From an uncultured archaeon (lineage in GTDB: Archaea > Thermoplasmatota > Poseidoniia > MGIII > CG-Epi1): a stretch of DNA of 39,718 nucleotides. The notes under the pieces were generated by a model. It was not told the origin of the DNA, did no database searches, and saw nothing but the letters and a program-made list of their open reading frames with translations. Made by a program: the position numbers and the translations under genes. Positions 1 through 39,718 of the stretch are shown piece after piece (within the stretch, counting starts at the first letter, position 1; every line of letters starts with the position of its first letter). The DNA is taken from NCBI GenBank assembly GCA_964432625.1, contig CAYSOH010000001.1, positions 1-39,718 of the forward strand. The letters are read 5' to 3'.

Positions 1-1639
1 CATCCTTAGTAATTGCTTTGAAAGGTTCTAAAAGTTGTAATCTTCTGCTTGATGAGGATACTTCCAAATCAACATCTTCATCAGATGGTGCGATAAAACC
101 AACCAAACTAGATTCAAATCCTTTCGAGGGTAATTCAGAACCAGTAGGAGCTTCCAAAGAGAATTCAGAACCGTCTGCTGCAGTCAATTTATCTTTTTGA
201 GGATTGAAATCGAGGCTACCTGCAAGAGCCATTGCTGTAACTATCTCTGGACTTGTAAGAAACGATAATGTTTGGTGATTTCCATCATTTCTTCCACTGA
301 AATTCCTGTTGTAGGATGATACTATCGAATTTACCTCTCCCTCAGTAATATCTTCTCGTTTCCACTGCCCAATGCATGGTCCACAAGCGTTTGCCAGCAC
401 AGTTCCTCCTATATCGTCCAGAAGTTGCATCTGGCCGTCTCTTCGAATTGTCTGATCTATAGTATCTGAACCTGGTGTCACCATGAACTGGACTTTCGAT
501 TTTATTCCGGCTGATTTTGCCTGCTTTGCCACAGAAGCGGCTCTTTCCATGTCCTCATAGGAAGAATTTGTACAGGAACCAATCAATGCCGCTTTGATAT
601 CTGTCGGCCAGCCTTTGTTCTTCGCTTCCTGGCCTAAATCTGATACTGAACGTGCGAGATCAGGACTGTGAGGGCCTACAATCATTGGCTCTAATTCTGA
701 AAGATTAATCTCAATAATTCTATCATAGAATTTTTCTGGGTTGTCTGAAACCTCTGGGTCTGACATCAATAATGATGAATTCTTATTAGCTAATTCTGAA
801 ACACCTGAACGACCTGTGGCATCCAAGTATCGTGACATGCTGTCATCAAATGGGAATAATGAAGTAGTTGCACCTACTTCGGCTCCCATGTTGCAAATTG
901 TCCCTTTACCGGTACAAGAAATAGAAGAAGTGCCTGATCCAAAATATTCGACAATATGGCTTGTACCTCCTTTAACTGTCAATTCCTCGCAAACTTTCAG
1001 AATTACATCCTTAGGAGACGTCCATCCTGATAATTCCCCTGTTAAGTGAACTCCAATCAATCCTGGCCAACGTATTGTGAAAGGTAAACCTGCCATGACT
1101 TCCATTGCATCTGCTCCACCGACTCCTATCGCAACCATCCCCAGCCCTCCTGCATTAGGTGTGTGTGAATCCGTTCCAATCATCATTCCTCCAGGGAATG
1201 CATAATTCTCTAGAACAACCTGATGAATTATCCCTGCACCAGGTTCCCAGAATCCCACGTCATACTTGGCAGAAGCTGATTTTAGAAAAGCAAATACTTC
1301 AGAACTTTCCTGATTTGCGTCTGCCAGATCACTATCTCTTCCAACTCTTGCCTGTATCAGGTGATCACAATGTACTGTAGATGGAACTGCTACCTTGGAA
1401 CGACCTGTCAATGCAAACTGTAGTAGGGCCATTTGAGCCGTTGCATCCTGCATCGCTACTCTATCTGGTTGAAGTTCAACGTAGGATTTGCCTCTGGTAG
1501 GAACTTCGTCTAAATTTAGAAGATGGCCAAACAGTATTTTCTCGGCCAATGTCAAAGGCCTTCCCAATAGCTTCCTAGCTTCTTGATGTTTCTCGGACAT
1601 CGTGCGATAAAGCTTCTCTACTTGGTCCAAATCGAACAT
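1..1639 (-). CDS. acnA: aconitate hydratase (mitochondrial/bacterial type); the C-terminal end runs off the left window edge
   Basis: Absent from the ORF track because it has no stop in the window. My translation of the minus strand from ATG 1639..1637 gives [11 protein letters not shown]...[15 protein letters not shown]...[19 protein letters not shown]...HCDHLI...[14 protein letters not shown]...[15 protein letters not shown]...[13 protein letters not shown]...RLQLLEPF. These are the aconitase Fe-S ligand motifs in canonical order. Confidence 0.9.
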
Positions 1640-1663
1640 CGTATTTCCTATTGTAAGGTGTAA

Positions 1664-1867
1664 TTATAGATTGTCTTCTTCATCCTCTATTACAACTGCC
1701 ATTGCCCAAAAAACTGCTGCCAACACCCAGAATAGGAAGGCACATGGAAGTCGTAGCGAACGCCCAGATGCAGGAACAATATAATCCTCATCTCCCCACA
1801 TTATCAGAATTCCTGCAATCACACATATGCCTGACAAAATGTATGACATTAACTCTGTAAAATCCAT
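1664..1867 (-). CDS. small hydrophobic membrane protein (hypothetical)
   Basis: Two hydrophobic helices. The internal ATG at 1867..1865 overlaps the TAA of the upstream oxidoreductase (TAATG), suggesting translational coupling. The track ORF extends to a TTG at 1882. Confidence 0.45.
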   Translation of the reverse strand: MDFTELMSYILSGICVIAGILIMWGDEDYIVPASGRSLRLPCAFLFWVLAAVFWAMAVVIEDEEDNL

Positions 1868-2973
1868 TACCAAGAATCCCAAATGGTCTTTTTGGCCATC
1901 TCAATTGAATAGAATGTGTTATAGATAAGAGATTTTTTCCATCCACTTGGATTTATTTCTTCCCAGTCTACCTCATCTCCTTCCTTCACTTTTCTCATAC
2001 CATATTCAAATGCTTTATTACCTAACAAAGCAAATATTCCTCTTCGAGCAATATCGGCCTTTTTCCTTTCTTTGAATTGTGCTTTCCACAATTTATCATA
2101 ATCCTGAGAGTGCGATATAGCTCGCTGGGCAAGAACTCCAGATTCAATTGCATAATTCATCCCAAATCCTCTCCACGGATCTTGAAAACCTGCAGCTTCT
2201 CCTGTGTGGTAAACTCCATCTTTTATTGCAGTTTTAGGAAAGTGAACTCCACCCTGACCACCAACAGTACCTGTGGGTTTAGCACCGTCAATTATATCTC
2301 TCAAAACAGGGCGCTCCTCTACTGCCTTATACAGCAATTTTCTGACCTTCTTAGCGTGTGGTTTTGAACAACAATTCATCACTTTTATTGTATCCTTATC
2401 CATTGGAATTATGTACAGATACCAGCCTCGTGGTGAGTATTTCTCATCGTGCATGTACAGAAACTGATCTCTTGGAAAATCAGAATTCTCATAATAAGCA
2501 CCAAAAGCTGCCATATCTGTTCGGTAAGAACCTGCTGACATAATGTCACCTGGACGTGCCTTAGGTCGTGATTTGAAGTGGAAATCAACACCTAAATCTT
2601 CTGCTTGTTTGGATAGGCCTCTTTCAAGAGAATTTTCTCCACCTCTAAGTATTAGAGGGAGAGGTTCTTTCAATGATATCGTAAAATCCCGTTTTTGTGT
2701 ACAGCATAGGAATTTTTTTGCATCCTTATACTGAAACTCTGGATTTAGACCCCACCTATTCAAGTATGATTTAGCATCTGACTCGGAAGCTGGAGTAGAT
2801 GGGCTCTCCTTTAGAAGAACTTGATAATTCGGATGGAACTGCATGCCGATATCTTCTCTAGCCTCATGCACCTCTACTTTTTCATCATTTTTAGCAAAAT
2901 TTATGGCTGCTGCAAGTCCTGAAAGACCTCCACCAATTACTCTCCGAGGAGAGCTTCCGTTGTTGCTGTTCAT
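1867..2973 (-). CDS. FAD-dependent oxidoreductase, geranylgeranyl-reductase family paralogue
   Basis: N-terminal dinucleotide fold VIGGGLSGLAAA. C-terminal GEAAGFQDPWRGFGMNYAIESG matches the GDAAG..P..G.G flavin motif of this family. Confidence 0.7.
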   Translation of the reverse strand: MNSNNGSSPRRVIGGGLSGLAAAINFAKNDEKVEVHEAREDIGMQFHPNYQVLLKESPSTPASESDAKSYLNRWGLNPEFQYKDAKKFLCCTQKRDFTISLKEPLPLILRGGENSLERGLSKQAEDLGVDFHFKSRPKARPGDIMSAGSYRTDMAAFGAYYENSDFPRDQFLYMHDEKYSPRGWYLYIIPMDKDTIKVMNCCSKPHAKKVRKLLYKAVEERPVLRDIIDGAKPTGTVGGQGGVHFPKTAIKDGVYHTGEAAGFQDPWRGFGMNYAIESGVLAQRAISHSQDYDKLWKAQFKERKKADIARRGIFALLGNKAFEYGMRKVKEGDEVDWEEINPSGWKKSLIYNTFYSIEMAKKTIWDSW

Positions 2974-3065
2974 AAAACCAATGACTATCAGATTAGAATA
3001 GGTCTTAAAGTTCTATTGCCATTTTTAGTAAAATATTATTAAAGACGGATTATGCTGATGGTAAA

Positions 3066-4436
3066 ATGAACACCAAAAGTCAAAACTTCTGGGAAGAGGA
3101 AATAGAATCTGGACCAATCCCTGAAGATGAATCTGCATTTGATGTAATTGTTGTTGGAGGGGGACCAGCAGGTTCTGCGGCCGCATCCTATGCCTCACTT
3201 GATGGAAACAAGGTTTTGTTGCTTGAGAAATCAAACTATCCTAAAGACAAAACATGTGGTGATGCGGTTGGTGGAAAATCATTGAGCCATGTTGAAGAAC
3301 TTGGAGTAGATAAAAAATTAAAATCAACCCCGCATTTCGAATTTGATAGTGTTATTTTCAGCAGCCCCAGTGGCGATGAATTCAAGGTAGAACTACCACA
3401 TGAGGAATTAGCAGGATATGTATTTCCTAGAATTCAATTTGATTGGGTACTATTCCAAAGGGCAGTTGAATTGGTGAGAAAGAATGGAGGAAATGTCATT
3501 CAAGATTTTAAGGTAAAAGAAATGGTATACGAGAATGTGGATGGAGGTGGGGATCCTGGCATTAAATCTGGAGACAAAAGAAAGATAATCGGCGTTAAGG
3601 GGGAACACAACGGGAAAACATTAGAATATCATGCACCCTTAACAATCGGTGCGGGAGGAGTCTATTGTCCTGTTGCTGATTCACTAATTAGAGAAACTTA
3701 CGACCAAGATTTGGTAGACAAAGAGAAAAAACATTACAGTGCGGCTTTCCGACAATATTGGAAAGGCGTAAGTGGTGTCGATCACAAAATGGGCGCTATA
3801 GAATTTCATTATGTTGAAGGTGTTTTACCAGGATATTTCTGGATATTCCCAATTGGAAATGGAATAAGCAACGTTGGTTTTGGTATGGCACTAGCGGATA
3901 TTTACAAACAGGAAAAGAAATTAAGAGGATTGCAAGAATTTGTAATAAATGGAAAATTTGCAGAACGATTCAAGGATGCTGAACTTATTAGCGGAAGCAG
4001 CAAAGGTTGGCAGCTTCCTCTTGGTTCTCCAAGAAAAATAGATACCAAACCACGAAGATCATTTGGAAATGGATGTATGTTAGTTGGTGATTCAGCAAGC
4101 TTAGTTGATCCTTTTACCGGTGAAGGAATCGGAAATGCGCTGCTGTCTGCAAAATTATCAGTAAGTTTCTTTGACAAAATTGTGGATAGAAATGGTTTTC
4201 CACTTGAAAAAGGGATGAATTATCAGAAAAAGTTGTGGAATGTGCTAGGAAAAGAATTGACTAATTCGTACAAATTACAAAATTATACTCGAAGAAAATG
4301 GCTAGTCAATTGGTTCGTAAGAAAAGCAAAGAAGAAACAAGAATTAAGACAATTGTTGACTGAGAGTTTGACGTCCAGAGAGGCTCAAGTAAAATTAACA
4401 AGTCCTTGGCTTCTGTTCAGATATCTAGTCTTCTGA
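3066..4436 (+). CDS. geranylgeranyl reductase family protein (archaeal lipid/prenyl reductase)
   Basis: DVIVVGGGPAGSAAA...EKSNYPKDKTCGDAV...VGDSASLVDPFTGEGIGNAL. Divergent from its paralogue at 1867..2973. Confidence 0.85.
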   Translation: MNTKSQNFWEEEIESGPIPEDESAFDVIVVGGGPAGSAAASYASLDGNKVLLLEKSNYPKDKTCGDAVGGKSLSHVEELGVDKKLKSTPHFEFDSVIFSSPSGDEFKVELPHEELAGYVFPRIQFDWVLFQRAVELVRKNGGNVIQDFKVKEMVYENVDGGGDPGIKSGDKRKIIGVKGEHNGKTLEYHAPLTIGAGGVYCPVADSLIRETYDQDLVDKEKKHYSAAFRQYWKGVSGVDHKMGAIEFHYVEGVLPGYFWIFPIGNGISNVGFGMALADIYKQEKKLRGLQEFVINGKFAERFKDAELISGSSKGWQLPLGSPRKIDTKPRRSFGNGCMLVGDSASLVDPFTGEGIGNALLSAKLSVSFFDKIVDRNGFPLEKGMNYQKKLWNVLGKELTNSYKLQNYTRRKWLVNWFVRKAKKKQELRQLLTESLTSREAQVKLTSPWLLFRYLVF

Positions 4437-5249
4437 AGCTGCATCAACAGTATTGGACATCAGCATCGCTACTGTCATAGGGCCTACGCCCCCAGGAACT
4501 GGAGTTAATTGACCTGCGACATTCTGAACATCAGAAGAAACATCACCAACAAGACCACTATCAGTACGATTTACTCCTACATCTATCACAACTGCACCTG
4601 ATTTGACCATATCTCCTGTAATTGTATCTGGACGGCCTACTGCTACAATCAGAATATCTGCCTCCTTGCAAAAACCTTTGAGATTTGAAGTTCGACTGTG
4701 ACAAAGGGTTACTGTGGCATCCACACCTTTCTGAGACAAAAGTAAGGACAATGGTTTACCCACAATTGTGCTTCTTCCAACAATCACTACATTCTTTCCT
4801 TCGGGATTGTTACCTGATCTGTAAAGTAATTCAACTACTCCAGCTGGAGTGCATGGTCTCATAGATGGTTTACCCTGAACAAGTTTACCTAAATTGAATG
4901 GATGAAATCCATCAACATCCTTATCTGGATTAATCTCATTCAATACTCCATCCAATCCTTCAGGAAGTGGAAGTTGAACTATTATTCCATTTTCGCTTGA
5001 ATTCAGATTAGTTACGAGGCTGCTCAACTCTGATTCTGTAGTTTCTATAGGTAGATGGTGATGTGTTAATTCAATTCCAACCCTTTCTGCAGCATTAGAT
5101 TTTGCTTTTATGTAAGAAGTCGAAGCAGGATCATCTCCTACCTGCACAACAGATAGTCTAGGTTTCTTACTCATTTTAGAGACTTTGATTTTCAATTCAG
5201 ATTCAATATCCTGAGCTATTTTCTTTCCATCAATATTAGTCGCACTCAT
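4425..5249 (-). CDS. folD: bifunctional methylenetetrahydrofolate dehydrogenase/cyclohydrolase
   Basis: Full-length FolD pattern: IDGKKIAQDI, VQVGDDPASTSYIKAK, DVDGFHPFNLGKL, CTPAGV, VVIVGRSTIVGKP, PVPGGVGPMTVAML. Confidence 0.95.
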   Translation of the reverse strand: MSATNIDGKKIAQDIESELKIKVSKMSKKPRLSVVQVGDDPASTSYIKAKSNAAERVGIELTHHHLPIETTESELSSLVTNLNSSENGIIVQLPLPEGLDGVLNEINPDKDVDGFHPFNLGKLVQGKPSMRPCTPAGVVELLYRSGNNPEGKNVVIVGRSTIVGKPLSLLLSQKGVDATVTLCHSRTSNLKGFCKEADILIVAVGRPDTITGDMVKSGAVVIDVGVNRTDSGLVGDVSSDVQNVAGQLTPVPGGVGPMTVAMLMSNTVDAASED

Positions 5250-5707
5250 TCTAGTTCCTCCAGATTATACAATTCAACTTCTATACGGGGACCATCACCT
5301 TGCGCAGCTATTCTTTTTCTTATAATCAATTCAGATATTTGACCATCATCATGATACAATACACCACTCAAACCATCTTTGACGGACTTGGCGATGTTAT
5401 CTGCATCTGGCCTCTTGGAATGGTGCTCTTCGGGTCTTGGAGTTTTTACTCTCCACTTACTTTTAGGACATGGGAAATAAGCAAGAATCTGCATACCTAA
5501 AGGGCCTTCGAACATTCCTTCAAGGCCTGCCTCCTCTCTTGCTTTTTGTGCAATGTATGCAATATCTGCCTTGTAAACTTTACTGGGTTTTGGGTCCGTA
5601 GCGACAACAAAATTACCTTTTCTGTAAAAGCGTGGGCGGCCTTGAGCAACTGGTTTTCCAGGCAATATGAAATTTATACGCACAATGTGTGTATAGGGCG
5701 GGTACAA
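5246..5707 (-). CDS. rusA: RusA-family crossover junction endodeoxyribonuclease
   Basis: LPGKPVAQGRPRF near the N-terminus and acidic block RPDADNIAKSVKDGLSGVLYHDDGQISEL. The TGA overlaps the folD ATG (ATGA). The start is uncertain: TTG at 5707 or GTG at 5683. Confidence 0.75.
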   Translation of the reverse strand: MYPPYTHIVRINFILPGKPVAQGRPRFYRKGNFVVATDPKPSKVYKADIAYIAQKAREEAGLEGMFEGPLGMQILAYFPCPKSKWRVKTPRPEEHHSKRPDADNIAKSVKDGLSGVLYHDDGQISELIIRKRIAAQGDGPRIEVELYNLEELE

Positions 5708-5726
5708 AAGTGCCTTTGTATGACCA

Positions 5727-5740
5727 TATGATTTTAATTA
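5727..5740. promoter_or_regulatory. TATA-like AT-rich element in the 54-nt divergent spacer (rusA-like / ABCE1)
   Basis: tatgattttaatta is centred about 27 nt upstream of the ABCE1 ATG (5762) and about 27 nt from the TTG at 5707. This spacing fits leaderless or short-leader archaeal promoters. Confidence 0.3.
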
Positions 5741-5761
5741 GGAGCGGAAGAGCGGGCTACA

Positions 5762-7522
5762 ATGCGTGTAGCTGTACTTCATGAAGACAGATGCCAACCA
5801 AAGAAGTGTCAGAATGAATGCTATAATTTCTGTCCCCCTGTTAGAAATGGGATTGAAGTTATAACTTGGAGAAAAGACAGCAAACCTATCGTATCTGAAC
5901 CATTGTGCATAGGATGTGGGATATGTGTACACAAATGTCCTCATGACGCATTGACTATCGTGAATCTACCAGATGAACAGGAAAAGGATACTATCCACAG
6001 ATATGGGATGAATGAATTCAGGTTGTTTGGATTACCTACACCTGAAGAAGGAAGTGTTATTGGAATACTTGGAGCAAATGGTACTGGCAAAACTACAGCG
6101 ATTTCTCTATTAGCAGGAGAAATTACACCAAATCTGGGGGATTGGGAAAATGAAGGACTGTGGGAAGATGTCATTGATTATTATGCAGGAAGTGAAATTC
6201 AGAAGCATTTTGTAGGATTATCAAGTGGAAATGTAAAAATTGCACTGAAACCACAATATGTTGATCGTATACCTAAAATGTTTGATGGAACGCTTCGAGA
6301 ATTGCTGGAAAAAGTTGCGAATCCTGAGAAAGTTAATGAATTTGCTGAAAGAATCAATCTGACCAGTCTCGACAAAAAACTGAATGAGGTTTCTGGGGGA
6401 GAACTTCAGAAAGGAGCTATTGCAGCAACACTTCTGAAAGAAGCTGATCTATATTTCTTTGATGAACCTTCATCATATTTAGATATCGAACAAAGAATAT
6501 TGGTAGCCAGAATGATATCTGAACTAGGGGAAACAAAGAGTGTTGTGGTTATCGAACACGATCTCGCAATTCTAGACTATGTTACTAACAACATCCACAT
6601 AATGTATGGAAGCCCAAATGCCTATGGAATTGTTTCACAAAAGTTGGCTGTTAGAAACGCAATCAATACCTATTTAGATGGATATATCCAAGAATCAAAC
6701 GTAAGAATAAGAGATAGTCAGATAAAATTCCTTAAACATCCACCAAGAACGGGATGGGATGGAGAAGTGCTCGTTAAATGGCCAAAATTATCAAAGAAAA
6801 TGGGTGACTTTGAACTAGAGGCTAAGGCTGGTGAGATTCTAGGTGGACAAGTATTAGGAGTCGTGGGTGGAAATGCAACTGGGAAGACAACATTTGTCAG
6901 AATGCTAGCCAATAATCTAAAACCTGATGAAGGTGAGATAGACGCTGAAATAACTGTTTCCTACAAACCTCAATATATTGAAGTGCCTGAGAACACAAAT
7001 GTGTCTGATCTTTTACAGTCTGTTTCAGGATACGATGAACATTTCCTAGAAACTGAACTTTCAAGACCATTGAATTTAGAACCACTAATGGATAGAGAAC
7101 TACAAACACTATCTGGTGGAGAATTACAAAGAGTTGCCGTGGCTGAATGTTTGCTCAGGGATGCCGATTTGTATCTTCTGGATGAGCCTTCTGCATATCT
7201 CGATGCGAATCAAAGAATGGTGACGGCAAAGACGATAAGGAGAGCAATGGAGCAGAGAGGAAAATCTGCCTTGGTTGTAGACCATGATGTTTATTTTATT
7301 GACTATATTTCTGATGGATTACTATGCTTTGGAGGAATACCAAGCAAAGAAGGAAATGTAGAAGGGCCATACAATATGAGAAAGGGGATGAATACGTTCC
7401 TAAGCAAAGTTGGAGTTACTTTCAGGCGTGATAAAAATACTCATAGGCCTCGAATCAATAAACCTGGTTCTCGGTTAGATAGACAACAAAAAAGTAAGAA
7501 AGAATACTACTATTCTAATTAG
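5762..7522 (+). CDS. ABCE1: ABCE1 / RNase L inhibitor-type ribosome recycling ATPase
   Basis: N-terminal Fe-S motifs CQPKKCQNECYNFCP and CIGCGICVHKCP. Two nucleotide-binding domains (GANGTGKTT, GGNATGKTT) and two LSGGELQ signatures. Confidence 0.95.
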   Translation: MRVAVLHEDRCQPKKCQNECYNFCPPVRNGIEVITWRKDSKPIVSEPLCIGCGICVHKCPHDALTIVNLPDEQEKDTIHRYGMNEFRLFGLPTPEEGSVIGILGANGTGKTTAISLLAGEITPNLGDWENEGLWEDVIDYYAGSEIQKHFVGLSSGNVKIALKPQYVDRIPKMFDGTLRELLEKVANPEKVNEFAERINLTSLDKKLNEVSGGELQKGAIAATLLKEADLYFFDEPSSYLDIEQRILVARMISELGETKSVVVIEHDLAILDYVTNNIHIMYGSPNAYGIVSQKLAVRNAINTYLDGYIQESNVRIRDSQIKFLKHPPRTGWDGEVLVKWPKLSKKMGDFELEAKAGEILGGQVLGVVGGNATGKTTFVRMLANNLKPDEGEIDAEITVSYKPQYIEVPENTNVSDLLQSVSGYDEHFLETELSRPLNLEPLMDRELQTLSGGELQRVAVAECLLRDADLYLLDEPSAYLDANQRMVTAKTIRRAMEQRGKSALVVDHDVYFIDYISDGLLCFGGIPSKEGNVEGPYNMRKGMNTFLSKVGVTFRRDKNTHRPRINKPGSRLDRQQKSKKEYYYSN

Positions 7523-7557
7523 AGATTACATTTATTTCAGGGCCTCAATGAGCTATC

Positions 7558-10218
7558 GTGATACAGAAGACCCTAGAGAACGGAGTTCAGATTTATACGA
7601 ACATAATTATGAGGCATGCATTGATTACAATTTTAGTTCTCTCTCTAATTACCATTACATTCCTGAAAGCTGCACTAACGTTTGAAGAGAACATGACTCG
7701 TGATATAGAGGTCTATCTTCCTGATGGTGAAGAATCAACAAAGGTTTTGCTTGAAGTTAGAGAGGACTGGGCAACTGACTTGATAATTGTATATATTGAA
7801 ACTCCCAACGCCAAAAATCCTGATTATTTTAGTGATCCTGTTGTAGACAATATAACCTATGTCCCAACATTGTTAGAATTTGCCCTTCTGGAGCAAACTA
7901 TTGATCCCTATGGTCAAAATGTTGACTTGGAAGAAGGAGAACCTCATCAGGCTGACAGAGGAGAAAAGGACGGGATAATTTTCACTTTAAGTATTTCGAC
8001 ACTCATAAAAGAATTTAATTCAACAAATGCTCGTTTCATAGAAGCGACTGAAGACAAATTAGTGGGTGGTTTGAGCATAGAAGAAAATGATGATGAGGCT
8101 GTAAAAGAAACGGGAACATACGAAATACCAAATTATAGTGACCCCGATAGATCTCAGGAAAGGGTAGATCAGATTTATGACAGTACGTCTTCTGCACTAC
8201 AAAATTTTGCAATTGACACCAATGAAGATGGAATCATAGATACTGCAGTTATCCTATTTGCACTCAAAGCTCAAGGTGACAATAACGATGAAGCTCAAGA
8301 GGAAATGATTTCAAAAATACAACAGCATATCGATGAAAGACAATGTGCAGATCCAAATGACTGTACAGAAATGACACAGACTGGATTAGTTGTTGTACTT
8401 CATGAAGTCACTGCAAGATTGTATGAAGATCTTCTAACAATGTTACCAATGTCTCTGGGCATAGTTATAGGATTAATGTTGTTATTTCACAGGAACTGGC
8501 TAGCAATACCTGTAGTTCTTGTCCCAATTTTCTGTTCCCTGATATGGACTTTAGGGATTATTAGGCTTTCAGGAGTAGTACTTACACCTATGATTGTGGC
8601 TGCTGGACCAATCCTAGTCGGAATCGGTGTGGATTATGGATTACATGTAGCTAATAGAATTGTAGAATTCAAAGATGAAGGAAGGAAAATGCCGAGAGCT
8701 ACATTTCTGGCCTTGCTCACAACCGGAAAGGCCACTCTTCTATGTGCAATAACTGATACTATCGGTTTCTCTGCTTTGTTTATTTCACCGATAGAACCTA
8801 TGAGAACCGTTGGATTGACAATGATTGTCGGTGTGGCATGTGCTTTCTTCCTAACAGTAAGCATGACTCCAGCTATAATGAAAATTACAAATTACTCAAA
8901 ACATAAATCAAAAGGATGGACAAGCATAGCTGTCTTTTCAACAAAACAGTGGAAAGCCATACTAGTCATATTACTTCTTACAACAACTTATTCAATTGCA
9001 CGAATATCTGTAATGGATCAAGATATCAAAGGAAACGAATCTGCTCCAGATGAAATTGATTCCATTAAGAAATTGGGTGAATATTCTGAAAAATTCGAGG
9101 CCGGACAAACGGGGATATTACTGATAAATGGTCCTGAAAACCGACCAAAACCAGCTGCCAAGGATTTAGATGTACTGGATATAATGAATTGGACGCAAGG
9201 TGAAATCAATGACATATCTGTTTCAAATAGAAATACTGGTGATTTAATCAATATTTCTGCTTTCTCAATAGTTGATTTCTTCAAATCTGCACACGTCAAT
9301 TTTGTTATAGAAGACCTAAATGGAGATCCTGTATTCGAATATGATGGAACCTTCTGGGAATTTCTACATAGTGATTTCTTTGGAGAAAATTACACTTGGG
9401 TTGACATAAATCCGGTATACAGTAGGGAACAGCTTAGATCAGATATGATTGATGTTTTCTACGAATCATTCACTGATGAAATGCGCTCAATGCTGCTTAC
9501 TGATGAATATGATAAGGCGCTAATTTACATTAGCATGCCCTATGTCAATATAGATGACACCACAATAATAGTCAATAAAATAGATGAAATAGCTATAATC
9601 AGAGACAAACAAATGCACATAGAGGATGCAAAGATGTCTACTCTTACTGGTGGTCCACCTGTAACTATCGCTATAAACGAAGGAATTCAAAATACACAAT
9701 TTGACACCATCGCCTTGAGTCTAGTTCTTGTTCTAATCACAATGATGATTATTTTTAAATCTCCAAAGTTTGGTTTTATAACTTTCCTACCAATTTTCCT
9801 CGTTATTCTTTGGTATCCTGCAACTGTTGATGCTGGAGGAACAAATCTGAACATTTTCACGGCTATGGTAGGTACTATAATCATAGGTATAGGTATTGAT
9901 AATTCAATTCAAATCACAGAGAGAGTCAGGGAAGAAGGAACGCATCCTGAAGGAATACAGAAAGCTGTTGAAAACACTGGTCAATCTGTTGTGGAAGCAA
10001 CCTTCACAACAATGGGAGGTGTTTTCTCGGGAGTCATTATTTCTCTTTATAGAACACAGTTTGTAGGGCTTAGAAATTTCTTTGGACTTATTATCACACT
10101 GGTACTTTTCTCTCTATTGATGGCTGTTTTTGCTCTTCCAAGCTTTTACCATGCTCTGCACTATCTAAAACAAAAGTATGCTGAGAGAAATTGGAAAATA
10201 AGGACCAGATTTAACTAG
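7558..10218 (+). CDS. RND-superfamily (MMPL/HAE3-like) membrane exporter
   Basis: Two 5-6 helix bundles, each preceded by a large soluble loop. RND-type motifs GIGVDYGLH and GIGIDNSIQ. The start is GTG 7558, with ATG 7609 as an alternative. Confidence 0.75.
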   Translation: MIQKTLENGVQIYTNIIMRHALITILVLSLITITFLKAALTFEENMTRDIEVYLPDGEESTKVLLEVREDWATDLIIVYIETPNAKNPDYFSDPVVDNITYVPTLLEFALLEQTIDPYGQNVDLEEGEPHQADRGEKDGIIFTLSISTLIKEFNSTNARFIEATEDKLVGGLSIEENDDEAVKETGTYEIPNYSDPDRSQERVDQIYDSTSSALQNFAIDTNEDGIIDTAVILFALKAQGDNNDEAQEEMISKIQQHIDERQCADPNDCTEMTQTGLVVVLHEVTARLYEDLLTMLPMSLGIVIGLMLLFHRNWLAIPVVLVPIFCSLIWTLGIIRLSGVVLTPMIVAAGPILVGIGVDYGLHVANRIVEFKDEGRKMPRATFLALLTTGKATLLCAITDTIGFSALFISPIEPMRTVGLTMIVGVACAFFLTVSMTPAIMKITNYSKHKSKGWTSIAVFSTKQWKAILVILLLTTTYSIARISVMDQDIKGNESAPDEIDSIKKLGEYSEKFEAGQTGILLINGPENRPKPAAKDLDVLDIMNWTQGEINDISVSNRNTGDLINISAFSIVDFFKSAHVNFVIEDLNGDPVFEYDGTFWEFLHSDFFGENYTWVDINPVYSREQLRSDMIDVFYESFTDEMRSMLLTDEYDKALIYISMPYVNIDDTTIIVNKIDEIAIIRDKQMHIEDAKMSTLTGGPPVTIAINEGIQNTQFDTIALSLVLVLITMMIIFKSPKFGFITFLPIFLVILWYPATVDAGGTNLNIFTAMVGTIIIGIGIDNSIQITERVREEGTHPEGIQKAVENTGQSVVEATFTTMGGVFSGVIISLYRTQFVGLRNFFGLIITLVLFSLLMAVFALPSFYHALHYLKQKYAERNWKIRTRFN

Positions 10219-10615
10219 ATAGCATATCTCGCAAGGCGAGAATTGCTTTCCTTGCATAAGGTTTCAAACGATCATTGATATGTTCCATTTTAGCCCCTGG
10301 GCCTATGATTCCATAACCAATAGGTTTCATCGAAGCTAATTGAAGGTCTATTATCCCCTTAGTCACTGCATGACCCATTACCAAACCATGATCTGTCTCT
10401 CCTTTCTCAATTATTCCAAGAACAATAGCGCCATCTATAGATTCTCGGAGCAGTAAACGCTTCAGTTGTAAAGGAACCTCCATCGATCCAGGAACCCAAC
10501 AGATTTCCTCTAAAATCATGTCATTCTCTGAGGCCGTAATCTTTGCTTCTTCAACCATCTGTTCAACAAGTTCCTTATGAAAACTACCTGCCACTATTGC
10601 TATTGAATTAGCCAT
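10211..10615 (-). CDS. ribH: 6,7-dimethyl-8-ribityllumazine synthase
   Basis: VPGSMEVPLQLKRLL and GETDHGLVMGHAVTKGIIDL...GIIGPG match the archaeal lumazine synthase pattern. Lies in the rib operon. Confidence 0.85.
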   Translation of the reverse strand: MANSIAIVAGSFHKELVEQMVEEAKITASENDMILEEICWVPGSMEVPLQLKRLLLRESIDGAIVLGIIEKGETDHGLVMGHAVTKGIIDLQLASMKPIGYGIIGPGAKMEHINDRLKPYARKAILALRDMLSS

Positions 10616-11231
10616 TTATCGTCTCCTTTGAAACCACAGATATCGTATCTATCATATTCCTAGTCTGAGTTTCAATCTCTAGATTAATAGAATCTCCAAC
10701 CTCTTTACTTCCTAGATTTGTCAAACGCAAGGTCTCTGGAATCAAATAAACACTAAAACGATTGTCGGAACGGTTGACTTCACCAACCGTCAAACTGACA
10801 CCGTTCAGAGCAATGTATCCTTTAGTAAAGACGTATCGAATTACTTCTGAATTGGTCTGGAAAGTAATGACATGGTTGTTTTCAGGCTTGTCGATTTGGC
10901 AGATTGTAACCACATCAGAGACATGACCTGAAACTAAGTGACCACCAATCTCATCTCCTAGCTTTACCGATCTTTCAACATTCACAATATCATTCTCTTT
11001 TACATTATTCAGAGTAGTTACATCCAATGTCTCCATCATGACATCAAAACCCAAACAGTTAGACTCAATGGATGAAGTTGTTAGGCAGACTCCATCGACG
11101 CACACGCTACCTCCAATCTGCAAACCTGAAGAAAAATCAGGGGATGCCTCAATCTCCACTCTGTAAAGCCCTGTTTCTTTCGTAACACGAGAAACGACAG
11201 CTGTGCCTTCAACTATTCCTGAAAATACCAT
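10608..11231 (-). CDS. ribE: riboflavin synthase, bacterial/eukaryal two-barrel type
   Basis: MVFSGIVEGTA...GGSVCVDGVCLT...METLDVTTL, repeated in the second half as GHVSDV...IALNGVSLTV...PETLRLTNLG. Confidence 0.9.
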   Translation of the reverse strand: MVFSGIVEGTAVVSRVTKETGLYRVEIEASPDFSSGLQIGGSVCVDGVCLTTSSIESNCLGFDVMMETLDVTTLNNVKENDIVNVERSVKLGDEIGGHLVSGHVSDVVTICQIDKPENNHVITFQTNSEVIRYVFTKGYIALNGVSLTVGEVNRSDNRFSVYLIPETLRLTNLGSKEVGDSINLEIETQTRNMIDTISVVSKETING

Positions 11232-11237
11232 GAGACC

Positions 11238-11678
11238 TCATTCTGAACCATATTTCTTTTGATAAATTTTAATTATCTTTGAAATTATCTTTCGTGAACC
11301 TGCCAAATCCTGCTCCATTTCAGGCAAACGAACAACCTTGACTTTCAAACCTCGTTCAAGAAGTCTGGATTCAAGTTCTTCCCTAGTAAACAATCTTTGA
11401 TCATAACCTAAAGCAATAACGTCTGGCTTTATCTCTTCTACAATTATGTCAAGCATATTGCCTGTTCTTCCAATAACTGTCTGATCAACTGGTTTTAGAT
11501 GAGAAACAACCTCAGCTCTCATTTCATCAGACAAAATCGGTTCACCTTTCATTTTTCTTACGGTATCATCGTTAGCTACTATAACCACTAATTCATCCCC
11601 GTGTTCCTTAGCTGCGTTCAAAAAATGTGCATGTCCTGAATGGATTATGTCAAAGACTCCGGTAGCTACTACTTTCAT
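11238..11678 (-). CDS. ribL: FAD synthetase (archaeal RibL, cytidylyltransferase fold)
   Basis: MKVVATGVFDIIHSGHAHFL...ELVVIVANDDTV. I place the start at ATG 11678..11676, which overlaps the ribB TGA (ATGA). The track ORF extends to 11738. Confidence 0.85.
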   Translation of the reverse strand: MKVVATGVFDIIHSGHAHFLNAAKEHGDELVVIVANDDTVRKMKGEPILSDEMRAEVVSHLKPVDQTVIGRTGNMLDIIVEEIKPDVIALGYDQRLFTREELESRLLERGLKVKVVRLPEMEQDLAGSRKIISKIIKIYQKKYGSE

Positions 11679-12367
11679 TGGCACTCCTCCACAATTTGTC
11701 GGCCCTCTAAAAACAAGTGGCCCCTTTCTTCTGCCCATTCACGGGCTTCTTCTGGTGATAAAGCCTTACCATTATCAGATAACATCTCGCAGCCCAATGC
11801 CACTGGGTTGAGGTCAGCATATTTCATAAGTGCAACAATCAACTCTGTGTGCCCTTGCCTTCCCTTTAGAACTTCTTTATCTGCAATACAGACAGGAACA
11901 TGCCCTGGTATTCGAAAGCTGTTCGCCAAGTTCAATCTTGCTACTTCTTCTGGTAAATTTATAGAATCCTCTACAATTTCTGCAAATGATCTAGCTGTAA
12001 GCGACCTGTCATCATCTGTTATGCCTGTAAAAGTGTCCTTATGGTTTATGAACAAAGAGAATGAAGAGCGTGTATCATATGGCAATGAATGACTTAGCAT
12101 AGTATCAACAGAATCAAATCCTTTGGAATCTCTAATCAATGAACTATACATATCCTGTGCAAAGGGTAAGCCCAACTTCTCCGATGCTAGGTAAGATGAT
12201 GCAAGGAATACCATTCCTCCTCCTTCTTTTCTTAGAAACCTAACGTTGTCTGAATTGACTTGTTTGGCTGAAAAGAATATGTCTGTTTCACCCTCTCTAC
12301 TAGAATCATCGAATATCAGAATTGGATCTCCTCTAGTAAGAATTTTTGAAATATCTTCAATTGGCAA
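11675..12367 (-). CDS. ribB: 3,4-dihydroxy-2-butanone 4-phosphate synthase
   Basis: ILIFDDSSREGETDIFF, GGGMVFLA, SSFSLFINHKDTFTGITDDDR, FRIPGHV, GRQGHTEL. Confidence 0.9.
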   Translation of the reverse strand: MPIEDISKILTRGDPILIFDDSSREGETDIFFSAKQVNSDNVRFLRKEGGGMVFLASSYLASEKLGLPFAQDMYSSLIRDSKGFDSVDTMLSHSLPYDTRSSFSLFINHKDTFTGITDDDRSLTARSFAEIVEDSINLPEEVARLNLANSFRIPGHVPVCIADKEVLKGRQGHTELIVALMKYADLNPVALGCEMLSDNGKALSPEEAREWAEERGHLFLEGRQIVEECQ

Positions 12368-12458
12368 TATACTCTTATTTATCGTTATTTTTATCCCTCA
12401 CAAAAGTTTAACTTTAGTGCTTGCATTAAATAATTGTGTATATACTCAAAAATGAGTA

Positions 12459-13013
12459 TTAAGATAAATCGTAGACTGCTCTATCTAATCTAGCTGAAGA
12501 GGTAGCTTTTTGGCTGATATATCTTGTACAAGAAAGATCTCCTGCAACTAATTTAACTATCATCAAAGAACCTGGGTCTCTATTACAAATTAGGGGATCC
12601 TTATCCGGAGAAGTATAAAGATCATATCCTCCCCATTCCTGCTTCCAACCTTCTGTAAAATCATAAGCTACTACTAGTCTTTCAGCTTCTGATTCCTCAG
12701 CATGAAGGAGGGAATAATCACCGGCAGAATATGAAATATGATTTGTCGATCGGAGCTTTGGTTTCAAACCTGTGGAATCTCTAAGAAACTCTATAAATTC
12801 GGAAGAATTCCAAAAACTCTCAAGAATAGCTTTACCTTCATCACGATTATAATATCCTATTTTCTCTTTTCTACTCAATTTTGACTCTTTGGTATCTGAA
12901 AGCGGTTCTAGAAATTTTGACAGGCGGATAAAAGGGATGTCGCCGGAACCAAAGATTCTTTTCAGATTTAGAAGTGTGGGTTTCTCTAGATAATAGAAAT
13001 TCATCTCAGCCAT
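12459..13013 (-). CDS. OGFOD1/Tpa1/Ofd1 C-terminal (non-catalytic DSBH) domain-like protein
   Basis: GDYSLLHAEE, EGWKQEWGGYDLY and SLMIVKL...TRYISQKA resemble the C-terminal domain of OGFOD1 as I recall it. The ATG overlaps the stop of the catalytic-domain ORF by 8 nt. Confidence 0.5.
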   Translation of the reverse strand: MAEMNFYYLEKPTLLNLKRIFGSGDIPFIRLSKFLEPLSDTKESKLSRKEKIGYYNRDEGKAILESFWNSSEFIEFLRDSTGLKPKLRSTNHISYSAGDYSLLHAEESEAERLVVAYDFTEGWKQEWGGYDLYTSPDKDPLICNRDPGSLMIVKLVAGDLSCTRYISQKATSSARLDRAVYDLS

Positions 13014-13581
13014 GGTACCACCCCGTTACTGTCAATCTCTGTATATCCATCAAGATTTCACTAACCTCATGCCAGGAGTGGTCTGAGACTTCAAACATTA
13101 TCAAAGAATTATACTCGGGAATTATACTGTCAACCAATTTGGATTTGCCTTTATCATCAGCTTCAAATACGTTAAGTGCGCCACCCATTTCTTCAGTGAT
13201 TTCTGGAGTAAGGTGTAAACTGTAGGCAATAATGCGCCCTTCTACCTGATCATCGTGTGGAAGAAGAAAATCTCCTAAACCATAAACGTAAGCGGCCATA
13301 TCTATATTTGATAATTCTTTAACATTGAAAGACTTAGAAACTTTTTCACGCCAAGGTTTGTCGCCTAAATCATCACGTAGAATATTGATTGCTGGATGAT
13401 TGATATCTGTCAATTCCACACTTGCCCAGTAGCTAAACAAATCTGACTCCTTGAAATCGTATTCCAATCCTGCTAGAGCATCAATAACCAAGTCTAAGGT
13501 TGGCGCATCAAGAAAGTCTCGGACGACAACGTGTGGAAACGGCTTTGATTTAATTTTTGGAATTTTGTCTGCGTTACGCAT
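13006..13581 (-). CDS. 2-oxoglutarate/Fe(II) oxygenase, OGFOD1/Tpa1-like catalytic domain
   Basis: PFPHVVVRDFL, DLFSYWASVEL, LLPHDDQVEGRIIAYSLHL (HxD), NSLIMFEVSDHSWHEVSEI (distal His), RLTVTGWYHG. Confidence 0.75.
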   Translation of the reverse strand: MRNADKIPKIKSKPFPHVVVRDFLDAPTLDLVIDALAGLEYDFKESDLFSYWASVELTDINHPAINILRDDLGDKPWREKVSKSFNVKELSNIDMAAYVYGLGDFLLPHDDQVEGRIIAYSLHLTPEITEEMGGALNVFEADDKGKSKLVDSIIPEYNSLIMFEVSDHSWHEVSEILMDIQRLTVTGWYHG

Positions 13582-14530
13582 CGTTCCTCCTTAGCCAGTT
13601 TAACATTCCTTCAACCGAACCCAAGTGTGTAGCTGTTTGATGAACTCCGTGATTCATATCTGTCTTCCTAAGGCCAGGTCTAGCATCAAATAAAATATTG
13701 ACTATTTCATCAACTGAATAATTTTTTCTATGACCTTCTTCGACAATCTCCATCCAAATCTCAAATTCAGATTTTACTTGAGATAACGCTCCTTCGGCTG
13801 GCCTAGGTCCAAAATGTGTATAGTGAATGTATTCCAATTCAAGCTTTGACATTCTGTCAATACTATCAAGTGCTAGATCATGGCGGTAATATCCTGGAGT
13901 TACAGGAAATGAAGTATTCAAATCAGAATACCATAATCCTAGAGAATCACCAACAAACGCCTCATCACCATAAACCCATGTTATGTGATGTGGAGCATGA
14001 CCTGGAGTATGAAGTGCCACCAATGATGTTTTCCCAAGTGACAATTCATAACCATCCTCTGCTGAAATTAGATTTGATTCCGATATTGGAATAGGTTTAC
14101 CATAAAGTTCAGCAATTTTGCCTAAAAAATCTACGCTTCCTTTCCACCAATTATCTATATTCGATACATGTTTGTATGCTTTAGGATGTACAACTGCTTT
14201 AGCATTAGGGCATAAATTCATTATATGTCCACCACCGCCAAAATGATCCAGATGGATGTGTGTAGGTACAACATAATCTACATCTTCTAAACCAATACCT
14301 ATAGAATTTAGGCCTTGTACTAGATTTGAGGTTGAACTAGCGGGGCCTGTCTCTATAAGAACAGTTTTTTCATCTATAATCACATAGACTGATACGAAAT
14401 TCTTCTCTCCATGAGGCATAACATCAAACCAAAACACGCTATCGCTATGTTTGTTTATTGATGGAGACACAAACAATCTATAGAAAAGGGGTTTAAGTTG
14501 ACCGACGGCCTTATAGTGGGCTATTGGCAT
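13574..14530 (-). CDS. MBL-fold metallo-hydrolase
   Basis: [15 protein letters not shown] (HxHxDH), [20 protein letters not shown]. Confidence 0.8.
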
Positions 14531-14550
14531 GTATTAGCCCGTTGAGTCAA

Positions 14551-16149
14551 ATGAAGTACATAATTGTGACCGGCGGTGTCCTTTCAGGCCTAGGTAAAGG
14601 CATAACTTCTTCTTCAACTGGCCTCTTATTACAATGTGCCGGGTATGAAGTCACGGCTGTAAAAATTGATCCTTATCTGAATGTAGATGCTGGAACAATG
14701 AACCCTTATGAACACGGTGAAGTCTTTGTAATGACTGACGGTTCTGAAGTCGATTTAGATCTTGGAAATTACGAAAGATTCTTACGATGTAATCTCACTA
14801 GTGAACACAACATAACTACCGGGAAAGTTTACAAAAAAGTTATAGAAAAAGAGAGGCGTGGTGATTACCTAGGGCAGACTGTACAAATTATACCACATAT
14901 TGTGAGAGAGATTGTAGATGGGATAAAAAATGCAGCAAAGGATGCTAAAGCCGATGTTTGTTTAATAGAATTAGGGGGGACTGTGGGAGACATCGAATCT
15001 ATGCCCTTTATGGAAGCTGCGCGCCTGTTAGGACGTGAGGAGGGACGTGAAAATGTGATGTTCATCCACACAACATTGGTACCTGTCTTGGGTTCAGTTG
15101 GTGAGCAGAAAACAAAACCTACACAGCATTCTGTAAAGGAACTACAGGGACTTGGAATTAGACCTGACGTAATAGTTGGAAGAAGTGACAAAGTCCTAGA
15201 CGAGGATATAGCATCCAAAATCGCATTTTTTGCAGATATACCGAGAGAAGCTGTAATTTCAGCACCTGATGCGAAGAGTATCTATGAAGTTCCATTAATA
15301 TTCCTAAAACAAAAATTTCCTGAATTGATAGAAAACAGACTTGGTCTCAAAACCAAGAAACCTGATGTAAAAAAATGGACAGATTTTGTAAATCGTATAA
15401 CAAATGGTGGTGAAGAGGTTGAAATTGCAATTATTGGAAAATACACTTCCCTAAAGGATTCCTATATCTCACATGAAGAAACACTGAGATATGCTGGTGC
15501 TGTTTTAGGTTGCAAAGTCAAGATAAGATGGATTGAAGCCCCAGATCTTGAAGATTCAGGGAGCACAGAGATGCTTGAAGGAGTACATGGTGTTATTGTT
15601 CCAGGAGGATTTGGAAAGAGAGGATCTGAAGGTAAAATAATGAGTGCGGGGTGGGCAAGAGAAAATCAAGTACCATACTTGGGTGTCTGTTTCGGTTTCC
15701 AATTAGCTACTGTAGAATTTTGTAGAAATGTATTAGGTCTAAAAGGTGCTAATTCCTCAGAATTAGACCCAGATGGACCGCACTCCGTTGTTGATATTCT
15801 TCCTGAACAAGAAGGCATAAAGGATATGGGAGCCACAATGCGACTTGGTGATCATGAAGTGATTGTCTCAAATGGAAAAGCAAAAGAACTATACGGTAAA
15901 GATGTCATATCCGAGAGACATCGGCACAGATATGAAATAAATCCTGAATATATTGAAAAAATAGAATCTAATGGGATGAAATACACAGGAAGAAATTCAA
16001 GTGGTAGGAGGATGGAAATACTAGAATTGGAAGATCATCCATACTTTGTTGCCTCTCAATTTCATCCTGAATTTAAGTCACGACCAGATGAACCGTCACC
16101 ATTGCATCTCGGTCTAGTTAAGGCAGCTCTGGAGAAAAAGAATAACTGA
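14551..16149 (+). CDS. pyrG: CTP synthase
   Basis: [48 protein letters not shown], GATase block GVCFGFQ...HRHRYE. I use ATG 14551; the track TTG at 14524 would overlap the divergent gene. Confidence 0.95.
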
Positions 16150-16192
16150 TTCTCAAGGGCAAGCTTATTAAGCCTCAATTTCTGGCCTCAAT

Positions 16193-16507
16193 ATGTCCGA
16201 CGACGATGATAACGGCGGAGACTTCCAAGATTTCAAGGGTAGCCCTGACCCTTCCGAAGGAGGAATAACAATGAATGAAATCATTACTTCCCTAGGTGCG
16301 GTAATGATTATTGGAGGATTTGTACTGGGTTTGATACGACTAATGGCTCTTAATGGAGGAGTCAGTGGAAGCGAGAATTACAATAGCGATTTAGAACAAT
16401 TATACTTAAGTTATGTAATAATGTTTATTGGAATGATTATAACTTCGTTCATGGGCTTCGGTGGAATGTTCAAGAGAGCAGTTTCATCTTTCTTCTCAAG
16501 TGAGTAA
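16193..16507 (+). CDS. small membrane protein with acidic N-terminus (hypothetical)
   Basis: MSDDDDNGGDF followed by two hydrophobic helices. No recognisable family. Confidence 0.4.
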   Translation: MSDDDDNGGDFQDFKGSPDPSEGGITMNEIITSLGAVMIIGGFVLGLIRLMALNGGVSGSENYNSDLEQLYLSYVIMFIGMIITSFMGFGGMFKRAVSSFFSSE

Positions 16508-16511
16508 GAAG

Positions 16512-16895
16512 TTAGAAAGATACGGTTTGGTCAAGGCGTACGTTCATAGTTCCATCACTGATTTCAATAGTATAGACGAACGTAGTGGTATCACTCGAAG
16601 CTGAAGTTAAATCAAAATAAAGGGAATAACCTTTTGATGCGAAAAGAGACTCGAATGTCTCAGCTGTGGTATCAAAGGAGGTTTCTAAACTTGTACCTGA
16701 TTCTGCATTATCAACTTCATACTCTAGGGCCAATGGAAAATCATCCACTATAGTGCTCAACAGAGGAGTTAGATCGTGCCTCTCTCCCTGGTGAGTAGAG
16801 ATATTCACTGAATGTGTTATTGTACTACTAACTGCAATTATAGTAATTGTCATCAAAAGACCGGAAATCAACAATAATTGTGCGTTATCTTTCAT
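16512..16895 (-). CDS. pilin-like/minor pilus subunit candidate (N-terminal hydrophobic helix)
   Basis: MKDNAQLLLISGLLMTITIIAVSS followed by a Ser/Thr-rich beta-type domain. The ATG shares one nt with the upstream TGA. Last gene of the pilus locus. Confidence 0.45.
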   Translation of the reverse strand: MKDNAQLLLISGLLMTITIIAVSSTITHSVNISTHQGERHDLTPLLSTIVDDFPLALEYEVDNAESGTSLETSFDTTAETFESLFASKGYSLYFDLTSASSDTTTFVYTIEISDGTMNVRLDQTVSF

Positions 16896-17347
16896 CAATC
16901 CTCTCTATACCCATACCATAATTTCAGATTCAAATCCCAAACTTCATCATCTGCCCAAACTATTCTAAAAGCTTGAACAACTGATCCAGACGGGACTTCA
17001 CGATCAACAATAACTTCTGTTTGACCTCCATGTGTTGCTTCTAATCTGTAAGAAACGGATGGTGGTAAGCCTGCATCCAGATACTGTTTGATAGATGCAT
17101 CATCGCCTGTTGCCAGCCACCAAGCTAGAGTTGAACCATCATGTTCTGCCGCCACAGCAGCGTCCGAAGGTTGCCAAGTATCAAGCATTTCAAGAATCTC
17201 AAGACCTGAAAAATAAAGATCGTTTTCCTCAACGTTATTAGCATCACTCGTTGGCAGAATATTTACCGCTACATTGATAGCTGAGGTGAAAAGGGTTGCA
17301 ACCAACAGGACCTCCAGCACATGCATTTGCCCCTTGGTATCATTCAT
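16895..17347 (-). CDS. pilin-like protein with KGQ-type class-III signal candidate
   Basis: MNDTKGQMHVLEVLLVATLFTSAINV resembles the archaeal KGQ...E prepilin N-terminus, with the Glu one position off the usual +5. Confidence 0.5.
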   Translation of the reverse strand: MNDTKGQMHVLEVLLVATLFTSAINVAVNILPTSDANNVEENDLYFSGLEILEMLDTWQPSDAAVAAEHDGSTLAWWLATGDDASIKQYLDAGLPPSVSYRLEATHGGQTEVIVDREVPSGSVVQAFRIVWADDEVWDLNLKLWYGYRED

Positions 17348-17364
17348 ATTAAATTAAACCTCAA

Positions 17365-18627
17365 CTAAATCTGAGGAGTGACCATAGATGTTCCAATTCC
17401 TACCATTTCAAAGACGAACCAGCCAACTAGAAGTAAAGCTGAAGCACGAATAAATGCTGAATATAATCTACCAGATGCCATGAAACCTGCAGCAAGGCCA
17501 TTACCAATTCCTTGTACTATCAGACTGTAAAGAAAAATCGTAGAAATCCATACTTCATTTATCTCTCTAATTGTTAAATTTCCAATTGACATTGAACCTT
17601 GGCCTCCTGTAGCTGCTGATGAATCGACGATAGCTGGAATAAAAGTCGAAGCTAGAACAAGAATAATACCTAGATAAACAAAGAATGAAGCATAAATGAC
17701 GGTTACATAACTTCCTACTTCCTGCCTTCTCTCAGTCTCCAGAGCTTTGATTTCTCTGGCATCATATGACGCAGCCAAAAGAATATCTGAAATACGGCCT
17801 CCTGCACGATTTGCTTCATCAACCATCCTTACTGCTCTGGTAACAATAGGTGAAGTTACACGTTCAGTAAACATCTCTAGAACTTCGCCAAAGGATACTC
17901 CCCAAGAAATTTGTGAAGCCATTTTGTTAACCTCGTCATTTAGATTACCATACTCACCCTTAGCAAGAGTCTGAATAGCGACCGTCATACTTAGACCTCC
18001 TTTCCAATATTCTGCAAGATCTCTCAAGAAGTCTGGGAATTTGTCCTCTACACGTGCCCTAATCTGGTCTCTCCTCCAACCATAAATTCCATAAGGTAGC
18101 ATCAAACTGACCAAACCAAACACAACGTAATCTATCGCAGATATCTCAGGATAGCTTCTGTACCATGTATTGGCCGACATTTCCATCTCTATACCATCAA
18201 CACCTGGGGCACTATCCTTAGATTCATTTGACAAAAACGGCCAATCTTCTTGCTTATCAACAAGGCCAAGACTAGTTATAGCGTCAATTGCACCATTCCC
18301 CTCACTACCTATAGTTTCATCATAAGTAATTCCAAAAGTAAATGAAAAATCACCATCATTCATATGCCAAGGATTGTCAAACTGTTTGTCATAATCTCCA
18401 TCAATTACGAGTGTAGCCTTATCCGTATTGTAATTTACATTAGCAATAAGAAAGAAGAAAATCGCAAAAATAATGGAAAAGAAAACAACAACAACTGGAC
18501 CCCAATCGAAAGTCTTGTCCCTTACGTTTAGCCAGCGAGATACCTTGCTGTATTCCATCCAGCGTCTGTGAACACCGGTACGCTGATCTTGGTAACTCTT
18601 CTTTTGTAAATTACCTTTGATAGTCAT
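17365..18627 (-). CDS. type II secretion system F-domain platform protein (FlaJ/TadC-like, second half) with extracytoplasmic insert
   Basis: FPDFLRDLAEYWKGGLSMTVAIQTLA...VSFGEVLEMF...RAVRMVDEANRAGGRISDIL followed by three TM helices. An insert of about 90 aa lies between TM1 and TM2. Confidence 0.8.
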   Translation of the reverse strand: MTIKGNLQKKSYQDQRTGVHRRWMEYSKVSRWLNVRDKTFDWGPVVVVFFSIIFAIFFFLIANVNYNTDKATLVIDGDYDKQFDNPWHMNDGDFSFTFGITYDETIGSEGNGAIDAITSLGLVDKQEDWPFLSNESKDSAPGVDGIEMEMSANTWYRSYPEISAIDYVVFGLVSLMLPYGIYGWRRDQIRARVEDKFPDFLRDLAEYWKGGLSMTVAIQTLAKGEYGNLNDEVNKMASQISWGVSFGEVLEMFTERVTSPIVTRAVRMVDEANRAGGRISDILLAASYDAREIKALETERRQEVGSYVTVIYASFFVYLGIILVLASTFIPAIVDSSAATGGQGSMSIGNLTIREINEVWISTIFLYSLIVQGIGNGLAAGFMASGRLYSAFIRASALLLVGWFVFEMVGIGTSMVTPQI

Positions 18628-19574
18628 TAATCAGTTGACACCTCCTGACTCAGAGCATAAAATAAACCAGAAAATACAATCTGAATTATTGGAAAACCGC
18701 CAAAAACTAAGAGATACATGTGTTCCCGCTCAAGCTTCATTCCAGAACCTGAAACCCAGAAAGTAATAACTGCTATAATCATCGCAAAAATCGGCAAAGC
18801 GACCGCAACAACAACATAGGCCTCAGAAAAAAGCGCCATCTGCTGTAATACATCCTTGACATGCACGCGGTTTTGCTGTGCATAATATTCTGACCTATTC
18901 AAGAAATATAATTTGAGATTACCTCCTGATGTAACCGTACCTATGATTCCCTGAAGGAATTCAGCAAATCTCTCAGAAGGAGTTCTATCTACTGCTTCTT
19001 TCAAAGTCGTAACCAAATCACGCCCTATGAATTCCATACTATGATATATCCAAGCTGCATCGTTGGAAATTTCACCGTAAATATCTTTGTTTCTAGCAAG
19101 TGACTTGAAAGTCTGAGATGGAGTTGCATTAGCTGCTGCCATAGCTGATACATAACTTGCAGCGAATGGTAATTGTCTGTCCATATTAGTTGCTCGACTT
19201 CCCTCCATAAATGCTGGAGTAAGCCACTGAACAAGACCAACTAGTATAGGTAGAGCCAAAACCAAGACGGCTCCAACAATTATTTCTACGGTTTGAGAAA
19301 TTTCAAAATTCTCACCTGTGTTTGGGTCTTCCATTCCTCTTAATTCAGGAAAAAGAAATCCCACAAGAAATAGAGTGAAAACCAAACCACCTAGAAATGT
19401 CATTATGACTTGCATGATAGAAGTGGAAACGTAATCCTCTGCAAGAAGGGGGATTCTGGCTTTGACAAGTTGATTTCTAAGTTGTAGAGAATCTTTGGTC
19501 AGCATACGGCCTAACCAACCTAGTAAAACTCTACTAAATGTCTCAAAACCGGTCAGAGCCATTTGTGCCACCAA
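18627..19574 (-). CDS. type II secretion system F-domain platform protein (FlaJ/TadC-like, first half)
   Basis: LPFAASYVSAMAAANATPSQTFKSLA...LKEAVDRTPSERFAEFLQGIIGTVTSGGNLKLYF plus TM helices. Its TAA overlaps the next ATG (TAATG). The start may instead be ATG 19562. Confidence 0.8.
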   Translation of the reverse strand: MVAQMALTGFETFSRVLLGWLGRMLTKDSLQLRNQLVKARIPLLAEDYVSTSIMQVIMTFLGGLVFTLFLVGFLFPELRGMEDPNTGENFEISQTVEIIVGAVLVLALPILVGLVQWLTPAFMEGSRATNMDRQLPFAASYVSAMAAANATPSQTFKSLARNKDIYGEISNDAAWIYHSMEFIGRDLVTTLKEAVDRTPSERFAEFLQGIIGTVTSGGNLKLYFLNRSEYYAQQNRVHVKDVLQQMALFSEAYVVVAVALPIFAMIIAVITFWVSGSGMKLEREHMYLLVFGGFPIIQIVFSGLFYALSQEVSTD

Positions 19575-21808
19575 CGTGGATTAGCGGAACGTTGAACTCT
19601 ATTGGCCAAAGCTGTCTTCAAACTAACAAGTGCTTTAGCTGCACGGCCCTCTTCAGAAGATACTGCTGCTGCTTTCTTATCATCACTTAATTTTGCCATT
19701 CTAGCTTCAGCTTTAGCCCTCTTATTGAGTTCCCCACGAACTGCTTTCAACATGCGACGGCCCTCGACCTCATTAAGTGATGATACATCACCTAAGTCTA
19801 TTTGTTTGGCCAATGGAGTAAGTTGCTTGAGTGGGACGTAGTAAGCTTGATCCTTCAATAAATCTGCTTGAAGTCTAGCTTCTATCTTATCTCTTCGTTT
19901 TTCCTCGTTAGAAATAAGCTTAGATCTCTTGGTTGGATCATCAGTTTGTGATATCTTAGCATCACTCTTTGACCTAGCTGCCTGCTCTTTGGCCTCACGC
20001 TTCTGGTATTTCTGCCTGACCTTTGGTGGGAAATCAGAGACATCGACCTCATCATCTTCAGAACCAGACAAGTCCATATCACGTTCTTCGACTTTCCGGC
20101 GACGTTTCTTACCTCCTACCTGCATATCAGCATAGACTTGGCGCATGACGTCTTCTGGGTGTACATAGTACTCCGCAACGACCCTAGCAAAATCTTTGTA
20201 ATCACGAATTGCTTTCTTCAGACACCATTCAATCACCAGTTGGCGTCTCTTCATCTCATCCATAATCTCGACTCGGTTGAGATTAGCTTTCATCATTATC
20301 TTCTCAAGGATGTATGATTTACCTGTGAAAACATATTCATCAGTCGTATTATCCCATCTGAATGCCTCATTAGTAAGCAGTTCATGGGAATGAGGATCAA
20401 TGCCTATAATCTCAACAATGTTCTTGTTTCTTCGAACACGTTTACCACCAACACGAGTCTGAATTTGGATTGAAATACCGTCCAATGCAGGAATTAAAAC
20501 TCTTGGAATCTCAATTGGTTTGTTTTCTAGACGGTGAACTAAACTCTGAATAGAATCTGCGTGGAAGGTCGAATAAGTTGTGTGTCCCGTAGCCATAGCT
20601 TGGAACAGAACATAAGCTTCAGCACCACGAATTTCTCCCACAATAATGTATTCTGGACGTTCTCTCAAAGCTGCTCGTAGAAGGTCGTACATGTCAACCT
20701 CTCCTGGAGCCTTCTGACCAGTTCCTCCAGCTTCACCTCCAAAACCTTGTCTTGTACAGCCTGGAATCCAGTTAGGATGCGGTAAATTCAACTCTCTTGT
20801 CTCTTCAATACTGACAATCTTATGCTGCCATGGAAGGAAAAGAGAACAAGCATTCAAAGACGTAGTCTTACCTGAAGCCGTTCCACCTACAAACAGCATT
20901 GACATCCCGTATTGCATTGCCATCCAGAAGAAAGCAATCTGCATAGATGAGAAAGTCTTGAATTCCAATAAGTCTACAGGAGTAAAAGGTTCATCCCTGA
21001 AACGCCGTATCGTAAACGTAGAACCCTTAGTCGAAACTTCTCTACCAAGAGTCATAACAATACGGGAACCGTCCATCAGTGTTGCGTCCAATAGTGGTTC
21101 TGCAATCGAAATATGTTTACCACAACGCTGGGCCATACGGATTATGTACTGTTCAAGTTCAAGTTCATCCTCCCACATAACATTGGTTCTCAAAGATTCG
21201 AACCTTCGATGATAAACAAAAACCTCAACATTAGGGCCATCACATGAAACATCCTCAATATTTGGATCACGCATCATAGTATCGACCCGACCATAACCAA
21301 TCATATCTCTCTCAATGAAATAGTGGATTTTTTCTCTGTTGCTTTTTCTAGACTTCAAACGATAACTGTTCAATATATCATCAACAGCCTGTTTCAAGAA
21401 ATCCTCTTGAGACTCATCCATAGTTTCGCGATCAATATTAAGTGCACGCTGAAGAACCTCTTTAATCGTATTAAGATCATCCATTTCCTGTTTACTTGCC
21501 TTCGGTTCCACTACGTAGTAAAACCTTGAATAATCTCTCTTATCGAAAAGAACTCGAACATAGGAAAATGGAGGGCGAACGGGGTAGGTATCAAGTTCTT
21601 CAAAATCTTCTCCAATCTCGATATCATCCATAACGAGATCATGAATAACACCTTCTTTCTCTGCCGCTCGACGCTTACGCTCCAATGCTTTTCGCTGCTT
21701 TTTGAGCTTGCGACGCTCTAACCAGGAAAGTTTTGATTCATCGATGGGTTCTTCCTCTTGTCCAAGCAATCCCGAATCGGCATCTAGTGTCCCTTTCGCT
21801 GCGCTCAT
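19553..21808 (-). CDS. FlaI/ArlI/PilB-family type IV filament assembly ATPase with long charged C-terminal extension
   Basis: YPVRPPFSYVRV..FYYVVEP N-domain, Walker A GGTASGKTT, Walker B/Asp box PEYIIVGEIRGAEA, His box ATGHTTYSTFHA. Residues ~563-751 are a K/R/E-rich tail. Confidence 0.9.
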   Translation of the reverse strand: MSAAKGTLDADSGLLGQEEEPIDESKLSWLERRKLKKQRKALERKRRAAEKEGVIHDLVMDDIEIGEDFEELDTYPVRPPFSYVRVLFDKRDYSRFYYVVEPKASKQEMDDLNTIKEVLQRALNIDRETMDESQEDFLKQAVDDILNSYRLKSRKSNREKIHYFIERDMIGYGRVDTMMRDPNIEDVSCDGPNVEVFVYHRRFESLRTNVMWEDELELEQYIIRMAQRCGKHISIAEPLLDATLMDGSRIVMTLGREVSTKGSTFTIRRFRDEPFTPVDLLEFKTFSSMQIAFFWMAMQYGMSMLFVGGTASGKTTSLNACSLFLPWQHKIVSIEETRELNLPHPNWIPGCTRQGFGGEAGGTGQKAPGEVDMYDLLRAALRERPEYIIVGEIRGAEAYVLFQAMATGHTTYSTFHADSIQSLVHRLENKPIEIPRVLIPALDGISIQIQTRVGGKRVRRNKNIVEIIGIDPHSHELLTNEAFRWDNTTDEYVFTGKSYILEKIMMKANLNRVEIMDEMKRRQLVIEWCLKKAIRDYKDFARVVAEYYVHPEDVMRQVYADMQVGGKKRRRKVEERDMDLSGSEDDEVDVSDFPPKVRQKYQKREAKEQAARSKSDAKISQTDDPTKRSKLISNEEKRRDKIEARLQADLLKDQAYYVPLKQLTPLAKQIDLGDVSSLNEVEGRRMLKAVRGELNKRAKAEARMAKLSDDKKAAAVSSEEGRAAKALVSLKTALANRVQRSANPRWWHKWL

Positions 21809-21809
21809 T

Positions 21810-22322
21810 TTAGTTCCCTGCCGCCAATGTGACGACCTTCAAGTCGACATCATAATATATGACTATATAAGAAGTCGTCGACCTTATAGGAAGACCACTT
21901 TTGGTCACTATTTCTGTCGCTGGATAAAGTGGAAAGTTAACCTCAAATGAACCTCCTCTCGGTTGATAAGTAATAACTTTTAAGCCGTCTTCAGTCCCAT
22001 TAACTTTGTACAATATATCATGATAATTACTAGAATCAGGCCCCCATGCCATAGTAACAACTGGTGAGGCTGTTGGATGTTCACGGATAGTGTTCAGCAG
22101 ATCTTCTATAGCTAACTGAAAATACAATGCTACTTGCTCGGCTTCTTCCTGTACCGTGTTCGATACATTTCCACTTATCATAGTGCTAGATGTAAGCATC
22201 ATTGATGAAAGCACTAAAACTGAAATTAATGCTGTATAAACATAGCCAATTAGCTGCGAAGCAGCAGAATCATCGTAGGCCAAATTCAACATTGATTGTC
22301 CTCTCGAGTACTCTGAAATCAA
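21810..22322 (-). CDS. pilin-like accessory protein (N-terminal hydrophobic helix)
   Basis: AASQLIGYVYTALISVLVLSSMML helix followed by a globular domain. It ends 1 nt before the ATPase ATG. The start is uncertain: 22322 or ATG 22292. Confidence 0.45.
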   Translation of the reverse strand: MISEYSRGQSMLNLAYDDSAASQLIGYVYTALISVLVLSSMMLTSSTMISGNVSNTVQEEAEQVALYFQLAIEDLLNTIREHPTASPVVTMAWGPDSSNYHDILYKVNGTEDGLKVITYQPRGGSFEVNFPLYPATEIVTKSGLPIRSTTSYIVIYYDVDLKVVTLAAGN

Positions 22323-23346
22323 AGGCTGTATCCTGAGAATAGATTATGTCTTCCTCAAAACCCATGTTCGCTGCAGTGGTTGAATCATTTTGATTGAAAT
22401 CAAATTGTCTTGCGCTGAAGTCCCAATAATTCAAATAATAAACTCTTAGAGCTGAGACTCCATCACCTGCAAAAGCCATTCTAAGTGAATAAACGCTAAA
22501 TGAATTATCTGTTCCACCCTGATTTCGGGCCTGGAAATTGTAATTTCCAGCTTGTACTGCTTTTGAGCCTGAGGGTGCGGTATAATTTGTTTGATAAACT
22601 GTTAAGGAGCCATAAGACGAGGAACTGCCTGTATGTCTTATCAAAGGATTAGAAGTTGTAAAGAACTCTTTCGAACCAGGTTCCTTAGAGACCATTGCTC
22701 CATTGAACATTCTCATCTTATATACTCCCGAAACTGAAGAATAACTATATGATAGAGAATCTACGCCATAAATTAGGAAACCACCAATCACTGTTGAATT
22801 TTCAGTACTGGTGAATGTTGCTTTAGTTCCATGAACCAGAGGTGGAAAACCAGAAACCAATAAGTCAGAAGTGCCTGTCCAACTTGGTTCATCTGGAACT
22901 CCGTCTCCGTCATTATCTGGATAGGTGAGTGTAACTCTATACTCACTTACAACTTCATTATTGTCTTTCATAGCAAAGGATTCAGAGCCTGTTTTAACAC
23001 CCACAATCTCTGGATCAAACCATGACACAGTAGTATAGTAATATCTTATTTCATCAAGTTTGGTCCAATCTTCTCTAAGAGCAAGTGTGCCTGCGCTCAA
23101 AGAAACCGTTGATGTGCGAGAAGAACCTTCTCCTTGAAGCAGGACATGATCAAGATCTGCATCGAAATTTAGAAGATTATTTTGTGAGGATGTATATATT
23201 GCATAGGCTTCGCTTTCCTGTATCTGTGGTATTCCCCATGCTAACATAGTACCTGTGATTGTAACCATTATACCTAGAATGAGAACAGTACCTATGATGG
23301 GACTTACACCCTCTTCTGATTCACGGAAAGAAAGCTGACGCTGCAC
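22270..23346 (-). CDS. archaeal type IV pilin-family protein (large, Ser/Thr-rich)
   Basis: GTG start. MQRQLSFRESEEGVSPIIGTVLILGIMVTITGTMLAWG is the archaeal Pilin_N (DUF1628-type) class-III signal plus hydrophobic helix. Contains several N-x-S/T sequons. Confidence 0.7.
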   Translation of the reverse strand: MQRQLSFRESEEGVSPIIGTVLILGIMVTITGTMLAWGIPQIQESEAYAIYTSSQNNLLNFDADLDHVLLQGEGSSRTSTVSLSAGTLALREDWTKLDEIRYYYTTVSWFDPEIVGVKTGSESFAMKDNNEVVSEYRVTLTYPDNDGDGVPDEPSWTGTSDLLVSGFPPLVHGTKATFTSTENSTVIGGFLIYGVDSLSYSYSSVSGVYKMRMFNGAMVSKEPGSKEFFTTSNPLIRHTGSSSSYGSLTVYQTNYTAPSGSKAVQAGNYNFQARNQGGTDNSFSVYSLRMAFAGDGVSALRVYYLNYWDFSARQFDFNQNDSTTAANMGFEEDIIYSQDTAFDFRVLERTINVEFGLR

Positions 23347-23384
23347 ACTGGGGCACCAATAGGGGCTCTAAAAAGTGTTAGGTT

Positions 23385-24323
23385 CTAATCTTGATGATTT
23401 TCTTCTAGCCATCTCTCTGCATCTATAGCTGCCATACAACCCATTCCTGCAGCCGTGATTGCTTGACGATAACGTGTGTCGACTACATCACCTGCGGCGA
23501 AAACTCCAGAAACACTAGTCATTGAATTTTCCTTCCAAATAAGGTATCCTTCAGAATCAGTCTCAATCTGGCCGCCAAGAAAACTAGTCATTGGTTTATG
23601 ACCAATAGCAATGAAGGCCCCATCACAAGAAAAGTCCTCCTCCTCACCGGTAACTGTATCTAACAAAACAGCACCTTGAAAATTACCTTCCTCACCGAGC
23701 CATTTTCTGACTACTTTATTCAATTTCCAGCCAATCTTTGGATTGCTTTTTGCTCTGTCAGACATTATTTGAGATGAACGTAGTGCCTCTCGTCTATGCA
23801 CTATTGTGACTCTGTCACAAAAGCGAGTCAAAAATGTGGCTTCCTCCATAGCAGAGTCTCCCCCTCCAACTACTATGACCTCTTTATTCCTGAAAAATGC
23901 CCCATCACAAGTTGCACATGTAGATATCCCTCTACCCTTATGAGTAGGCTCATTTTCAGCATCAAGCCATATCGCCTCTGCACCAGTGGTTATTATCAAA
24001 GATCTGGCCAAATGTTCTTCATCACCTACTTTTACTTTGAAAGGAGTTCCGGACAAATCTACTGAATCAACATTTTTGTCGACTATATTACAACCAAAGC
24101 GAGAGGCCTGAGCTCTAAGCTCTAACATCATCTCTGGACCACCAATACCCTCAGGATAACCTGGGAAATTCTCGACATCGCTAGTTAGCATTAGTTGGCC
24201 CCCACTTGAAAAACCAGCAAACATCAATGGTTCCAGCATTGCTCTACCTGTGTACAATCCTGCTGTGTATCCTGCTGGACCTGAACCAATTATTATTACA
24301 TTATTAATTGCGGGCACGTACAC
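23385..24323 (-). CDS. trxB: thioredoxin-disulfide reductase
   Basis: IIIGSGPAGYTAG, redox-active CATCDG, VVGGGDSAMEEA, GVFAAGDV. Confidence 0.92.
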   Translation of the reverse strand: MYVPAINNVIIIGSGPAGYTAGLYTGRAMLEPLMFAGFSSGGQLMLTSDVENFPGYPEGIGGPEMMLELRAQASRFGCNIVDKNVDSVDLSGTPFKVKVGDEEHLARSLIITTGAEAIWLDAENEPTHKGRGISTCATCDGAFFRNKEVIVVGGGDSAMEEATFLTRFCDRVTIVHRREALRSSQIMSDRAKSNPKIGWKLNKVVRKWLGEEGNFQGAVLLDTVTGEEEDFSCDGAFIAIGHKPMTSFLGGQIETDSEGYLIWKENSMTSVSGVFAAGDVVDTRYRQAITAAGMGCMAAIDAERWLEENHQD

Positions 24324-24358
24324 CCAATTACGAGGTTGCTAAAATCGTTATGCCGAAA

Positions 24359-25099
24359 TTAACCGTTCCATCTAGCTGAGACAATAAAGCCAGTATGGCC
24401 TATCATACTACTCTTGGGACGAAGAGCCTCAATTCTTGCCTGCCACTCACGCTGAATAACTTCAACAATTTCAATCTGTTTCCAATCACCTAGAGAATTC
24501 AGTAATTTTTCAATCTGGTTTGAGGTCGGTACGTAAATCAACATGAAACCCCCAACTTTCAGAGACCTTTCAGCCCAAGAAACTATTTGATCTGGATTAG
24601 GAAGGTCCAAGAAAATAGCATCTGCTCTAATTTCTTCTGTGTTGTCACCAAGCTCTGTTTTATTGATATTAACCAAATCCTTCCAAGAACTCATATTCAA
24701 GTTTTTTTCAGCTATTCGAGAATGTTTTTGATTGTTTTCAAACGTTATGACCTTCCCATTGGGCGCAACGGTTTGTGCAAGTGATAAGGTTAGAGCTGCT
24801 GAACCAGTACCTGCCTCAATCGCAGTATCACCAGACTTCAACCCTGATTTATGTATCATCCAAGCTATATCTTTAGGCAAAATTATCTGTGGACCTCGCC
24901 TAATATTGGATTGTAAGTCTGACATTGAGTATTCCACGATGAGACTTTTTTCTCCAAATAAATTAAACTCCGAACCTATCTTCTGATTCTTAATCGCCTT
25001 TCCCGGAAAACTTCCAAATCCTGGTATTTCAATTACGTCAGAATCCAAATTTACTAAGTGCGCTGAACCGCCAATTATTAAAAGATTCCAACTGCTCAT
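24359..25099 (-). CDS. trmI: tRNA (adenine-N1)-methyltransferase, TrmI/GCD14 family
   Basis: GPQIILPKDIAWM, SAM motif EAGTGSAALTLSLAQTVAPNGKVITFE, DAIFLDLPNP. I use ATG 25099 because the track start at 25159 would overlap the end of rps15. Confidence 0.8.
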   Translation of the reverse strand: MSSWNLLIIGGSAHLVNLDSDVIEIPGFGSFPGKAIKNQKIGSEFNLFGEKSLIVEYSMSDLQSNIRRGPQIILPKDIAWMIHKSGLKSGDTAIEAGTGSAALTLSLAQTVAPNGKVITFENNQKHSRIAEKNLNMSSWKDLVNINKTELGDNTEEIRADAIFLDLPNPDQIVSWAERSLKVGGFMLIYVPTSNQIEKLLNSLGDWKQIEIVEVIQREWQARIEALRPKSSMIGHTGFIVSARWNG

Positions 25100-25116
25100 A
25101 AGAGCCAATATGGAAA

Positions 25117-25569
25117 TTAGCCTACCAAAAGTTTGGCGTTGGCCAGTGAATACTTCCAATCATCTGGAAGAACTTTGTTTGAGCGATAATACTTAACAAG
25201 GCGAAGTATCTTTGCTTCGGTAAGGCGCAATGCTCTAGTATTGTGAATGTCCTTGTTATTTACCTTAAGATGTTCTCCTAAGCGGACCGCCTTTCTCATT
25301 AAATTGGTTAAATCCTCTGGAAGAGATGGTGACGCCTCATTTTCTTTGAGTATTCCTAAGATTGATTTCCCTGTAGCAAGTTTCACGCTAGGCACGCCGT
25401 GCATATCTCTCAAAGTTATGCCAATTTGTGACGTAGACAAACCTTCAGATGCCAGTTTAGTAACCTCTTTTTCGACATCCTTAGATTTAGGGGCCCATTT
25501 TGGATTCTTTTCTCTAGTCTGTGGACTAGAACCGGAGCGACCCCTGTGTCTTGCATGGATTCTTGCCAT
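25117..25569 (-). CDS. rps15: 30S ribosomal protein uS15 (archaeal S15P / eukaryal S13e type)
   Basis: MARIHARHRGRSGS...LSTSQIGITLRDMHGVP...HLKVNNKDIHNTRALRLTEAKILRLVKYY. Confidence 0.95.
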   Translation of the reverse strand: MARIHARHRGRSGSSPQTREKNPKWAPKSKDVEKEVTKLASEGLSTSQIGITLRDMHGVPSVKLATGKSILGILKENEASPSLPEDLTNLMRKAVRLGEHLKVNNKDIHNTRALRLTEAKILRLVKYYRSNKVLPDDWKYSLANAKLLVG

Positions 25570-25629
25570 ATTTTAATCTCCTATGGAGGGTATGGCGCCA
25601 GTCAGGCCTGTATAAAAACATTGGCACAT

Positions 25630-27225
25630 TTAGTATCCTGCAGTCCTGTAAATAGCTAATTCGTCATTAGAATAAATCTTATAATTAAAATCGGGCATGT
25701 TTTTGTAATGGTAATTCAATACCAAAGAAAGTGTAGAAGATTTCCCACTCATGTCTGGCATTCCAAGATTCACCACAGAAACAGAAATGTTCTTTCCTAT
25801 AGATTGGGAAAATGTTTCTGTGTTATTCCAAGTCCACAAATGATCTGATTGATTCCAATACATGTCTTTGACTGAAATACGCTTAATTTCCATGTCATCG
25901 ATTGATACAAGGCCTGCCGAAAGTTGTAATGAATCTGAGAAAGATATCATATCTGAGTATGCGGCAAGTCTTCTTTCTCGCTTTTCATCATTTGATTCAA
26001 ATATTCCAGTTTCTAGATTGTTGTGCATCCATTGAGAAGCTGTTTCGCTACTATCGCGAACGTAATAACTGTAGAATTGGGCCTCTCTCTCGTGAGCAGC
26101 TATTCTAGATTTCAAATCATAATGAGAGAATGAAACCAGTAGAATTATCAAAGCTGAAAAGACCACAGTTATTCTTTGTGGATGATCTTGGAGATTATCT
26201 ACAAAGAAATCGAACCCTGGGGCCATAAAAAGAAGAATTCCAAAGGTCAACAAATATGGTAAGTAGATAAGGTCCGAAATAATAAAAAATGAGAGAGCCA
26301 GATAAGACATTGAAAACAGATAACCTATCCTAATCCGCCCTTCCTGAATCCAGAAAATTACACCGAGGATAGATATAAAAATCAATGGACCTACATTTAT
26401 CATATAGTAAACCGCCAGATTAGCTAATGAAGTGAATACTCCTGCACCACTAAAAAGATAAGATCCAACAAGCTCATCATCAGGACTATATGGAGAAAAA
26501 TCTAGATACTGTAAAAAGAACAAATACCCCAATAAGAATGTCAAAAAACCTAATGCCTGCCTACCTGCGCGTTCTCTGTTGGTAGCGTTCTCTTGCCAAT
26601 AAAACAAAATGTATGCTAAAATTAGAGAGAGAAGCATTCCCGGAAACAAGAGAGCCATACGATGCAAGGATGGTAAAACTACGATAAAAATGGATGAAAG
26701 AAACAATGTACGGGAAGGGTGGCGTCCATACTTTGAATTGTAAAGTCGTAAAAGTAACCAGATGAAGAAAGGGAGTAAGGCTATGAGGGTGAAACGCAAA
26801 GATAGACGCCACATCGAAAAAGTTAAGAACCGTGGAGCTAAAGAAAAACTGAGGGATGCAAGCCAGCGACTACGGTAATTGTCACTAAGTTCTCCTGAAA
26901 GCATGAAAAATCCAAATGTGGAGACCAATGACAAAAATAAACTGTGAATTATAACATATTCATGAATCGTTATACCTGTCAAAGATGTAACTGATGAAGC
27001 TAGAAGCGTAGCTCCCAAAGGAGATGTACCTGGAAACAACCCATACAAAGACAGAACATTCTCTGCCCAGAAAATCTGGCCATGCGACATAATGGCCTTT
27101 GCCATTGAAATATAGTAAAAATTATCAGTACCTGTTGCAGAAGGAGTTATTGGATATCGGAGAAGAATAGTAAGAAGGCCAAGCAAAATCAGACCATTTT
27201 TCTTGGATGGGCTTGGACTTTTCAT
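25630..27225 (-). CDS. polytopic membrane protein, possible GT-C-fold glycosyltransferase
   Basis: At least 10 hydrophobic helices, an Asp-containing first loop (TGTDNFYY) and a C-terminal soluble domain of about 170 aa. The functional call is weak. Confidence 0.4.
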   Translation of the reverse strand: MKSPSPSKKNGLILLGLLTILLRYPITPSATGTDNFYYISMAKAIMSHGQIFWAENVLSLYGLFPGTSPLGATLLASSVTSLTGITIHEYVIIHSLFLSLVSTFGFFMLSGELSDNYRSRWLASLSFSLAPRFLTFSMWRLSLRFTLIALLPFFIWLLLRLYNSKYGRHPSRTLFLSSIFIVVLPSLHRMALLFPGMLLSLILAYILFYWQENATNRERAGRQALGFLTFLLGYLFFLQYLDFSPYSPDDELVGSYLFSGAGVFTSLANLAVYYMINVGPLIFISILGVIFWIQEGRIRIGYLFSMSYLALSFFIISDLIYLPYLLTFGILLFMAPGFDFFVDNLQDHPQRITVVFSALIILLVSFSHYDLKSRIAAHEREAQFYSYYVRDSSETASQWMHNNLETGIFESNDEKRERRLAAYSDMISFSDSLQLSAGLVSIDDMEIKRISVKDMYWNQSDHLWTWNNTETFSQSIGKNISVSVVNLGMPDMSGKSSTLSLVLNYHYKNMPDFNYKIYSNDELAIYRTAGY

Positions 27226-27291
27226 GATTTATCAAATGGGTGATGTATTAAGCATATATGCTACATAGAAAATGGTTATTTGTACTACATA

Positions 27292-27301
27292 TTTTTATAT
27301 A
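27292..27301 (+). promoter_or_regulatory. TATA-box candidate upstream of the Reeler-like / Rieske-cyt b gene string
   Basis: tttttatata lies about 76 nt upstream of ATG 27377 and downstream of the track start at 27272. This favours the 27377 start. Confidence 0.3.
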
Positions 27302-27376
27302 GCAGATACTGTCCTCTCAAATCACCTATTATGGGGGCGTAATTTGTCTATATCTGACAACAGGAATTACAGTCTG

Positions 27377-28048
27377 ATGGCACTGCTGATTCTAACAGCT
27401 TTGGTAGTTGGTAAAAGTGCTCAGGGATGGCCTGAAGGAGGCGATGCTGCAAATGGAGGAGATTCCTGGGTAGAAGACGAAGTGGTCCCTAAAGGATGTT
27501 ATTGTCACAATGATGTGCAGATTGAGGAGGGGATGTACAGTTTAGTTGGGTTACCAAACAAATACATTCCAGAAACTGTTTACAACATAACACTTACTGC
27601 CAATGACACCAATGTAGGACGTGCAGACGACGACAACGGACGATATGGAGGATTCCTAGTTGTAGTCACAGAAGGTGAATTTGTTCCAGATGATAACTAT
27701 TGGATTGGGGGTGATGGAGAGTACCTTTCACATAGTGCAGACAACAATGCAGTTAGGAGTTGGGATTTCCAATGGACTGCACCGACTGAAGGCACTGGTG
27801 ATGCATTGTTCACTATCTATTTCAATATCGTTAATGGAGGCGACTCTTCCTCTGGTGATCAGTGGTCCTTCTTTAGCGTAGTTTCTCTTGGAACTCCACA
27901 AGAAGCTTCAGGAGAAGTATCCATACATGAATTGGGTGTTACCTTGATGCAATACTGGATTGGACTGCTAGGAATAGCAGTTGTTCTTTTATCGGTTCTG
28001 ATATCTTACATAGTCATGAGAGGAGGTAGTTCACATTACCGAGGTTAA
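27377..28048 (+). CDS. secreted Reeler-like domain protein with C-terminal TM anchor
   Basis: Signal peptide MALLILTALVVGKSAQG. GCYCH..., YSLVGLPNKYIPETVYNITL, YGGFLVVV, LSHS, WDFQWTAPTEGTGDALF follow the Reeler-domain consensus order. C-terminal helix LLGIAVVLLSVLISYIV. Confidence 0.6.
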   Translation: MALLILTALVVGKSAQGWPEGGDAANGGDSWVEDEVVPKGCYCHNDVQIEEGMYSLVGLPNKYIPETVYNITLTANDTNVGRADDDNGRYGGFLVVVTEGEFVPDDNYWIGGDGEYLSHSADNNAVRSWDFQWTAPTEGTGDALFTIYFNIVNGGDSSSGDQWSFFSVVSLGTPQEASGEVSIHELGVTLMQYWIGLLGIAVVLLSVLISYIVMRGGSSHYRG

Positions 28049-28169
28049 CGAGATTATAGAAAAAGTCGCAAAGGGTGAACTCAATGCTGAGGATGCTCAG
28101 AAGATACTGGGAACATACAAAGACGAGGATCTTGGAAAAGAATTAAGAAATGTTCCTGGTAAAGAACAA

Positions 28170-28400
28170 TTGGAAATATTTGGAATAATTCTGATTCTAT
28201 TGGTATTAGAGTTGATGTATGATGCTCTCTTCATTTACGGAATACTAGAGAACTGGGATCAGCAATTCCTTTCATTCACACTTGCTATGGCTTTTTTGAT
28301 TTTTGGACTAATGATTGACTTCTACAGAAGATCATTCATGCCTGATATTCTTGAGGTGAAAAAGAGAAGGAGGAAAGTTATAACCAAACTGGAGAGATAA
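28170..28400 (+). CDS. small two-helix membrane protein; the true start may lie upstream (see findings)
   Basis: TTG start in the track. The frame is open for 50 further codons upstream. It ends 2 nt before the Rieske ATG. Confidence 0.4.
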   Translation: MEIFGIILILLVLELMYDALFIYGILENWDQQFLSFTLAMAFLIFGLMIDFYRRSFMPDILEVKKRRRKVITKLER

Positions 28401-28402
28401 TT

Positions 28403-29077
28403 ATGGACATTACACGTAGAGATTTCTTGAAAGGCGCTATCGGGCTTGCAGGAGCTGGGATGGCAGGAGCATTGACAGTTCCAGCACTAAAAACGCTTCT
28501 TCCTCCACCTGTAACCAGATGTAATGAGGATGATGCACACGAAACTTTGACGTATAAAGGTGCAAGCGGAAAATGGTACGAGAGTAAAGATGGTGAGGTT
28601 GCTAAGAAAGGGGATTTCAAACTCTGGGATGCTGCTCTGGTTAACTGGGGTCCAAAAGGTCTAGAAGAAGAATTGGGATCTTGTGAAATTCAACTAGCGC
28701 TCGTTAAAGTTCCTACAGAAGCCAACATGAAGGAACTAGGTGTTGAGGATGATGACGGAAACAGTACGATGATGGCGTACCACACTTACAAATGTCCACA
28801 TCTTTGCTGTAAACCTGTTTTCACATCTGAAGGAACCAGTGCAATCAGTGGTGCAGATTATGAGAATATGTTTCTCTGCCCATGTCATCTTTCATTGTTT
28901 GATCCTGTCTCTGTAAATGAAGAAACTGATGAATTAGGAAGAAAGGTAATGACTGCCGAATTATTGGAAGGACCTGCTCCATATGGTCTACCGGTAGTGC
29001 CTATTGCTGAAAAAGATGGAGGATTGATAGGTCTGACCACTCATATAGAGTGGCTGAAATATTGTGGACAAGGATGA
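28403..29077 (+). CDS. Rieske [2Fe-2S] protein with Tat signal
   Basis: Twin-arginine signal MDITRRDFLKGAIGLAGAG. Cluster boxes CPHLCC and CPCHLSLF. Confidence 0.9.
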   Translation: MDITRRDFLKGAIGLAGAGMAGALTVPALKTLLPPPVTRCNEDDAHETLTYKGASGKWYESKDGEVAKKGDFKLWDAALVNWGPKGLEEELGSCEIQLALVKVPTEANMKELGVEDDDGNSTMMAYHTYKCPHLCCKPVFTSEGTSAISGADYENMFLCPCHLSLFDPVSVNEETDELGRKVMTAELLEGPAPYGLPVVPIAEKDGGLIGLTTHIEWLKYCGQG

Positions 29078-30027
29078 TGAAAGTTAACAAAGTCTTAGCA
29101 GTGGTGATTGGATGTTTAGCTCTACTGGCCGTACCAGCAAGTGCAGAAACTCCACTGATGGAAGAGTTGATGAAGAAATATACCTTCCCTCTGATTTTCT
29201 TATCCTTAGCTGGAGCTGTTGCAGGAGTCGCATATCTTTACTTGACTGGATTACTGCCAAAAGTTATGTTTGAATCTTGGAAATGGGTCGATGAAAGATT
29301 TGCATTACATAAATATTTTTCAATGGCTAAAAGGGAATATTACTCTGTTGTATACACTCTGCTGCCTGCAACTGGAAGAACTATGCCACAATCACATACT
29401 GAGAGATATAATGTCAAAGCGGTATGGTACTGGTACCCATTCTACTCTTTAGGTGGGTTATCCTTCTTTGCATATATCGTGCTTACTATAACAGGAATCT
29501 ATCTAGGTTTCTATTATGTTCCAGATGGTGAATTCATAACCGATCCAGAAACTGGAGAGAAAACATCTGGAGCTTACAAGTCGATGGAACTGATAATGAC
29601 ACAAGTGACATTTGGATACATCATAAGGGCTGTACACCACTGGTCTGCTCATTTCATGGTTGCCTCGGTTTTCCTTCACATGATGAGAGTTTATTTCGTT
29701 GGAGCATACAGAAATCCAAGGGAAGTAAATTGGATACTTGGAACACTCCTGCTTGGAATTACAATTTTCTTTGGATATACTGGTTACCTTCTACCTTGGG
29801 ACGAATTGGGGTTCGCAGCAGGTTCAATCGGATTAGAAATGGCCACTTCAATACCTGCAATGGGGCCCCTAATGGCACAGATCATATTTGGAGGTACACA
29901 ACTTACTGGAGATACGGTTACCAGAATGTACTGGCTACATATCTTTGTTCTGCCTTTAATTGGAACAGTCTTAATAATTGTCCATATGGCACTTGTTTGG
30001 ATACAAGGGGAGGCTGAACCTCACTAA
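29074..30027 (+). CDS. cytochrome b (b6-like N-terminal half) with extra N-terminal signal-like helix
   Basis: Helix B VHHWSAHFMVASVFLHM has 13 residues between His ligands. Helix D LHIFVLPLIGTVLIIVH has 14, which is the b6-type spacing. The ATG overlaps the Rieske TGA (ATGATGA). Confidence 0.9.
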   Translation: MMKVNKVLAVVIGCLALLAVPASAETPLMEELMKKYTFPLIFLSLAGAVAGVAYLYLTGLLPKVMFESWKWVDERFALHKYFSMAKREYYSVVYTLLPATGRTMPQSHTERYNVKAVWYWYPFYSLGGLSFFAYIVLTITGIYLGFYYVPDGEFITDPETGEKTSGAYKSMELIMTQVTFGYIIRAVHHWSAHFMVASVFLHMMRVYFVGAYRNPREVNWILGTLLLGITIFFGYTGYLLPWDELGFAAGSIGLEMATSIPAMGPLMAQIIFGGTQLTGDTVTRMYWLHIFVLPLIGTVLIIVHMALVWIQGEAEPH

Positions 30028-31082
30028 TGAACGAAGATAATGCTACCGAAATGATAAATGAATATCAAGATGAGCAAGTGGCTCTTGATACGATAAGTAA
30101 AATTGAGAATCGAGAAGAGCATTCCGTCTTAGAAGCTGATATGGTAAAGGGTGAACCTCTTTATCCACATGAAATGACACGGGATGGTGTTTTGACTATG
30201 TATATCATGGCTCTATTCTTCTTCTTAGCCGCTTTTGTTCCTCCGCCTTTACACAAGGCTGCAGACCCGACTGCTGTAACTCCTTTCCCACCTCCATTAC
30301 CTGATTGGTACTTATTGTGGGCATTTGGCTGTCTAAAAGTGGCTCAGGATATTGAAATGAATCTTCCACTTTCAATGATACCTTTCCTTGGATTAGAGGA
30401 CATAGAACTAATGTTAATGAGTGCAAAAGTCTGGGGAACTTTGGTTCAAGGTCTCATTTTTGGACTTGTTGTAGCCGTACCGTTTATTGACAGAGCAATA
30501 GGTACCTTTATTGATCCTCAATATGGAGACGTAATCAATAGAGGTCATGAAAGAAGACCTATTGAGGATCCTGTCCGTGCAGCTATTGGTGTTTATGGAA
30601 TTGCAATGGTCATAATGCTTTCTGTTTTCTCAATAAACGCCAATATCGCAATGTATTATCCAGAAATCGATACTAACGTGCTTACACAAATTACACTATG
30701 GGGACCAATTGGTTGCGCACTAATCACTTATCTTTTCTTAGACCGGAGAAGGTCTGAAGGTGCAAAACCTCTATCAGACGAAGAAAGATTTGATCTATAT
30801 ACAAATGGAATAACTGACAGAAGAATGCAGAGGATTTATGAATTCAAACTGAACAGATGCTACCAATGCGGTCTCTGTGATGATATTTGCCCTGTTAGAG
30901 ACATGGAGGGAGAACATGAACTCAATATTATTTTCAATACATTCCAGAATGAACACGATGGTGTCGCCATGTGGTCTTGTATAACTTGTGGAATGTGTAC
31001 TGCCGTTTGCCCACAGAACATTGAGTATGTTGACTATGTTCTAGAGCAAAGGGCGTTAGCGACTGCAGGAGTGAGCTCATGA
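30027..31082 (+). CDS. cytochrome b C-terminal half / subunit IV-like protein fused to a 2x[4Fe-4S] (HdrC/GlpC-N-like) domain
   Basis: Qo-site motif PLPDWYLLWAFG (a PEWY variant), four predicted TM helices, then CYQCGLCDDICP and CITCGMCTAVCP. TAATG overlap with the upstream gene. Confidence 0.8.
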   Translation: MNEDNATEMINEYQDEQVALDTISKIENREEHSVLEADMVKGEPLYPHEMTRDGVLTMYIMALFFFLAAFVPPPLHKAADPTAVTPFPPPLPDWYLLWAFGCLKVAQDIEMNLPLSMIPFLGLEDIELMLMSAKVWGTLVQGLIFGLVVAVPFIDRAIGTFIDPQYGDVINRGHERRPIEDPVRAAIGVYGIAMVIMLSVFSINANIAMYYPEIDTNVLTQITLWGPIGCALITYLFLDRRRSEGAKPLSDEERFDLYTNGITDRRMQRIYEFKLNRCYQCGLCDDICPVRDMEGEHELNIIFNTFQNEHDGVAMWSCITCGMCTAVCPQNIEYVDYVLEQRALATAGVSS

Positions 31083-31966
31083 GCAGAACCAAACCATATT
31101 CGAGAACCATCCCGCACCCACTTTTTGAGAGACTAATTGTGGAAGATGCAATGAAAGAAGAGAAAGAACCATGGAAGCCAGAAAGACCACATGAGTATGG
31201 GTACTTCCCTGGATGTGTTGATTTCATGGATGTAGAAGTAAAATTCACACATCTAAACAAAGGAGATGCTGACCATGCATCCATTGCTGCAGCTTCGATT
31301 AAGCTTCTCAACTATGCTGATATTGATCCACTCATATTGGATATGAATATCTTCAAATGTTCAGGTCATGATCAACTGTGGCAGGGTCAACTAGAGGTCT
31401 TTGACACACTAAAAGAGCACAACATGCGAAGGTTAAAGGAATCTGGAATCAAGATAATTACTTGTTCTTGTGCCGAATGCTATCGTACATTCGCTGTAGA
31501 TTATGATTTGCCTGGAACTCTGGGAATAAAAGTTGAACATATTACTCAAACTCTACAAGGAAGGGGACTGAAATTCAAAGCACCTGAAGATGTTACTGTT
31601 GCCTACCATGATCCATGCAGATTAGGAAGGATGATGGGAGAGTACGAGGCTCCCCGAGACTTAATCCAGTTAGTAGACGGTGCAAAAATGGTTGAACTTG
31701 AAAACAACAAAGAGCGAGCATTATGTTGTGGAGTTTCATCAATGATGTACTGTAATGATGCAACAAAAGCAGTTAGACGAAAGCGTCTGGATCAAGGTAC
31801 TGATGCTGGAATTGACATTATGCTTGGTGGTTGTCCTAAATGTTACATGCACATGCAATGCATGCTAAATGAGGAAAGAATGAATCCTGAGGAAGGCCAT
31901 CATCATGATTATGAGATGATGGACCTTATGCAATTTCTGGTTGCTTGTTTGGAGGAAAAAAGCTAG
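31079..31966 (+). CDS. two-CCG-domain cysteine-rich protein (HdrB / HdrD-C / GlpC-C / SdhE-like)
   Basis: YFPGC...KCSGHD...CSCAECY and YHDPCRLGR...LCCGVS...GGCPKCY form two CCG-type repeats. ATGA overlap with the upstream gene. Confidence 0.8.
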   Translation: MSRTKPYSRTIPHPLFERLIVEDAMKEEKEPWKPERPHEYGYFPGCVDFMDVEVKFTHLNKGDADHASIAAASIKLLNYADIDPLILDMNIFKCSGHDQLWQGQLEVFDTLKEHNMRRLKESGIKIITCSCAECYRTFAVDYDLPGTLGIKVEHITQTLQGRGLKFKAPEDVTVAYHDPCRLGRMMGEYEAPRDLIQLVDGAKMVELENNKERALCCGVSSMMYCNDATKAVRRKRLDQGTDAGIDIMLGGCPKCYMHMQCMLNEERMNPEEGHHHDYEMMDLMQFLVACLEEKS

Positions 31967-31989
31967 TGGCAGAAATCGATAAGAACTTC

Positions 31990-32796
31990 ATGAGCACATA
32001 TCAGAAGGTAGCCACTCATGATGGCGATTCAGAACCGATACAGATATGGGCTAAGGATTCTGATTCTTACGGAGGTGTGGGAACTGACAAACTAGGTATC
32101 TGGGGAAGTGTTGTAGCCATTGATTTTGACATATGTGTCGCTGATGGGGCTTGCGTTGATGCTTGTCCAGTCGATGTTTTTGATTGGATTGATACTCCAA
32201 ACCATCCTGCTTCTGATACGAAAGCAATTGGCGTTCGAGAACCTGATTGCATTGTTTGTAGAGCTTGTGAAGAAGTGTGCCCTGTAGACGCGATACTGAT
32301 TACAGATCCAGGAGATATCGGGTCGGGATCTCAGGCTGAAAGCGCAGTGAAGGAAGAAGCGACTAATGAAGTGCCTGCTGAAGCCAAAACTGAGACACCT
32401 GTGGCTGTTGCATCAGATAGTACCTCTCTTTTCTTTCACAAACCGAATAAATGGCTTAACAGAGCAAAAGAGGTTCTCGATAAAGAAGAATTACCTTCTA
32501 CTGGAATTGAAAAAGCAAAGGATATGTTTAAGGATTTAAGAAAACAAACATTAGACGCGCTTCCACGAGGTAAGGATTACATTGCCTTAGTGGACAACGA
32601 AAAATGTATTGGTTGCACTCAATGTGTCTACTTCTGTAATTTTGCCTCAATAGATATGATCACTTGGGATTTACAAGCTAGAACCTCACAATTTGAATCA
32701 AAGAAAGCATTGATTCTGGAAGATACTTGTACGGGATGCACTTTGTGTGCATTTGCTTGCCCAGTTGAAGCCATTACTATGGAAGCAAAAATTTAA
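31990..32796 (+). CDS. two-domain ferredoxin (Sulfolobus Zn-ferredoxin-like 7Fe domain + linker + 2x[4Fe-4S] domain)
   Basis: LGIWGSVVAIDFDICVADGACVDACPVDVFDW...HPASD...CIVCRACEEVCPVDAI, a linker of about 100 aa, then CIGCTQCVYFCN and CTGCTLCAFACPVEAI. I use ATG 31990; the track TTG at 31945 overlaps the upstream gene. Confidence 0.85.
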   Translation: MSTYQKVATHDGDSEPIQIWAKDSDSYGGVGTDKLGIWGSVVAIDFDICVADGACVDACPVDVFDWIDTPNHPASDTKAIGVREPDCIVCRACEEVCPVDAILITDPGDIGSGSQAESAVKEEATNEVPAEAKTETPVAVASDSTSLFFHKPNKWLNRAKEVLDKEELPSTGIEKAKDMFKDLRKQTLDALPRGKDYIALVDNEKCIGCTQCVYFCNFASIDMITWDLQARTSQFESKKALILEDTCTGCTLCAFACPVEAITMEAKI

Positions 32797-32815
32797 TTCT
32801 AAGAATTGTGGGTCA

Positions 32816-33340
32816 ATGACGAAAAAATCCGAAGTTGATTATCTTTTTTATTCTATTATTGGAGCAATATGGTTTGCTGTTTTGTATGCAATCTGGGCCG
32901 CTACTGAAGCTGGAGATCCTGGTTATGGACAAGCTGCATTTCTTGTTGGTGGAATAATTGCTACCATTTATATGTTCAAAAGAAAACGGGAAAGGCCTAG
33001 ATTTAATGAAGATGAAATAGAAATTCCCGAAGCTCAATTTTCGGTAGAAATACCTGATGAAGGAGATAAATATGTATTCAGTGAGAAAGCCTATCGGAAA
33101 ATTACATGGGCAACAACGCTTTTTGCCCTGATAGCAATAAGTATTTTCTTAGAAACTATACTGATAAGAAAAAATGTAGGAATGGGACTGATTTTATTAG
33201 TATTGGGAATTATCGTATTCCTCTTACCCATACTAATTCCTGTTAAAGACGACATTGAAACTTTGAAGAAAAGGGCTGAAAAAGAAAGGACAAAGGCTTG
33301 GCATAAAGGTAAATTCGACCAGTCTAGTGAAGAAGAGTGA
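32816..33340 (+). CDS. four-helix membrane protein (hypothetical)
   Basis: MTKKSEVDYLF followed by two helix pairs separated by a charged loop. ATG 32816 avoids overlap with the ferredoxin gene. GTGA overlap with cca. Confidence 0.5.
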   Translation: MTKKSEVDYLFYSIIGAIWFAVLYAIWAATEAGDPGYGQAAFLVGGIIATIYMFKRKRERPRFNEDEIEIPEAQFSVEIPDEGDKYVFSEKAYRKITWATTLFALIAISIFLETILIRKNVGMGLILLVLGIIVFLLPILIPVKDDIETLKKRAEKERTKAWHKGKFDQSSEEE

Positions 33341-34518
33341 ACAAAATACTTCAGAAAGTTCTGGAAAGAGTCAAGCCTGACAAGAAAGAGGAAGACAGAA
33401 TAGCGGAATTAGCACAAGATTTGCTTAATGAAGCACAAATGAATAGTTCCAATTCTAACGCACTAATAGTAGGTTCAGTAGCAAAAGGAACTTTTCTGAA
33501 AGATGCCGACATAGACCTCTTTCTCAAATTCAAAGAAGGAACTGATCTCAAGAAGAAAGGCCTGTTAGAAGCTAGAAAGATTCTACCAGAGGGAAGGGAA
33601 CTTTATGCACAACATCCCTATTTACGGGGAGAGAAAAATGGAATCGGACTAGATGTAGTGCCTTGTTATGAAATCAAGGACCCTTCAAAACCAGTATCTG
33701 CTGTTGATAGAACACCTTTTCACACTGAGTGGGTAATGGAAAACATTGATGGGTTGGAGGATGAAATAAGACTTACCAAACAATTTCTAAAGGGTGCAGG
33801 AGCGTATGGTGCTGGAGCTGCTATTGGAGGATTTTCAGGATATCTAGTAGAAATCCTCTGCATAAGGAGTAAAGGTTTTACAAATCTTCTTGAAGAAATA
33901 AAAGGATGGAGACCTCCTGTCCAATTAGGTGAAATCAAAGGTGCGCCTGCCTCTCCGATAATGCTTCCTGATCCTGTTGATAGTGGGAGAAATGTGGCAG
34001 CTGGTGTAACTCTAAGGGGACTTGGAGCTGCTATTCTAGCCTCTAAAGCATTCTTAGAAAATCCATCAATTGATTTCTTCTTTCCAAAGAAAAAGGAGAG
34101 AGTGGCCAAAGGACATGTTACTACAGTTGTAATTCCACATCCAGGAGGAAACGAAGAAAGTGTATTACCATGGCTCCAGAAACAGGGTAGGAAAATCTAC
34201 AGTGCTGTAACTGAATTCGAACCTATTGCTTGGAATGTTAATCTAAGTGAGAAAGGATTTGTTGTTCTTGAAACTGCGACTGTTGAACTGCCAGATATTG
34301 TCCCCCACAAAGGTCCTGCTCCTTGGGATGATGGAGCTATGGATTTCCTTAGAAAATATCCAGACGCCTCATTGAGTGGAGATAGACTGGAAATAGGAAA
34401 ACCACCTAGACATTCTAAGATTGAGGGAGTCATCCTTGAATTGTTACCGAATGCTGTTGTTAAATCTGGGCTGGAAAAAGGCGCTGAACCAGTACAAAGA
34501 GTCCCCTGGTTAGATTAA
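33337..34518 (+). CDS. cca: CCA-adding enzyme (archaeal class I tRNA nucleotidyltransferase)
   Basis: GSVAKGTFLKDADIDLFL, HPYLRG, DVVPCY, SAVDRTPFH, GAGAYGA...GGFSGYLVEIL, DPVDSGRNVAA. GTG start. Confidence 0.9.
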   Translation: MNKILQKVLERVKPDKKEEDRIAELAQDLLNEAQMNSSNSNALIVGSVAKGTFLKDADIDLFLKFKEGTDLKKKGLLEARKILPEGRELYAQHPYLRGEKNGIGLDVVPCYEIKDPSKPVSAVDRTPFHTEWVMENIDGLEDEIRLTKQFLKGAGAYGAGAAIGGFSGYLVEILCIRSKGFTNLLEEIKGWRPPVQLGEIKGAPASPIMLPDPVDSGRNVAAGVTLRGLGAAILASKAFLENPSIDFFFPKKKERVAKGHVTTVVIPHPGGNEESVLPWLQKQGRKIYSAVTEFEPIAWNVNLSEKGFVVLETATVELPDIVPHKGPAPWDDGAMDFLRKYPDASLSGDRLEIGKPPRHSKIEGVILELLPNAVVKSGLEKGAEPVQRVPWLD

Positions 34519-34533
34519 AAATAAAAATTGGGT

Positions 34534-34595
34534 AGATGGGAGACAAAGCTCCCATTTACCTGGTGAACGGGGCTTTGCAGCCCCGCTCTATTTTC
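34534..34595. terminator. pair of GC-rich hairpins flanked by T/A tracts between convergent genes (bidirectional terminator candidate)
   Basis: Hairpin 1 is atgggag-acaaag-ctcccat (34536-34555). Hairpin 2 is cggggct-ttgc-agccccg (34568-34585), followed by ctctatttt. On the minus strand, hairpin 1 is followed by caatttttattttt. Confidence 0.45.
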
Positions 34596-34606
34596 GGTGA
34601 CTAGCT

Positions 34607-35110
34607 CTACGATTGTAGTGCTATATCGTAACCGATTACGTCACCGGTTGGCTCGAACTTCATACGGAACGAGTAGTCAGATACATCTGAGACACTCTCT
34701 AAATCCGAGTCAGCTTCACCTGGGTGAACTTCAAACTTGTCACCTGGGCTCAACTTACCATTGAAGTCGTTGTCAATGAAGACTACAGCTTTACCCTGGC
34801 CAGAGTAATAACCGTATACATCAGAGACTAAGCCATCAGTCTTAGTGTTTCCCTGTACATCCAGTAGATACCAGTGTACCGAGTTTACGGAAACTTGTGG
34901 GTTAATTTTGACGATCTGAACCGTCCATACACCACTTCCGTCTTCGCTTGCTATCATACTGCCAGTTGGTGCATTCTTGGTTGTACCACCAAGGAAACTG
35001 CTAGCCCAAACATACAGTACTGCAGCCAGAACAACCGTAATTGCAACCATCAAAATGACAGCAATTACAGGCGAAACTGCCTGCTCATCGTTTACTATTC
35101 TGCGCTTCAT
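34607..35110 (-). CDS. archaeal type IV pilin (Pilin_N/DUF1628-type)
   Basis: MKRRIVNDEQAVSPVIAVILMVAITVVLAAVLYVWASSF is a canonical class-III signal plus helix. The globular domain carries the GKLSPGDKFEV motif typical of this family. Confidence 0.7.
   Translation of the reverse strand: MKRRIVNDEQAVSPVIAVILMVAITVVLAAVLYVWASSFLGGTTKNAPTGSMIASEDGSGVWTVQIVKINPQVSVNSVHWYLLDVQGNTKTDGLVSDVYGYYSGQGKAVVFIDNDFNGKLSPGDKFEVHPGEADSDLESVSDVSDYSFRMKFEPTGDVIGYDIALQS
34623..34664. repeat. 42-nt perfect repeat, copy A (3' end of pilin gene)
   Basis: atatcgtaaccgattacgtcaccggttggctcgaacttcata is identical to 35198..35239, at the same 575-nt offset as the larger block. Confidence 0.9.
34827..34987. repeat. 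161-nt near-perfect repeat, copy A (147 nt perfect, 1 mismatch at 34974)
   Basis: Compared base by base with 35402..35562. Bases 34827-34973 are identical, 34974 differs (t vs c), and 13 further bases are identical. Confidence 0.9.
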
Positions 35111-35120
35111 AGTTGTGTCC

Positions 35121-35136
35121 TCTGACCGAAGTCAGA
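35121..35136 (-). other. short hairpin with UUCG tetraloop in the pilin 5' region
   Basis: The minus strand reads TCTGAC-TTCG-GTCAGA and ends 11 nt upstream of ATG 35110. It abuts GAGGA, a Shine-Dalgarno-like sequence. Confidence 0.35.
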
Positions 35137-35184
35137 ATTTGGCTACAACTATCTGAGCATATATACCTTACGTTAAAACAATCT

Positions 35185-35727
35185 TCATTCAAATACAATA
35201 TCGTAACCGATTACGTCACCGGTTGGCTCGAACTTCATAAGGAATGAAAAACCAGACAAATCATCAATATCTTCTAAATCTGAATTAGCCTCAGACGGAA
35301 GGAATTCAAATTTGTCACCGGGGCTCAATTTACCATTGAAATCTACATCAGTAAATATTACTCCATGGCCATGACCTTGTTTAGTACCATAGATATCGGA
35401 AACTAAGCCATCAGTCTTAGTGTTTCCCTGTACATCCAGTAGATACCAGTGTACCGAGTTTACGGAAACTTGTGGGTTAATTTTGACGATCTGAACCGTC
35501 CATACACCACTTCCGTCTTCGCTTGCTATCATACTGCCAGTTGGTGCACTCTTGGTTGTACCCTGAGGGTACCATCCATACGTTATGGAATAATAAAATA
35601 CTAATAGAATTATGAGGATAGCCAGAAGGCCTACTGCAATTCCTGTAACTTTTAAAATTTCTGTAATCTTGGAAAGCCCGACAACACTCTTAACTGAATC
35701 TAAGTCTTTCTCATCACTATCAGTCAT
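35185..35727 (-). CDS. membrane-anchored paralogue of the 34607..35110 pilin head domain (no class-III signal)
   Basis: The N-terminus MTDSDEKDLDS...GIAVGLLAILIILLVFYY lacks the VSPVIG motif. Its head domain shares a 51-aa block (APTGSMIASEDGSG...TDGLVSD) that is 100 percent identical to the pilin. ATGA overlap with the upstream gene. Confidence 0.65.
   Translation of the reverse strand: MTDSDEKDLDSVKSVVGLSKITEILKVTGIAVGLLAILIILLVFYYSITYGWYPQGTTKSAPTGSMIASEDGSGVWTVQIVKINPQVSVNSVHWYLLDVQGNTKTDGLVSDIYGTKQGHGHGVIFTDVDFNGKLSPGDKFEFLPSEANSDLEDIDDLSGFSFLMKFEPTGDVIGYDIVFE
35198..35239. repeat. 42-nt perfect repeat, copy B
   Basis: Identical to 34623..34664. Confidence 0.9.
35402..35562. repeat. 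161-nt near-perfect repeat, copy B
   Basis: Identical to 34827..34987 except for 35549. Confidence 0.9.
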
Positions 35728-36251
35728 TTCAAACGATCTCTACGTAAAACAAGAGACCCCAGTATAGCCAAGAGAACAGTTATGCTAGCTCCAATCCATG
35801 CTATAGATGATGCCCAATCAGGTACATTAGTCTCTGAATGTGCCTCTATCTCTGGTGGCCTTATGACTGAACTATAGGAAGACCAAGTACCTCCATCCTG
35901 ATCAAAAAAGATTATTGACAATTCGGCCTCACCCTCTCCTAATTCAAATGATTCTACCGGAGCTTGCCAATGAAAAGTCCAACCCTCAGTACTATCTGAA
36001 AAACTTAAGTGATGAACATCTGACTCAAATTCGGCCGTCTCACTCAAAGTCCCATTGGTTACTGTAATATTTACGGATGAAATCGCAGAATAATTACTAG
36101 CTGTCAAAACTATCTCATACGATGATCCTGTAGCATAGTGTAAATCATCAGGTAAACCATCGACTCTGTAAACCGGATCATCGGCCTGTGAAAAGGGAAT
36201 AAACAGACAAATTGTCAGCATTACAAGCAGACTCTTTCTAACAGTATACAT
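35724..36251 (-). CDS. secreted Reeler-like domain protein with C-terminal TM anchor (paralogue of 27377..28048, lacks the CxCH head)
   Basis: Signal peptide MYTVRKSLLVMLTICLFIPFSQA. YRVDGLPDDLHYATGSSYEIVLTAS, HHLSFS and WTFHWQAPVESFELGEGEAEL parallel the other Reeler-like ORF. C-terminal helix AWIGASITVLLAILGSLVL. Confidence 0.55.
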   Translation of the reverse strand: MYTVRKSLLVMLTICLFIPFSQADDPVYRVDGLPDDLHYATGSSYEIVLTASNYSAISSVNITVTNGTLSETAEFESDVHHLSFSDSTEGWTFHWQAPVESFELGEGEAELSIIFFDQDGGTWSSYSSVIRPPEIEAHSETNVPDWASSIAWIGASITVLLAILGSLVLRRDRLK

Positions 36252-36273
36252 ATGAACTTGTAAAGCGATTTTG

Positions 36274-36292
36274 GTATTCTATTTAAGAATAC
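36274..36292 (-). promoter_or_regulatory. perfect 7-bp inverted repeat enclosing a TATA-like core (operator/promoter candidate)
   Basis: The minus strand reads GTATTCT-TAAAT-AGAATAC. It is centred 32 nt upstream of ATG 36251 and lies 8 nt downstream of the regulator stop codon. Confidence 0.4.
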
Positions 36293-36299
36293 GTGCCAT

Positions 36300-36959
36300 T
36301 CATCTTGTTAGACCACGTTGCTGTAAACTTTCAAGTATCAAACGTACTTCAGCTTCTCGAAGACCAAGAGATGCTGCTGCACCCTCTATAGTGTAATCTT
36401 TGTTGTGCAATATATGATGCAAAAGCCTGCGTTCTTCGTATGTGCATTCAGCACTTTGGGCAGCAGATGTTATTTCTCGATTTAGTTCTCCAACAAGTGC
36501 CATCAAACTACGTCTTTCATCCTCAACTTCCACGATTGAATTTCTCAAATCTTCAGAAACTCGAGAGAGGAGATCCATCCGTGCTTTGGAATTCATATTG
36601 CGAGATTCTGAAACTGCATCCAAAACTCTTCTATGTTGCTCGGAAAGATTTGAAATATCGAAATCGGTTTCAGCTTTTTGCTTGTAAGTCGAAGGGCCAA
36701 TATCTATGTGGAGGGAGACCTCTCTTGATGCCTTGTAAACACGGCGATTAGGTCCTCGAGTACTTGGTTCATCGCGTGACTTTACCAAACCGTGCTGTTC
36801 CAGTATCCTAAGATGCTTGACAACTGCCTGTTGTGTTACGTCTATTTCACGGGATAATTGCAACGGATAAAGACGTTCTACTGACAATAACTGGAGGATA
36901 CGGCGTCGTGTAGGATTCTCCAACAAATAGAACAGTTCGTCTACTTCATCAATTGACAT
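36300..36959 (-). CDS. ArsR-type winged-helix transcription regulator with coiled-coil and second C-terminal HTH-like segment
   Basis: LLENPTRRRILQLLSVERLYPLQLSREIDVTQQAVVKHLRILEQHGLV, a heptad-like middle region, then C-terminal YTIEGAAASLGLREAEVRLILESLQQRGL. Confidence 0.8.
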   Translation of the reverse strand: MSIDEVDELFYLLENPTRRRILQLLSVERLYPLQLSREIDVTQQAVVKHLRILEQHGLVKSRDEPSTRGPNRRVYKASREVSLHIDIGPSTYKQKAETDFDISNLSEQHRRVLDAVSESRNMNSKARMDLLSRVSEDLRNSIVEVEDERRSLMALVGELNREITSAAQSAECTYEERRLLHHILHNKDYTIEGAAASLGLREAEVRLILESLQQRGLTR

Positions 36960-37054
36960 ATCAACCTCCGGTTGTATACCGATTGTTGTAATGGGATAAT
37001 AAAAATTACTATTATGTCCCGACAGGCTTTAACATGTATGTTCAATAGGTCATT

Positions 37055-37579
37055 ATGGACTATCGAAAGCCTAGCAAAAAAGTGATTATTGAATCGGTAT
37101 TAGAAGTCCTTAGAGAGAGAGGTTCTGTTGATACTCAGACCAAAATGCATAAACTTACAATCAAGAAATTAAAAAAGCAGGATGAGACTTACAGATTATC
37201 TGCAGAAAGAATGAGAATCACAGCTATACAATCAAAGAAAGTTAAGATTGGAATAAGAACGCGCTCGGTTGGAGACGCGCCTGAGGCTGATGAAAGTGAT
37301 TATCGAAAACAAGGTTTAGGTTATGACCCTGTCGTAAAAAGATGGAGGAGGATAAGGCCTGGAGAGGATCAGAGTGGAAGACACCATCACCGAGGAGAAT
37401 TTGCATCGCCTGGACAACCCTGTCCTGTCTGTACTGCTCCTCTGAAAAAGGTTCACAATGCCACATTATATGGTGGAAAGGTGGCGATTGGATTCCGCTG
37501 CAACCTTTGTAGGTATCTGACTGGGCATCGATGGAGAGAACCATCTCGATATTCCTTCAGTCTGAAAGGCGGAAAATAA
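37055..37579 (+). CDS. basic protein with C-terminal zinc ribbon (hypothetical)
   Basis: CPVC...(24 aa)...CNLC four-Cys ribbon and a K/R-rich N-terminal half. Its stop abuts the next gene's start. Confidence 0.5.
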   Translation: MDYRKPSKKVIIESVLEVLRERGSVDTQTKMHKLTIKKLKKQDETYRLSAERMRITAIQSKKVKIGIRTRSVGDAPEADESDYRKQGLGYDPVVKRWRRIRPGEDQSGRHHHRGEFASPGQPCPVCTAPLKKVHNATLYGGKVAIGFRCNLCRYLTGHRWREPSRYSFSLKGGK

Positions 37580-38566
37580 TTGGAGATCTTCGATCATAGA
37601 GGCATCTGCCTTAAGAAAGATAAGAGAGCCGTATATCTAGATCCATCGAGTGGGAGGCCTGATGGTGCTGTCACACACGCTCATTCTGACCATTTGAGAC
37701 CCAGAACTCACATGACTCCACCAACAGCTGATGTGATGAAGGTCCGGACTGGATCAAAGAAGGCGACCTTGCATGATTACAATGATAAATTCAAAATCAA
37801 TGATTTTGAGCTTGAATTCATATCTGCGGGACATGTTATAGGCTCTGCAATGATTGAATGTGAAGACGTTCTGTATACTGGTGATTACAACCCATACGGA
37901 ACAGTTACTGCAGGAATCGCAGAACCTAGGGAATGTGAAACACTCATTGTTGAATCAACCTATGGAAAGCCTGACCAAACTCTACCTGACAGAAATGAAG
38001 TACTGAAGGACTTACAAGCTTGGATTAATGCAACTGCTGCCAATGGTGGAGGAATTGTGGGAGCATATTCATTAGGAAAGGCGCAAGAAGTAATAGCCAC
38101 AGCAAACAAAGCCGATGTTGTTCCGGCGGTCTCAGAGATTGTAGGATCTGTTAGTGATGTTTACAGAAAACATGGAGTGAAGATGGATTACGTTCGATAC
38201 GATGAATTGGATGAAAATGAAAAAAAGAAACCAGGACTATTGGTCACTTCAACAACCGCAACTAGTGGTAGAAGACCTGATGAAGCTGTCCAGAATCTTA
38301 GAAGAAACGGAGCTAAGGTAGCCAGAGTGTCTGGATGGTGTGCATTTTCGAGCTGGGCCTTGAGAGGAGTAGACGCTGGATTCCCCATAAGTGATCATTC
38401 AGATTTTGGAGGAACGATGAAATTCATAGAAGAATGTGAACCAAAACAAGTGTATACTGTACACGGATCAACGAAAGAATTAGCTAAACAAGTAGAAAAG
38501 AAATTAGGAATAAATGCTAGGCCGTTACCTAAATATGGAGAAGTTTCAATAGAATCATTCACCTAA
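37580..38566 (+). CDS. beta-CASP family MBL-fold nuclease (short form)
   Basis: THAHSDHL (HxHxDH), SAGHVIGSA, YTGDYN, VESTYG (beta-CASP motif A), ISDHSD, TVHGS. TTG start immediately after the upstream TAA. Confidence 0.75.
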   Translation: MEIFDHRGICLKKDKRAVYLDPSSGRPDGAVTHAHSDHLRPRTHMTPPTADVMKVRTGSKKATLHDYNDKFKINDFELEFISAGHVIGSAMIECEDVLYTGDYNPYGTVTAGIAEPRECETLIVESTYGKPDQTLPDRNEVLKDLQAWINATAANGGGIVGAYSLGKAQEVIATANKADVVPAVSEIVGSVSDVYRKHGVKMDYVRYDELDENEKKKPGLLVTSTTATSGRRPDEAVQNLRRNGAKVARVSGWCAFSSWALRGVDAGFPISDHSDFGGTMKFIEECEPKQVYTVHGSTKELAKQVEKKLGINARPLPKYGEVSIESFT

Positions 38567-38567
38567 T

Positions 38568-39215
38568 ATGAGCAATGGAAAACTAGTTCTGGTAAGACAT
38601 GGGCTGTCTGTTTATAATGATCAAAATAGATTCACTGGATGGAAAGATGTTGGACTCAATCAACAAGGAATTGACGAAGCAAAACAAGCCGTCTCAATAC
38701 TAGAGAAATATAATTTCGATATGGCCTTCACATCTGACCTAGTAAGAGCTCAAGATACGCTCAGTATCATCCTGAAAGGAATAGGACAGAGTAATATACC
38801 AATCGAGAAAGATGTTGCACTGAATGAAAGGGATTATGGTGACCTGATAGGGCAAAACAAGGCCGAAGCTGCTGAAAAATTTGGTGCTGAACAGGTGCAC
38901 ATATGGAGAAGAAGCTATGATGTGCCTCCTCCAGGCGGTGAGTCTCTGAAAGATACTTCTGAACGTGTTATTCCTTACTTGAAAAACGTGATTATGCCAA
39001 AGATCTCAGAGGGAAAGCAAATCCTTGTGAGTGCCCATGGAAACAGCATAAGAGCAATTGTTATGTCTCTCCAAAATTATACGCCAAAACAGATTTTGAA
39101 AACAGAAATCGGATGGTGTGAACCTTGGGTCTTTCATTTTGATAACGGAAATATGACTAAACTCGAAATAATACCAAGGCCTGGTGTAAAAAGTAAAAGT
39201 CAGCTTCCTGATTAA
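38568..39215 (+). CDS. gpmA: 2,3-bisphosphoglycerate-dependent phosphoglycerate mutase (histidine phosphatase family)
   Basis: LVLVRHGLSVYNDQNRFTGWKDVGL, SDLVRAQDT, ALNERDYGDL, WRRSYDVPPPGGES, VSAHGNSIRA. Confidence 0.9.
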   Translation: MSNGKLVLVRHGLSVYNDQNRFTGWKDVGLNQQGIDEAKQAVSILEKYNFDMAFTSDLVRAQDTLSIILKGIGQSNIPIEKDVALNERDYGDLIGQNKAEAAEKFGAEQVHIWRRSYDVPPPGGESLKDTSERVIPYLKNVIMPKISEGKQILVSAHGNSIRAIVMSLQNYTPKQILKTEIGWCEPWVFHFDNGNMTKLEIIPRPGVKSKSQLPD

Positions 39216-39469
39216 CGGTGTTCAGACCAACTCTTAATCATCTGTAGATTACCTCGAGTAGCCTTGATTACCTGTTCGCGTCCCCATTCATCCTTAATGA
39301 CTATATCATTTCCTCTAGCCAAAAGAACTGCTTTTACGAAATAGCCCGATTCTGACTTGAAGGTAATCTCAAGTTGCCTCTTTGAACCTTCACCATCCCA
39401 AACGACAGGATAACCTAAATCATCGTAGAAGTCCTCGATTTTTTTCATGAACCTGTCGCCTGCAGTCAT
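39212..39469 (-). CDS. small hypothetical protein
   Basis: An 85-aa ORF with balanced composition and no recognisable motif. Its TAA shares the palindromic TTAA with the gpmA stop. Confidence 0.45.
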   Translation of the reverse strand: MTAGDRFMKKIEDFYDDLGYPVVWDGEGSKRQLEITFKSESGYFVKAVLLARGNDIVIKDEWGREQVIKATRGNLQMIKSWSEHR

Positions 39470-39552
39470 ATCTTAGTCGCTTACCAAGAAGGCGTTATTA
39501 ATCATTGCTTACAAGGGCACATTTGTAAAGACACCAGCCTCTGGACAAGCAT

Positions 39553-39628
39553 AGCCCCGTAGTGTAGCGGTCCATCATTCAGGCCTTTGGAGCCTGAGAC
39601 CTCGGTTCGAATCCGAGCGGGGCTACCA
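39553..39628 (+). tRNA. tRNA-Gln (anticodon UUG) with genomically encoded CCA
   Basis: Folded by hand. Acceptor stem AGCCCCG/CGGGGCT (A1-U72), anticodon stem CAGGC/GCCTG, loop CTTTGGA (TTG at 39587-39589), T arm CTCGG-TTCGAAT-CCGAG, discriminator A, then CCA. Confidence 0.9.
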
Positions 39629-39630
39629 GA

Positions 39631-39718
39631 TTAAAGTCCGTAAATCTCGGTATATTTTGATTTTAAATATTTTACAAAATCATCACTACTTGGTTCCTTT
39701 CCAGTAGCTTGAGTCATA
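39631..39718 (-). CDS. possible 3' end of a minus-strand CDS entering from beyond the right window edge
   Basis: The frame is open from the window edge to TAA (39633..39631) and reads ...MTQATGKEPSSDDFVKYLKSKYTEIYGL. Too short to assess. Confidence 0.2.
   Translation of the reverse strand, partial: MTQATGKEPSSDDFVKYLKSKYTEIYGL

What the first reader, a model, noticed from the sequence alone, without database searches (positions are those of the whole stretch)
12459..13581. Complete OGFOD1/Tpa1-type two-domain prolyl-hydroxylase architecture in an archaeon, split at the domain boundary
The 191-aa ORF matches the catalytic domain of eukaryotic OGFOD1/Tpa1/Ofd1 along its length, compared with human OGFOD1 as I recall it:
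- DLFSYWASVEL vs DLYKFQQSDDL
- LLPHDDQVEGRIIAYSLHL vs LLCHDDELEGRRIAFILYL
- NSLIMFEVSDHSWHEVSEI vs NKLVFFEVSPVSFHQVSEV
- RLTVTGWYHG vs RLSISGWFHG.
It ends exactly where that domain ends. The overlapping next ORF (ATG 13013, stop 13006-13008) matches the non-catalytic C-terminal DSBH domain (GDYSLLHAEE vs GHYTLIHDH; EGWKQEWGGYDLY vs EGWEPEYGGFTSY).
Established knowledge: in eukaryotes these enzymes hydroxylate a conserved proline of ribosomal protein uS12 (RPS23) and affect decoding and termination.
Finding both domains as a coupled gene pair in an archaeon, chained behind an MBL-fold hydrolase, raises two possibilities. One is oxygen-dependent ribosome hydroxylation in archaea. The other is an evolutionary intermediate of the eukaryotic fusion.
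Basis: partly seen in the sequence, partly recalled or inferred. Interest (0 to 1): 0.6.

Follow-up and report, generated by a model that had tools for sequence, protein, structure and literature searches.

The report
Two-gene archaeal OGFOD1-type prolyl hydroxylase
A marine archaeon (Marine Group III) encodes, as two overlapping genes, both halves of the oxygen-dependent enzyme that hydroxylates a proline of ribosomal protein uS12 in yeast and humans, although the papers I could search call this family eukaryote-only; the activity itself is untested.

Summary
On the minus strand, ORF1 (13581-13006, 191 aa) is a complete OGFOD1/Tpa1-type catalytic domain. It keeps the HxD...H iron triad and the 2-oxoglutarate arginine. 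ORF2 (13013-12459, 184 aa) is a complete Ofd1_CTDD-type non-catalytic domain. The two overlap by 8 nt (ATGGCTGA), and the gene boundary falls where human OGFOD1 has its 31-residue inter-domain linker.

The split is not a sequencing error:
- The same junction is present in 29 of 30 related species-level genomes, with either TGA or TAA as the stop.
- Both genes are under strong purifying selection (dN/dS about 0.05).
- The same two-gene layout is present in 7 of 7 DPANN (Woesearchaeota-type) contigs examined.
- 68 of 401 sampled DPANN genomes carry a stand-alone ORF2-type gene; none has a frame long enough for a fusion.

Within Thermoplasmatota both genes were found only in the Marine Group III order. 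They were in 10/10 genomes of the window's family and 2/2 of a sister family, and in none of about 390 others. The upstream MBL-fold gene is linked only in the window's own family.

Most likely function (inferred, not shown): a two-subunit Fe(II)/2-oxoglutarate prolyl hydroxylase acting on uS12. This genome's uS12 matches the human assay peptide at 18 of 20 residues. The direction of evolution (archaeal pair to eukaryotic fusion, or the reverse) is unresolved.

This scan has already reported the same pair on at least seven other genomes.

The parts
13006..13581 (-). ORF1, 191 aa: catalytic Fe(II)/2-oxoglutarate oxygenase domain, equivalent to the OGFOD1 N-terminal domain. Iron triad: H109 (13257-13255), D111 (13251-13249), H171 (13071-13069). 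2OG-binding R182 (13038-13036) in an R-x-T motif. The OGFOD1 Tyr169 position is His123.
   Evidence: PF13661 at E 1.7e-25. OGFOD1 at E 6.7e-28 over residues 12-191. Family profile vs OGFOD1 9e-53. Triad and Arg invariant in alignment A9. OGFOD1 reference residues from PMC4396695. Model pLDDT 87; top fold hit OGFOD1 at TM 0.85 and 35% identity.
12459..13013 (-). ORF2, 184 aa: non-catalytic second double-stranded beta-helix domain, equivalent to the OGFOD1/Ofd1/Tpa1 C-terminal domain without the eukaryotic acidic insert. Conserved motifs: GDYSLLH, EWGG, CTRY. No distal His in this lineage.
   Evidence: PF10637 at 33.1 bits, above cut-off 27. Family profile vs OGFOD1 CTD 2.1e-30, covering native 269-367 and 435-525. 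Model pLDDT 94.3. Foldseek: OGFOD1 TM 0.85, Ofd1 CTD (6e0t) 0.81, Tpa1 0.78. dN/dS 0.054.
13006..13013 (-). 8-nt overlap ATGGCTGA: ORF2's start codon lies inside ORF1's last codons, with ORF2 in the +1 frame. This is a likely termination-reinitiation (translational coupling) junction. A G-rich GGGGTGG stretch lies just upstream at 13024-13018.
   Evidence: Sequence read directly. The pattern TGG TAY CAT GNN TRA, with the ATG embedded, is present in 29 of 30 related loci, with TGA or TAA as the stop.
13574..14530 (-). Upstream MBL-fold metallo-hydrolase gene, overlapping ORF1's start by 8 nt. It is a neighbour and is not shown to be part of the system. The listed ORF (318 aa) probably starts further downstream, because relatives are called at 300 aa and the long form would overlap pyrG.
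   Evidence: PF00753 at E 9.4e-25. Best PDB match is Sulfolobus ST1585, 1.9e-18. Directly upstream in 30/30 loci of the same family. On another contig in the sister family and absent next to the DPANN pairs.

Best explanation
The two genes encode the two subunits of an OGFOD1/Tpa1-type Fe(II)- and 2-oxoglutarate-dependent prolyl hydroxylase.

ORF1 is the catalytic subunit. It binds iron through H109, D111 and H171 and binds 2-oxoglutarate through R182. ORF2 is the non-catalytic partner. It corresponds to the eukaryotic C-terminal domain, which packs against the catalytic domain and is thought to help bind the substrate or partner proteins.

The pair is made in matched amounts by translational coupling at the 8-nt overlap and assembles non-covalently into the shape that eukaryotes make as one chain. 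Using O2, it hydroxylates the conserved proline of ribosomal protein uS12 (the KQPNS loop at the decoding centre), and so tunes decoding or termination.

Shown here: domain identities, catalytic residues, conservation of the split, co-occurrence of the two genes, and presence of the target motif. Inferred: heterodimer formation, uS12 as the substrate, and any effect on translation.
For: Both halves belong to the OGFOD1 subfamily.
- Sequence, profile and fold searches all place OGFOD1, Tpa1 and Ofd1 on top, with a large gap to other hydroxylases.
- The ORF1 model aligns to human OGFOD1 at 31-35% identity. The published identity between the OGFOD1 and Tpa1 catalytic domains, which share uS12 as substrate, is 33%.
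- The triad H109/D111/H171 and R182 are invariant across Marine Group III and DPANN homologues. They match OGFOD1 H155/D157/H218/R230.

The two genes behave as one unit.
- They co-occur exactly: the same 10/10 family genomes, and 0 of about 390 other Thermoplasmatota.
- They are adjacent in every locus examined, 30 Marine Group III and 7 DPANN.
- Both are under purifying selection, dN/dS 0.045 and 0.054.

The target is available. This genome's uS12 reads [20 protein letters not shown]. That is 18/20 identical to the human 20-mer [20 protein letters not shown], which OGFOD1 hydroxylates in vitro.
Against: - No biochemical or proteomic evidence exists for any archaeal member.
- The uS12 loop is equally conserved in the many archaea that lack the genes, so its presence does not discriminate.
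- Distribution is patchy (one order of Thermoplasmatota, about 17% of sampled DPANN genomes), so the modification cannot be essential to archaeal decoding.
- The Tyr169 position of OGFOD1 is His in this lineage, and Ser232 is Thr.
- The heterodimer could not be modelled.
- The nearest non-OGFOD1 structural neighbours, PolD and PasI, act on small molecules.
Confidence: 0.62

Rival explanations
1. The same two-subunit oxygenase acts on a substrate other than uS12. Candidates are another translation-associated protein, or a small molecule or free amino acid.
For: - Substrate was not tested.
- The next-best structural relatives, PolD and PasI, modify nucleoside antibiotic precursors. PPHD and PHD2 hydroxylate EF-Tu and HIF.
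- In this family the pair sits in a string with an MBL hydrolase and riboflavin genes.
- NCBIfam gives a weak, sub-threshold match to a peptide-modifying oxygenase, YhhC: 54 bits against a cut-off of 150.
Against: - Every characterised enzyme with this two-domain combination (OGFOD1, Tpa1, Ofd1, Sudestada1) acts on uS12.
- The score gap between OGFOD1 or Tpa1 and any other hydroxylase is large: 182 and 103 bits against 40.
- The neighbours are not conserved outside one family, so they give no metabolic context.
Confidence: 0.28
2. The split is an artefact: a sequencing or assembly frameshift in a single fused gene, or a recently broken pseudogene.
For: The window comes from a fragmented, 74%-complete metagenome-assembled genome.
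Against: - ORF1 is exactly 191 aa in over 100 protein clusters, and ORF2 is 184 aa in about 60, from independent assemblies.
- 29 of 30 species-level genomes keep the same ATG-in-stop junction, with two different stop codons.
- Identical architecture is found in DPANN archaea with other overlap lengths.
- Among 68 DPANN genomes no open frame exceeds 297 aa.
- dN/dS is about 0.05 for both genes.
Confidence: 0.01
3. A programmed +1 ribosomal frameshift at the junction makes a single fused OGFOD1-like polypeptide.
For: ORF2 is in the +1 frame of ORF1, and the junction sequence is highly conserved within Marine Group III.
Against: - The conserved junction bases are explained by the conserved residues G-W-Y-H plus the embedded ATG and the stop.
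- DPANN pairs have overlaps of 1, 8, 13, 14 and 17 nt and different sequences.
- ORF2 always begins with its own start codon, a few residues before the conserved (I)NxxYL motif that also opens the eukaryotic C-terminal domain.
Confidence: 0.03

Closest known systems
Human OGFOD1 (PDB 4nhx/4nhy), the uS12/RPS23 Pro62 trans-3-prolyl hydroxylase
   Same: - Both domains match it best. ORF1 aligns to the whole N-terminal domain, and the ORF1 model aligns to the crystal structure at 31-35% identity with TM 0.85.
- ORF2 aligns to the whole C-terminal domain (TM 0.85).
- The iron triad and the 2OG arginine are the same, and the domain order is the same.
   Different: - Two polypeptides instead of one.
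- The 31-residue proline-rich linker (239-269) and the acidic disordered insert (371-430) are absent.
- Tyr169 is His and Ser232 is Thr.
- The host is an archaeon.
- Activity is untested.
S. cerevisiae Tpa1 and S. pombe Ofd1 (uS12 prolyl 3,4-dihydroxylases; PDB 3kt1, 3mgu, 4nhk, 6e0t)
   Same: The two-DSBH architecture and the catalytic motifs are the same. The Ofd1 C-terminal domain alone matches the ORF2 model at TM 0.81.
   Different: - Tpa1 has a 95-residue helical linker and dimerisation inserts that are absent here.
- Sequence similarity is lower than to OGFOD1: 103 bits against 182.
- The partner proteins Ett1 and Nro1 were not looked for.
The same split pair in DPANN (Woesearchaeota-type) archaea and in other Marine Group III genomes, seen in public assemblies and in earlier reports of this scan
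   Same: - Same two genes in the same order.
- Same boundary: the first gene ends at GW[YFL]H(G), and the second starts a few residues before the NxxYL motif.
- Short overlaps.
   Different: - DPANN copies are only 30-36% (ORF1) and 19-26% (ORF2) identical to the window's.
- They lack the MBL neighbour.
- They keep a YVNH motif where this lineage has YISQ.
Single-domain prokaryotic prolyl hydroxylases and relatives (Pseudomonas PPHD/P4H acting on EF-Tu; PolD; PasI)
   Same: Same DSBH prolyl-hydroxylase-like fold and iron triad. All are prokaryotic.
   Different: They have no second DSBH partner and are much more distant: 40 bits or less against 182, and TM 0.6-0.73 against 0.85.

Membership tests
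OGFOD1/Tpa1/Ofd1 subfamily of uS12 prolyl hydroxylases | Catalytic N-terminal DSBH domain (Pfam 2OG-FeII_Oxy_4) closest to OGFOD1/Tpa1 rather than to other prolyl hydroxylases | tested here: met
   PF13661 at 89.8 bits. Profile scores: OGFOD1 182 bits, Tpa1 103 bits, next family 40 bits. Best fold matches are OGFOD1 and Tpa1, TM 0.78-0.85.
OGFOD1/Tpa1/Ofd1 subfamily of uS12 prolyl hydroxylases | HxD...H iron triad and R-x-S 2-oxoglutarate-binding motif (OGFOD1 H155, D157, H218, R230) | tested here: met
   H109, D111, H171 and R182 are invariant in 22 archaeal sequences and aligned to the OGFOD1 residues. The motif is R-x-T here, and Tyr169 is His123.
OGFOD1/Tpa1/Ofd1 subfamily of uS12 prolyl hydroxylases | Second, non-catalytic DSBH domain of the Ofd1_CTDD type | tested here: met
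   PF10637 at 33.1 bits, above cut-off 27. The profile finds only OGFOD1, Ofd1-CTD and Tpa1 in the PDB. Model TM is 0.85, 0.81 and 0.78 to these. This lineage has no distal His.
OGFOD1/Tpa1/Ofd1 subfamily of uS12 prolyl hydroxylases | Both domains in one polypeptide, joined by a linker | tested here: not met
   Two genes with an 8-nt overlap, conserved in 29/30 related genomes and in DPANN. This is why I call it a split variant and not an ordinary member.
OGFOD1/Tpa1/Ofd1 subfamily of uS12 prolyl hydroxylases | [quoted passage not shown] | not testable with these tools
   No multimer prediction is offered. Only indirect support is available: strict co-occurrence and adjacency.
OGFOD1/Tpa1/Ofd1 subfamily of uS12 prolyl hydroxylases | Hydroxylates the conserved Pro of uS12 (human Pro62) | not testable with these tools
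   The target loop is present and 18/20 identical to the human assay peptide. This shows availability only, not activity.
OGFOD1/Tpa1/Ofd1 subfamily of uS12 prolyl hydroxylases | Restricted to eukaryotes, as stated in the literature | tested here: not met
   The host contigs are archaeal, named Marine Group III and Woesearchaeota, with archaeal neighbour genes.
YhhC cyclophane-peptide 2OG oxygenase (NCBIfam NF041706) | Score above the curated cut-off of 150 bits | tested here: not met
   54.2 bits.

The most novel reading that the evidence does not exclude
Some archaea (Marine Group III and many DPANN lineages) hydroxylate the decoding-centre proline of uS12 in an oxygen-dependent way, using a two-subunit enzyme. 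The single-chain eukaryotic OGFOD1/Tpa1 then arose by fusion of such an archaeal gene pair, which would make this one more eukaryotic translation-control feature with archaeal roots.
Probability: 0.3. Interest if true: 0.8.

Novelty: new variant of a known kind. Interest (0 to 1): 0.62.

Why it matters
Three papers from the field make statements that this gene pair contradicts at the level of gene content:
- the OGFOD1 subfamily is 'found only in eukaryotes' (PMC4396695);
- 2OG-oxygenase protein modification is common in eukaryotes and many prokaryotes 'but not archaea' (PMC4543633);
- ribosomal oxygenases 'appear not to be present in archaea' (PMC5862935).

It also gives a naturally separated catalytic and non-catalytic domain. 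The unknown role of the C-terminal domain can therefore be tested directly by leaving one subunit out. The proteins are small, and the peptide substrate is already established for the human enzyme.

If active on uS12, the pair would be the first oxygen-dependent ribosome modification in archaea. It would also bear on how the eukaryotic enzyme originated.

Limits: automatic annotation already labels these genes with the right domain names, function is untested, and this scan has reported the same pair on other genomes.

Tried and rejected
1. Fold of a read-through fusion of ORF1 and ORF2, as a stand-in for the heterodimer. The two ORFs were folded separately instead.

2. Unpaired alignment for a fused chain. 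MAFFT aligned the C-terminal-domain sequences onto the N-terminal domain. That made it useless for the purpose, although it shows the two domains are paralogous.

3. The search for related loci on genome contigs with alignments of distant stand-alone C-terminal domains. It failed for lack of a sufficiently conserved stretch.

5. Names for the fused 420-520 aa relatives. The listing of cluster members gave no organism names.

6. N-terminal-domain tree alone. The deep branches were unresolved.

7. MBL as a functional partner. I rejected this because linkage is confined to one family.

8. dN/dS for more distant pairs. Synonymous sites were saturated, so only the closest pair is quoted.

9. PF10637 search of the window's own genome through the genome search. 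It found nothing because the first-look filter missed it. The direct hmmscan does find it.
Full report
**What is in the window.** On the minus strand there is a tight string of genes:
- an MBL-fold protein (13574-14530);
- ORF1 (13006-13581, 191 aa);
- ORF2 (12459-13013, 184 aa);
- after a 91-nt gap, ribB-ribL-ribE-ribH.

CTP synthase (pyrG) is divergent upstream. ORF1's stop (TGA, 13008-13006) and ORF2's ATG (13013-11) form the 8-nt overlap ATGGCTGA, with ORF2 in the +1 frame.

**Identity of ORF1.**
- It matches Pfam 2OG-FeII_Oxy_4 at 89.8 bits.
- As a single sequence it aligns over residues 12-191 to OGFOD1 at E 6.7e-28, and to Tpa1 at 5e-10.
- A profile of 22 archaeal homologues scores OGFOD1 at 182 bits and Tpa1 at 103 bits. 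The next family (PolD) scores 40 bits and PHD2 scores 20.
- The AlphaFold model (pLDDT 87, pTM 0.86) matches OGFOD1 best (TM 0.85, 35% identity), then Tpa1 (0.78-0.83). PolD, PasI, P4H and PHD2 follow at 0.60-0.73.
- The published OGFOD1 triad His155/Asp157/His218 and 2OG-binding Arg230 correspond to H109, D111, H171 and R182. These are invariant in all archaeal sequences aligned.
- Tyr169 is His123 here, and the R-x-S motif is R-x-T.

**Identity of ORF2.**
- It matches Pfam Ofd1_CTDD at 33.1 bits, above the cut-off of 27.
- A profile of 36 homologues finds only OGFOD1 (E 2.1e-30), the S. pombe Ofd1 C-terminal domain (2.4e-9) and Tpa1 (1.5e-8) in the whole PDB.
- The match to OGFOD1 covers chain 289-387 and 455-545, which is native 269-367 and 435-525. 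That is the entire C-terminal domain except the acidic disordered insert 371-430 described by Horita et al..
- The model is very confident (pLDDT 94.3, pTM 0.89). Its best structural matches are OGFOD1 (TM 0.85), the isolated Ofd1 C-terminal domain 6e0t (0.81) and Tpa1 (0.78). Other oxygenases reach at most 0.72.
- This lineage has no distal histidine, so the domain is non-catalytic, as in eukaryotes.

**Where the split falls.** Chain numbering of 4nhx is native +20, verified on the triad. ORF1 ends at native residue 239; the published N-terminal domain is 24-238. The ORF2 family begins at 269; the published C-terminal domain is 270-542. The gene boundary therefore replaces the 31-residue proline-rich linker. 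ORF2 starts a few residues before the (I)NxxYL motif, which also opens the C-terminal domain of OGFOD1 (WINPTYL) and of the fused relatives.

**Is the split real?** Yes, on several independent lines.
- ORF1 homologues are 191 aa in more than 100 clusters from independent assemblies, at 78-100% identity.
- ORF2 homologues are 184 aa in about 60 clusters, at 58-98% identity.
- In 30 species-representative genomes fetched by name, 29 have the junction TGG TAY CAT GNN TRA with the ATG embedded. These are Marine Group III CG-Epi1 and CG-Bathy1, 'Poseidoniales', and two labelled Thalassarchaeaceae. The stop is TGA in some and TAA in others, and ORF1 identity goes down to 47%. One locus (L019) has ATC in place of the ATG.
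- dN/dS against the closest relative is 0.045 for ORF1 and 0.054 for ORF2.

**Beyond this lineage.**
- An exhaustive search with ORF2 found mostly stand-alone proteins of 170-215 aa at 25-35% identity, which match the full Ofd1_CTDD model. It also found a few fused 420-520 aa proteins that carry both domains.
- Two of the stand-alone proteins are named Candidatus Woesearchaeota.
- In all seven contigs examined, the gene directly upstream is a 185-214 aa 2OG-FeII_Oxy_4 gene that ends at GW[FL]H(G). The overlaps are 1-17 nt. The neighbours are archaeal: PCNA, RadA, eIF2-alpha, S27e, TFS.
- In the DPANN phylum of one of these genomes, 68 of 401 sampled genomes have an ORF2-type gene at E <= 1e-20. 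All lie in open frames of 142-297 aa, so none is fused.

**Distribution inside the window's phylum.** In a sample of 401 Thermoplasmatota genomes:
- both profiles hit the same 10 of 10 genomes of the window's own family;
- neither profile hit the two large sister families of the class (0/36 and 0/58);
- nothing was found elsewhere apart from one weak C-terminal-domain hit.

A second family of the same order also has the adjacent pair, in 2 of 2 genomes. The pair is thus a trait of the Marine Group III order and not of Marine Group II.

None of the four archaeal control genomes (Methanocaldococcus, Haloferax, Sulfolobus, Methanosarcina) matched either Pfam family.

**The MBL neighbour.**
- The MBL gene lies directly upstream in 30 of 30 loci of the window's family.
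- In the sister family its 40%-identical homologue is on a different contig from the pair.
- It is absent next to the DPANN pairs.
- Its best solved relative is an uncharacterised Sulfolobus protein.

I treat it as conserved local synteny and not as part of the system.

**Phylogeny.** The N-terminal domain alone does not resolve the deep branches. I also built a supermatrix of the separately aligned N- and C-terminal domains. It has 376 columns, was built locally, and omits Tpa1 and PolD because I lacked their C-terminal sequences. It gives three results:
- a Marine Group III clade (100/100);
- a clade of all four fused proteins plus human OGFOD1 (100/100);
- two DPANN clades (97/95 and 95/89) whose position relative to the fused clade is open.

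The tree is unrooted. At this sampling, fusion (or fission) is consistent with a single event. The archaeal genes are not nested inside the eukaryote-type clade. The direction of change cannot be decided.

The C-terminal-domain profile also hits the N-terminal-domain genes at E 1e-11 to 1e-19, and MAFFT aligns one domain onto the other. Both fit an origin of the second domain by duplication of the first, as Horita et al. proposed.

**Likely function.** All characterised proteins with this domain pair hydroxylate the conserved proline of uS12.
- This genome's uS12 (contig 28) reads [20 protein letters not shown].
- That is 18 of 20 identical to the human 20-mer used as the OGFOD1 substrate in vitro.
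- The ORF1 model aligns to human OGFOD1 at 31-35% identity. The published identity between the OGFOD1 and Tpa1 catalytic domains is 33%.

I therefore consider a two-subunit uS12 prolyl hydroxylase the most likely function (about 0.6). A different substrate is the main rival (about 0.3).

The target loop is universal in archaea, so its presence is permissive and not diagnostic. The patchy distribution shows the modification would be dispensable.

**Known or new?** The open literature I could search has no report of an archaeal OGFOD1. It contains explicit statements to the contrary. Automatic annotation, however, already attaches the right labels: JGI calls ORF1 homologues 'Rps23 Pro-64 3,4-dihydroxylase Tpa1-like', and Pfam marks ORF2 homologues as Ofd1_CTDD.

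Earlier follow-ups of this same scan reached the same reading on at least seven other genomes, including a marine archaeon with the MBL neighbour. Other follow-ups assigned this genome to Marine Group III, which agrees with the record titles I retrieved.

I class it as a new (split, archaeal) variant of a known kind of enzyme. Interest is moderate to high, and function is still to be shown.

Noticed in passing
L019:3060-3080: In one Marine Group III genome (LRMED-002), the start codon of the ORF2 homologue reads ATC instead of ATG (CATCGCTGA). ORF1 still stops at the same place. This could be an unusual start, a sequencing error or a recent loss of the start.
   Followed up: partly
window 14476-14551: The longest MBL ORF (ATG at 14530) and the longest pyrG ORF (TTG at 14524) would overlap head to head. 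Relatives are called with a 300-aa MBL and a spacer of about 78 nt, so both listed starts in the window are probably too far upstream.
   Followed up: partly
window 10211-12367: The riboflavin/FAD genes ribB-ribL-ribE-ribH follow the pair on the same strand after a 91-nt gap. ribB follows the pair in 27 of the 30 related Marine Group III loci, and the full ribB-ribL-ribE-ribH string was seen in the relatives' loci L002-L005.
   Followed up: no
L014:3876-4319: In one DPANN contig a nickel superoxide dismutase gene lies about 300 nt downstream of the split pair, on the opposite strand. This hints that the host meets oxygen, which an O2-dependent enzyme requires.
   Followed up: no
G143:C1:2075-2329: There is a single weak match (E 1.2e-6, 29 bits) of the C-terminal-domain profile in an unrelated Thermoplasmatota family, with no matching catalytic-domain hit. 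It is probably another DSBH protein.
   Followed up: no
L005:11450-12555: A gene for the ribosome-recycling factor ABCE1 (Fer4_RLI plus ABC domains) lies about 5 kb downstream of the pair in relatives. It is probably coincidental synteny.
   Followed up: no
G436:C7:8378-8908 and G435:C12:39242-39688: The profile built from C-terminal-domain genes also detects the neighbouring catalytic-domain genes (E 3.6e-19 and 1.7e-11). The two subunits are therefore recognisable paralogues in archaea, more clearly than the 12% identity reported between the two domains of human OGFOD1.
   Followed up: partly

What the first reader, a model, noticed from the sequence alone, without database searches (positions are those of the whole stretch)
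16512..23346. Seven-gene type IV filament locus that is not a canonical archaellum
The order on the minus strand is:
- a large Pilin_N-type pilin (EGVSPIIG signal)
- a pilin-like protein
- a FlaI/PilB-family ATPase
- two separate T2SS-F-domain platform proteins
- two more proteins with pilin-like N-terminal helices.
The genes are packed with spacers of -22 to +17 nt. There is no KaiC-like FlaH/ArlH, no recognisable FlaF/FlaG/FlaCDE, and no prepilin peptidase in the window. The content therefore points to an adhesion or Tad-like pilus rather than a motility archaellum. Two further genes sharing a pilin-type head domain, one with a class-III pilin signal, lie 11 kb away (34607-35727) with their own regulator.
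Basis: partly seen in the sequence, partly recalled or inferred. Interest (0 to 1): 0.6.

Follow-up and report, generated by a model that had tools for sequence, protein, structure and literature searches.

The report
Marine Group III type IV pilus operon
This is a real seven-gene operon, found in every Marine Group III archaeon searched, that builds a type IV pilus (probably for sticking to particles or cells) and not a swimming archaellum; it is an ordinary member of a pilus class already catalogued in Euryarchaeota.

Summary
Seven tightly packed minus-strand genes (16512-23346) encode a 358-aa pilin, a pilin-like protein, a 751-aa secretion ATPase, two single-domain platform proteins and two more pilin-like proteins.

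The window comes from an epipelagic Marine Group III (MGIII, Poseidoniia) genome bin.

The locus is not an archaellum:
- The ATPase scores 415 bits on NCBIfam's FlaI model (cut-off 550). It lies outside a 100/100-supported clade of ATPases that sit next to FlaH.
- Marine Group IIa (MGIIa) genomes carry an ortholog of it (56-58% identity) alongside a separate canonical arlB-F-G-H-I-J locus.
- No archaellin, FlaF/G or FlaH was found in this genome. None of 42 same-family genomes holds an archaellin-family match that reaches Pfam's cut-off.

It belongs to the euryarchaeal "clade 2 / system 2" pili (Haloferax PilB3-C3 type, Archaeoglobus GspE-like). In that group, split platform genes and extended ATPases are already described.

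A class III signal peptidase is encoded elsewhere in the genome, on contig C92. A canonical PilA-type pilin 11 kb away is the likelier main filament subunit, so the four pilins in the operon are probably minor or tip subunits.

"Tad-like" fits a second, separate locus (contig C35) better than this one.

This scan already reported the same operon in other MGIII genomes (e1-1409248, e1-926432), with the same conclusion. Novelty is low.

The parts
22270..23346 (-). p1: 358-aa class III signal-peptide pilin (EEG|VSPIIG) of the DUF7289 family. Long N-terminal helix plus an all-beta head. Probably a minor or tip pilin.
   Evidence: DUF7289 reaches 27.6-37.6 bits (cut-off 27) and in orthologs; PF23960 is also precomputed for many orthologs. 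AlphaFold2 model: pLDDT 78, helix 14-71, then beta strands. Present in 45 of 45 MGIII genomes.
21810..22292 (-). p2: pilin-like protein of about 160 aa. N-terminus DDSA|ASQLIGYVYT..., with a non-canonical -2 residue. Weakly DUF7266-like.
   Evidence: ATG 22292 with a GAGAGGA site upstream. Orthologs start at this Met. DUF7266 scores 15.9 and 21.7 bits in two orthologs, below threshold.
19553..21808 (-). Assembly ATPase, 751 aa, VirB11/FlaI superfamily, euryarchaeal clade 2 (PilB3/AfGspE-like). Carries MGIII-specific charged extensions: about 67 aa at the N-terminus and about 190 aa at the C-terminus, the latter ending in NPRWWHKWL.
18627..19574 (-). Platform protein, N-terminal half (315 aa, one T2SSF domain). 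Its start overlaps the end of the ATPase gene by 22 nt.
   Evidence: matches positions 46-221 of the ArlJ model. The split form is conserved in MGIII, MGII, methanogens and Theionarchaea.
17365..18627 (-). Platform protein, C-terminal half (420 aa, one T2SSF domain at residues 200-325, preceded by a region of about 165 aa).
   Evidence: (matches positions 216-459 of the ArlJ model).
16895..17347 (-). p6: 150-aa pilin-like protein with an invariant KG|QMHVLEV class III-type N-terminus. DUF7288-like.
16512..16898 (-). p7: 128-aa pilin-like protein (NA|QLLLISGLL here; K/R-G/A|Q in most orthologs). A family confined to this lineage.
   Evidence: Only 17 clusters among 1.84 billion representative proteins. 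Present in 42 of 45 MGIII genomes.
23364..23375 (-). TATA-like element (CTTTTTAG) centred about 25 nt upstream of the p1 GTG start, in the 38-nt spacer after trxB. Inferred own promoter giving a leaderless transcript.
   Evidence: This is read from the sequence only; there is no transcript evidence.
34607..35110 (-). PilA-type pilin, 167 aa (QA|VSPVIAVILMVAITV), encoded in trans. The only pilin gene in this genome that passes the Pilin_N cut-off, and the probable major filament subunit.
   Evidence: 41.1 bits; 40.2 bits. Its assignment to this machinery is an inference.

Best explanation
The locus is the assembly operon of a non-motility archaeal type IV pilus of the euryarchaeal clade 2 / system 2 kind (Haloferax PilB3-C3, Halobacterium pil-1, A. 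fulgidus GspE). It is vertically inherited and is found in all or nearly all 45 Marine Group III genomes searched.

Inferred mechanism:
1. A class III signal peptidase encoded elsewhere (contig C92) removes the short leaders of the pilins.
2. The hexameric ATPase docks on a membrane platform made of two separately encoded half-proteins.
3. Using ATP, it extracts processed pilins from the membrane and stacks them into a filament through their conserved N-terminal helices.
4. The four pilin-like proteins in the operon (p1, p2, p6, p7) most likely form the priming, tip or minor-pilin set. The large beta-rich p1 would be the exposed, fast-evolving adhesive part.
5. The small PilA-type pilin 11 kb away supplies the bulk of the filament.
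6. The likely role is attachment to particles or other cells.

Shown here: gene content, family membership, exclusion from the archaellum, conservation, and the presence of the peptidase and the PilA pilin.

Inferred only: which pilin is the major one, co-transcription, that a filament is made, and adhesion as its function.
For: Against an archaellum ATPase:
- The NCBIfam FlaI model gives 415.6 bits against a cut-off of 550.
- Across 121 Thermoplasmatota genomes the scores are bimodal: true ArlI at 595-793 bits, everything else at 455 bits or less.
- All seven sampled ATPases over the cut-off have FlaH next to them; the others do not.
- In the tree these seven form a 100/100 clade on a branch of length 2.0. 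The window's ATPase groups 100/99 with MGIII and MGII orthologs, inside the non-ArlI group that also holds a two-ATPase locus resembling the Aciduliprofundum locus that Makarova assigns to clade 2.

Placement in clade 2:
- The closest solved structure is A. fulgidus GspE, 2OAP, at 429 bits. S. acidocaldarius FlaI scores 282 and CpaF 133.
- The Pfam PilB3_C domain scores 42 bits against a cut-off of 27.
- The nearest named relatives (44-53% identity) are Methanoregula, Methanolobus, Methanomassiliicoccaceae, Theionarchaea and DHVE2. The five whose neighbourhoods were inspected all have two split platform genes beside the ATPase.

Coexistence with a real archaellum: MGIIa genomes hold this ATPase's ortholog (56-58% identity) as well as a canonical arlB-F-G-H-I-J locus.

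Absence of archaellum parts: 1 of 45 MGIII genomes (none of the 9 that are at least 90% complete) has an Arch_flagellin match over the cut-off. The same model does detect MGIIa archaellin and FlaG.

Pilin evidence.

Peptidase: Peptidase_A24 35 bits plus Arc_PepC_II 41.7 bits on contig C92.

Literature: Makarova et al. 2016 (PMC4858521) describe clade 2 with two tadC genes, pilins encoded in trans, and a large beta-rich minor pilin. Losensky et al. 2015 (PMC4292770) show an adhesion role for the Halobacterium pil-1 locus.
Against: - There is no transcript, protein or imaging evidence.
- Clade 2 membership rests on nearest neighbours and a tree limited to Thermoplasmatota plus two haloarchaeal plasmid sequences. 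No clade 4 (TACK) or named Haloferax PilB1-5 references were included.
- Three of the four pilin-family assignments are below threshold or absent: p2 and p6 are weak and p7 has none.
- The p2 leader lacks the usual charged -2 residue.
- Two assembly systems exist in the genome, so the PilA pilin could belong to the C35 machinery instead.
- An adhesive function is only an analogy with haloarchaea.
Confidence: 0.8

Rival explanations
1. The machinery is as described, but p1 (358 aa) is itself the major filament subunit. The system would then be independent of PilA, like the Haloferax PilB4-type or Halobacterium pil-2-type loci that carry their own pilin set.
For: p1 is the first gene of the operon, with a TATA-like box just upstream. 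It has the best class III signal and a nearly invariant N-terminal helix. It is present in 45 of 45 genomes. The in-operon set matches the haloarchaeal families DUF7289, DUF7266 and DUF7288, which in a Halobaculum plasmid locus lie directly downstream of the ATPase and platform genes.
Against: Major archaeal pilins are usually about 130-170 aa. Makarova et al. describe the 250-550-aa beta-rich pilin of clade 2 loci as a minor pilin. A canonical 167-aa PilA-type pilin lies in the same window. The orthologous MGII modules lack p1 and p2 next to them.
Confidence: 0.2
2. The system does not make an adhesive pilus. It makes a short pseudopilus or bindosome-like surface assembly, or a structure for DNA or cell-cell exchange, that displays or positions other proteins carrying class III signals.
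For: Sivabalasarma and Albers 2026 (PMC13705601) propose that many archaeal type IV machineries are adapted for substrate scavenging. MGIII are planktonic heterotrophs. Four different pilin-like proteins with no obvious adhesin domain sit in the operon, and p1's head has no solved structural match.
Against: A rough motif scan found no substrate-binding proteins with class III signals in this genome (the scan was noisy). No ABC transporter lies next to the operon. The characterised relatives of this clade make adhesion pili.
Confidence: 0.12
3. It is a degenerate or divergent archaellum used for swimming, as "flagella" annotations of MGII/MGIII bins imply.
For: JGI names close homologs "flagellar protein FlaI". 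The best NCBIfam hits for the ATPase and the platform genes are the FlaI and ArlJ models. Li et al. 2015 (PMC4660358) call deep-sea MGII and MGIII motile.
Against: All of those scores lie far below the curated cut-offs. The ATPase lies outside the ArlI clade. FlaH, FlaF/G and archaellins are absent. Orthologs coexist with real archaellum loci in MGIIa.
Confidence: 0.02
4. It is a Tad/Epd-type (system 1) pilus.
For: Two platform genes, as in TadB/TadC and EpdJ/K.
Against: The ATPase has the full FlaI-type N-terminal domain. It scores 144 bits against a cut-off of 373 on the TadA model and 133 bits on CpaF against 429 on AfGspE. There are no Flp-like short pilins and no peptidase in the locus. 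The genome's short TadA-like ATPase (208 bits on that model) lies on contig C35. Split platforms are normal in clade 2.
Confidence: 0.03

Closest known systems
Euryarchaeal clade 2 / system 2 type IV pili: Haloferax volcanii PilB3-PilC3 with PilA1-6, Halobacterium salinarum pil-1, A. fulgidus GspE (PDB 2OAP). Sources: Makarova et al. 2016; Sivabalasarma and Albers 2026.
   Same: A FlaI-sized ATPase with a PilB3_C domain. A TadC-type platform, often encoded as two genes. A large beta-rich minor pilin with a class III signal. PilA-type pilins encoded in trans. No FlaH, FlaF/G or archaellins. Coexistence with a separate archaellum where one is present.
   Different: Four pilin-like genes flank the core in MGIII, whereas the Haloferax PilB3 and Halobacterium pil-1 loci have none. 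The ATPase carries an MGIII-specific charged C-terminal tail of about 190 aa with a conserved Trp-rich end. The 2026 classification describes system 2 as having a single platform gene.
Haloarchaeal seven-gene loci with their own pilin set (Halobacterium pil-2, and Haloferax PilB4-type or subclade 4C). Example here: the Halobaculum halophilum plasmid locus L032.
   Same: Seven genes in about 6.8 kb. Pilin-like families DUF7289, DUF7288 and DUF7266. An ATPase with N- and C-terminal extensions.
   Different: The haloarchaeal version has one fused 679-aa platform gene and five pilin-like genes, all downstream (DUF7287, DUF7288, a DUF7261-like protein, DUF7266, DUF7289). MGIII has a split platform, pilin-like genes on both sides, no DUF7287 or DUF7261 match, and only weak scores for two of the families.
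Archaellum (ArlB, ArlF, ArlG, ArlH, ArlI, ArlJ)
   Same: The same superfamily of ATPase, platform and class III-signal subunits.
   Different: A different ATPase clade, a split platform, and no ArlH, ArlF/G or archaellins. See the membership test.
Epd/Tad pili (system 1)
   Same: Two platform genes.
   Different: A long rather than short ATPase, globular pilins rather than Flp-like ones, and no dedicated peptidase in the locus.

Membership tests
Archaellum | ATPase belongs to the ArlI/FlaI clade | tested here: not met
   NF058587 gives 415.6 bits against a cut-off of 550. Scores across the phylum are bimodal, with a gap from 455 to 595 bits. The ATPase lies outside the 100/100 ArlI clade.
Archaellum | KaiC-like ArlH/FlaH encoded next to the ATPase | tested here: not met
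   No PF06745 hit in the window. The only KaiC-like genes (contig C38) score 39-62 bits on the ArlH model (cut-off 215) and 159 bits on KaiC. MGIIa FlaH, used as a control, scores 176 bits.
Archaellum | Archaellin and ArlF/ArlG (Arch_flagellin family) | tested here: not met
   Best own-genome hit for PF01917 is 13.4 bits, in an unrelated 719-aa frame. No match over the cut-off in the 42 same-family genomes. hhalign probability against FlaB/F/G is 18.5% at most. The model does detect MGIIa archaellin and FlaG.
Archaellum | Single two-domain ArlJ platform | tested here: not met
   Two genes, each with one T2SSF domain, matching the N- and C-terminal halves of the ArlJ models far below their cut-offs.
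Archaellum | ArlCDE or ArlX, and chemotaxis coupling | not tested
   No dedicated model search was run. None of the seven proteins hits such a family.
Euryarchaeal clade 2 / system 2 type IV pilus | Clade 2 secretion ATPase (PilB3/AfGspE-like) | tested here: met
   2OAP at 429 bits is the top solved match. PilB3_C scores 42 bits against a cut-off of 27. The ATPase groups with the two-ATPase locus that resembles the Aciduliprofundum clade 2 locus, and with methanogen and Thermoplasmata homologs. Caveat: no clade 4 references were in the tree.
Euryarchaeal clade 2 / system 2 type IV pilus | TadC-type platform next to the ATPase | tested here: met
   Two T2SSF genes overlapping the ATPase gene or each other. 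The same split is seen in Methanoregulaceae, Methanolobus, Theionarchaea, DHVE2 and Methanomassiliicoccaceae loci.
Euryarchaeal clade 2 / system 2 type IV pilus | Pilins with class III signal peptides | tested here: met
   p1 [DE][GA]|VSP(I/V)IG; p6 [KR][GA]|QMHVLE; p7 [KR..][GA]|QLLL in most orthologs. p2 is non-canonical. These were read by motif; FlaFind itself was not run.
Euryarchaeal clade 2 / system 2 type IV pilus | Class III signal peptidase in the genome | tested here: met
   Contig C92, 305-aa ORF: Peptidase_A24 35 bits plus Arc_PepC_II 41.7 bits, both over their cut-offs, with a GGADVK motif.
Euryarchaeal clade 2 / system 2 type IV pilus | PilA-family major pilin | tested here: met
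   Window 34607-35110, Pilin_N 40-41 bits. Its link to this machinery is an inference.
Euryarchaeal clade 2 / system 2 type IV pilus | Makes a non-rotating adhesive filament | not testable with these tools
   This needs imaging or genetics.
Tad/Epd (system 1) pilus | Short TadA/CpaF/EpdL-type ATPase | tested here: not met
   TIGR03819 gives 144 bits against a cut-off of 373. CpaF scores 133 bits against 429 for AfGspE. The protein is 751 aa and has the FlaI-type N-terminal domain.
Tad/Epd (system 1) pilus | Flp-like short pilins without a globular head, and a dedicated peptidase in the locus | tested here: not met
   The pilin-like proteins are 128-358 aa and have globular parts. There is no peptidase in the window.
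Haloarchaeal pilin set (DUF7287, DUF7288, DUF7261, DUF7266, DUF7289) | Members of these five families next to the ATPase and platform genes | tested here: inconclusive
   DUF7289 is met: 27.6-37.6 bits. DUF7288 scores 15.9-24.5 bits in 4 of 7 p6-type proteins tested (cut-off 27). DUF7266 scores 15.9-21.7 bits in 2 of 4 p2-type proteins tested (cut-off 27.6). DUF7287 and DUF7261 were not found.

The most novel reading that the evidence does not exclude
The MGIII version could be a mechanistically distinct sub-variant. The ATPase has a conserved charged tail of about 190 aa, ending in an invariant NPRWWH(K/R/S)W(L/F). This tail, together with the lineage-restricted p7 and the split platform, might replace the MinD-, ArlH- or scaffold-type accessory proteins of other archaeal filaments. 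It might also give the only filament-assembly systems found in these minimal planktonic cells a new activity, such as retraction, twitching or regulated display.
Probability: 0.1. Interest if true: 0.5.

Novelty: new member of a known kind. Interest (0 to 1): 0.25.

Why it matters
It corrects an annotation habit. Homologs of this ATPase are labelled "flagellar protein FlaI" in JGI records. Marine Group II and III bins have been described as flagellated or motile on the strength of such genes. Within the limits of genome-bin completeness, none of the 42 epipelagic MGIII-family genomes searched holds an archaellin-family match that reaches Pfam's cut-off, and all 9 of the near-complete ones keep this pilus operon. 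This points to attachment rather than swimming as their way of reaching particles. Beyond that, the locus adds one well-conserved and abundant marine example to the euryarchaeal clade 2 pili.

Tried and rejected
- Profile comparison (hhalign) of the MGIII p1, p2, p6 and p7 alignments against three single haloarchaeal proteins (a Pilin_N pilin, a DUF7261-like protein and DUF7289) and against FlaB/F/G. All probabilities were low (73% at most, and that only over the leader helix), so it was uninformative for family placement. It does show no FlaF/G signal.
- Foldseek of the p1 model against the PDB. No match at E below 1e-3, only FN3-like fragments.
- AlphaFold2 of p6. The model was poor (pLDDT 53) and was not searched further.
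- phmmer of p7 against 1.84 billion representative proteins. It found only 17 lineage-restricted clusters and no link to a named family.
- My own FlaFind-like regular expression over the genome. It was noisy and even missed the PilA pilin, so I used it only as a weak negative for binding proteins.
- The sigma-70 promoter and terminator scan. Counts were at chance level and the scan is not relevant to archaea.
- Haro-Moreno et al. 2017, the paper describing the MGIII genome bins, is not held in the library.
- The contig C38 KaiC-like genes were considered as a hidden FlaH and rejected.

Full report
**Observation.**
The seven minus-strand ORFs are present exactly as described.
- p1: 22270-23346, 358 aa.
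- p2: 21810-22322. Its probable real start is ATG 22292, behind a GAGAGGA site, and the orthologs begin at this methionine.
- ATPase: 19553-21808, 751 aa.
- Two platform genes: 18627-19574 and 17365-18627.
- p6: 16895-17347.
- p7: 16512-16898.

Junctions are -23, +1, -22, -1, +17 and -4 nt.

Pfam and NCBIfam give:
- T2SSE plus PilB3_C for the ATPase.
- One T2SSF domain in each platform gene. The two genes match the N- and C-terminal halves of the ArlJ/UpsF models.
- DUF7289 and Pilin_N for p1, and weak DUF7288 for p6.

A TATA-like CTTTTTAG sits about 25 nt before the p1 start codon, in the 38-nt spacer after trxB. This suggests the operon has its own promoter and a leaderless message. That is an inference from sequence only.

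**Organism and conservation.**
Close homologs are labelled Marine Group III euryarchaeote (CG-Epi3, CG-Epi5) or Poseidoniia. The source genome is a 1.2-Mb bin, 74% complete.
- Across 45 genomes of the order, the ATPase is found in 43, p1 in 45 and p7 in 42. In nearly all cases all three lie on the same contig, about 6.5 kb apart.
- Gene order is the same in all 17 loci I extracted. In epipelagic genera the operon is flanked by trxB and pyrG.
- Median identity to the window is 86% for the ATPase and about 75% for the platform genes. It is only 58-59% for p1 and p7. Faster change of that kind is expected for surface-exposed proteins.

**Not an archaellum.**
Four independent lines agree.

1. Curated model. 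The NCBIfam FlaI model scores the ATPase at 415.6 bits against a cut-off of 550. Over 121 Thermoplasmatota genomes the scores are bimodal: 595-793 bits, or 455 bits and below.
2. Context and tree. Each of the seven high-scoring ATPases I fetched has a FlaH gene beside it; none of the low-scoring ones does. In a maximum-likelihood tree these seven form a 100/100 clade on a branch of length 2.0. The window's ATPase groups 100/99 with MGIII and MGII orthologs, within the other group. That group also holds a two-ATPase locus from a complete 1.5-Mb genome, which resembles the Aciduliprofundum boonei locus that Makarova et al. assign to clade 2.
3. Coexistence. MGIIa genomes hold three ATPases. One is an ortholog of this one, at 56-58% identity and about 510 aa. 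One is a genuine ArlI (678 bits) in a canonical archaellin-FlaF-FlaG-FlaH-FlaI-FlaJ locus. The third is a short 413-aa enzyme.
4. Missing parts. Arch_flagellin finds nothing meaningful in this genome. Only one of the 45 MGIII genomes has a match over the cut-off, and it belongs to the deep-water family. None of the 9 genomes that are at least 90% complete has a match. The same model does detect the MGIIa archaellin and FlaG, so divergence does not explain the absence. The only KaiC-like genes, on contig C38, look like KaiC (159 bits) and not ArlH (39-62 bits against a cut-off of 215). They lie among transporter genes.

**What it is.**
- The closest solved structure is the Archaeoglobus fulgidus GspE ATPase (2OAP, 429 bits). 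Sulfolobus FlaI scores 282 and CpaF 133.
- The nearest named relatives, at 44-53% identity, are Methanoregula, Methanolobus, Methanomassiliicoccaceae, other Thermoplasmata, Theionarchaea and DHVE2. In the five loci I inspected, two platform half-genes lie beside the ATPase.
- This is the distribution and architecture of the euryarchaeal clade 2 of Makarova et al. 2016 (PMC4858521). That paper notes that many clade 2 loci have two tadC genes. It also notes that ATPase/TadC modules often use pilins encoded elsewhere, and that a 250-550-aa all-beta pilin is the signature minor pilin.
- Sivabalasarma and Albers 2026 (PMC13705601) call this group system 2 and note extended ATPase termini. They describe a single platform gene, however.
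- The split platform and the long ATPase are therefore already known features of this class.

**The pilin-like proteins.**
- p1 has a canonical class III leader, [DE][GA]|VSP(I/V)IG. Its first 70 residues are nearly invariant. It passes the DUF7289 cut-off and in two orthologs. A model at pLDDT 78 shows a 58-residue N-terminal helix followed by an all-beta head. The head has no solved structural match beyond FN3-like pieces.
- p6 carries an invariant [KR][GA]|QMHVLE leader and repeatedly hits DUF7288 below threshold.
- p2 weakly hits DUF7266, and its -2 position is not charged.
- p7 has a [KR][GA]|Q(L/M)L(L/M) leader in most orthologs. Its family has only 17 clusters among 1.84 billion representative proteins.
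- The same DUF families (DUF7287, DUF7288, a DUF7261-like protein, DUF7266, DUF7289) follow the ATPase and a fused platform gene on a Halobaculum plasmid. That arrangement recalls the seven-gene Halobacterium pil-2 locus. The MGIII pilin set is thus a rearranged, partial relative of a known haloarchaeal set.
- The only pilin gene in this genome that passes the Pilin_N cut-off is the 167-aa PilA-type gene at 34607-35110. By size and by analogy with Haloferax, it is the likelier bulk subunit.
- A class III signal peptidase (Peptidase_A24 plus Arc_PepC_II) is on contig C92.

**The "Tad-like" label.**
The genome has a second system on contig C35: two small platform genes and a 435-aa ATPase. That ATPase scores 208 bits on the TadA model, against 144 bits for the window's enzyme. 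In relatives this second locus lies 18-23 kb from the operon, on the same contig. It is the better candidate for an Epd/Tad-like system. The window's operon is not one.

**Lineage-specific feature.**
MGII orthologs align only to residues 68-558 of the window's ATPase. The N-terminal 67 aa and the K/R/E-rich C-terminal tail of about 190 aa are specific to MGIII. The tail ends in NPRWWH(K/R/S)W(L/F) in all three epipelagic genera, but not in the deep-water family. Its role is unknown. This is the only part of the locus with some novelty, and it is the subject of separate notes in this scan.

**Limits.**
- There is no expression or imaging evidence.
- The tree lacks TACK-type clade 4 sequences and named Haloferax paralogs.
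- Three pilin-family assignments are weak or absent.
- The link between PilA and this machinery, and adhesion as the function, are inferences by analogy.

**Earlier work in this scan.**
The same operon was already examined in other MGIII genomes (e1-1409248, e1-926432). The conclusion was the same, and my tests reach it independently.

**Verdict.**
The locus is an ordinary, order-wide type IV pilus operon of a catalogued class, with a modest lineage-specific twist.

Noticed in passing
Genome contig C35:5106-7689 (loci L001, L015, L018): A second type IV filament core: two small T2SSF genes (195 and 254 aa) plus a short 435-aa TadA-like ATPase, next to a PPDK-like gene. It is conserved in MGIII and MGII and lies 18-23 kb from the seven-gene operon in relatives, so it sits just beyond the left end of this window. 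No pilin is seen beside it here. In MGIIa a 165-aa PilA-type pilin lies 6 kb downstream of it.
   Followed up: partly
Genome contig C163:3-2158 (L002): A 2.2-kb contig carries a second copy of the ATPase 3' part and the start of platform 1, 90% identical to the window's copy. It is most likely a co-binned strain variant and not a paralog.
   Followed up: partly
window 19556-20122 and 21608-21808: The ATPase tail of about 190 aa ends in NPRWWH(K/R/S)W(L/F) in all epipelagic MGIII genera. It is absent from MGII orthologs and different in deep MGIII. The last codons overlap the platform gene start by 22 nt.
   Followed up: partly
L024 (G001:C12) and L025 (G002:C12), deep-water MGIII family: A third filament locus seen only in the larger deep-water genomes. 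It has a 554-562-aa ATPase, a fused 621-aa platform, a 598-624-aa Pilin_N/FG-GAP pilin, a 659-679-aa protein with Big_1 and CARDB domains, a DUF7714 protein, and a double-domain KaiC encoded divergently. One of these genomes (G002) also has archaellin-family genes on small contigs.
   Followed up: partly
L026:14027-15484 and L027:2893-4329; L026:61-7369: In deep MGIII the p7 position holds a 478-485-aa protein with the same pilin-like N-terminus. The operon there is preceded by a 1626-aa protein and a 784-aa beta-helix/PKD protein, which may be adhesins.
   Followed up: no
window 16193-16507 (+): A 104-aa protein with a very acidic head and two hydrophobic segments converges on the operon end, 4 nt away. 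The same gene sits there in another genome of the same genus (G013, L030:13916-14230). It has no family match.
   Followed up: no
L034, L039, L040 (MGII orthologous loci): In MGII the orthologous ATPase and split platform stand without p1 or p2, next to an ABC transporter and an adenylate-kinase-like gene. One locus has a p6-like gene with the AQVHILE motif. The pilin complement around this core therefore differs between MGII and MGIII.
   Followed up: partly
L096:6620-7477 (Methanolobus); L136:11202-11870 (Theionarchaea): A MinD-like ATPase precedes the homologous ATPase in Methanolobus, and a prepilin-peptidase-like gene follows the platform genes in Theionarchaea. Neither accessory gene is present in the MGIII operon.
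   Followed up: no

What the first reader, a model, noticed from the sequence alone, without database searches (positions are those of the whole stretch)
28403..32796. Rieske/cytochrome b complex hard-wired to an Hdr-like Fe-S/CCG module and a double ferredoxin
Seen directly: five consecutive plus-strand genes, the first four chained by stop/start overlaps (ATGATGA at 29074, TAATG at 30027, ATGA at 31079).
- Gene 1 is a Tat-signal Rieske protein (CPHLCC / CPCH).
- Gene 2 is a b6-like cytochrome b half, with His spacing of 13 in helix B and 14 in helix D.
- Gene 3 starts as the cytochrome b C-terminal half/subunit IV (PDWY Qo motif) with four predicted helices. That helix count should put its C-terminus on the cytoplasmic face. 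It continues in frame into two CxxCxxCxxxCP motifs (residues ~278-328), an HdrC/GlpC-N-type 2x[4Fe-4S] domain.
- Gene 4 has two CCG cysteine-rich repeats, as in HdrB, HdrD, DsrK, GlpC and SdhE.
- Gene 5 fuses a Sulfolobus-type 7Fe ferredoxin domain to a second 2x[4Fe-4S] domain.
No cytochrome c1/f, cupredoxin or flavoprotein subunit lies in the string.
Inference: electrons on the low-potential b-heme chain could leave (or enter) through a cytoplasmic Fe-S/CCG wire to ferredoxin or a disulfide substrate, instead of only recycling at Qi. That would make this a quinol-linked bifurcating or confurcating module, conceptually like HdrDE/DsrMK but built on a Rieske/cyt b scaffold. I do not recall this architecture being characterised.
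Basis: partly seen in the sequence, partly recalled or inferred. Interest (0 to 1): 0.85.

Follow-up and report, generated by a model that had tools for sequence, protein, structure and literature searches.

The report
Complex III with cytoplasmic iron-sulfur wire
Marine Group III archaea encode a respiratory Rieske/cytochrome b complex whose cytochrome b is fused to, and followed by, a heterodisulfide-reductase-like chain of iron-sulfur proteins on the cytoplasmic side, an untested design that probably lets ferredoxin-level electrons enter (or leave) complex III directly.

Summary
Five overlapping plus-strand genes encode:
- a Tat-exported Rieske protein;
- a b6-type cytochrome b half;
- the other cytochrome b half fused to an HdrC-like 2x[4Fe-4S] domain;
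- a two-CCG-domain protein;
- a 7Fe-ferredoxin/dicluster fusion.

The unit is larger than reported. A Reeler-like anchored head subunit, a DUF7318 membrane protein and a small two-helix protein belong to the same conserved operon (27377-33340).

The operon is syntenic in 37 Marine Group III genomes. It recurs in Marine Group II, soil Thermoplasmata-like lineages and others. In several lineages cytochrome b C-half, Fe-S dicluster and CCG domains form one polypeptide, so the "hard-wiring" is genuine.

Helix parity (4, 6 or 8) always places the Fe-S domain in the cytoplasm.

The CCG subunit matches mycobacterial EtfD (an electron wire) better than catalytic HdrB, and its distal cluster ligands vary.

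I therefore favour an n-side electron port that feeds ferredoxin-level electrons to haem bH/Qi.

The arrangement was noted in one sentence for Angelarchaeales (2022) but has never been characterised. I rate it a new variant of known kinds, interest about 0.7.

The parts
27377..28048 (+). Head subunit: signal peptide, Reeler-like beta-sandwich with invariant G-C-x-C-H, and a C-terminal TM anchor. Probable functional analogue of cytochrome c1/f, cofactor unknown. The ORF lister starts it at ATG 27272. ATG 27377 is more likely.
   Evidence: NCBIfam choice-of-anchor V 5e-19; weak Pfam Reeler. AF2 pLDDT is 65.8 and the Foldseek top hits are F-spondin Reeler domains at 7.5e-5. Syntenic in all loci. 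Its anchor is homologous to the anchor of a cytochrome c occupying the same slot in L039 (blastp 3.9e-6) and resembles that of a cupredoxin in L043/L060-79. A TATA-like TTTTTATATA at 27293-27302 lies upstream of ATG 27377. Homologues are 218-231 aa.
28035..28400 (+). DUF7318 small subunit: an N-terminal SHOCT-like helix, two TM helices and a basic tail. Probable ATT start codon. It overlaps the end of the head-subunit gene.
   Evidence: Pfam DUF7318 47 bits, cut-off 27. The conserved reading frame extends 45 codons upstream of the first canonical start. ATT is invariant in 32 loci, preceded by AGAGGAGG. A DUF7318 gene sits directly upstream of the Rieske gene in the other lineages.
28403..29077 (+). 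Tat-exported Rieske [2Fe-2S] protein (CPHLCC ... CPCHLSLF)
29074..30027 (+). Cytochrome b N-half, b6-type. It has two extra N-terminal TM helices and four haem-ligand His. Ser replaces Cys at the haem-ci position, and the protein ends in an invariant AEPH.
30027..30842 (+). Cytochrome b C-half (helices E-H, PDWY Qo motif at nt 30300-30311), N-terminal part of gene 3
   Evidence: NCBIfam QcrB 231-410 at 9e-10; PDB QcrB; four hydrophobic helices
30843..31082 (+). HdrC-like 2x[4Fe-4S] domain fused in frame to helix H; cytoplasmic
   Evidence: Pfam Fer4_8 3e-10; HdrC TIGR03290 1e-8; PDB HdrC 7e-7; Cys positions; parity test
31079..31966 (+). CCG (non-cubane-cluster-binding) subunit, HdrB/HdrD-C/EtfD-like. 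The first motif is KCSG...CSCAEC. The second is the canonical C...CCG...CPKC.
   Evidence: the most conserved gene of the operon, 78-99% identity
31966..32796 (+). Ferredoxin subunit: an N-terminal 7Fe zinc-ferredoxin-like domain, a linker, and a C-terminal 2x[4Fe-4S] domain. The start is either GTG 31966 or TTG 31945.
   Evidence: The C-domain is the part shared with the ferredoxin subunits of L038/L043.
32813..33340 (+). Membrane protein whose C-terminal two-helix hairpin (conserved Glu and Pro) matches the small protein that follows the ferredoxin gene in other lineages. Probable extra subunit.
   Evidence: synteny; hhalign probability 85%, E 5.9e-6; sm110-type gene in 17 of 21 soil loci
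33337..34518 (+). CCA-adding enzyme. It overlaps the preceding gene by 4 nt and is syntenic in Marine Group III. Probably co-transcribed but functionally unrelated.
34568..34585 (+). Strongest terminator-like hairpin of the region; probable 3' end of the transcription unit

Best explanation
The locus encodes one membrane complex: a split, b6-type Rieske/cytochrome b quinol oxidase carrying a built-in cytoplasmic electron port.

Shown:
- The next gene supplies the two CCG (non-cubane cluster) domains.
- The gene after that supplies four more Fe-S clusters, one domain being a copy of the archaeal soluble 7Fe ferredoxin.
- Relatives fuse these pieces in other combinations.

Inferred:
- The clusters form a wire of the kind solved in EtfD/EMO and modelled for HdrDE: haem b, cubane, cubane, non-cubane, partner. 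Here it ends at haem bH (plus haem ci in relatives) and the Qi pocket.
- Most likely direction in these aerobic (photo)heterotrophs: reduced ferredoxin from 2-oxoacid oxidoreductases, or an equivalent cytoplasmic donor, passes electrons through gene 5, gene 4 and the gene 3 tail to bH/Qi, where quinone is reduced.
- Quinol is then oxidised at Qo (PDWY). One electron goes to the Rieske cluster and on to the anchored Reeler-like head subunit and a terminal oxidase. The other returns to bH.
- This would make complex III an entry point for low-potential electrons, a hard-wired respiratory counterpart of the ferredoxin-to-Qi route proposed for cytochrome b6f.
- The wire is in principle reversible.

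Confidence is split: about 0.8 that this is one integrated complex with a cytoplasmic Fe-S wire, and about 0.45-0.5 that the physiological direction is input.
For: Integration:
- Overlapping genes.
- Eight-gene synteny in 37 species-level Marine Group III genomes, with the CCG gene at 78-99% identity.
- The same order in about 20 soil/sediment loci, in L043 and in L038.
- Single-chain cytbC+Fer4+CCG proteins in Marine Group II (932 aa), L038, L044 and others.

Topology:
- An even number of helices (4, 4, 4, 4, 6, 8) lies between helix E and the Fe-S domain in six architectures, followed by an RRR cluster after helix H.

Wire rather than catalyst:
- The best solved match of gene 4 is EtfD (2e-13), versus HdrB at 3e-6.
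- The first CCG motif is KCSG, like EtfD's CTG, which there gives a non-catalytic linear 3Fe-4S cluster.
- Distal ligands switch among orthologues while the proximal motif is invariant. The EMO work reports the same pattern for electron-transfer members of the family.

Input direction:
- A ferredoxin-type subunit is conserved.
- Marine Group III adds a domain 1e-26 similar to the physiological Sulfolobus ferredoxin.
- Relatives keep the CxGG haem-ci cysteine at the n-side.
- Other lineages replace the ferredoxin by an HdrA-like flavoprotein plus an MvhD-like protein, for which quinone would be the high-potential sink.
- Diamond et al. 2022 reached the same suggestion for Angelarchaeales.
- Tully 2019 reports an orphan RnfB and a lineage-specific complex III in Marine Group II.
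Against: - No experiment or geometry supports the model. The AF2 model of gene 3 is unreliable (pLDDT 51), and no multimer model or coordinates were available, so haem-to-cluster distances are unknown.
- The window's own cytochrome b has lost the haem-ci cysteine.
- The Rieske box II has the Ser/Phe pair found in the +335 mV anammox Rieske. With a low-potential quinone, that would favour a very low-potential b chain and the bifurcation reading.
- The second CCG motif is fully canonical, and the residue at EtfD's blocking His is Glu, so catalysis at that cluster is not excluded.
- The quinone type, and the presence of other ferredoxin-oxidising enzymes in these genomes, were not determined.
Confidence: 0.5

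Rival explanations
1. Quinol-based electron bifurcation (the first reader's reading; also the model proposed for anammox Rieske/cytochrome b complexes). Quinol oxidation at Qo sends one electron up to a high-potential Rieske/head subunit. The other goes down bL-bH and out through the Fe-S wire to reduce ferredoxin or another low-potential cytoplasmic acceptor.
For: The architecture is the same as in the best explanation. The window's Rieske box II has Ser plus Phe, like Kustd1480 (Em +335 mV), and relatives have Ser plus Tyr. The anammox complexes give a published precedent for an n-side exit. Loss of haem ci in the window's clade could reflect reduced quinone reduction at Qi.
Against: Marine Group II/III are described as aerobic heterotrophs with no evident need to make low-potential reductant from quinol. 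The electron would have to move toward the negative side against the membrane potential and down to about -400 mV. The attached domain is a copy of a ferredoxin that normally carries electrons away from 2-oxoacid oxidoreductases (role from established knowledge of Sulfolobus/Thermoplasma). Sister lineages attach HdrA/MvhD-like modules, which normally donate toward the CCG side.
Confidence: 0.2
2. An ETF- or flavoprotein-dehydrogenase:quinone oxidoreductase of the EtfD/EMO/GlpC/GlcF type, grafted onto cytochrome b. The CCG clusters accept electrons from ETF (beta-oxidation, amino-acid catabolism) or from a glycolate/lactate-type flavoenzyme and pass them to bH/Qi. Gene 5 would be an accessory branch.
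For: EtfD is the best solved match, with the same distal-motif variant. ETF docks on the non-cubane domain in EMO. Two GlcD/E-like FAD_binding_4 genes lie next to the operon in L043. Marine Group II are reported to rely on fatty-acid and protein degradation.
Against: No ETF or flavoprotein gene is in the window's operon or in the 37 Marine Group III loci. The GlcD/E-like genes in L043 are on the opposite strand and were seen in one lineage only. A dedicated ferredoxin subunit is conserved instead.
Confidence: 0.13
3. A true disulfide reductase or thiol oxidase analogous to HdrDE/DsrMK. The canonical second CCG cluster reduces (or forms) a cytoplasmic disulfide or trisulfide carrier using b-chain electrons.
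For: The second CCG motif is complete and invariant. The best NCBIfam match is the thiol-oxidising C-terminal part of TfrB (8e-26), with DsrK and HdrB also matched. A GshA gene lies near the Marine Group II locus.
Against: All family matches are far below curated cut-offs. The first CCG motif is degenerate and variable. HdrB-type catalysis uses two conserved non-cubane clusters. No candidate substrate protein (DsrC, lipoate-binding protein) or CoM/CoB genes are in the operon. EMO/EtfD show that such clusters can be purely electron-transferring in aerobes.
Confidence: 0.1
4. Gene neighbourhood without a physical complex: an ordinary Rieske/cytochrome b complex next to unrelated Fe-S oxidoreductase genes, with the fusion being an annotation or assembly artefact.
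For: None beyond the general caveat that all data are from metagenome assemblies.
Against: The fusion is in frame in more than 100 independent protein clusters, 37 genomes and single-cell genomes (AG-343, AH-321). Alternative fusions join all three modules.
Confidence: 0.02

Closest known systems
Anammox Rieske/cytochrome b complexes Kuste4569-4574 and Kustd1480-1485 (Kuenenia stuttgartiensis)
   Same: A b6-like split cytochrome b plus Rieske protein, with extra Fe-S-carrying subunits on the negative side. They are proposed to let b-chain electrons leave to a cytoplasmic acceptor by quinol-based bifurcation, with a high-potential Rieske carrying the Ser/Tyr or Ser/Phe pair.
   Different: There the n-side module is an FAD/NAD(P) oxidoreductase and the p-side carries multihaem cytochromes c. 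Here it is an HdrC/HdrB-like cubane plus non-cubane module, covalently fused to cytochrome b, plus a ferredoxin. The p-side partner is a Reeler-like protein. The organism is an aerobic heterotrophic archaeon.
HdrDE and DsrMK (membrane-bound heterodisulfide/trisulfide reductases)
   Same: A dihaem membrane cytochrome b wired to two cubane [4Fe-4S] clusters and CCG-domain non-cubane cluster(s) in the cytoplasm.
   Different: Their membrane subunit is NarI/HdrE-type, with no Rieske protein and no Qo/Qi sites. Their CCG site is catalytic. In the window the first CCG motif is degenerate, and all curated Hdr/Dsr models score far below cut-off.
EtfD (mycobacteria, PDB 9ojn) and EMO (Syntrophus)
   Same: This is the best solved match of gene 4 (2e-13). 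Both have the order haem b, two cubanes, then proximal non-cubane and a variable distal cluster. The distal motif is C[ST]G instead of CCG. Function is as a non-catalytic wire from a cytoplasmic carrier to menaquinone in an aerobe.
   Different: EtfD/EMO are single polypeptides with an HdrE-like 5-TM haem domain and ETF as partner. Here the membrane part is a Rieske/cytochrome b complex and the conserved partner is a ferredoxin.
Cytochrome b6f and its proposed ferredoxin-to-Qi (cyclic electron flow) route
   Same: Cytochrome b is split at the same point, with 13/14 His spacing. Relatives keep the CxGG haem-ci cysteine. quotes the literature idea that n-side haem cn receives electrons from ferredoxin.
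   Different: Subunit IV has three helices and no Fe-S domain, whereas here there are four helices plus a fused dicluster domain. There is no cytochrome f or chlorophyll/carotenoid context, and the window's clade has lost the ci cysteine.
Complex III-like locus of Ca. Angelarchaeales (Diamond et al. 2022, PMC9038741)
   Same: This is the same kind of neighbourhood in another Thermoplasmatota order: a plastocyanin-like protein upstream of Rieske, then cytochrome b, an hdrD-like gene and an rnfB-like gene. The authors suggest that complex III may be an entry point for reduced ferredoxin. The soil loci L060-L079 show exactly this order.
   Different: It is a one-sentence genomic remark. The cytochrome b/Fe-S fusion, the DUF7318 and small TM subunits, the head-subunit swapping and the Marine Group II/III versions are not described there.
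QmoABC (recalled from memory, not tested)
   Same: QmoC joins a membrane cytochrome b to an HdrC-like Fe-S domain and works with HdrA-like flavoproteins. L044/L059 place HdrA-like and MvhD-like genes after the fusion.
   Different: QmoC's membrane part is HdrE-like, there is no Rieske protein, and it acts in sulfate reducers.

Membership tests
Rieske/cytochrome b complexes (bc1/b6f superfamily) | Exported Rieske protein with CxH...CxxH cluster ligands and disulfide cysteines | tested here: met
   TAT signal. CPHLCC/CPCH are invariant. The profile hits only Rieske subunits in the PDB. The Pfam Rieske model itself gave no hit.
Rieske/cytochrome b complexes (bc1/b6f superfamily) | Cytochrome b with two His pairs on helices B and D | tested here: met
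   Pfam Cytochrome_B 1e-35; His188/202 and His289/304
Rieske/cytochrome b complexes (bc1/b6f superfamily) | Qo-site PEWY-type motif in the ef loop of the C-terminal half | tested here: met
   PDWY in all 38 sequences. QcrB 231-410 match.
Rieske/cytochrome b complexes (bc1/b6f superfamily) | Membrane-anchored high-potential acceptor (cytochrome c1, f or equivalent) | tested here: inconclusive
   There is no c1/f. The upstream anchored Reeler-like protein occupies the slot taken by cytochrome c or cupredoxin in relatives and shares their anchor. Its cofactor is unknown.
Cytochrome b6f / Firmicute-type bc (haem ci-containing) | CxGG cysteine in helix A binding haem ci | tested here: not met
   The window and 29 other loci have Ser. 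Eight deeper Marine Group III loci and all other lineages have Cys.
Cytochrome b6f | Three-helix subunit IV and cytochrome f | tested here: not met
   Four helices plus an Fe-S domain. No cytochrome f.
Heterodisulfide reductase HdrBC/HdrD | Two cubane-binding CxxCxxCxxxCP motifs (HdrC part) | tested here: met
   Residues 278-289 and 318-329. The HdrC models match but fall below cut-off: 35 bits versus 160.
Heterodisulfide reductase HdrBC/HdrD | Two complete CCG motifs (C..CCG..CxxC) forming the catalytic non-cubane pair | tested here: not met
   The first motif is KCSG and varies among orthologues. The second is complete. HdrB models score 20-22 bits versus cut-offs of 345-450.
Heterodisulfide reductase HdrDE | NarI/HdrE-type cytochrome b partner and CoM-S-S-CoB substrate | tested here: not met
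   The partner is a Rieske-type cytochrome b. The substrate is not testable here.
EtfD/EMO (ETF:menaquinone oxidoreductase) | Cubane pair plus proximal non-cubane and variable distal cluster | tested here: met
   Alignment to 9ojn_A: C94-S95 aligns with C538-T539, C131/C134 with C581/C584, and the second motif is conserved.
EtfD/EMO (ETF:menaquinone oxidoreductase) | Fused HdrE-like haem-b membrane domain; ETF as electron donor | tested here: not met
   The membrane part is cytochrome b helices E-H. No ETF gene is in the operon. The donor itself is not testable here.
RnfB | Curated RnfB model score | tested here: not met
   TIGR01944 scores 56.5 bits against a cut-off of 68.7. There is only dicluster-domain similarity.
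Zinc-containing 7Fe ferredoxin (Sulfolobus/Thermoplasma type) | CxxDxxCxxxCP ([3Fe-4S]) plus CxxCxxCxxxCP ([4Fe-4S]) core | tested here: met
   1xer 1e-26 over residues 41-121; motifs. The whole-protein model is below cut-off because of the fusion. Zinc ligands were not checked.

The most novel reading that the evidence does not exclude
In two of the most abundant archaeal groups of the ocean, complex III is a different machine.
- It would be a Rieske/cytochrome b enzyme whose low-potential haem chain is open to the cytoplasm through a fused Hdr-like Fe-S wire.
- It would work as a quinone-based bifurcase/confurcase linking quinol, a high-potential acceptor and ferredoxin.
- Its high-potential acceptor would be a previously unknown redox head domain: a Reeler-like sandwich with an invariant C-x-C-H site, interchangeable with cytochrome c and cupredoxin.
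Probability: 0.2. Interest if true: 0.9.

Novelty: new variant of a known kind. Interest (0 to 1): 0.7.

Why it matters
**Ecological reach.** Marine Group II and III archaea are globally abundant and uncultured. Genome surveys report only a lineage-specific complex III and an orphan RnfB.

**Open questions it would address.** If the complex takes ferredoxin-level electrons directly into the Q cycle, or makes them, it would explain how these aerobic archaea reoxidise ferredoxin. It would change estimates of their respiratory energy yield. It would also provide a naturally hard-wired model for the long-disputed ferredoxin-to-Qi route of cytochrome b6f and for quinone-based bifurcation proposed in anammox bacteria.

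**Wider design principle.** It extends the cubane plus non-cubane (CCG) module, so far solved only on HdrE-type haem anchors, to a Rieske/cytochrome b scaffold.

**Testable targets.** The operon offers defined targets for metatranscriptomics, heterologous expression and cryo-EM: the fusion protein, DUF7318 and the CxCH head subunit.

Tried and rejected
- Pfam alone does not recognise the Rieske protein or the cytochrome b C-half of the window. NCBIfam, PDB and orthologue profiles were needed.
- AF2 of gene 3 with a 16-sequence alignment gave pLDDT 51. I used it only for helix counting and ran no fold search on it.
- AF2 of the head subunit gave pLDDT 65.8. Foldseek returned only Reeler/Ig-like sandwiches. 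There was no cupredoxin, cytochrome f or DOMON match, and the CxCH loop is low-confidence.
- Multimer modelling and distance measurement were not possible: the tool is single-chain and returns no coordinates.
- A type-1 or CuA-like copper site in the head subunit was considered. It was dropped because only C-x-C-H is conserved in distant homologues; the His and Met candidates are not.
- A +1 frameshift joining the head subunit to DUF7318 was considered. It was rejected in favour of an ATT start, because an invariant ATT follows a conserved GGAGG and other lineages have separate genes with ATG/GTG starts.
- Homology of dn197 to the small downstream proteins failed by blastp (E 0.075) but reached 85% probability by profile comparison.
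- Literature searches found no description of the fusion. They covered Rieske+HdrD, complex III+rnfB+hdrD, Marine Group III+cytochrome+ferredoxin, Poseidoniales+heterodisulfide, DUF7318 and the haloarchaeal Rieske/cytb phylogeny paper. The only relevant mention is one sentence in PMC9038741.
- Window neighbours give no functional hint. They are CTP synthase, pilus genes, a thioredoxin-reductase-like gene, tRNA methyltransferase, S15, a GT-C glycosyltransferase and the CCA enzyme.

Full report
**1. What is in the sequence**

The window has about 40% G+C. It carries archaeal housekeeping and pilus genes. Its closest relatives are Marine Group III (Poseidoniia) metagenome-assembled and single-cell genomes.

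The stop/start overlaps are as stated:
- ATGATGA at 29074, TAATG at 30025-29 and ATGA at 31079.
- Gene 5 is also chained. An in-frame GTG at 31966 forms TAGTG behind a GGAGG, or translation starts at TTG 31945.

**2. Identity of the five proteins**

- **Gene 1.** It has a Pfam TAT signal but no Pfam Rieske hit. NCBIfam Rieske_proteo matches the cluster-binding region at 1e-9. A profile of eight orthologues from six lineages retrieves only Rieske subunits of bc1/b6f complexes from the PDB, best 4e-9. CxHxCC, CxCH and a C-terminal W..YCG are invariant.
- **Gene 2.** It is a b6-type cytochrome b: Pfam 1e-35, with His188/202 and His289/304. Two extra N-terminal helices preserve orientation.
- **Gene 3, residues 38-235.** These match the C-terminal half of actinobacterial QcrB and carry PDWY. 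Four hydrophobic helices follow the pattern E, F, G, H.
- **Gene 3, residues 273-345.** These are an HdrC-like domain with two CxxCxxCxxxCP motifs.
- **Gene 4.** It has two CCG domains, Pfam 5e-18.
- **Gene 5.** Its N-domain is 1e-26 similar to the Sulfolobus zinc 7Fe ferredoxin and has the CxxDxxCxxxCP/CxxCxxCxxxCP pattern. Its C-domain has two further 4-Cys motifs.

One correction applies: the first CCG repeat reads KCSG, not CCG.

**3. The unit is larger than reported**

tblastn of window proteins against 37 related genomes shows a constant order: head protein, small membrane protein, Rieske, cytochrome b N-half, cytochrome b C-half/Fer4, CCG, ferredoxin, membrane protein, CCA-adding enzyme.

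*Small membrane protein.* The ORF lister gave 76 aa from TTG 28170. The conserved amino-acid sequence begins 45 codons earlier, where no canonical start exists in about half the genomes.
- An ATT at 28035 is invariant in 32 loci and preceded by AGAGGAGG.
- The extended protein is a DUF7318 member, 47 bits.
- DUF7318 genes precede the Rieske gene in every other lineage examined.

*Upstream protein* (best start ATG 27377, behind a TATA-like box).
- It has a signal peptide, a Reeler-like beta-sandwich (NCBIfam choice-of-anchor V) and a C-terminal anchor.
- The AF2 model has moderate confidence, and Foldseek's top hits are F-spondin Reeler domains at 7.5e-5.
- In other lineages the same slot holds a monohaem cytochrome c (L039) or a type-1 cupredoxin (L043, L060-L079). 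Their anchor helix resembles that of the window protein: blastp 3.9e-6 to the cytochrome c tail.
- I therefore read it as the c1/f-equivalent subunit with a swapped head.
- Its only universally conserved polar motif is G-C-x-C-H, and its cofactor is unknown.

*Downstream membrane protein* (32813-33340). It shares a two-helix hairpin with the small protein that follows the ferredoxin gene elsewhere: hhalign probability 85%, E 5.9e-6.

The only strong terminator-like hairpin lies after the CCA-enzyme gene.

**4. Is the Fe-S module really wired to cytochrome b?**

The fusion is intact in 130 protein clusters at 61-99% identity and in all genomes, including single-cell assemblies.

An exhaustive profile search of 1.8 billion representatives found few but informative distant relatives. 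Pfam shows that six of the ten scanned combine a Fer4 dicluster with CCG domains in one chain behind a membrane region that matches the query's cytochrome b C-half. Pfam's own Cytochrom_B_C model scores in three of them.

| Locus or lineage | Gene order or architecture |
|---|---|
| Marine Group II, Ca. Poseidoniales/Poseidoniaceae | 932-aa protein combining all three modules |
| L038 | Reeler-like / DUF7318 / Rieske / cytochrome b / triple fusion / double ferredoxin |
| L043 and about 20 soil or sediment loci | cupredoxin / DUF7318 / Rieske / cytochrome b / cytbC-Fer4 / CCG / ferredoxin / small TM protein |
| L044 and L059 | the fusion followed by an HdrA-like flavoprotein (L044 adds a polyferredoxin and an MvhD/FlpD-like protein) |
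| L039, "Halobacteria archaeon" MAG | keeps only the fused dicluster domain, with a cytochrome c head |

These alternative fusions are Rosetta-stone evidence for one complex.

The number of hydrophobic helices between helix E and the Fe-S domain is 4, 4, 4, 4, 6 and 8 in six architectures. The count is always even, so the domain stays on the side of the cytochrome b N-terminus, the cytoplasm. That is also where unexported Fe-S domains must be.

**5. What kind of CCG module is it?**

Curated models rank gene 4 nearest the thiol-oxidising part of TfrB, then LdhH, GlpC, TmcB, DsrK and HdrB. All are far below cut-off.

Among solved structures the best match is mycobacterial EtfD (9ojn_A, 2e-13), well ahead of HdrB at 3e-6. 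EtfD is a wire:
- It runs from haem b through two cubanes and a non-cubane [4Fe-4S] to a linear [3Fe-4S].
- The linear cluster arises because the first CCG motif is CTG.
- Both unusual clusters are buried and non-catalytic.

The window's first motif is KCSG, and its four Cys align with EtfD's linear-cluster ligands. The residue at EtfD's blocking His is Glu.

Across orthologues the distal ligand set switches while the second motif never changes:
- KCSG+CSCAEC
- KCTG+CSCAEC
- KCCG+CAEG
- KCCG+CAEC
- KCTG+CAEC

The EMO study reports the same rule for electron-transfer members of this superfamily: a shared proximal cluster and a variable distal one. It lists only HdrE-type tri-, di- or monohaem anchors as membrane partners.

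On this evidence the module is more likely a relay than a heterodisulfide-type catalyst. Catalysis at the canonical second cluster cannot be excluded.

**6. Mechanism and direction**

*Shown:* the cofactor-binding motifs, their order along the genes, the fusions and the cytoplasmic location.

*Inferred:*
- A chain runs from bH (plus ci in relatives) through two cubanes and the CCG clusters to four clusters of gene 5.
- I favour electron input from reduced ferredoxin to bH/Qi, followed by normal Qo turnover toward the Rieske protein, the head subunit and an oxidase.

Reasons for favouring input:
- A ferredoxin subunit is the conserved partner. Marine Group III has additionally fused a copy of the physiological archaeal ferredoxin to it.
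- Relatives retain the n-side haem-ci cysteine. This is the cofactor long proposed to accept ferredoxin electrons in b6f (literature quoted).
- Lineages with HdrA/MvhD-like partners would naturally use quinone as the high-potential sink.
- These archaea are described as aerobic heterotrophs.
- The same suggestion was made for Angelarchaeales.

Points against input:
- The window's clade has lost the ci cysteine.
- Its Rieske box II (CPCHLSLF) has the Ser/Phe pair of the +335 mV anammox Rieske. Relatives have Ser/Tyr. With a low-potential quinone this would give a very low-potential b chain, which quinol-based bifurcation needs.
- I could not obtain geometry or the quinone type.

I give input about 0.45-0.5, bifurcation/output 0.2, ETF or flavoprotein input 0.13, and disulfide chemistry 0.1.

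**7. Comparison with what is known, and novelty**

The parts belong to known families: the Rieske/cytochrome b superfamily, the HdrC/HdrB-type cubane plus non-cubane module, and 7Fe ferredoxin. The locus fails defining features of b6f, HdrDE, EtfD/EMO and RnfB (see the membership table).

The closest functional precedents are the anammox Rieske/cytochrome b complexes with n-side NAD(P) oxidoreductase modules and EtfD/EMO/HdrDE.

The gene neighbourhood itself was mentioned once, for Angelarchaeales. Marine Group II surveys noted a lineage-specific complex III and an orphan RnfB. No paper in the searchable library describes:
- the cytochrome b/Fe-S fusion;
- its Marine Group II/III forms;
- the DUF7318 subunit;
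- the head swapping.

None reports any experiment on them.

I class it as a new variant of a known kind, real and conserved. I rate interest at 0.7: specialists would find it notable, and it makes the ferredoxin-to-Qi and quinone-bifurcation questions testable. It is not unprecedented in concept and is uncharacterised in function.

Noticed in passing
window 28035-28400: The DUF7318 gene appears to start at an ATT codon. The conserved protein sequence begins 45 codons upstream of the first ATG/GTG/TTG. The ATT is invariant in 32 related loci and follows a conserved AGAGGAGG. The gene overlaps the last 14 nt of the preceding gene.
   Followed up: yes
window 27377-28048; L039 5425-5934; L043 5488-6168; L060-L079: The subunit in the first operon slot keeps a similar C-terminal membrane anchor, but its extracellular head differs by lineage. 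It is a Reeler-like domain with invariant G-C-x-C-H (Marine Group II/III, L044), a monohaem cytochrome c (L039), or a type-1 cupredoxin (L043 and soil loci). The cofactor of the CxCH Reeler head is unknown.
   Followed up: partly
window 35724-36251 (minus strand): A paralogue of the Reeler-like head protein (27% identity, E 1e-8, same C-terminal anchor style) lies next to archaeal pilin genes. Its alignment starts just after the CxCH region, and it lacks that motif.
   Followed up: partly
window about 29440-29466 (cytochrome b helix A, WYPFYSLGG); L027-L031, L033, L034, L037: The CxGG cysteine that binds haem ci in b6f-type cytochromes is Ser in the window and 29 other epipelagic Marine Group III loci. 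It is Cys in eight deeper Marine Group III loci and in all other lineages examined.
   Followed up: yes
window 31079-31966 (residues 94-95 and 129-134); related loci: Ligands of the distal CCG cluster switch in a compensatory-looking way within one orthologous family: KCSG+CSCAEC, KCTG+CSCAEC, KCCG+CAEG, KCCG+CAEC and KCTG+CAEC. The second CCG motif is invariant.
   Followed up: yes
window 30013-30027 (C-terminus of cytochrome b N-half): The cytochrome b N-half ends in AEPH, with the His as the very last residue, in the window and in all five distant lineages. This is on the cytoplasmic side, where the Fe-S domain must dock. Its possible role as a ligand or contact is untested.
   Followed up: no
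window 28880-28903 (Rieske box II, CPCHLSLF): The redox-tuning pair is Ser/Phe, as in the +335 mV anammox Rieske Kustd1480. Distant relatives have Ser/Tyr. This hints at a high-potential Rieske cluster.
   Followed up: partly
L044 9909-13074; L059 3339-4052: In two other lineages the cytochrome b/HdrD-like fusion is followed by an HdrA-like FAD protein. In L044 a polyferredoxin and an MvhD/FlpD-like protein also follow, giving a flavin-bifurcation-type module attached to a Rieske/cytochrome b operon.
   Followed up: partly
L038 898-3174; L044 5426-7924: In these lineages the cytochrome b N-half carries a 450-550-residue N-terminal extracellular extension with Big_5 (Ig-like) domains.
   Followed up: no
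L043 12222-15236 (minus strand): Two GlcD/GlcE-like FAD_binding_4 genes lie immediately downstream of the operon on the opposite strand in one soil lineage. This may be a hint of a flavoprotein donor, or it may be coincidence.
   Followed up: no
window 33337-34518: The CCA-adding enzyme gene overlaps the last operon gene by 4 nt. It stays adjacent in all Marine Group III loci long enough to show it, and the only strong terminator-like hairpin (34568-34585) follows it.
   Followed up: partly

What the first reader, a model, noticed from the sequence alone, without database searches (positions are those of the whole stretch)
34607..35727. Tandem paralogues sharing an identical head-domain block: one a true pilin, one a plain membrane anchor
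Seen directly: the two genes are collinear at a 575-nt offset. They share a 147-nt perfect block (161 nt with one mismatch, 34827-34987 vs 35402-35562) and a 42-nt perfect block (34623-34664 vs 35198-35239). The roughly 160 nt between the blocks and the 5' ends are clearly diverged, with about two thirds amino-acid identity by eye between the blocks and unrelated N-termini. The identical block encodes APTGSMIASEDGSGVWTVQIVKINPQVSVNSVHWYLLDVQGNTKTDGLVSD in both.
The downstream copy has a textbook class-III pilin signal (DEQAVSPVIAVILMVAITVVLAA). The upstream copy has a longer acidic N-terminus and an ordinary TM helix with no cleavage motif.
The patchwork of perfect and diverged segments suggests ongoing gene conversion, or nucleotide-level constraint on part of the head domain. 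Biologically, the same domain would be displayed both on a filament and directly on the membrane.
Basis: seen in the sequence. Interest (0 to 1): 0.65.

Follow-up and report, generated by a model that had tools for sequence, protein, structure and literature searches.

The report
Gene conversion between archaeal pilin paralogues
Two neighbouring genes of an uncultured marine archaeon (Marine Group III), a pilus subunit and a pilin-derived membrane-tethered copy, keep half of their outer domain identical by repeatedly copying DNA from one to the other; this is a clear natural example of a known process, not a new kind of system.

Summary
Gene A (34607-35110, minus strand) and gene B (35185-35727, minus strand) are collinear at a 575-nt offset. 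They share a perfect 147-nt tract and a perfect 42-nt tract, separated by 162 nt at 64% identity. A run that long is far beyond chance.

A is a true archaeal type IV pilin. It matches Pilin_N and TIGR02537, and its model's best structural match is the Cuniculiplasma CdiPB pilus subunit. A PilB/PilC operon lies 13 kb away.

B matches no pilin profile, but it is not an unrelated anchor. It has the same long-helix-plus-head build, and its helix looks like a decayed pilin helix.

Related Marine Group III loci carry the same B-A pair. In the first half of the head domain, A and B of one genome are closer at synonymous sites than either is to its orthologue. In the second half the reverse holds. Tract ends differ between 99%-identical strains. 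This is domain-limited gene conversion, mostly A to B.

Crossover products and B-less strains also exist. The window's own B allele was found in no other assembly, so a local assembly error is unlikely but not excluded. Overall this is a new variant of a known kind, of moderate interest.

The parts
34607..35110 (-). Gene A: archaeal type IV pilin, 167 aa. Class III signal with hydrophobic helix, then an Ig-like beta-sandwich head. Probably the major pilin.
   Evidence: Pfam Pilin_N at 6e-10 and TIGR02537 at 5e-13. AF2 model pLDDT 82.8, helix 14-39 plus 7 strands. Foldseek top hit 8rey_A, the Cuniculiplasma pilus, at E 1e-6. PDB sequence hits to Natrinema PilA2 and other pilins.
35185..35727 (-). 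Gene B: pilin-derived paralogue, 180 aa. Acidic N-terminus, a long helix containing a TM segment (about residues 27-50), no recognisable class III motif, and the same head domain.
   Evidence: No Pfam or NCBIfam hit. AF2 helix 13-50 plus the same sandwich, pLDDT 79. hhalign against pilin N-termini gives probability 92.9%. B-type orthologues at 55-62% identity occur in conserved synteny. Purifying selection versus L013 B in the mid part (pN 0.16, pS 0.52).
34827..34973 (-). A copy of the 147-nt perfect tract, the likely donor. Encodes beta-strands 1-4 of the head.
35402..35548 (-). B copy of the 147-nt perfect tract, the likely recipient. It carries A-type bases at the 13-14 positions where the B alleles of L008 and L006 differ from A.
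34623..34664 (-). A copy of the 42-nt perfect tract (MKFEPTGDVIGYDI).
   Evidence: Identical in all B-A pairs of the window's clade, but diverged between A and B in L012, L013 and L017 (pS 0.39-0.56).
35198..35239 (-). B copy of the 42-nt perfect tract.
34665..34826 (-). Old, unconverted half of the head in A. The B counterpart is 35240-35401.
   Evidence: 64% nt identity. pS between A and B is 0.74-0.92 in every lineage. Quartet sites favour orthology by 17-21 to 1-3.
35111..35184 (-). B-A spacer carrying A's own conserved promoter-like TATA (35158-35167), a 5'-UTR hairpin TCTGAC-TTCG-GTCAGA (35121-35136) and a GAGGAC ribosome-binding site (35117-35122).
   Evidence: Sequence read directly. 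The spacer is conserved upstream of A in B-less strains and in the CG-Epi1 and LRMED MAGs. Promoter function is inferred.
35178..35728 (-). The B cassette, a presence/absence polymorphism. It is exactly missing from contigs 99% identical to the window and is flanked by CGTTTGA and TGTTTTA.
35724..36251 (-). 175-aa secreted protein with a C-terminal TM anchor. Its stop overlaps B's start (ATGA), so B is probably co-transcribed with it. It always lies next to the pilin locus.
36300..36959 (-). ArsR/HTH_20 family regulator, conserved at the head of the locus.
16512..23346 (-). Type IV pilus assembly operon: PilB3-like ATPase (19553-21808), split PilC platform (17365-18627 and 18627-19574), and DUF7289/DUF7288 and other minor-pilin-like genes.

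Best explanation
The window comes from a Marine Group III (Poseidoniia) archaeon. Its locus reads ArsR regulator, 175-aa surface protein, B, A.

A is the filament-forming type IV pilin. It has its own conserved promoter-like element and is presumably assembled by the PilB/PilC machinery 13 kb away.

B is an old paralogue of a pilin. Its signal and helix region has decayed into a longer, charge-interrupted helix without a recognisable prepilin-peptidase site. It most likely stays in the membrane and shows the same head domain at the cell surface.

The two genes diverged long ago; synonymous sites in the second half of the head are near saturation. The first half of the head (strands 1-4), and in this clade a short 3' tail, are repeatedly overwritten by non-reciprocal homologous recombination between the copies 575 nt apart. 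In the window's clade, A looks like the usual donor and B the recipient.

In the window's strain the latest tract is 147 nt and has erased every B-specific difference. Sister strains carry shorter or different tracts.

The same shared tract also supports reciprocal crossovers. These delete or swap N-termini, giving a B N-terminus on an A head and the reverse. B as a whole is dispensable and absent from many strains.

Shown: the identity pattern, its significance, the pilin identity of A, the concerted-evolution signal, and the strain polymorphism.

Inferred: the A-to-B direction, B's membrane retention, A's promoter, and the reason conversion stops half-way. The proposed reason is selection keeping the two distal halves different while the proximal half tolerates or benefits from identity.
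For: Taxon and synteny:
- 41 loci in GTDB genomes are named Marine Group III, Poseidoniia or CG-Epi1.
- The order HTH, 175 aa, B, A, with a convergent CCA-adding enzyme gene, is conserved in L012, L013 and L017.

A is a pilin.

Concerted evolution, within-genome A versus B:
- Block: pS is 0.06 in the window, 0.11-0.19 in sister strains, 0.24 in L012, and 0.35-0.38 in L013 and L017.
- Block, orthologues between lineages: pS 0.35-0.54.
- Mid part, A versus B: pS 0.74-0.92, against 0.41-0.68 for orthologues between lineages.

Quartet-informative sites, concerted versus orthology pattern:
- Block: 8:0, 14:1, 11:1, 11:2.
- Mid part: 1:17, 3:20, 3:21.

Tract polymorphism among strains 94-99% identical in the flanks:
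- The longest identical runs are 147 nt in the window, 73 in L008, 30 in the block of L006, and 46 in L019.
- L010 has a different mosaic.
- An A/G polymorphism in the block is shared by A and B copies.

Direction:
- A's block carries no amino-acid change within the clade.
- B alleles range from diverged (LRDEQGYHKSDGLISD) to fully A-like.
- Window B versus L008 B in the block gives pN 0.088 and pS 0.074.

Crossover products:
- L060 and L061 come from two samples and two assemblers and are identical to each other.
- Their single gene equals L012 B for nt 1-331 and L012 A from nt 276 to the end. The switch lies inside the 56-nt identical tract.
- L005 and L062 carry the reciprocal type.

B as a cassette.

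B is functional:
- The ORF is intact at 172-182 aa in all lineages.
- pN/pS is about 0.3 in the mid part.
Against: - The exact window B protein is not on record.
- Neither a 191-nt nor an 81-nt junction-spanning string of the window's B occurs in the JGI metagenome contigs. The most complete tract therefore rests on one assembly.
- All B-A loci come from short-read metagenome assemblies. The long-read MAGs (LRMED, L037, L049, L052) and the single-cell genomes carry other arrangements, so no long read spans a B-A pair.
- A's apparent invariance in L001-L010 is by construction, because those contigs were retrieved by exact A sequence.
- B's lack of cleavage is argued from profiles and motifs only.
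- In L060 and L061 a B-type N-terminus sits on the only head gene of the locus. This hints that at least the K-G-bearing B-type N-terminus may still work as a pilin signal.
- hhalign on hydrophobic helices can be inflated by composition.
Confidence: 0.8

Rival explanations
1. Assembly artefact. The window's B block was created when a short-read assembler stepped from B onto A and back in a mixed-strain sample. The recombinant haplotypes in other contigs would be similar graph-path errors.
For: - The window's B allele is unique.
- The source populations clearly mix B-plus and B-less strains.
- Identical tracts of 56-147 nt are the kind of repeat at which de Bruijn graphs tangle.
- The recombinant types [B-N/A-C] and [A-N/B-C] are valid walks through a mixed graph.
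Against: - A double switch would be needed. The return from A to B would fall between two adjacent differences (alignment positions 171 and 173), with no shared k-mer relative to L008-type B.
- That same 3' junction occurs independently in L019, L010, L005 and the P0001 cluster of 33 sequences.
- The window's B has the codon AGT where A has AAT and other B alleles have GGT. It is therefore not a splice of any observed pair.
- L060 and L061 agree base for base across two samples and two assemblers, although their shared tract (56 nt) is shorter than MEGAHIT's final k of 127.
- The cross-lineage signal rests on scattered substitutions in pairs whose identical runs are at most 26 nt, which path switching cannot produce.
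Confidence: 0.1
2. There is no conversion. The block is identical because of very strong purifying selection on the protein, or on the nucleotide sequence itself through an embedded RNA or regulatory element.
For: - The block is the best-conserved part of the protein family. Near-invariant residues include W62, K68, P71, S77 and W80 to L82.
- Even distant pairs are more alike there than in the mid part.
Against: - Synonymous sites are free to change. Orthologous blocks differ at pS 0.35-0.54.
- In L013 and L017, A and B differ at pS 0.35-0.38 within the block.
- 53 consecutive third codon positions are identical in the window, against a permutation maximum of 37.
- Quartet sites group the copies by genome, not by gene.
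- Rfam finds nothing in the region.
Confidence: 0.03
3. B is a working minor pilin or pilus-base subunit, cleaved or not, that co-assembles with A. The converted half is the subunit-subunit interface, and selection for compatibility with A retains conversions there.
For: - B has pilin-like architecture.
- Its helix is homologous to the pilin helix.
- A K-G motif is conserved in deeper B types.
- The sole-copy recombinant with a B-type N-terminus occurs in L060 and L061.
- Adjacent major and minor pilin pairs are known: AapA/AapB and CdiPA/CdiPB (PMC12448462).
- The converted part is the helix-proximal strands 1-4.
Against: - The window-type B lacks the K-G motif and has K, E and K inside the would-be mature N-terminus.
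- B matches neither Pilin_N nor TIGR02537.
- B is absent from many otherwise near-identical strains and from long-read MAGs.
- The machinery operon already encodes four minor-pilin-like proteins.
Confidence: 0.25

Closest known systems
Archaeal type IV adhesion pilins of the Pilin_N/DUF1628 type (Haloferax PilA1-6, Natrinema PilA2 8gi2, Cuniculiplasma CdiPB 8rey)
   Same: - A has the same N-terminal profile, the same helix-plus-beta-sandwich build, and a pilin gene remote from the PilB/PilC operon.
- The platform protein is split as in the CdiP system.
- Several paralogous pilins share identical segments, as with the Haloferax PilA H-domains (own knowledge, Esquivel et al. 2013, cited in PMC5069720).
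   Different: - Here the identical segment is in the head, not the hydrophobic helix.
- One paralogue has lost the recognisable signal.
- The head domain is a narrow family, with 63 representatives among 1.84 billion proteins.
Major/minor pilin gene pairs AapB/AapA (Sulfolobus) and CdiPB/CdiPA (Cuniculiplasma)
   Same: Two adjacent pilin-like genes. One is highly expressed and forms the filament. The other has an unclear, possibly base-associated role (PMC12448462).
   Different: Those minor pilins keep a class III signal and are not reported to share converted tracts with the major pilin. B is optional at the strain level.
Neisseria pilE/pilS antigenic variation by gene conversion
   Same: Non-reciprocal transfer of short tracts between pilin-gene copies, producing mosaic alleles in a population.
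   Different: - The direction appears reversed: the expressed pilin A is the donor and stays constant.
- B is a complete, translationally coupled ORF, not a silent partial cassette.
- There is no G4 motif anywhere in the window.
- The effect is homogenisation, not diversification.
ArlF/ArlG (FlaF/FlaG), membrane-anchored archaellin-like proteins of the archaellum
   Same: A filament-subunit-like beta-sandwich held on an uncleaved N-terminal membrane helix. This is a precedent for a subunit-derived protein that stays at the cell surface (own knowledge; mentioned in PMC12448462).
   Different: No sequence match. B is not in a machinery operon and is dispensable. A stator role is pure analogy.
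Concerted evolution of tandem or duplicated bacterial genes (for example tufA/tufB)
   Same: Paralogues within a genome are more alike than orthologues, because of recurrent RecA-type conversion.
   Different: Here conversion covers only half a domain and has a sharp 3' limit kept across strains. It coexists with crossovers that swap the N-terminal targeting modules.

Membership tests
Archaeal type IV pilin (Pilin_N / class III signal): gene A | N-terminal class III signal plus a conserved hydrophobic helix matching the family profiles | tested here: met
   Pilin_N at 6.4e-10 (40 bits, cut-off 25). TIGR02537 at 5.4e-13 (48 bits, cut-off 20).
Archaeal type IV pilin (Pilin_N / class III signal): gene A | Long N-terminal alpha-helix followed by a beta-rich globular head resembling solved pilus subunits | tested here: met
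   AF2 pLDDT 82.8. Foldseek 8rey_A at E 1.1e-6, and 8fk7 also listed. hmmsearch hits 8gi2, 9myg and 8fj5.
Archaeal type IV pilin (Pilin_N / class III signal): gene A | A PilB-type ATPase and PilC-type platform in the genome | tested here: met
   T2SSE/PilB3 protein of 751 aa and two T2SSF proteins at 17365-21808.
Archaeal type IV pilin (Pilin_N / class III signal): gene A | Cleavage by a prepilin peptidase and polymerisation into a filament | not testable with these tools
   No peptidase gene was identified among the window ORFs scanned. This needs biochemistry or cryo-EM.
Archaeal type IV pilin (Pilin_N / class III signal): gene B | Match to the Pilin_N or TIGR02537 profile | tested here: not met
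   No family at E <= 0.1 in Pfam or NCBIfam.
Archaeal type IV pilin (Pilin_N / class III signal): gene B | Charged residue then G/A at -2/-1, followed directly by an uninterrupted hydrophobic stretch | tested here: not met
   Read by eye. The window's B has ...KSVVG/LSKITEILKVTG/IAVG..., with no K/R at -2 and with K, E and K after the first G. Deeper B orthologues have K-G-S/L-G-x-L-K-I-I, a partial match. No dedicated predictor was run.
Archaeal type IV pilin (Pilin_N / class III signal): gene B | Helix-plus-head architecture and descent from a pilin | tested here: met
   AF2 helix 13-50 plus the same sandwich. Head 80% identical to A. hhalign of N-termini gives probability 92.9% over 21 columns. 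L031 B-like helix motif.
Gene conversion / concerted evolution between paralogues | Within the tract, paralogues in one genome are closer at synonymous sites than orthologues between genomes; outside it, the reverse holds | tested here: met
   pS values. Quartet sites: block 8:0 to 14:1, mid part 1:17 to 3:21.
Gene conversion / concerted evolution between paralogues | An identical run longer than expected from the pair's divergence (GENECONV-type test) | tested here: met
   0 of 200,000 permutations reach 147 (maximum 70). The third-position run is 53 against a maximum of 37.
Gene conversion / concerted evolution between paralogues | Tract ends polymorphic among closely related strains | tested here: met
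   Window, L019, L008, L006, L010 and L005 alleles.
Gene conversion / concerted evolution between paralogues | The pattern is present in the physical DNA molecule (not an assembly chimera) | tested here: inconclusive
   The window allele is not found elsewhere. The junction logic and independent assemblies argue for reality. No long read spans a B-A pair.
Neisseria-type pilin antigenic variation | Silent, promoterless partial cassettes donate to one expressed pilin gene, and a G4 element lies nearby | tested here: not met
   B is a full ORF coupled to the upstream gene. A is the constant copy. No G4 motif in the window.

The most novel reading that the evidence does not exclude
The head domain would be a lineage-specific adhesion module that Marine Group III cells present in switchable formats: on a pilus, on an uncleaved membrane helix, on a lipid anchor, or on giant surface proteins.

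The converted tract would serve as a built-in recombination site. Through it, natural populations would exchange the targeting N-terminus (filament or membrane) on a given head by unequal crossover. Biased conversion from the pilin would keep the membrane-bound copy's proximal face identical, so that it can dock to or seed the filament.
Probability: 0.15. Interest if true: 0.6.

Novelty: new variant of a known kind. Interest (0 to 1): 0.4.

Why it matters
Marine Group III archaea are uncultured, and their surface biology is known only from sequence. This locus shows three things.

- They carry a CdiP/PilA-like adhesion pilus whose subunit gene sits in a strain-variable cassette region.
- A pilin can give rise to a conserved paralogue that has lost its recognisable prepilin signal.
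- Homologous recombination between copies 575 nt apart actively shapes half a domain in wild populations. It produces conversion tracts, N-terminus swaps and gene loss.

The locus is a clean natural case for studying tract length and the selective limits of gene conversion in archaea. It is also a practical warning that this region will be mis-assembled or mis-binned in short-read data. It does not reveal a new class of system.

Tried and rejected
- Exact look-up of the window's B protein: not on record.
- Two exact-string scans of the JGI metagenome contigs, 191 nt and 81 nt across the tract junctions: no match. Independent confirmation of this allele failed.
- Long-read check: the LRMED long-read MAGs and the single-cell genomes carry A alone, pilin'+A, pilin''+A or three paralogues, never the window-type B-A pair.
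- Pilin'+A and pilin''+A pairs show no long identical runs (at most 29 nt). Conversion was detected only in the B-A clades.
- Rfam scan of the whole window: only a tRNA.
- G-quadruplex search for a Neisseria-like mechanism: none.
- Literature searches for gene conversion in archaeal pilins or archaellins and for Marine Group III pili found nothing specific.
- The sigma-70 promoter scanner was not used, because it does not apply to archaea. A's promoter is inferred from a conserved TATA-like element.
- A silent donor cassette role for B was rejected. B is an intact ORF under purifying selection, and it looks like the recipient rather than the donor.
- No dedicated class III signal predictor (FlaFind) was available, so motif checks were done by eye.
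Full report
**1. What is in the sequence**

Both genes lie on the minus strand. A is 34607-35110 (167 aa). B is 35185-35727 (180 aa) and lies upstream of A in the direction of transcription.

At a 575-nt offset the copies are collinear from 34612 to 34987:
- 34827-34973 is identical to 35402-35548, 147/147.
- Extending to 34987 gives 160/161.
- 34623-34664 is identical to 35198-35239, 42/42.
- The 162 nt between the tracts are 64% identical (31/52 residues, 60%).
- The 5' coding parts are 31% identical, which is no nucleotide similarity.

With 67 differences in 378 aligned nt, none of 200,000 permutations gave an identical run longer than 70. For third codon positions alone the observed run is 53 and the permutation maximum 37.

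**2. What the two proteins are**

A matches Pfam Pilin_N (6e-10) and TIGR02537, the archaellin/type IV pilin N-terminal domain (5e-13).

An AlphaFold2 model of A (pLDDT 82.8) has a helix at residues 14-39 followed by a seven-strand sandwich. Its best PDB neighbour is the Cuniculiplasma divulgatum pilus subunit CdiPB (8rey_A, E 1e-6). A Pyrobaculum pilin is also listed. A family profile hits Natrinema PilA2 and two other solved archaeal pilins.

A type IV pilus operon lies 13 kb away in the window. It contains:
- a PilB3-like ATPase of 751 aa;
- a PilC platform split into two genes, as in the Cuniculiplasma CdiP system (PMC12448462);
- four small proteins with class-III-like N-termini, two of them DUF7289 and DUF7288.

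A is therefore a true pilin and probably the major one. It has its own TATA-like element, a 5'-UTR hairpin and a ribosome-binding site. These are conserved even in distant Marine Group III MAGs. Promoter function is inferred.

B matches no family. Its model (pLDDT 79) has a 38-residue helix at 13-50 and the same sandwich as A.

B-type proteins 55-62% identical to the window's B are common in marine metagenomes. They keep a conserved N-terminal motif, roughly ADKALDSxxKGSGxLKIIxIL.

Several results link the B N-terminus to a pilin helix:
- A profile of B-type N-termini aligns to the second half of the pilin helix and its LYxW motif (hhalign probability 92.9% over 21 columns).
- In the single-cell genome AG-343-J07, the B-like gene reads ...IVMAAILYSWVGW next to a pilin reading ...VVMAAVLYAWVSGW.

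B is thus a pilin derivative whose signal region has decayed, not an unrelated anchor. The window-type B has lost even the K-G and carries K, E and K in the would-be mature N-terminus. Retention in the membrane is therefore the more likely fate, but this is an inference.

B is a working gene. Its ORF is intact at 172-182 aa in all lineages, and pN/pS against distant orthologues is about 0.3 in the mid part. Its start overlaps the stop of the upstream 175-aa surface-protein gene (ATGA), so it probably belongs to that transcript.

**3. Where it comes from**

A scan of one genome per species found 41 loci, nearly all named Marine Group III, Poseidoniia or CG-Epi1.

The order ArsR regulator, 175-aa gene, [B], A, with a convergent CCA-adding enzyme gene, is conserved.

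The content of the variable slot differs:
- B+A;
- A alone, including the long-read MAG LRMED-008 and CG-Epi1;
- a second true pilin plus A;
- three paralogues in one single-cell genome.

**4. Gene conversion**

In the block (APTGS...LVSD), synonymous divergence between A and B of the same genome is:
- 0.06 in the window;
- 0.11-0.19 in sister strains;
- 0.24 in L012;
- 0.35-0.38 in L013 and L017.

Orthologues between these lineages differ at 0.35-0.54 in the block. In the mid part, A and B differ at 0.74-0.92 everywhere, and orthologues between lineages at 0.41-0.68.

Quartet-informative sites were counted as 'A and B of one genome agree against the other genome' versus 'A agrees with A and B with B':
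- Block: 8:0, 14:1, 11:1, 11:2.
- Mid part: 1:17, 3:20, 3:21.

The first half of the head therefore evolves in concert within genomes. The second half has been separate since before these lineages split.

Nucleotide-level constraint is excluded, because synonymous sites in the block change freely between lineages. Rfam finds nothing there.

Within the window's own species the tracts are polymorphic:
- L008 and L006 are 94-99% identical to the window in the flanks. Their B differs from A at 13-14 positions inside the '147-nt block', including a cluster encoding LRDEQGYHKSDGLISD.
- L019 has the 5' markers but not the 3' cluster.
- L010 has another mosaic.
- The window's B has lost all of these differences.
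- All alleles share the same 3' limit, the GTC/GTT codon of LVSD.
- An A/G polymorphism inside the block is shared by A and B copies.

A's block shows no amino-acid change within this clade, while B ranges from diverged to A-like. A is therefore the usual donor. One caveat applies: L001-L010 were retrieved by exact A protein, so A's constancy among them is by construction. The GTDB loci give the unbiased view.

Where B has not been recently converted, it carries more non-synonymous than synonymous change relative to the converted allele (pN 0.088, pS 0.074). This suggests weaker constraint on B's block, which conversion then resets.

The 42-nt tail tract is identical in every pair of the clade but diverged in L012, L013 and L017. 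This fits an older tract that became fixed in the clade.

**5. Crossovers and gene loss**

- Contigs 99% identical to the window (L002, L004, L007) lack exactly 35178-35728, the B cassette. It is flanked by CGTTTGA and TGTTTTA.
- L060 and L061 come from two samples and two assemblers and are identical to each other. They carry a single gene that equals L012's B for nt 1-331 and L012's A from nt 276 to the end. The switch lies inside the 56-nt tract those genes share. This is the deletion product of an unequal crossover.
- L005 and L062 carry the opposite combination, an A N-terminus on a B distal half.
- Database proteins show all four N-terminus/head combinations.

**6. Is it an assembly artefact?**

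The window's exact B is not on record, and two junction-spanning strings are absent from the JGI contigs. No long-read or single-cell assembly contains a window-type B-A pair. I therefore cannot prove the 147-nt tract in the molecule.

Several points argue against a chimera:
- Two switches would be needed.
- The switch back to B would fall between adjacent differences relative to L008-type B.
- That junction is present in several independent assemblies.
- The window's AGT codon is intermediate between A's AAT and other B alleles' GGT.

The cross-lineage signal rests on scattered substitutions in pairs with identical runs of at most 26 nt, which path switching cannot create. I put the artefact reading of the window's tract at about 10%. 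The general conclusion does not depend on it.

**7. How it probably works**

RecA/RadA-type recombination between copies 575 nt apart repeatedly copies A's sequence into B across strands 1-4 of the head. The tract stops at the start of the old diverged half. The cause could be too little homology to extend the heteroduplex, or selection removing conversions that erase the functional difference between the distal halves (acidic loops PGEADSDLESVSDVSDYS versus PSEANSDLEDIDDLSGFS).

The main functional rival is that B co-assembles with A as a minor or basal subunit, and that identity of the helix-proximal half is selected for packing. The architecture and the L060/L061 recombinant hint at this. 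The decayed motif and B's dispensability argue against it.

**8. Comparison with known systems and novelty**

A is an ordinary member of the archaeal Pilin_N pilins, and the machinery resembles CdiP and PilB3C3. Conversion between pilin copies is classic in Neisseria, but the features defining that system are not met here: there are no silent cassettes, no G4 motif, and the expressed pilin is the constant copy.

What is new:
- A conserved signal-degenerate pilin paralogue in Marine Group III.
- Conversion limited to half a domain, with population-level tract polymorphism.
- Reuse of a narrow head-domain family, with 63 representatives in 1.84 billion proteins. It occurs on pilins, on membrane helices, behind a lipoprotein signal and in giant surface proteins of 830-2208 aa.

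I rate it a new variant of a known kind, with interest 0.4.

Noticed in passing
window 16512-23346 (-): Complete type IV pilus assembly operon: DUF7289 pilin-like protein (358 aa), a 170-aa protein, a PilB3-like ATPase (751 aa), PilC split into two T2SSF genes (315 and 420 aa), DUF7288 (150 aa) and a 128-aa protein. All four small proteins have class-III-like N-termini. The split platform mirrors the Cuniculiplasma CdiP machinery.
   Followed up: partly
L054 919-6777, L055 10-6636, L056 76-2568; proteins P0048, P0082, P0087: The pilin head domain is embedded near the C-terminus of giant surface proteins (1952, 2208 and 830 aa, with PKD domains and C-terminal TM anchors). It also sits behind a lipoprotein signal in P0048. 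The L055 copy is 86% nt identical to pilin A of the same MAG, so it is a fairly recent capture.
   Followed up: partly
window 35178-35728; L002, L004, L007: Gene B is a clean presence/absence cassette among 99%-identical strains, flanked by the near-repeat CGTTTGA / TGTTTTA. Without it, the last residue and the stop codon of the 175-aa gene change (K-TGA to T-TAA).
   Followed up: yes
L060 1273-1809 and L061 1795-2331: In two independent samples and assemblers the locus holds a single hybrid gene: a B-type N-terminus plus block, then an A-type distal half. The crossover lies inside a 56-nt identical tract. No canonical pilin is left at the locus in these contigs.
   Followed up: yes
L031 730-2341 (single-cell genome AG-343-J07): Three tandem paralogues: pilin', a B-like gene and A. 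The B-like head is 75% identical to the neighbouring pilin' but only 57% to A. B-type genes seem to resemble whichever pilin lies beside them.
   Followed up: partly
window 35111-35184 (-): Conserved TATA-like element (35158-35167), 5'-UTR hairpin TCTGAC-TTCG-GTCAGA (35121-35136) and GAGGAC site upstream of pilin A. They are retained in B-less strains and in distant Marine Group III MAGs.
   Followed up: partly
window 34569-34584: GC-rich hairpin GGGGC-TTTGCA-GCCCC between the convergent CCA-adding enzyme gene and pilin A, with T/A runs on both sides. It is a likely bidirectional terminator.
   Followed up: no
L008 1595-2137, L006 1762-2304: These B alleles carry a dense cluster of amino-acid changes in the block (LLDVQGNTKTDGLVSD to LRDEQGYHKSDGLISD). 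Relative to the converted window allele there are 10.5 non-synonymous and 2.5 synonymous differences. The origin is unknown: drift, diversifying selection or a third donor.
   Followed up: no
window 35724-36251 (-): A 175-aa protein with a signal peptide, a weak Ig-like match (Big_7, choice-of-anchor V) and a C-terminal TM with a basic tail. It is always adjacent to the pilin locus in Marine Group III. Its function is unknown.
   Followed up: no
window 10211-12367 (-), 12459-13581 (-), 39553-39625 (+): A riboflavin biosynthesis cluster (lumazine synthase, riboflavin synthase, FAD synthetase-like protein, DHBP synthase), two adjacent 2OG-Fe(II) oxygenase genes, and a tRNA gene at the window's end.
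   Followed up: no
P0048 (NCBI, labelled Dehalococcoidia bacterium); L056 (labelled Acidiferrobacteraceae): Proteins or contigs carrying this archaeal head domain are filed under bacterial MAGs. This is probably mis-binning of Marine Group III contigs.
   Followed up: no
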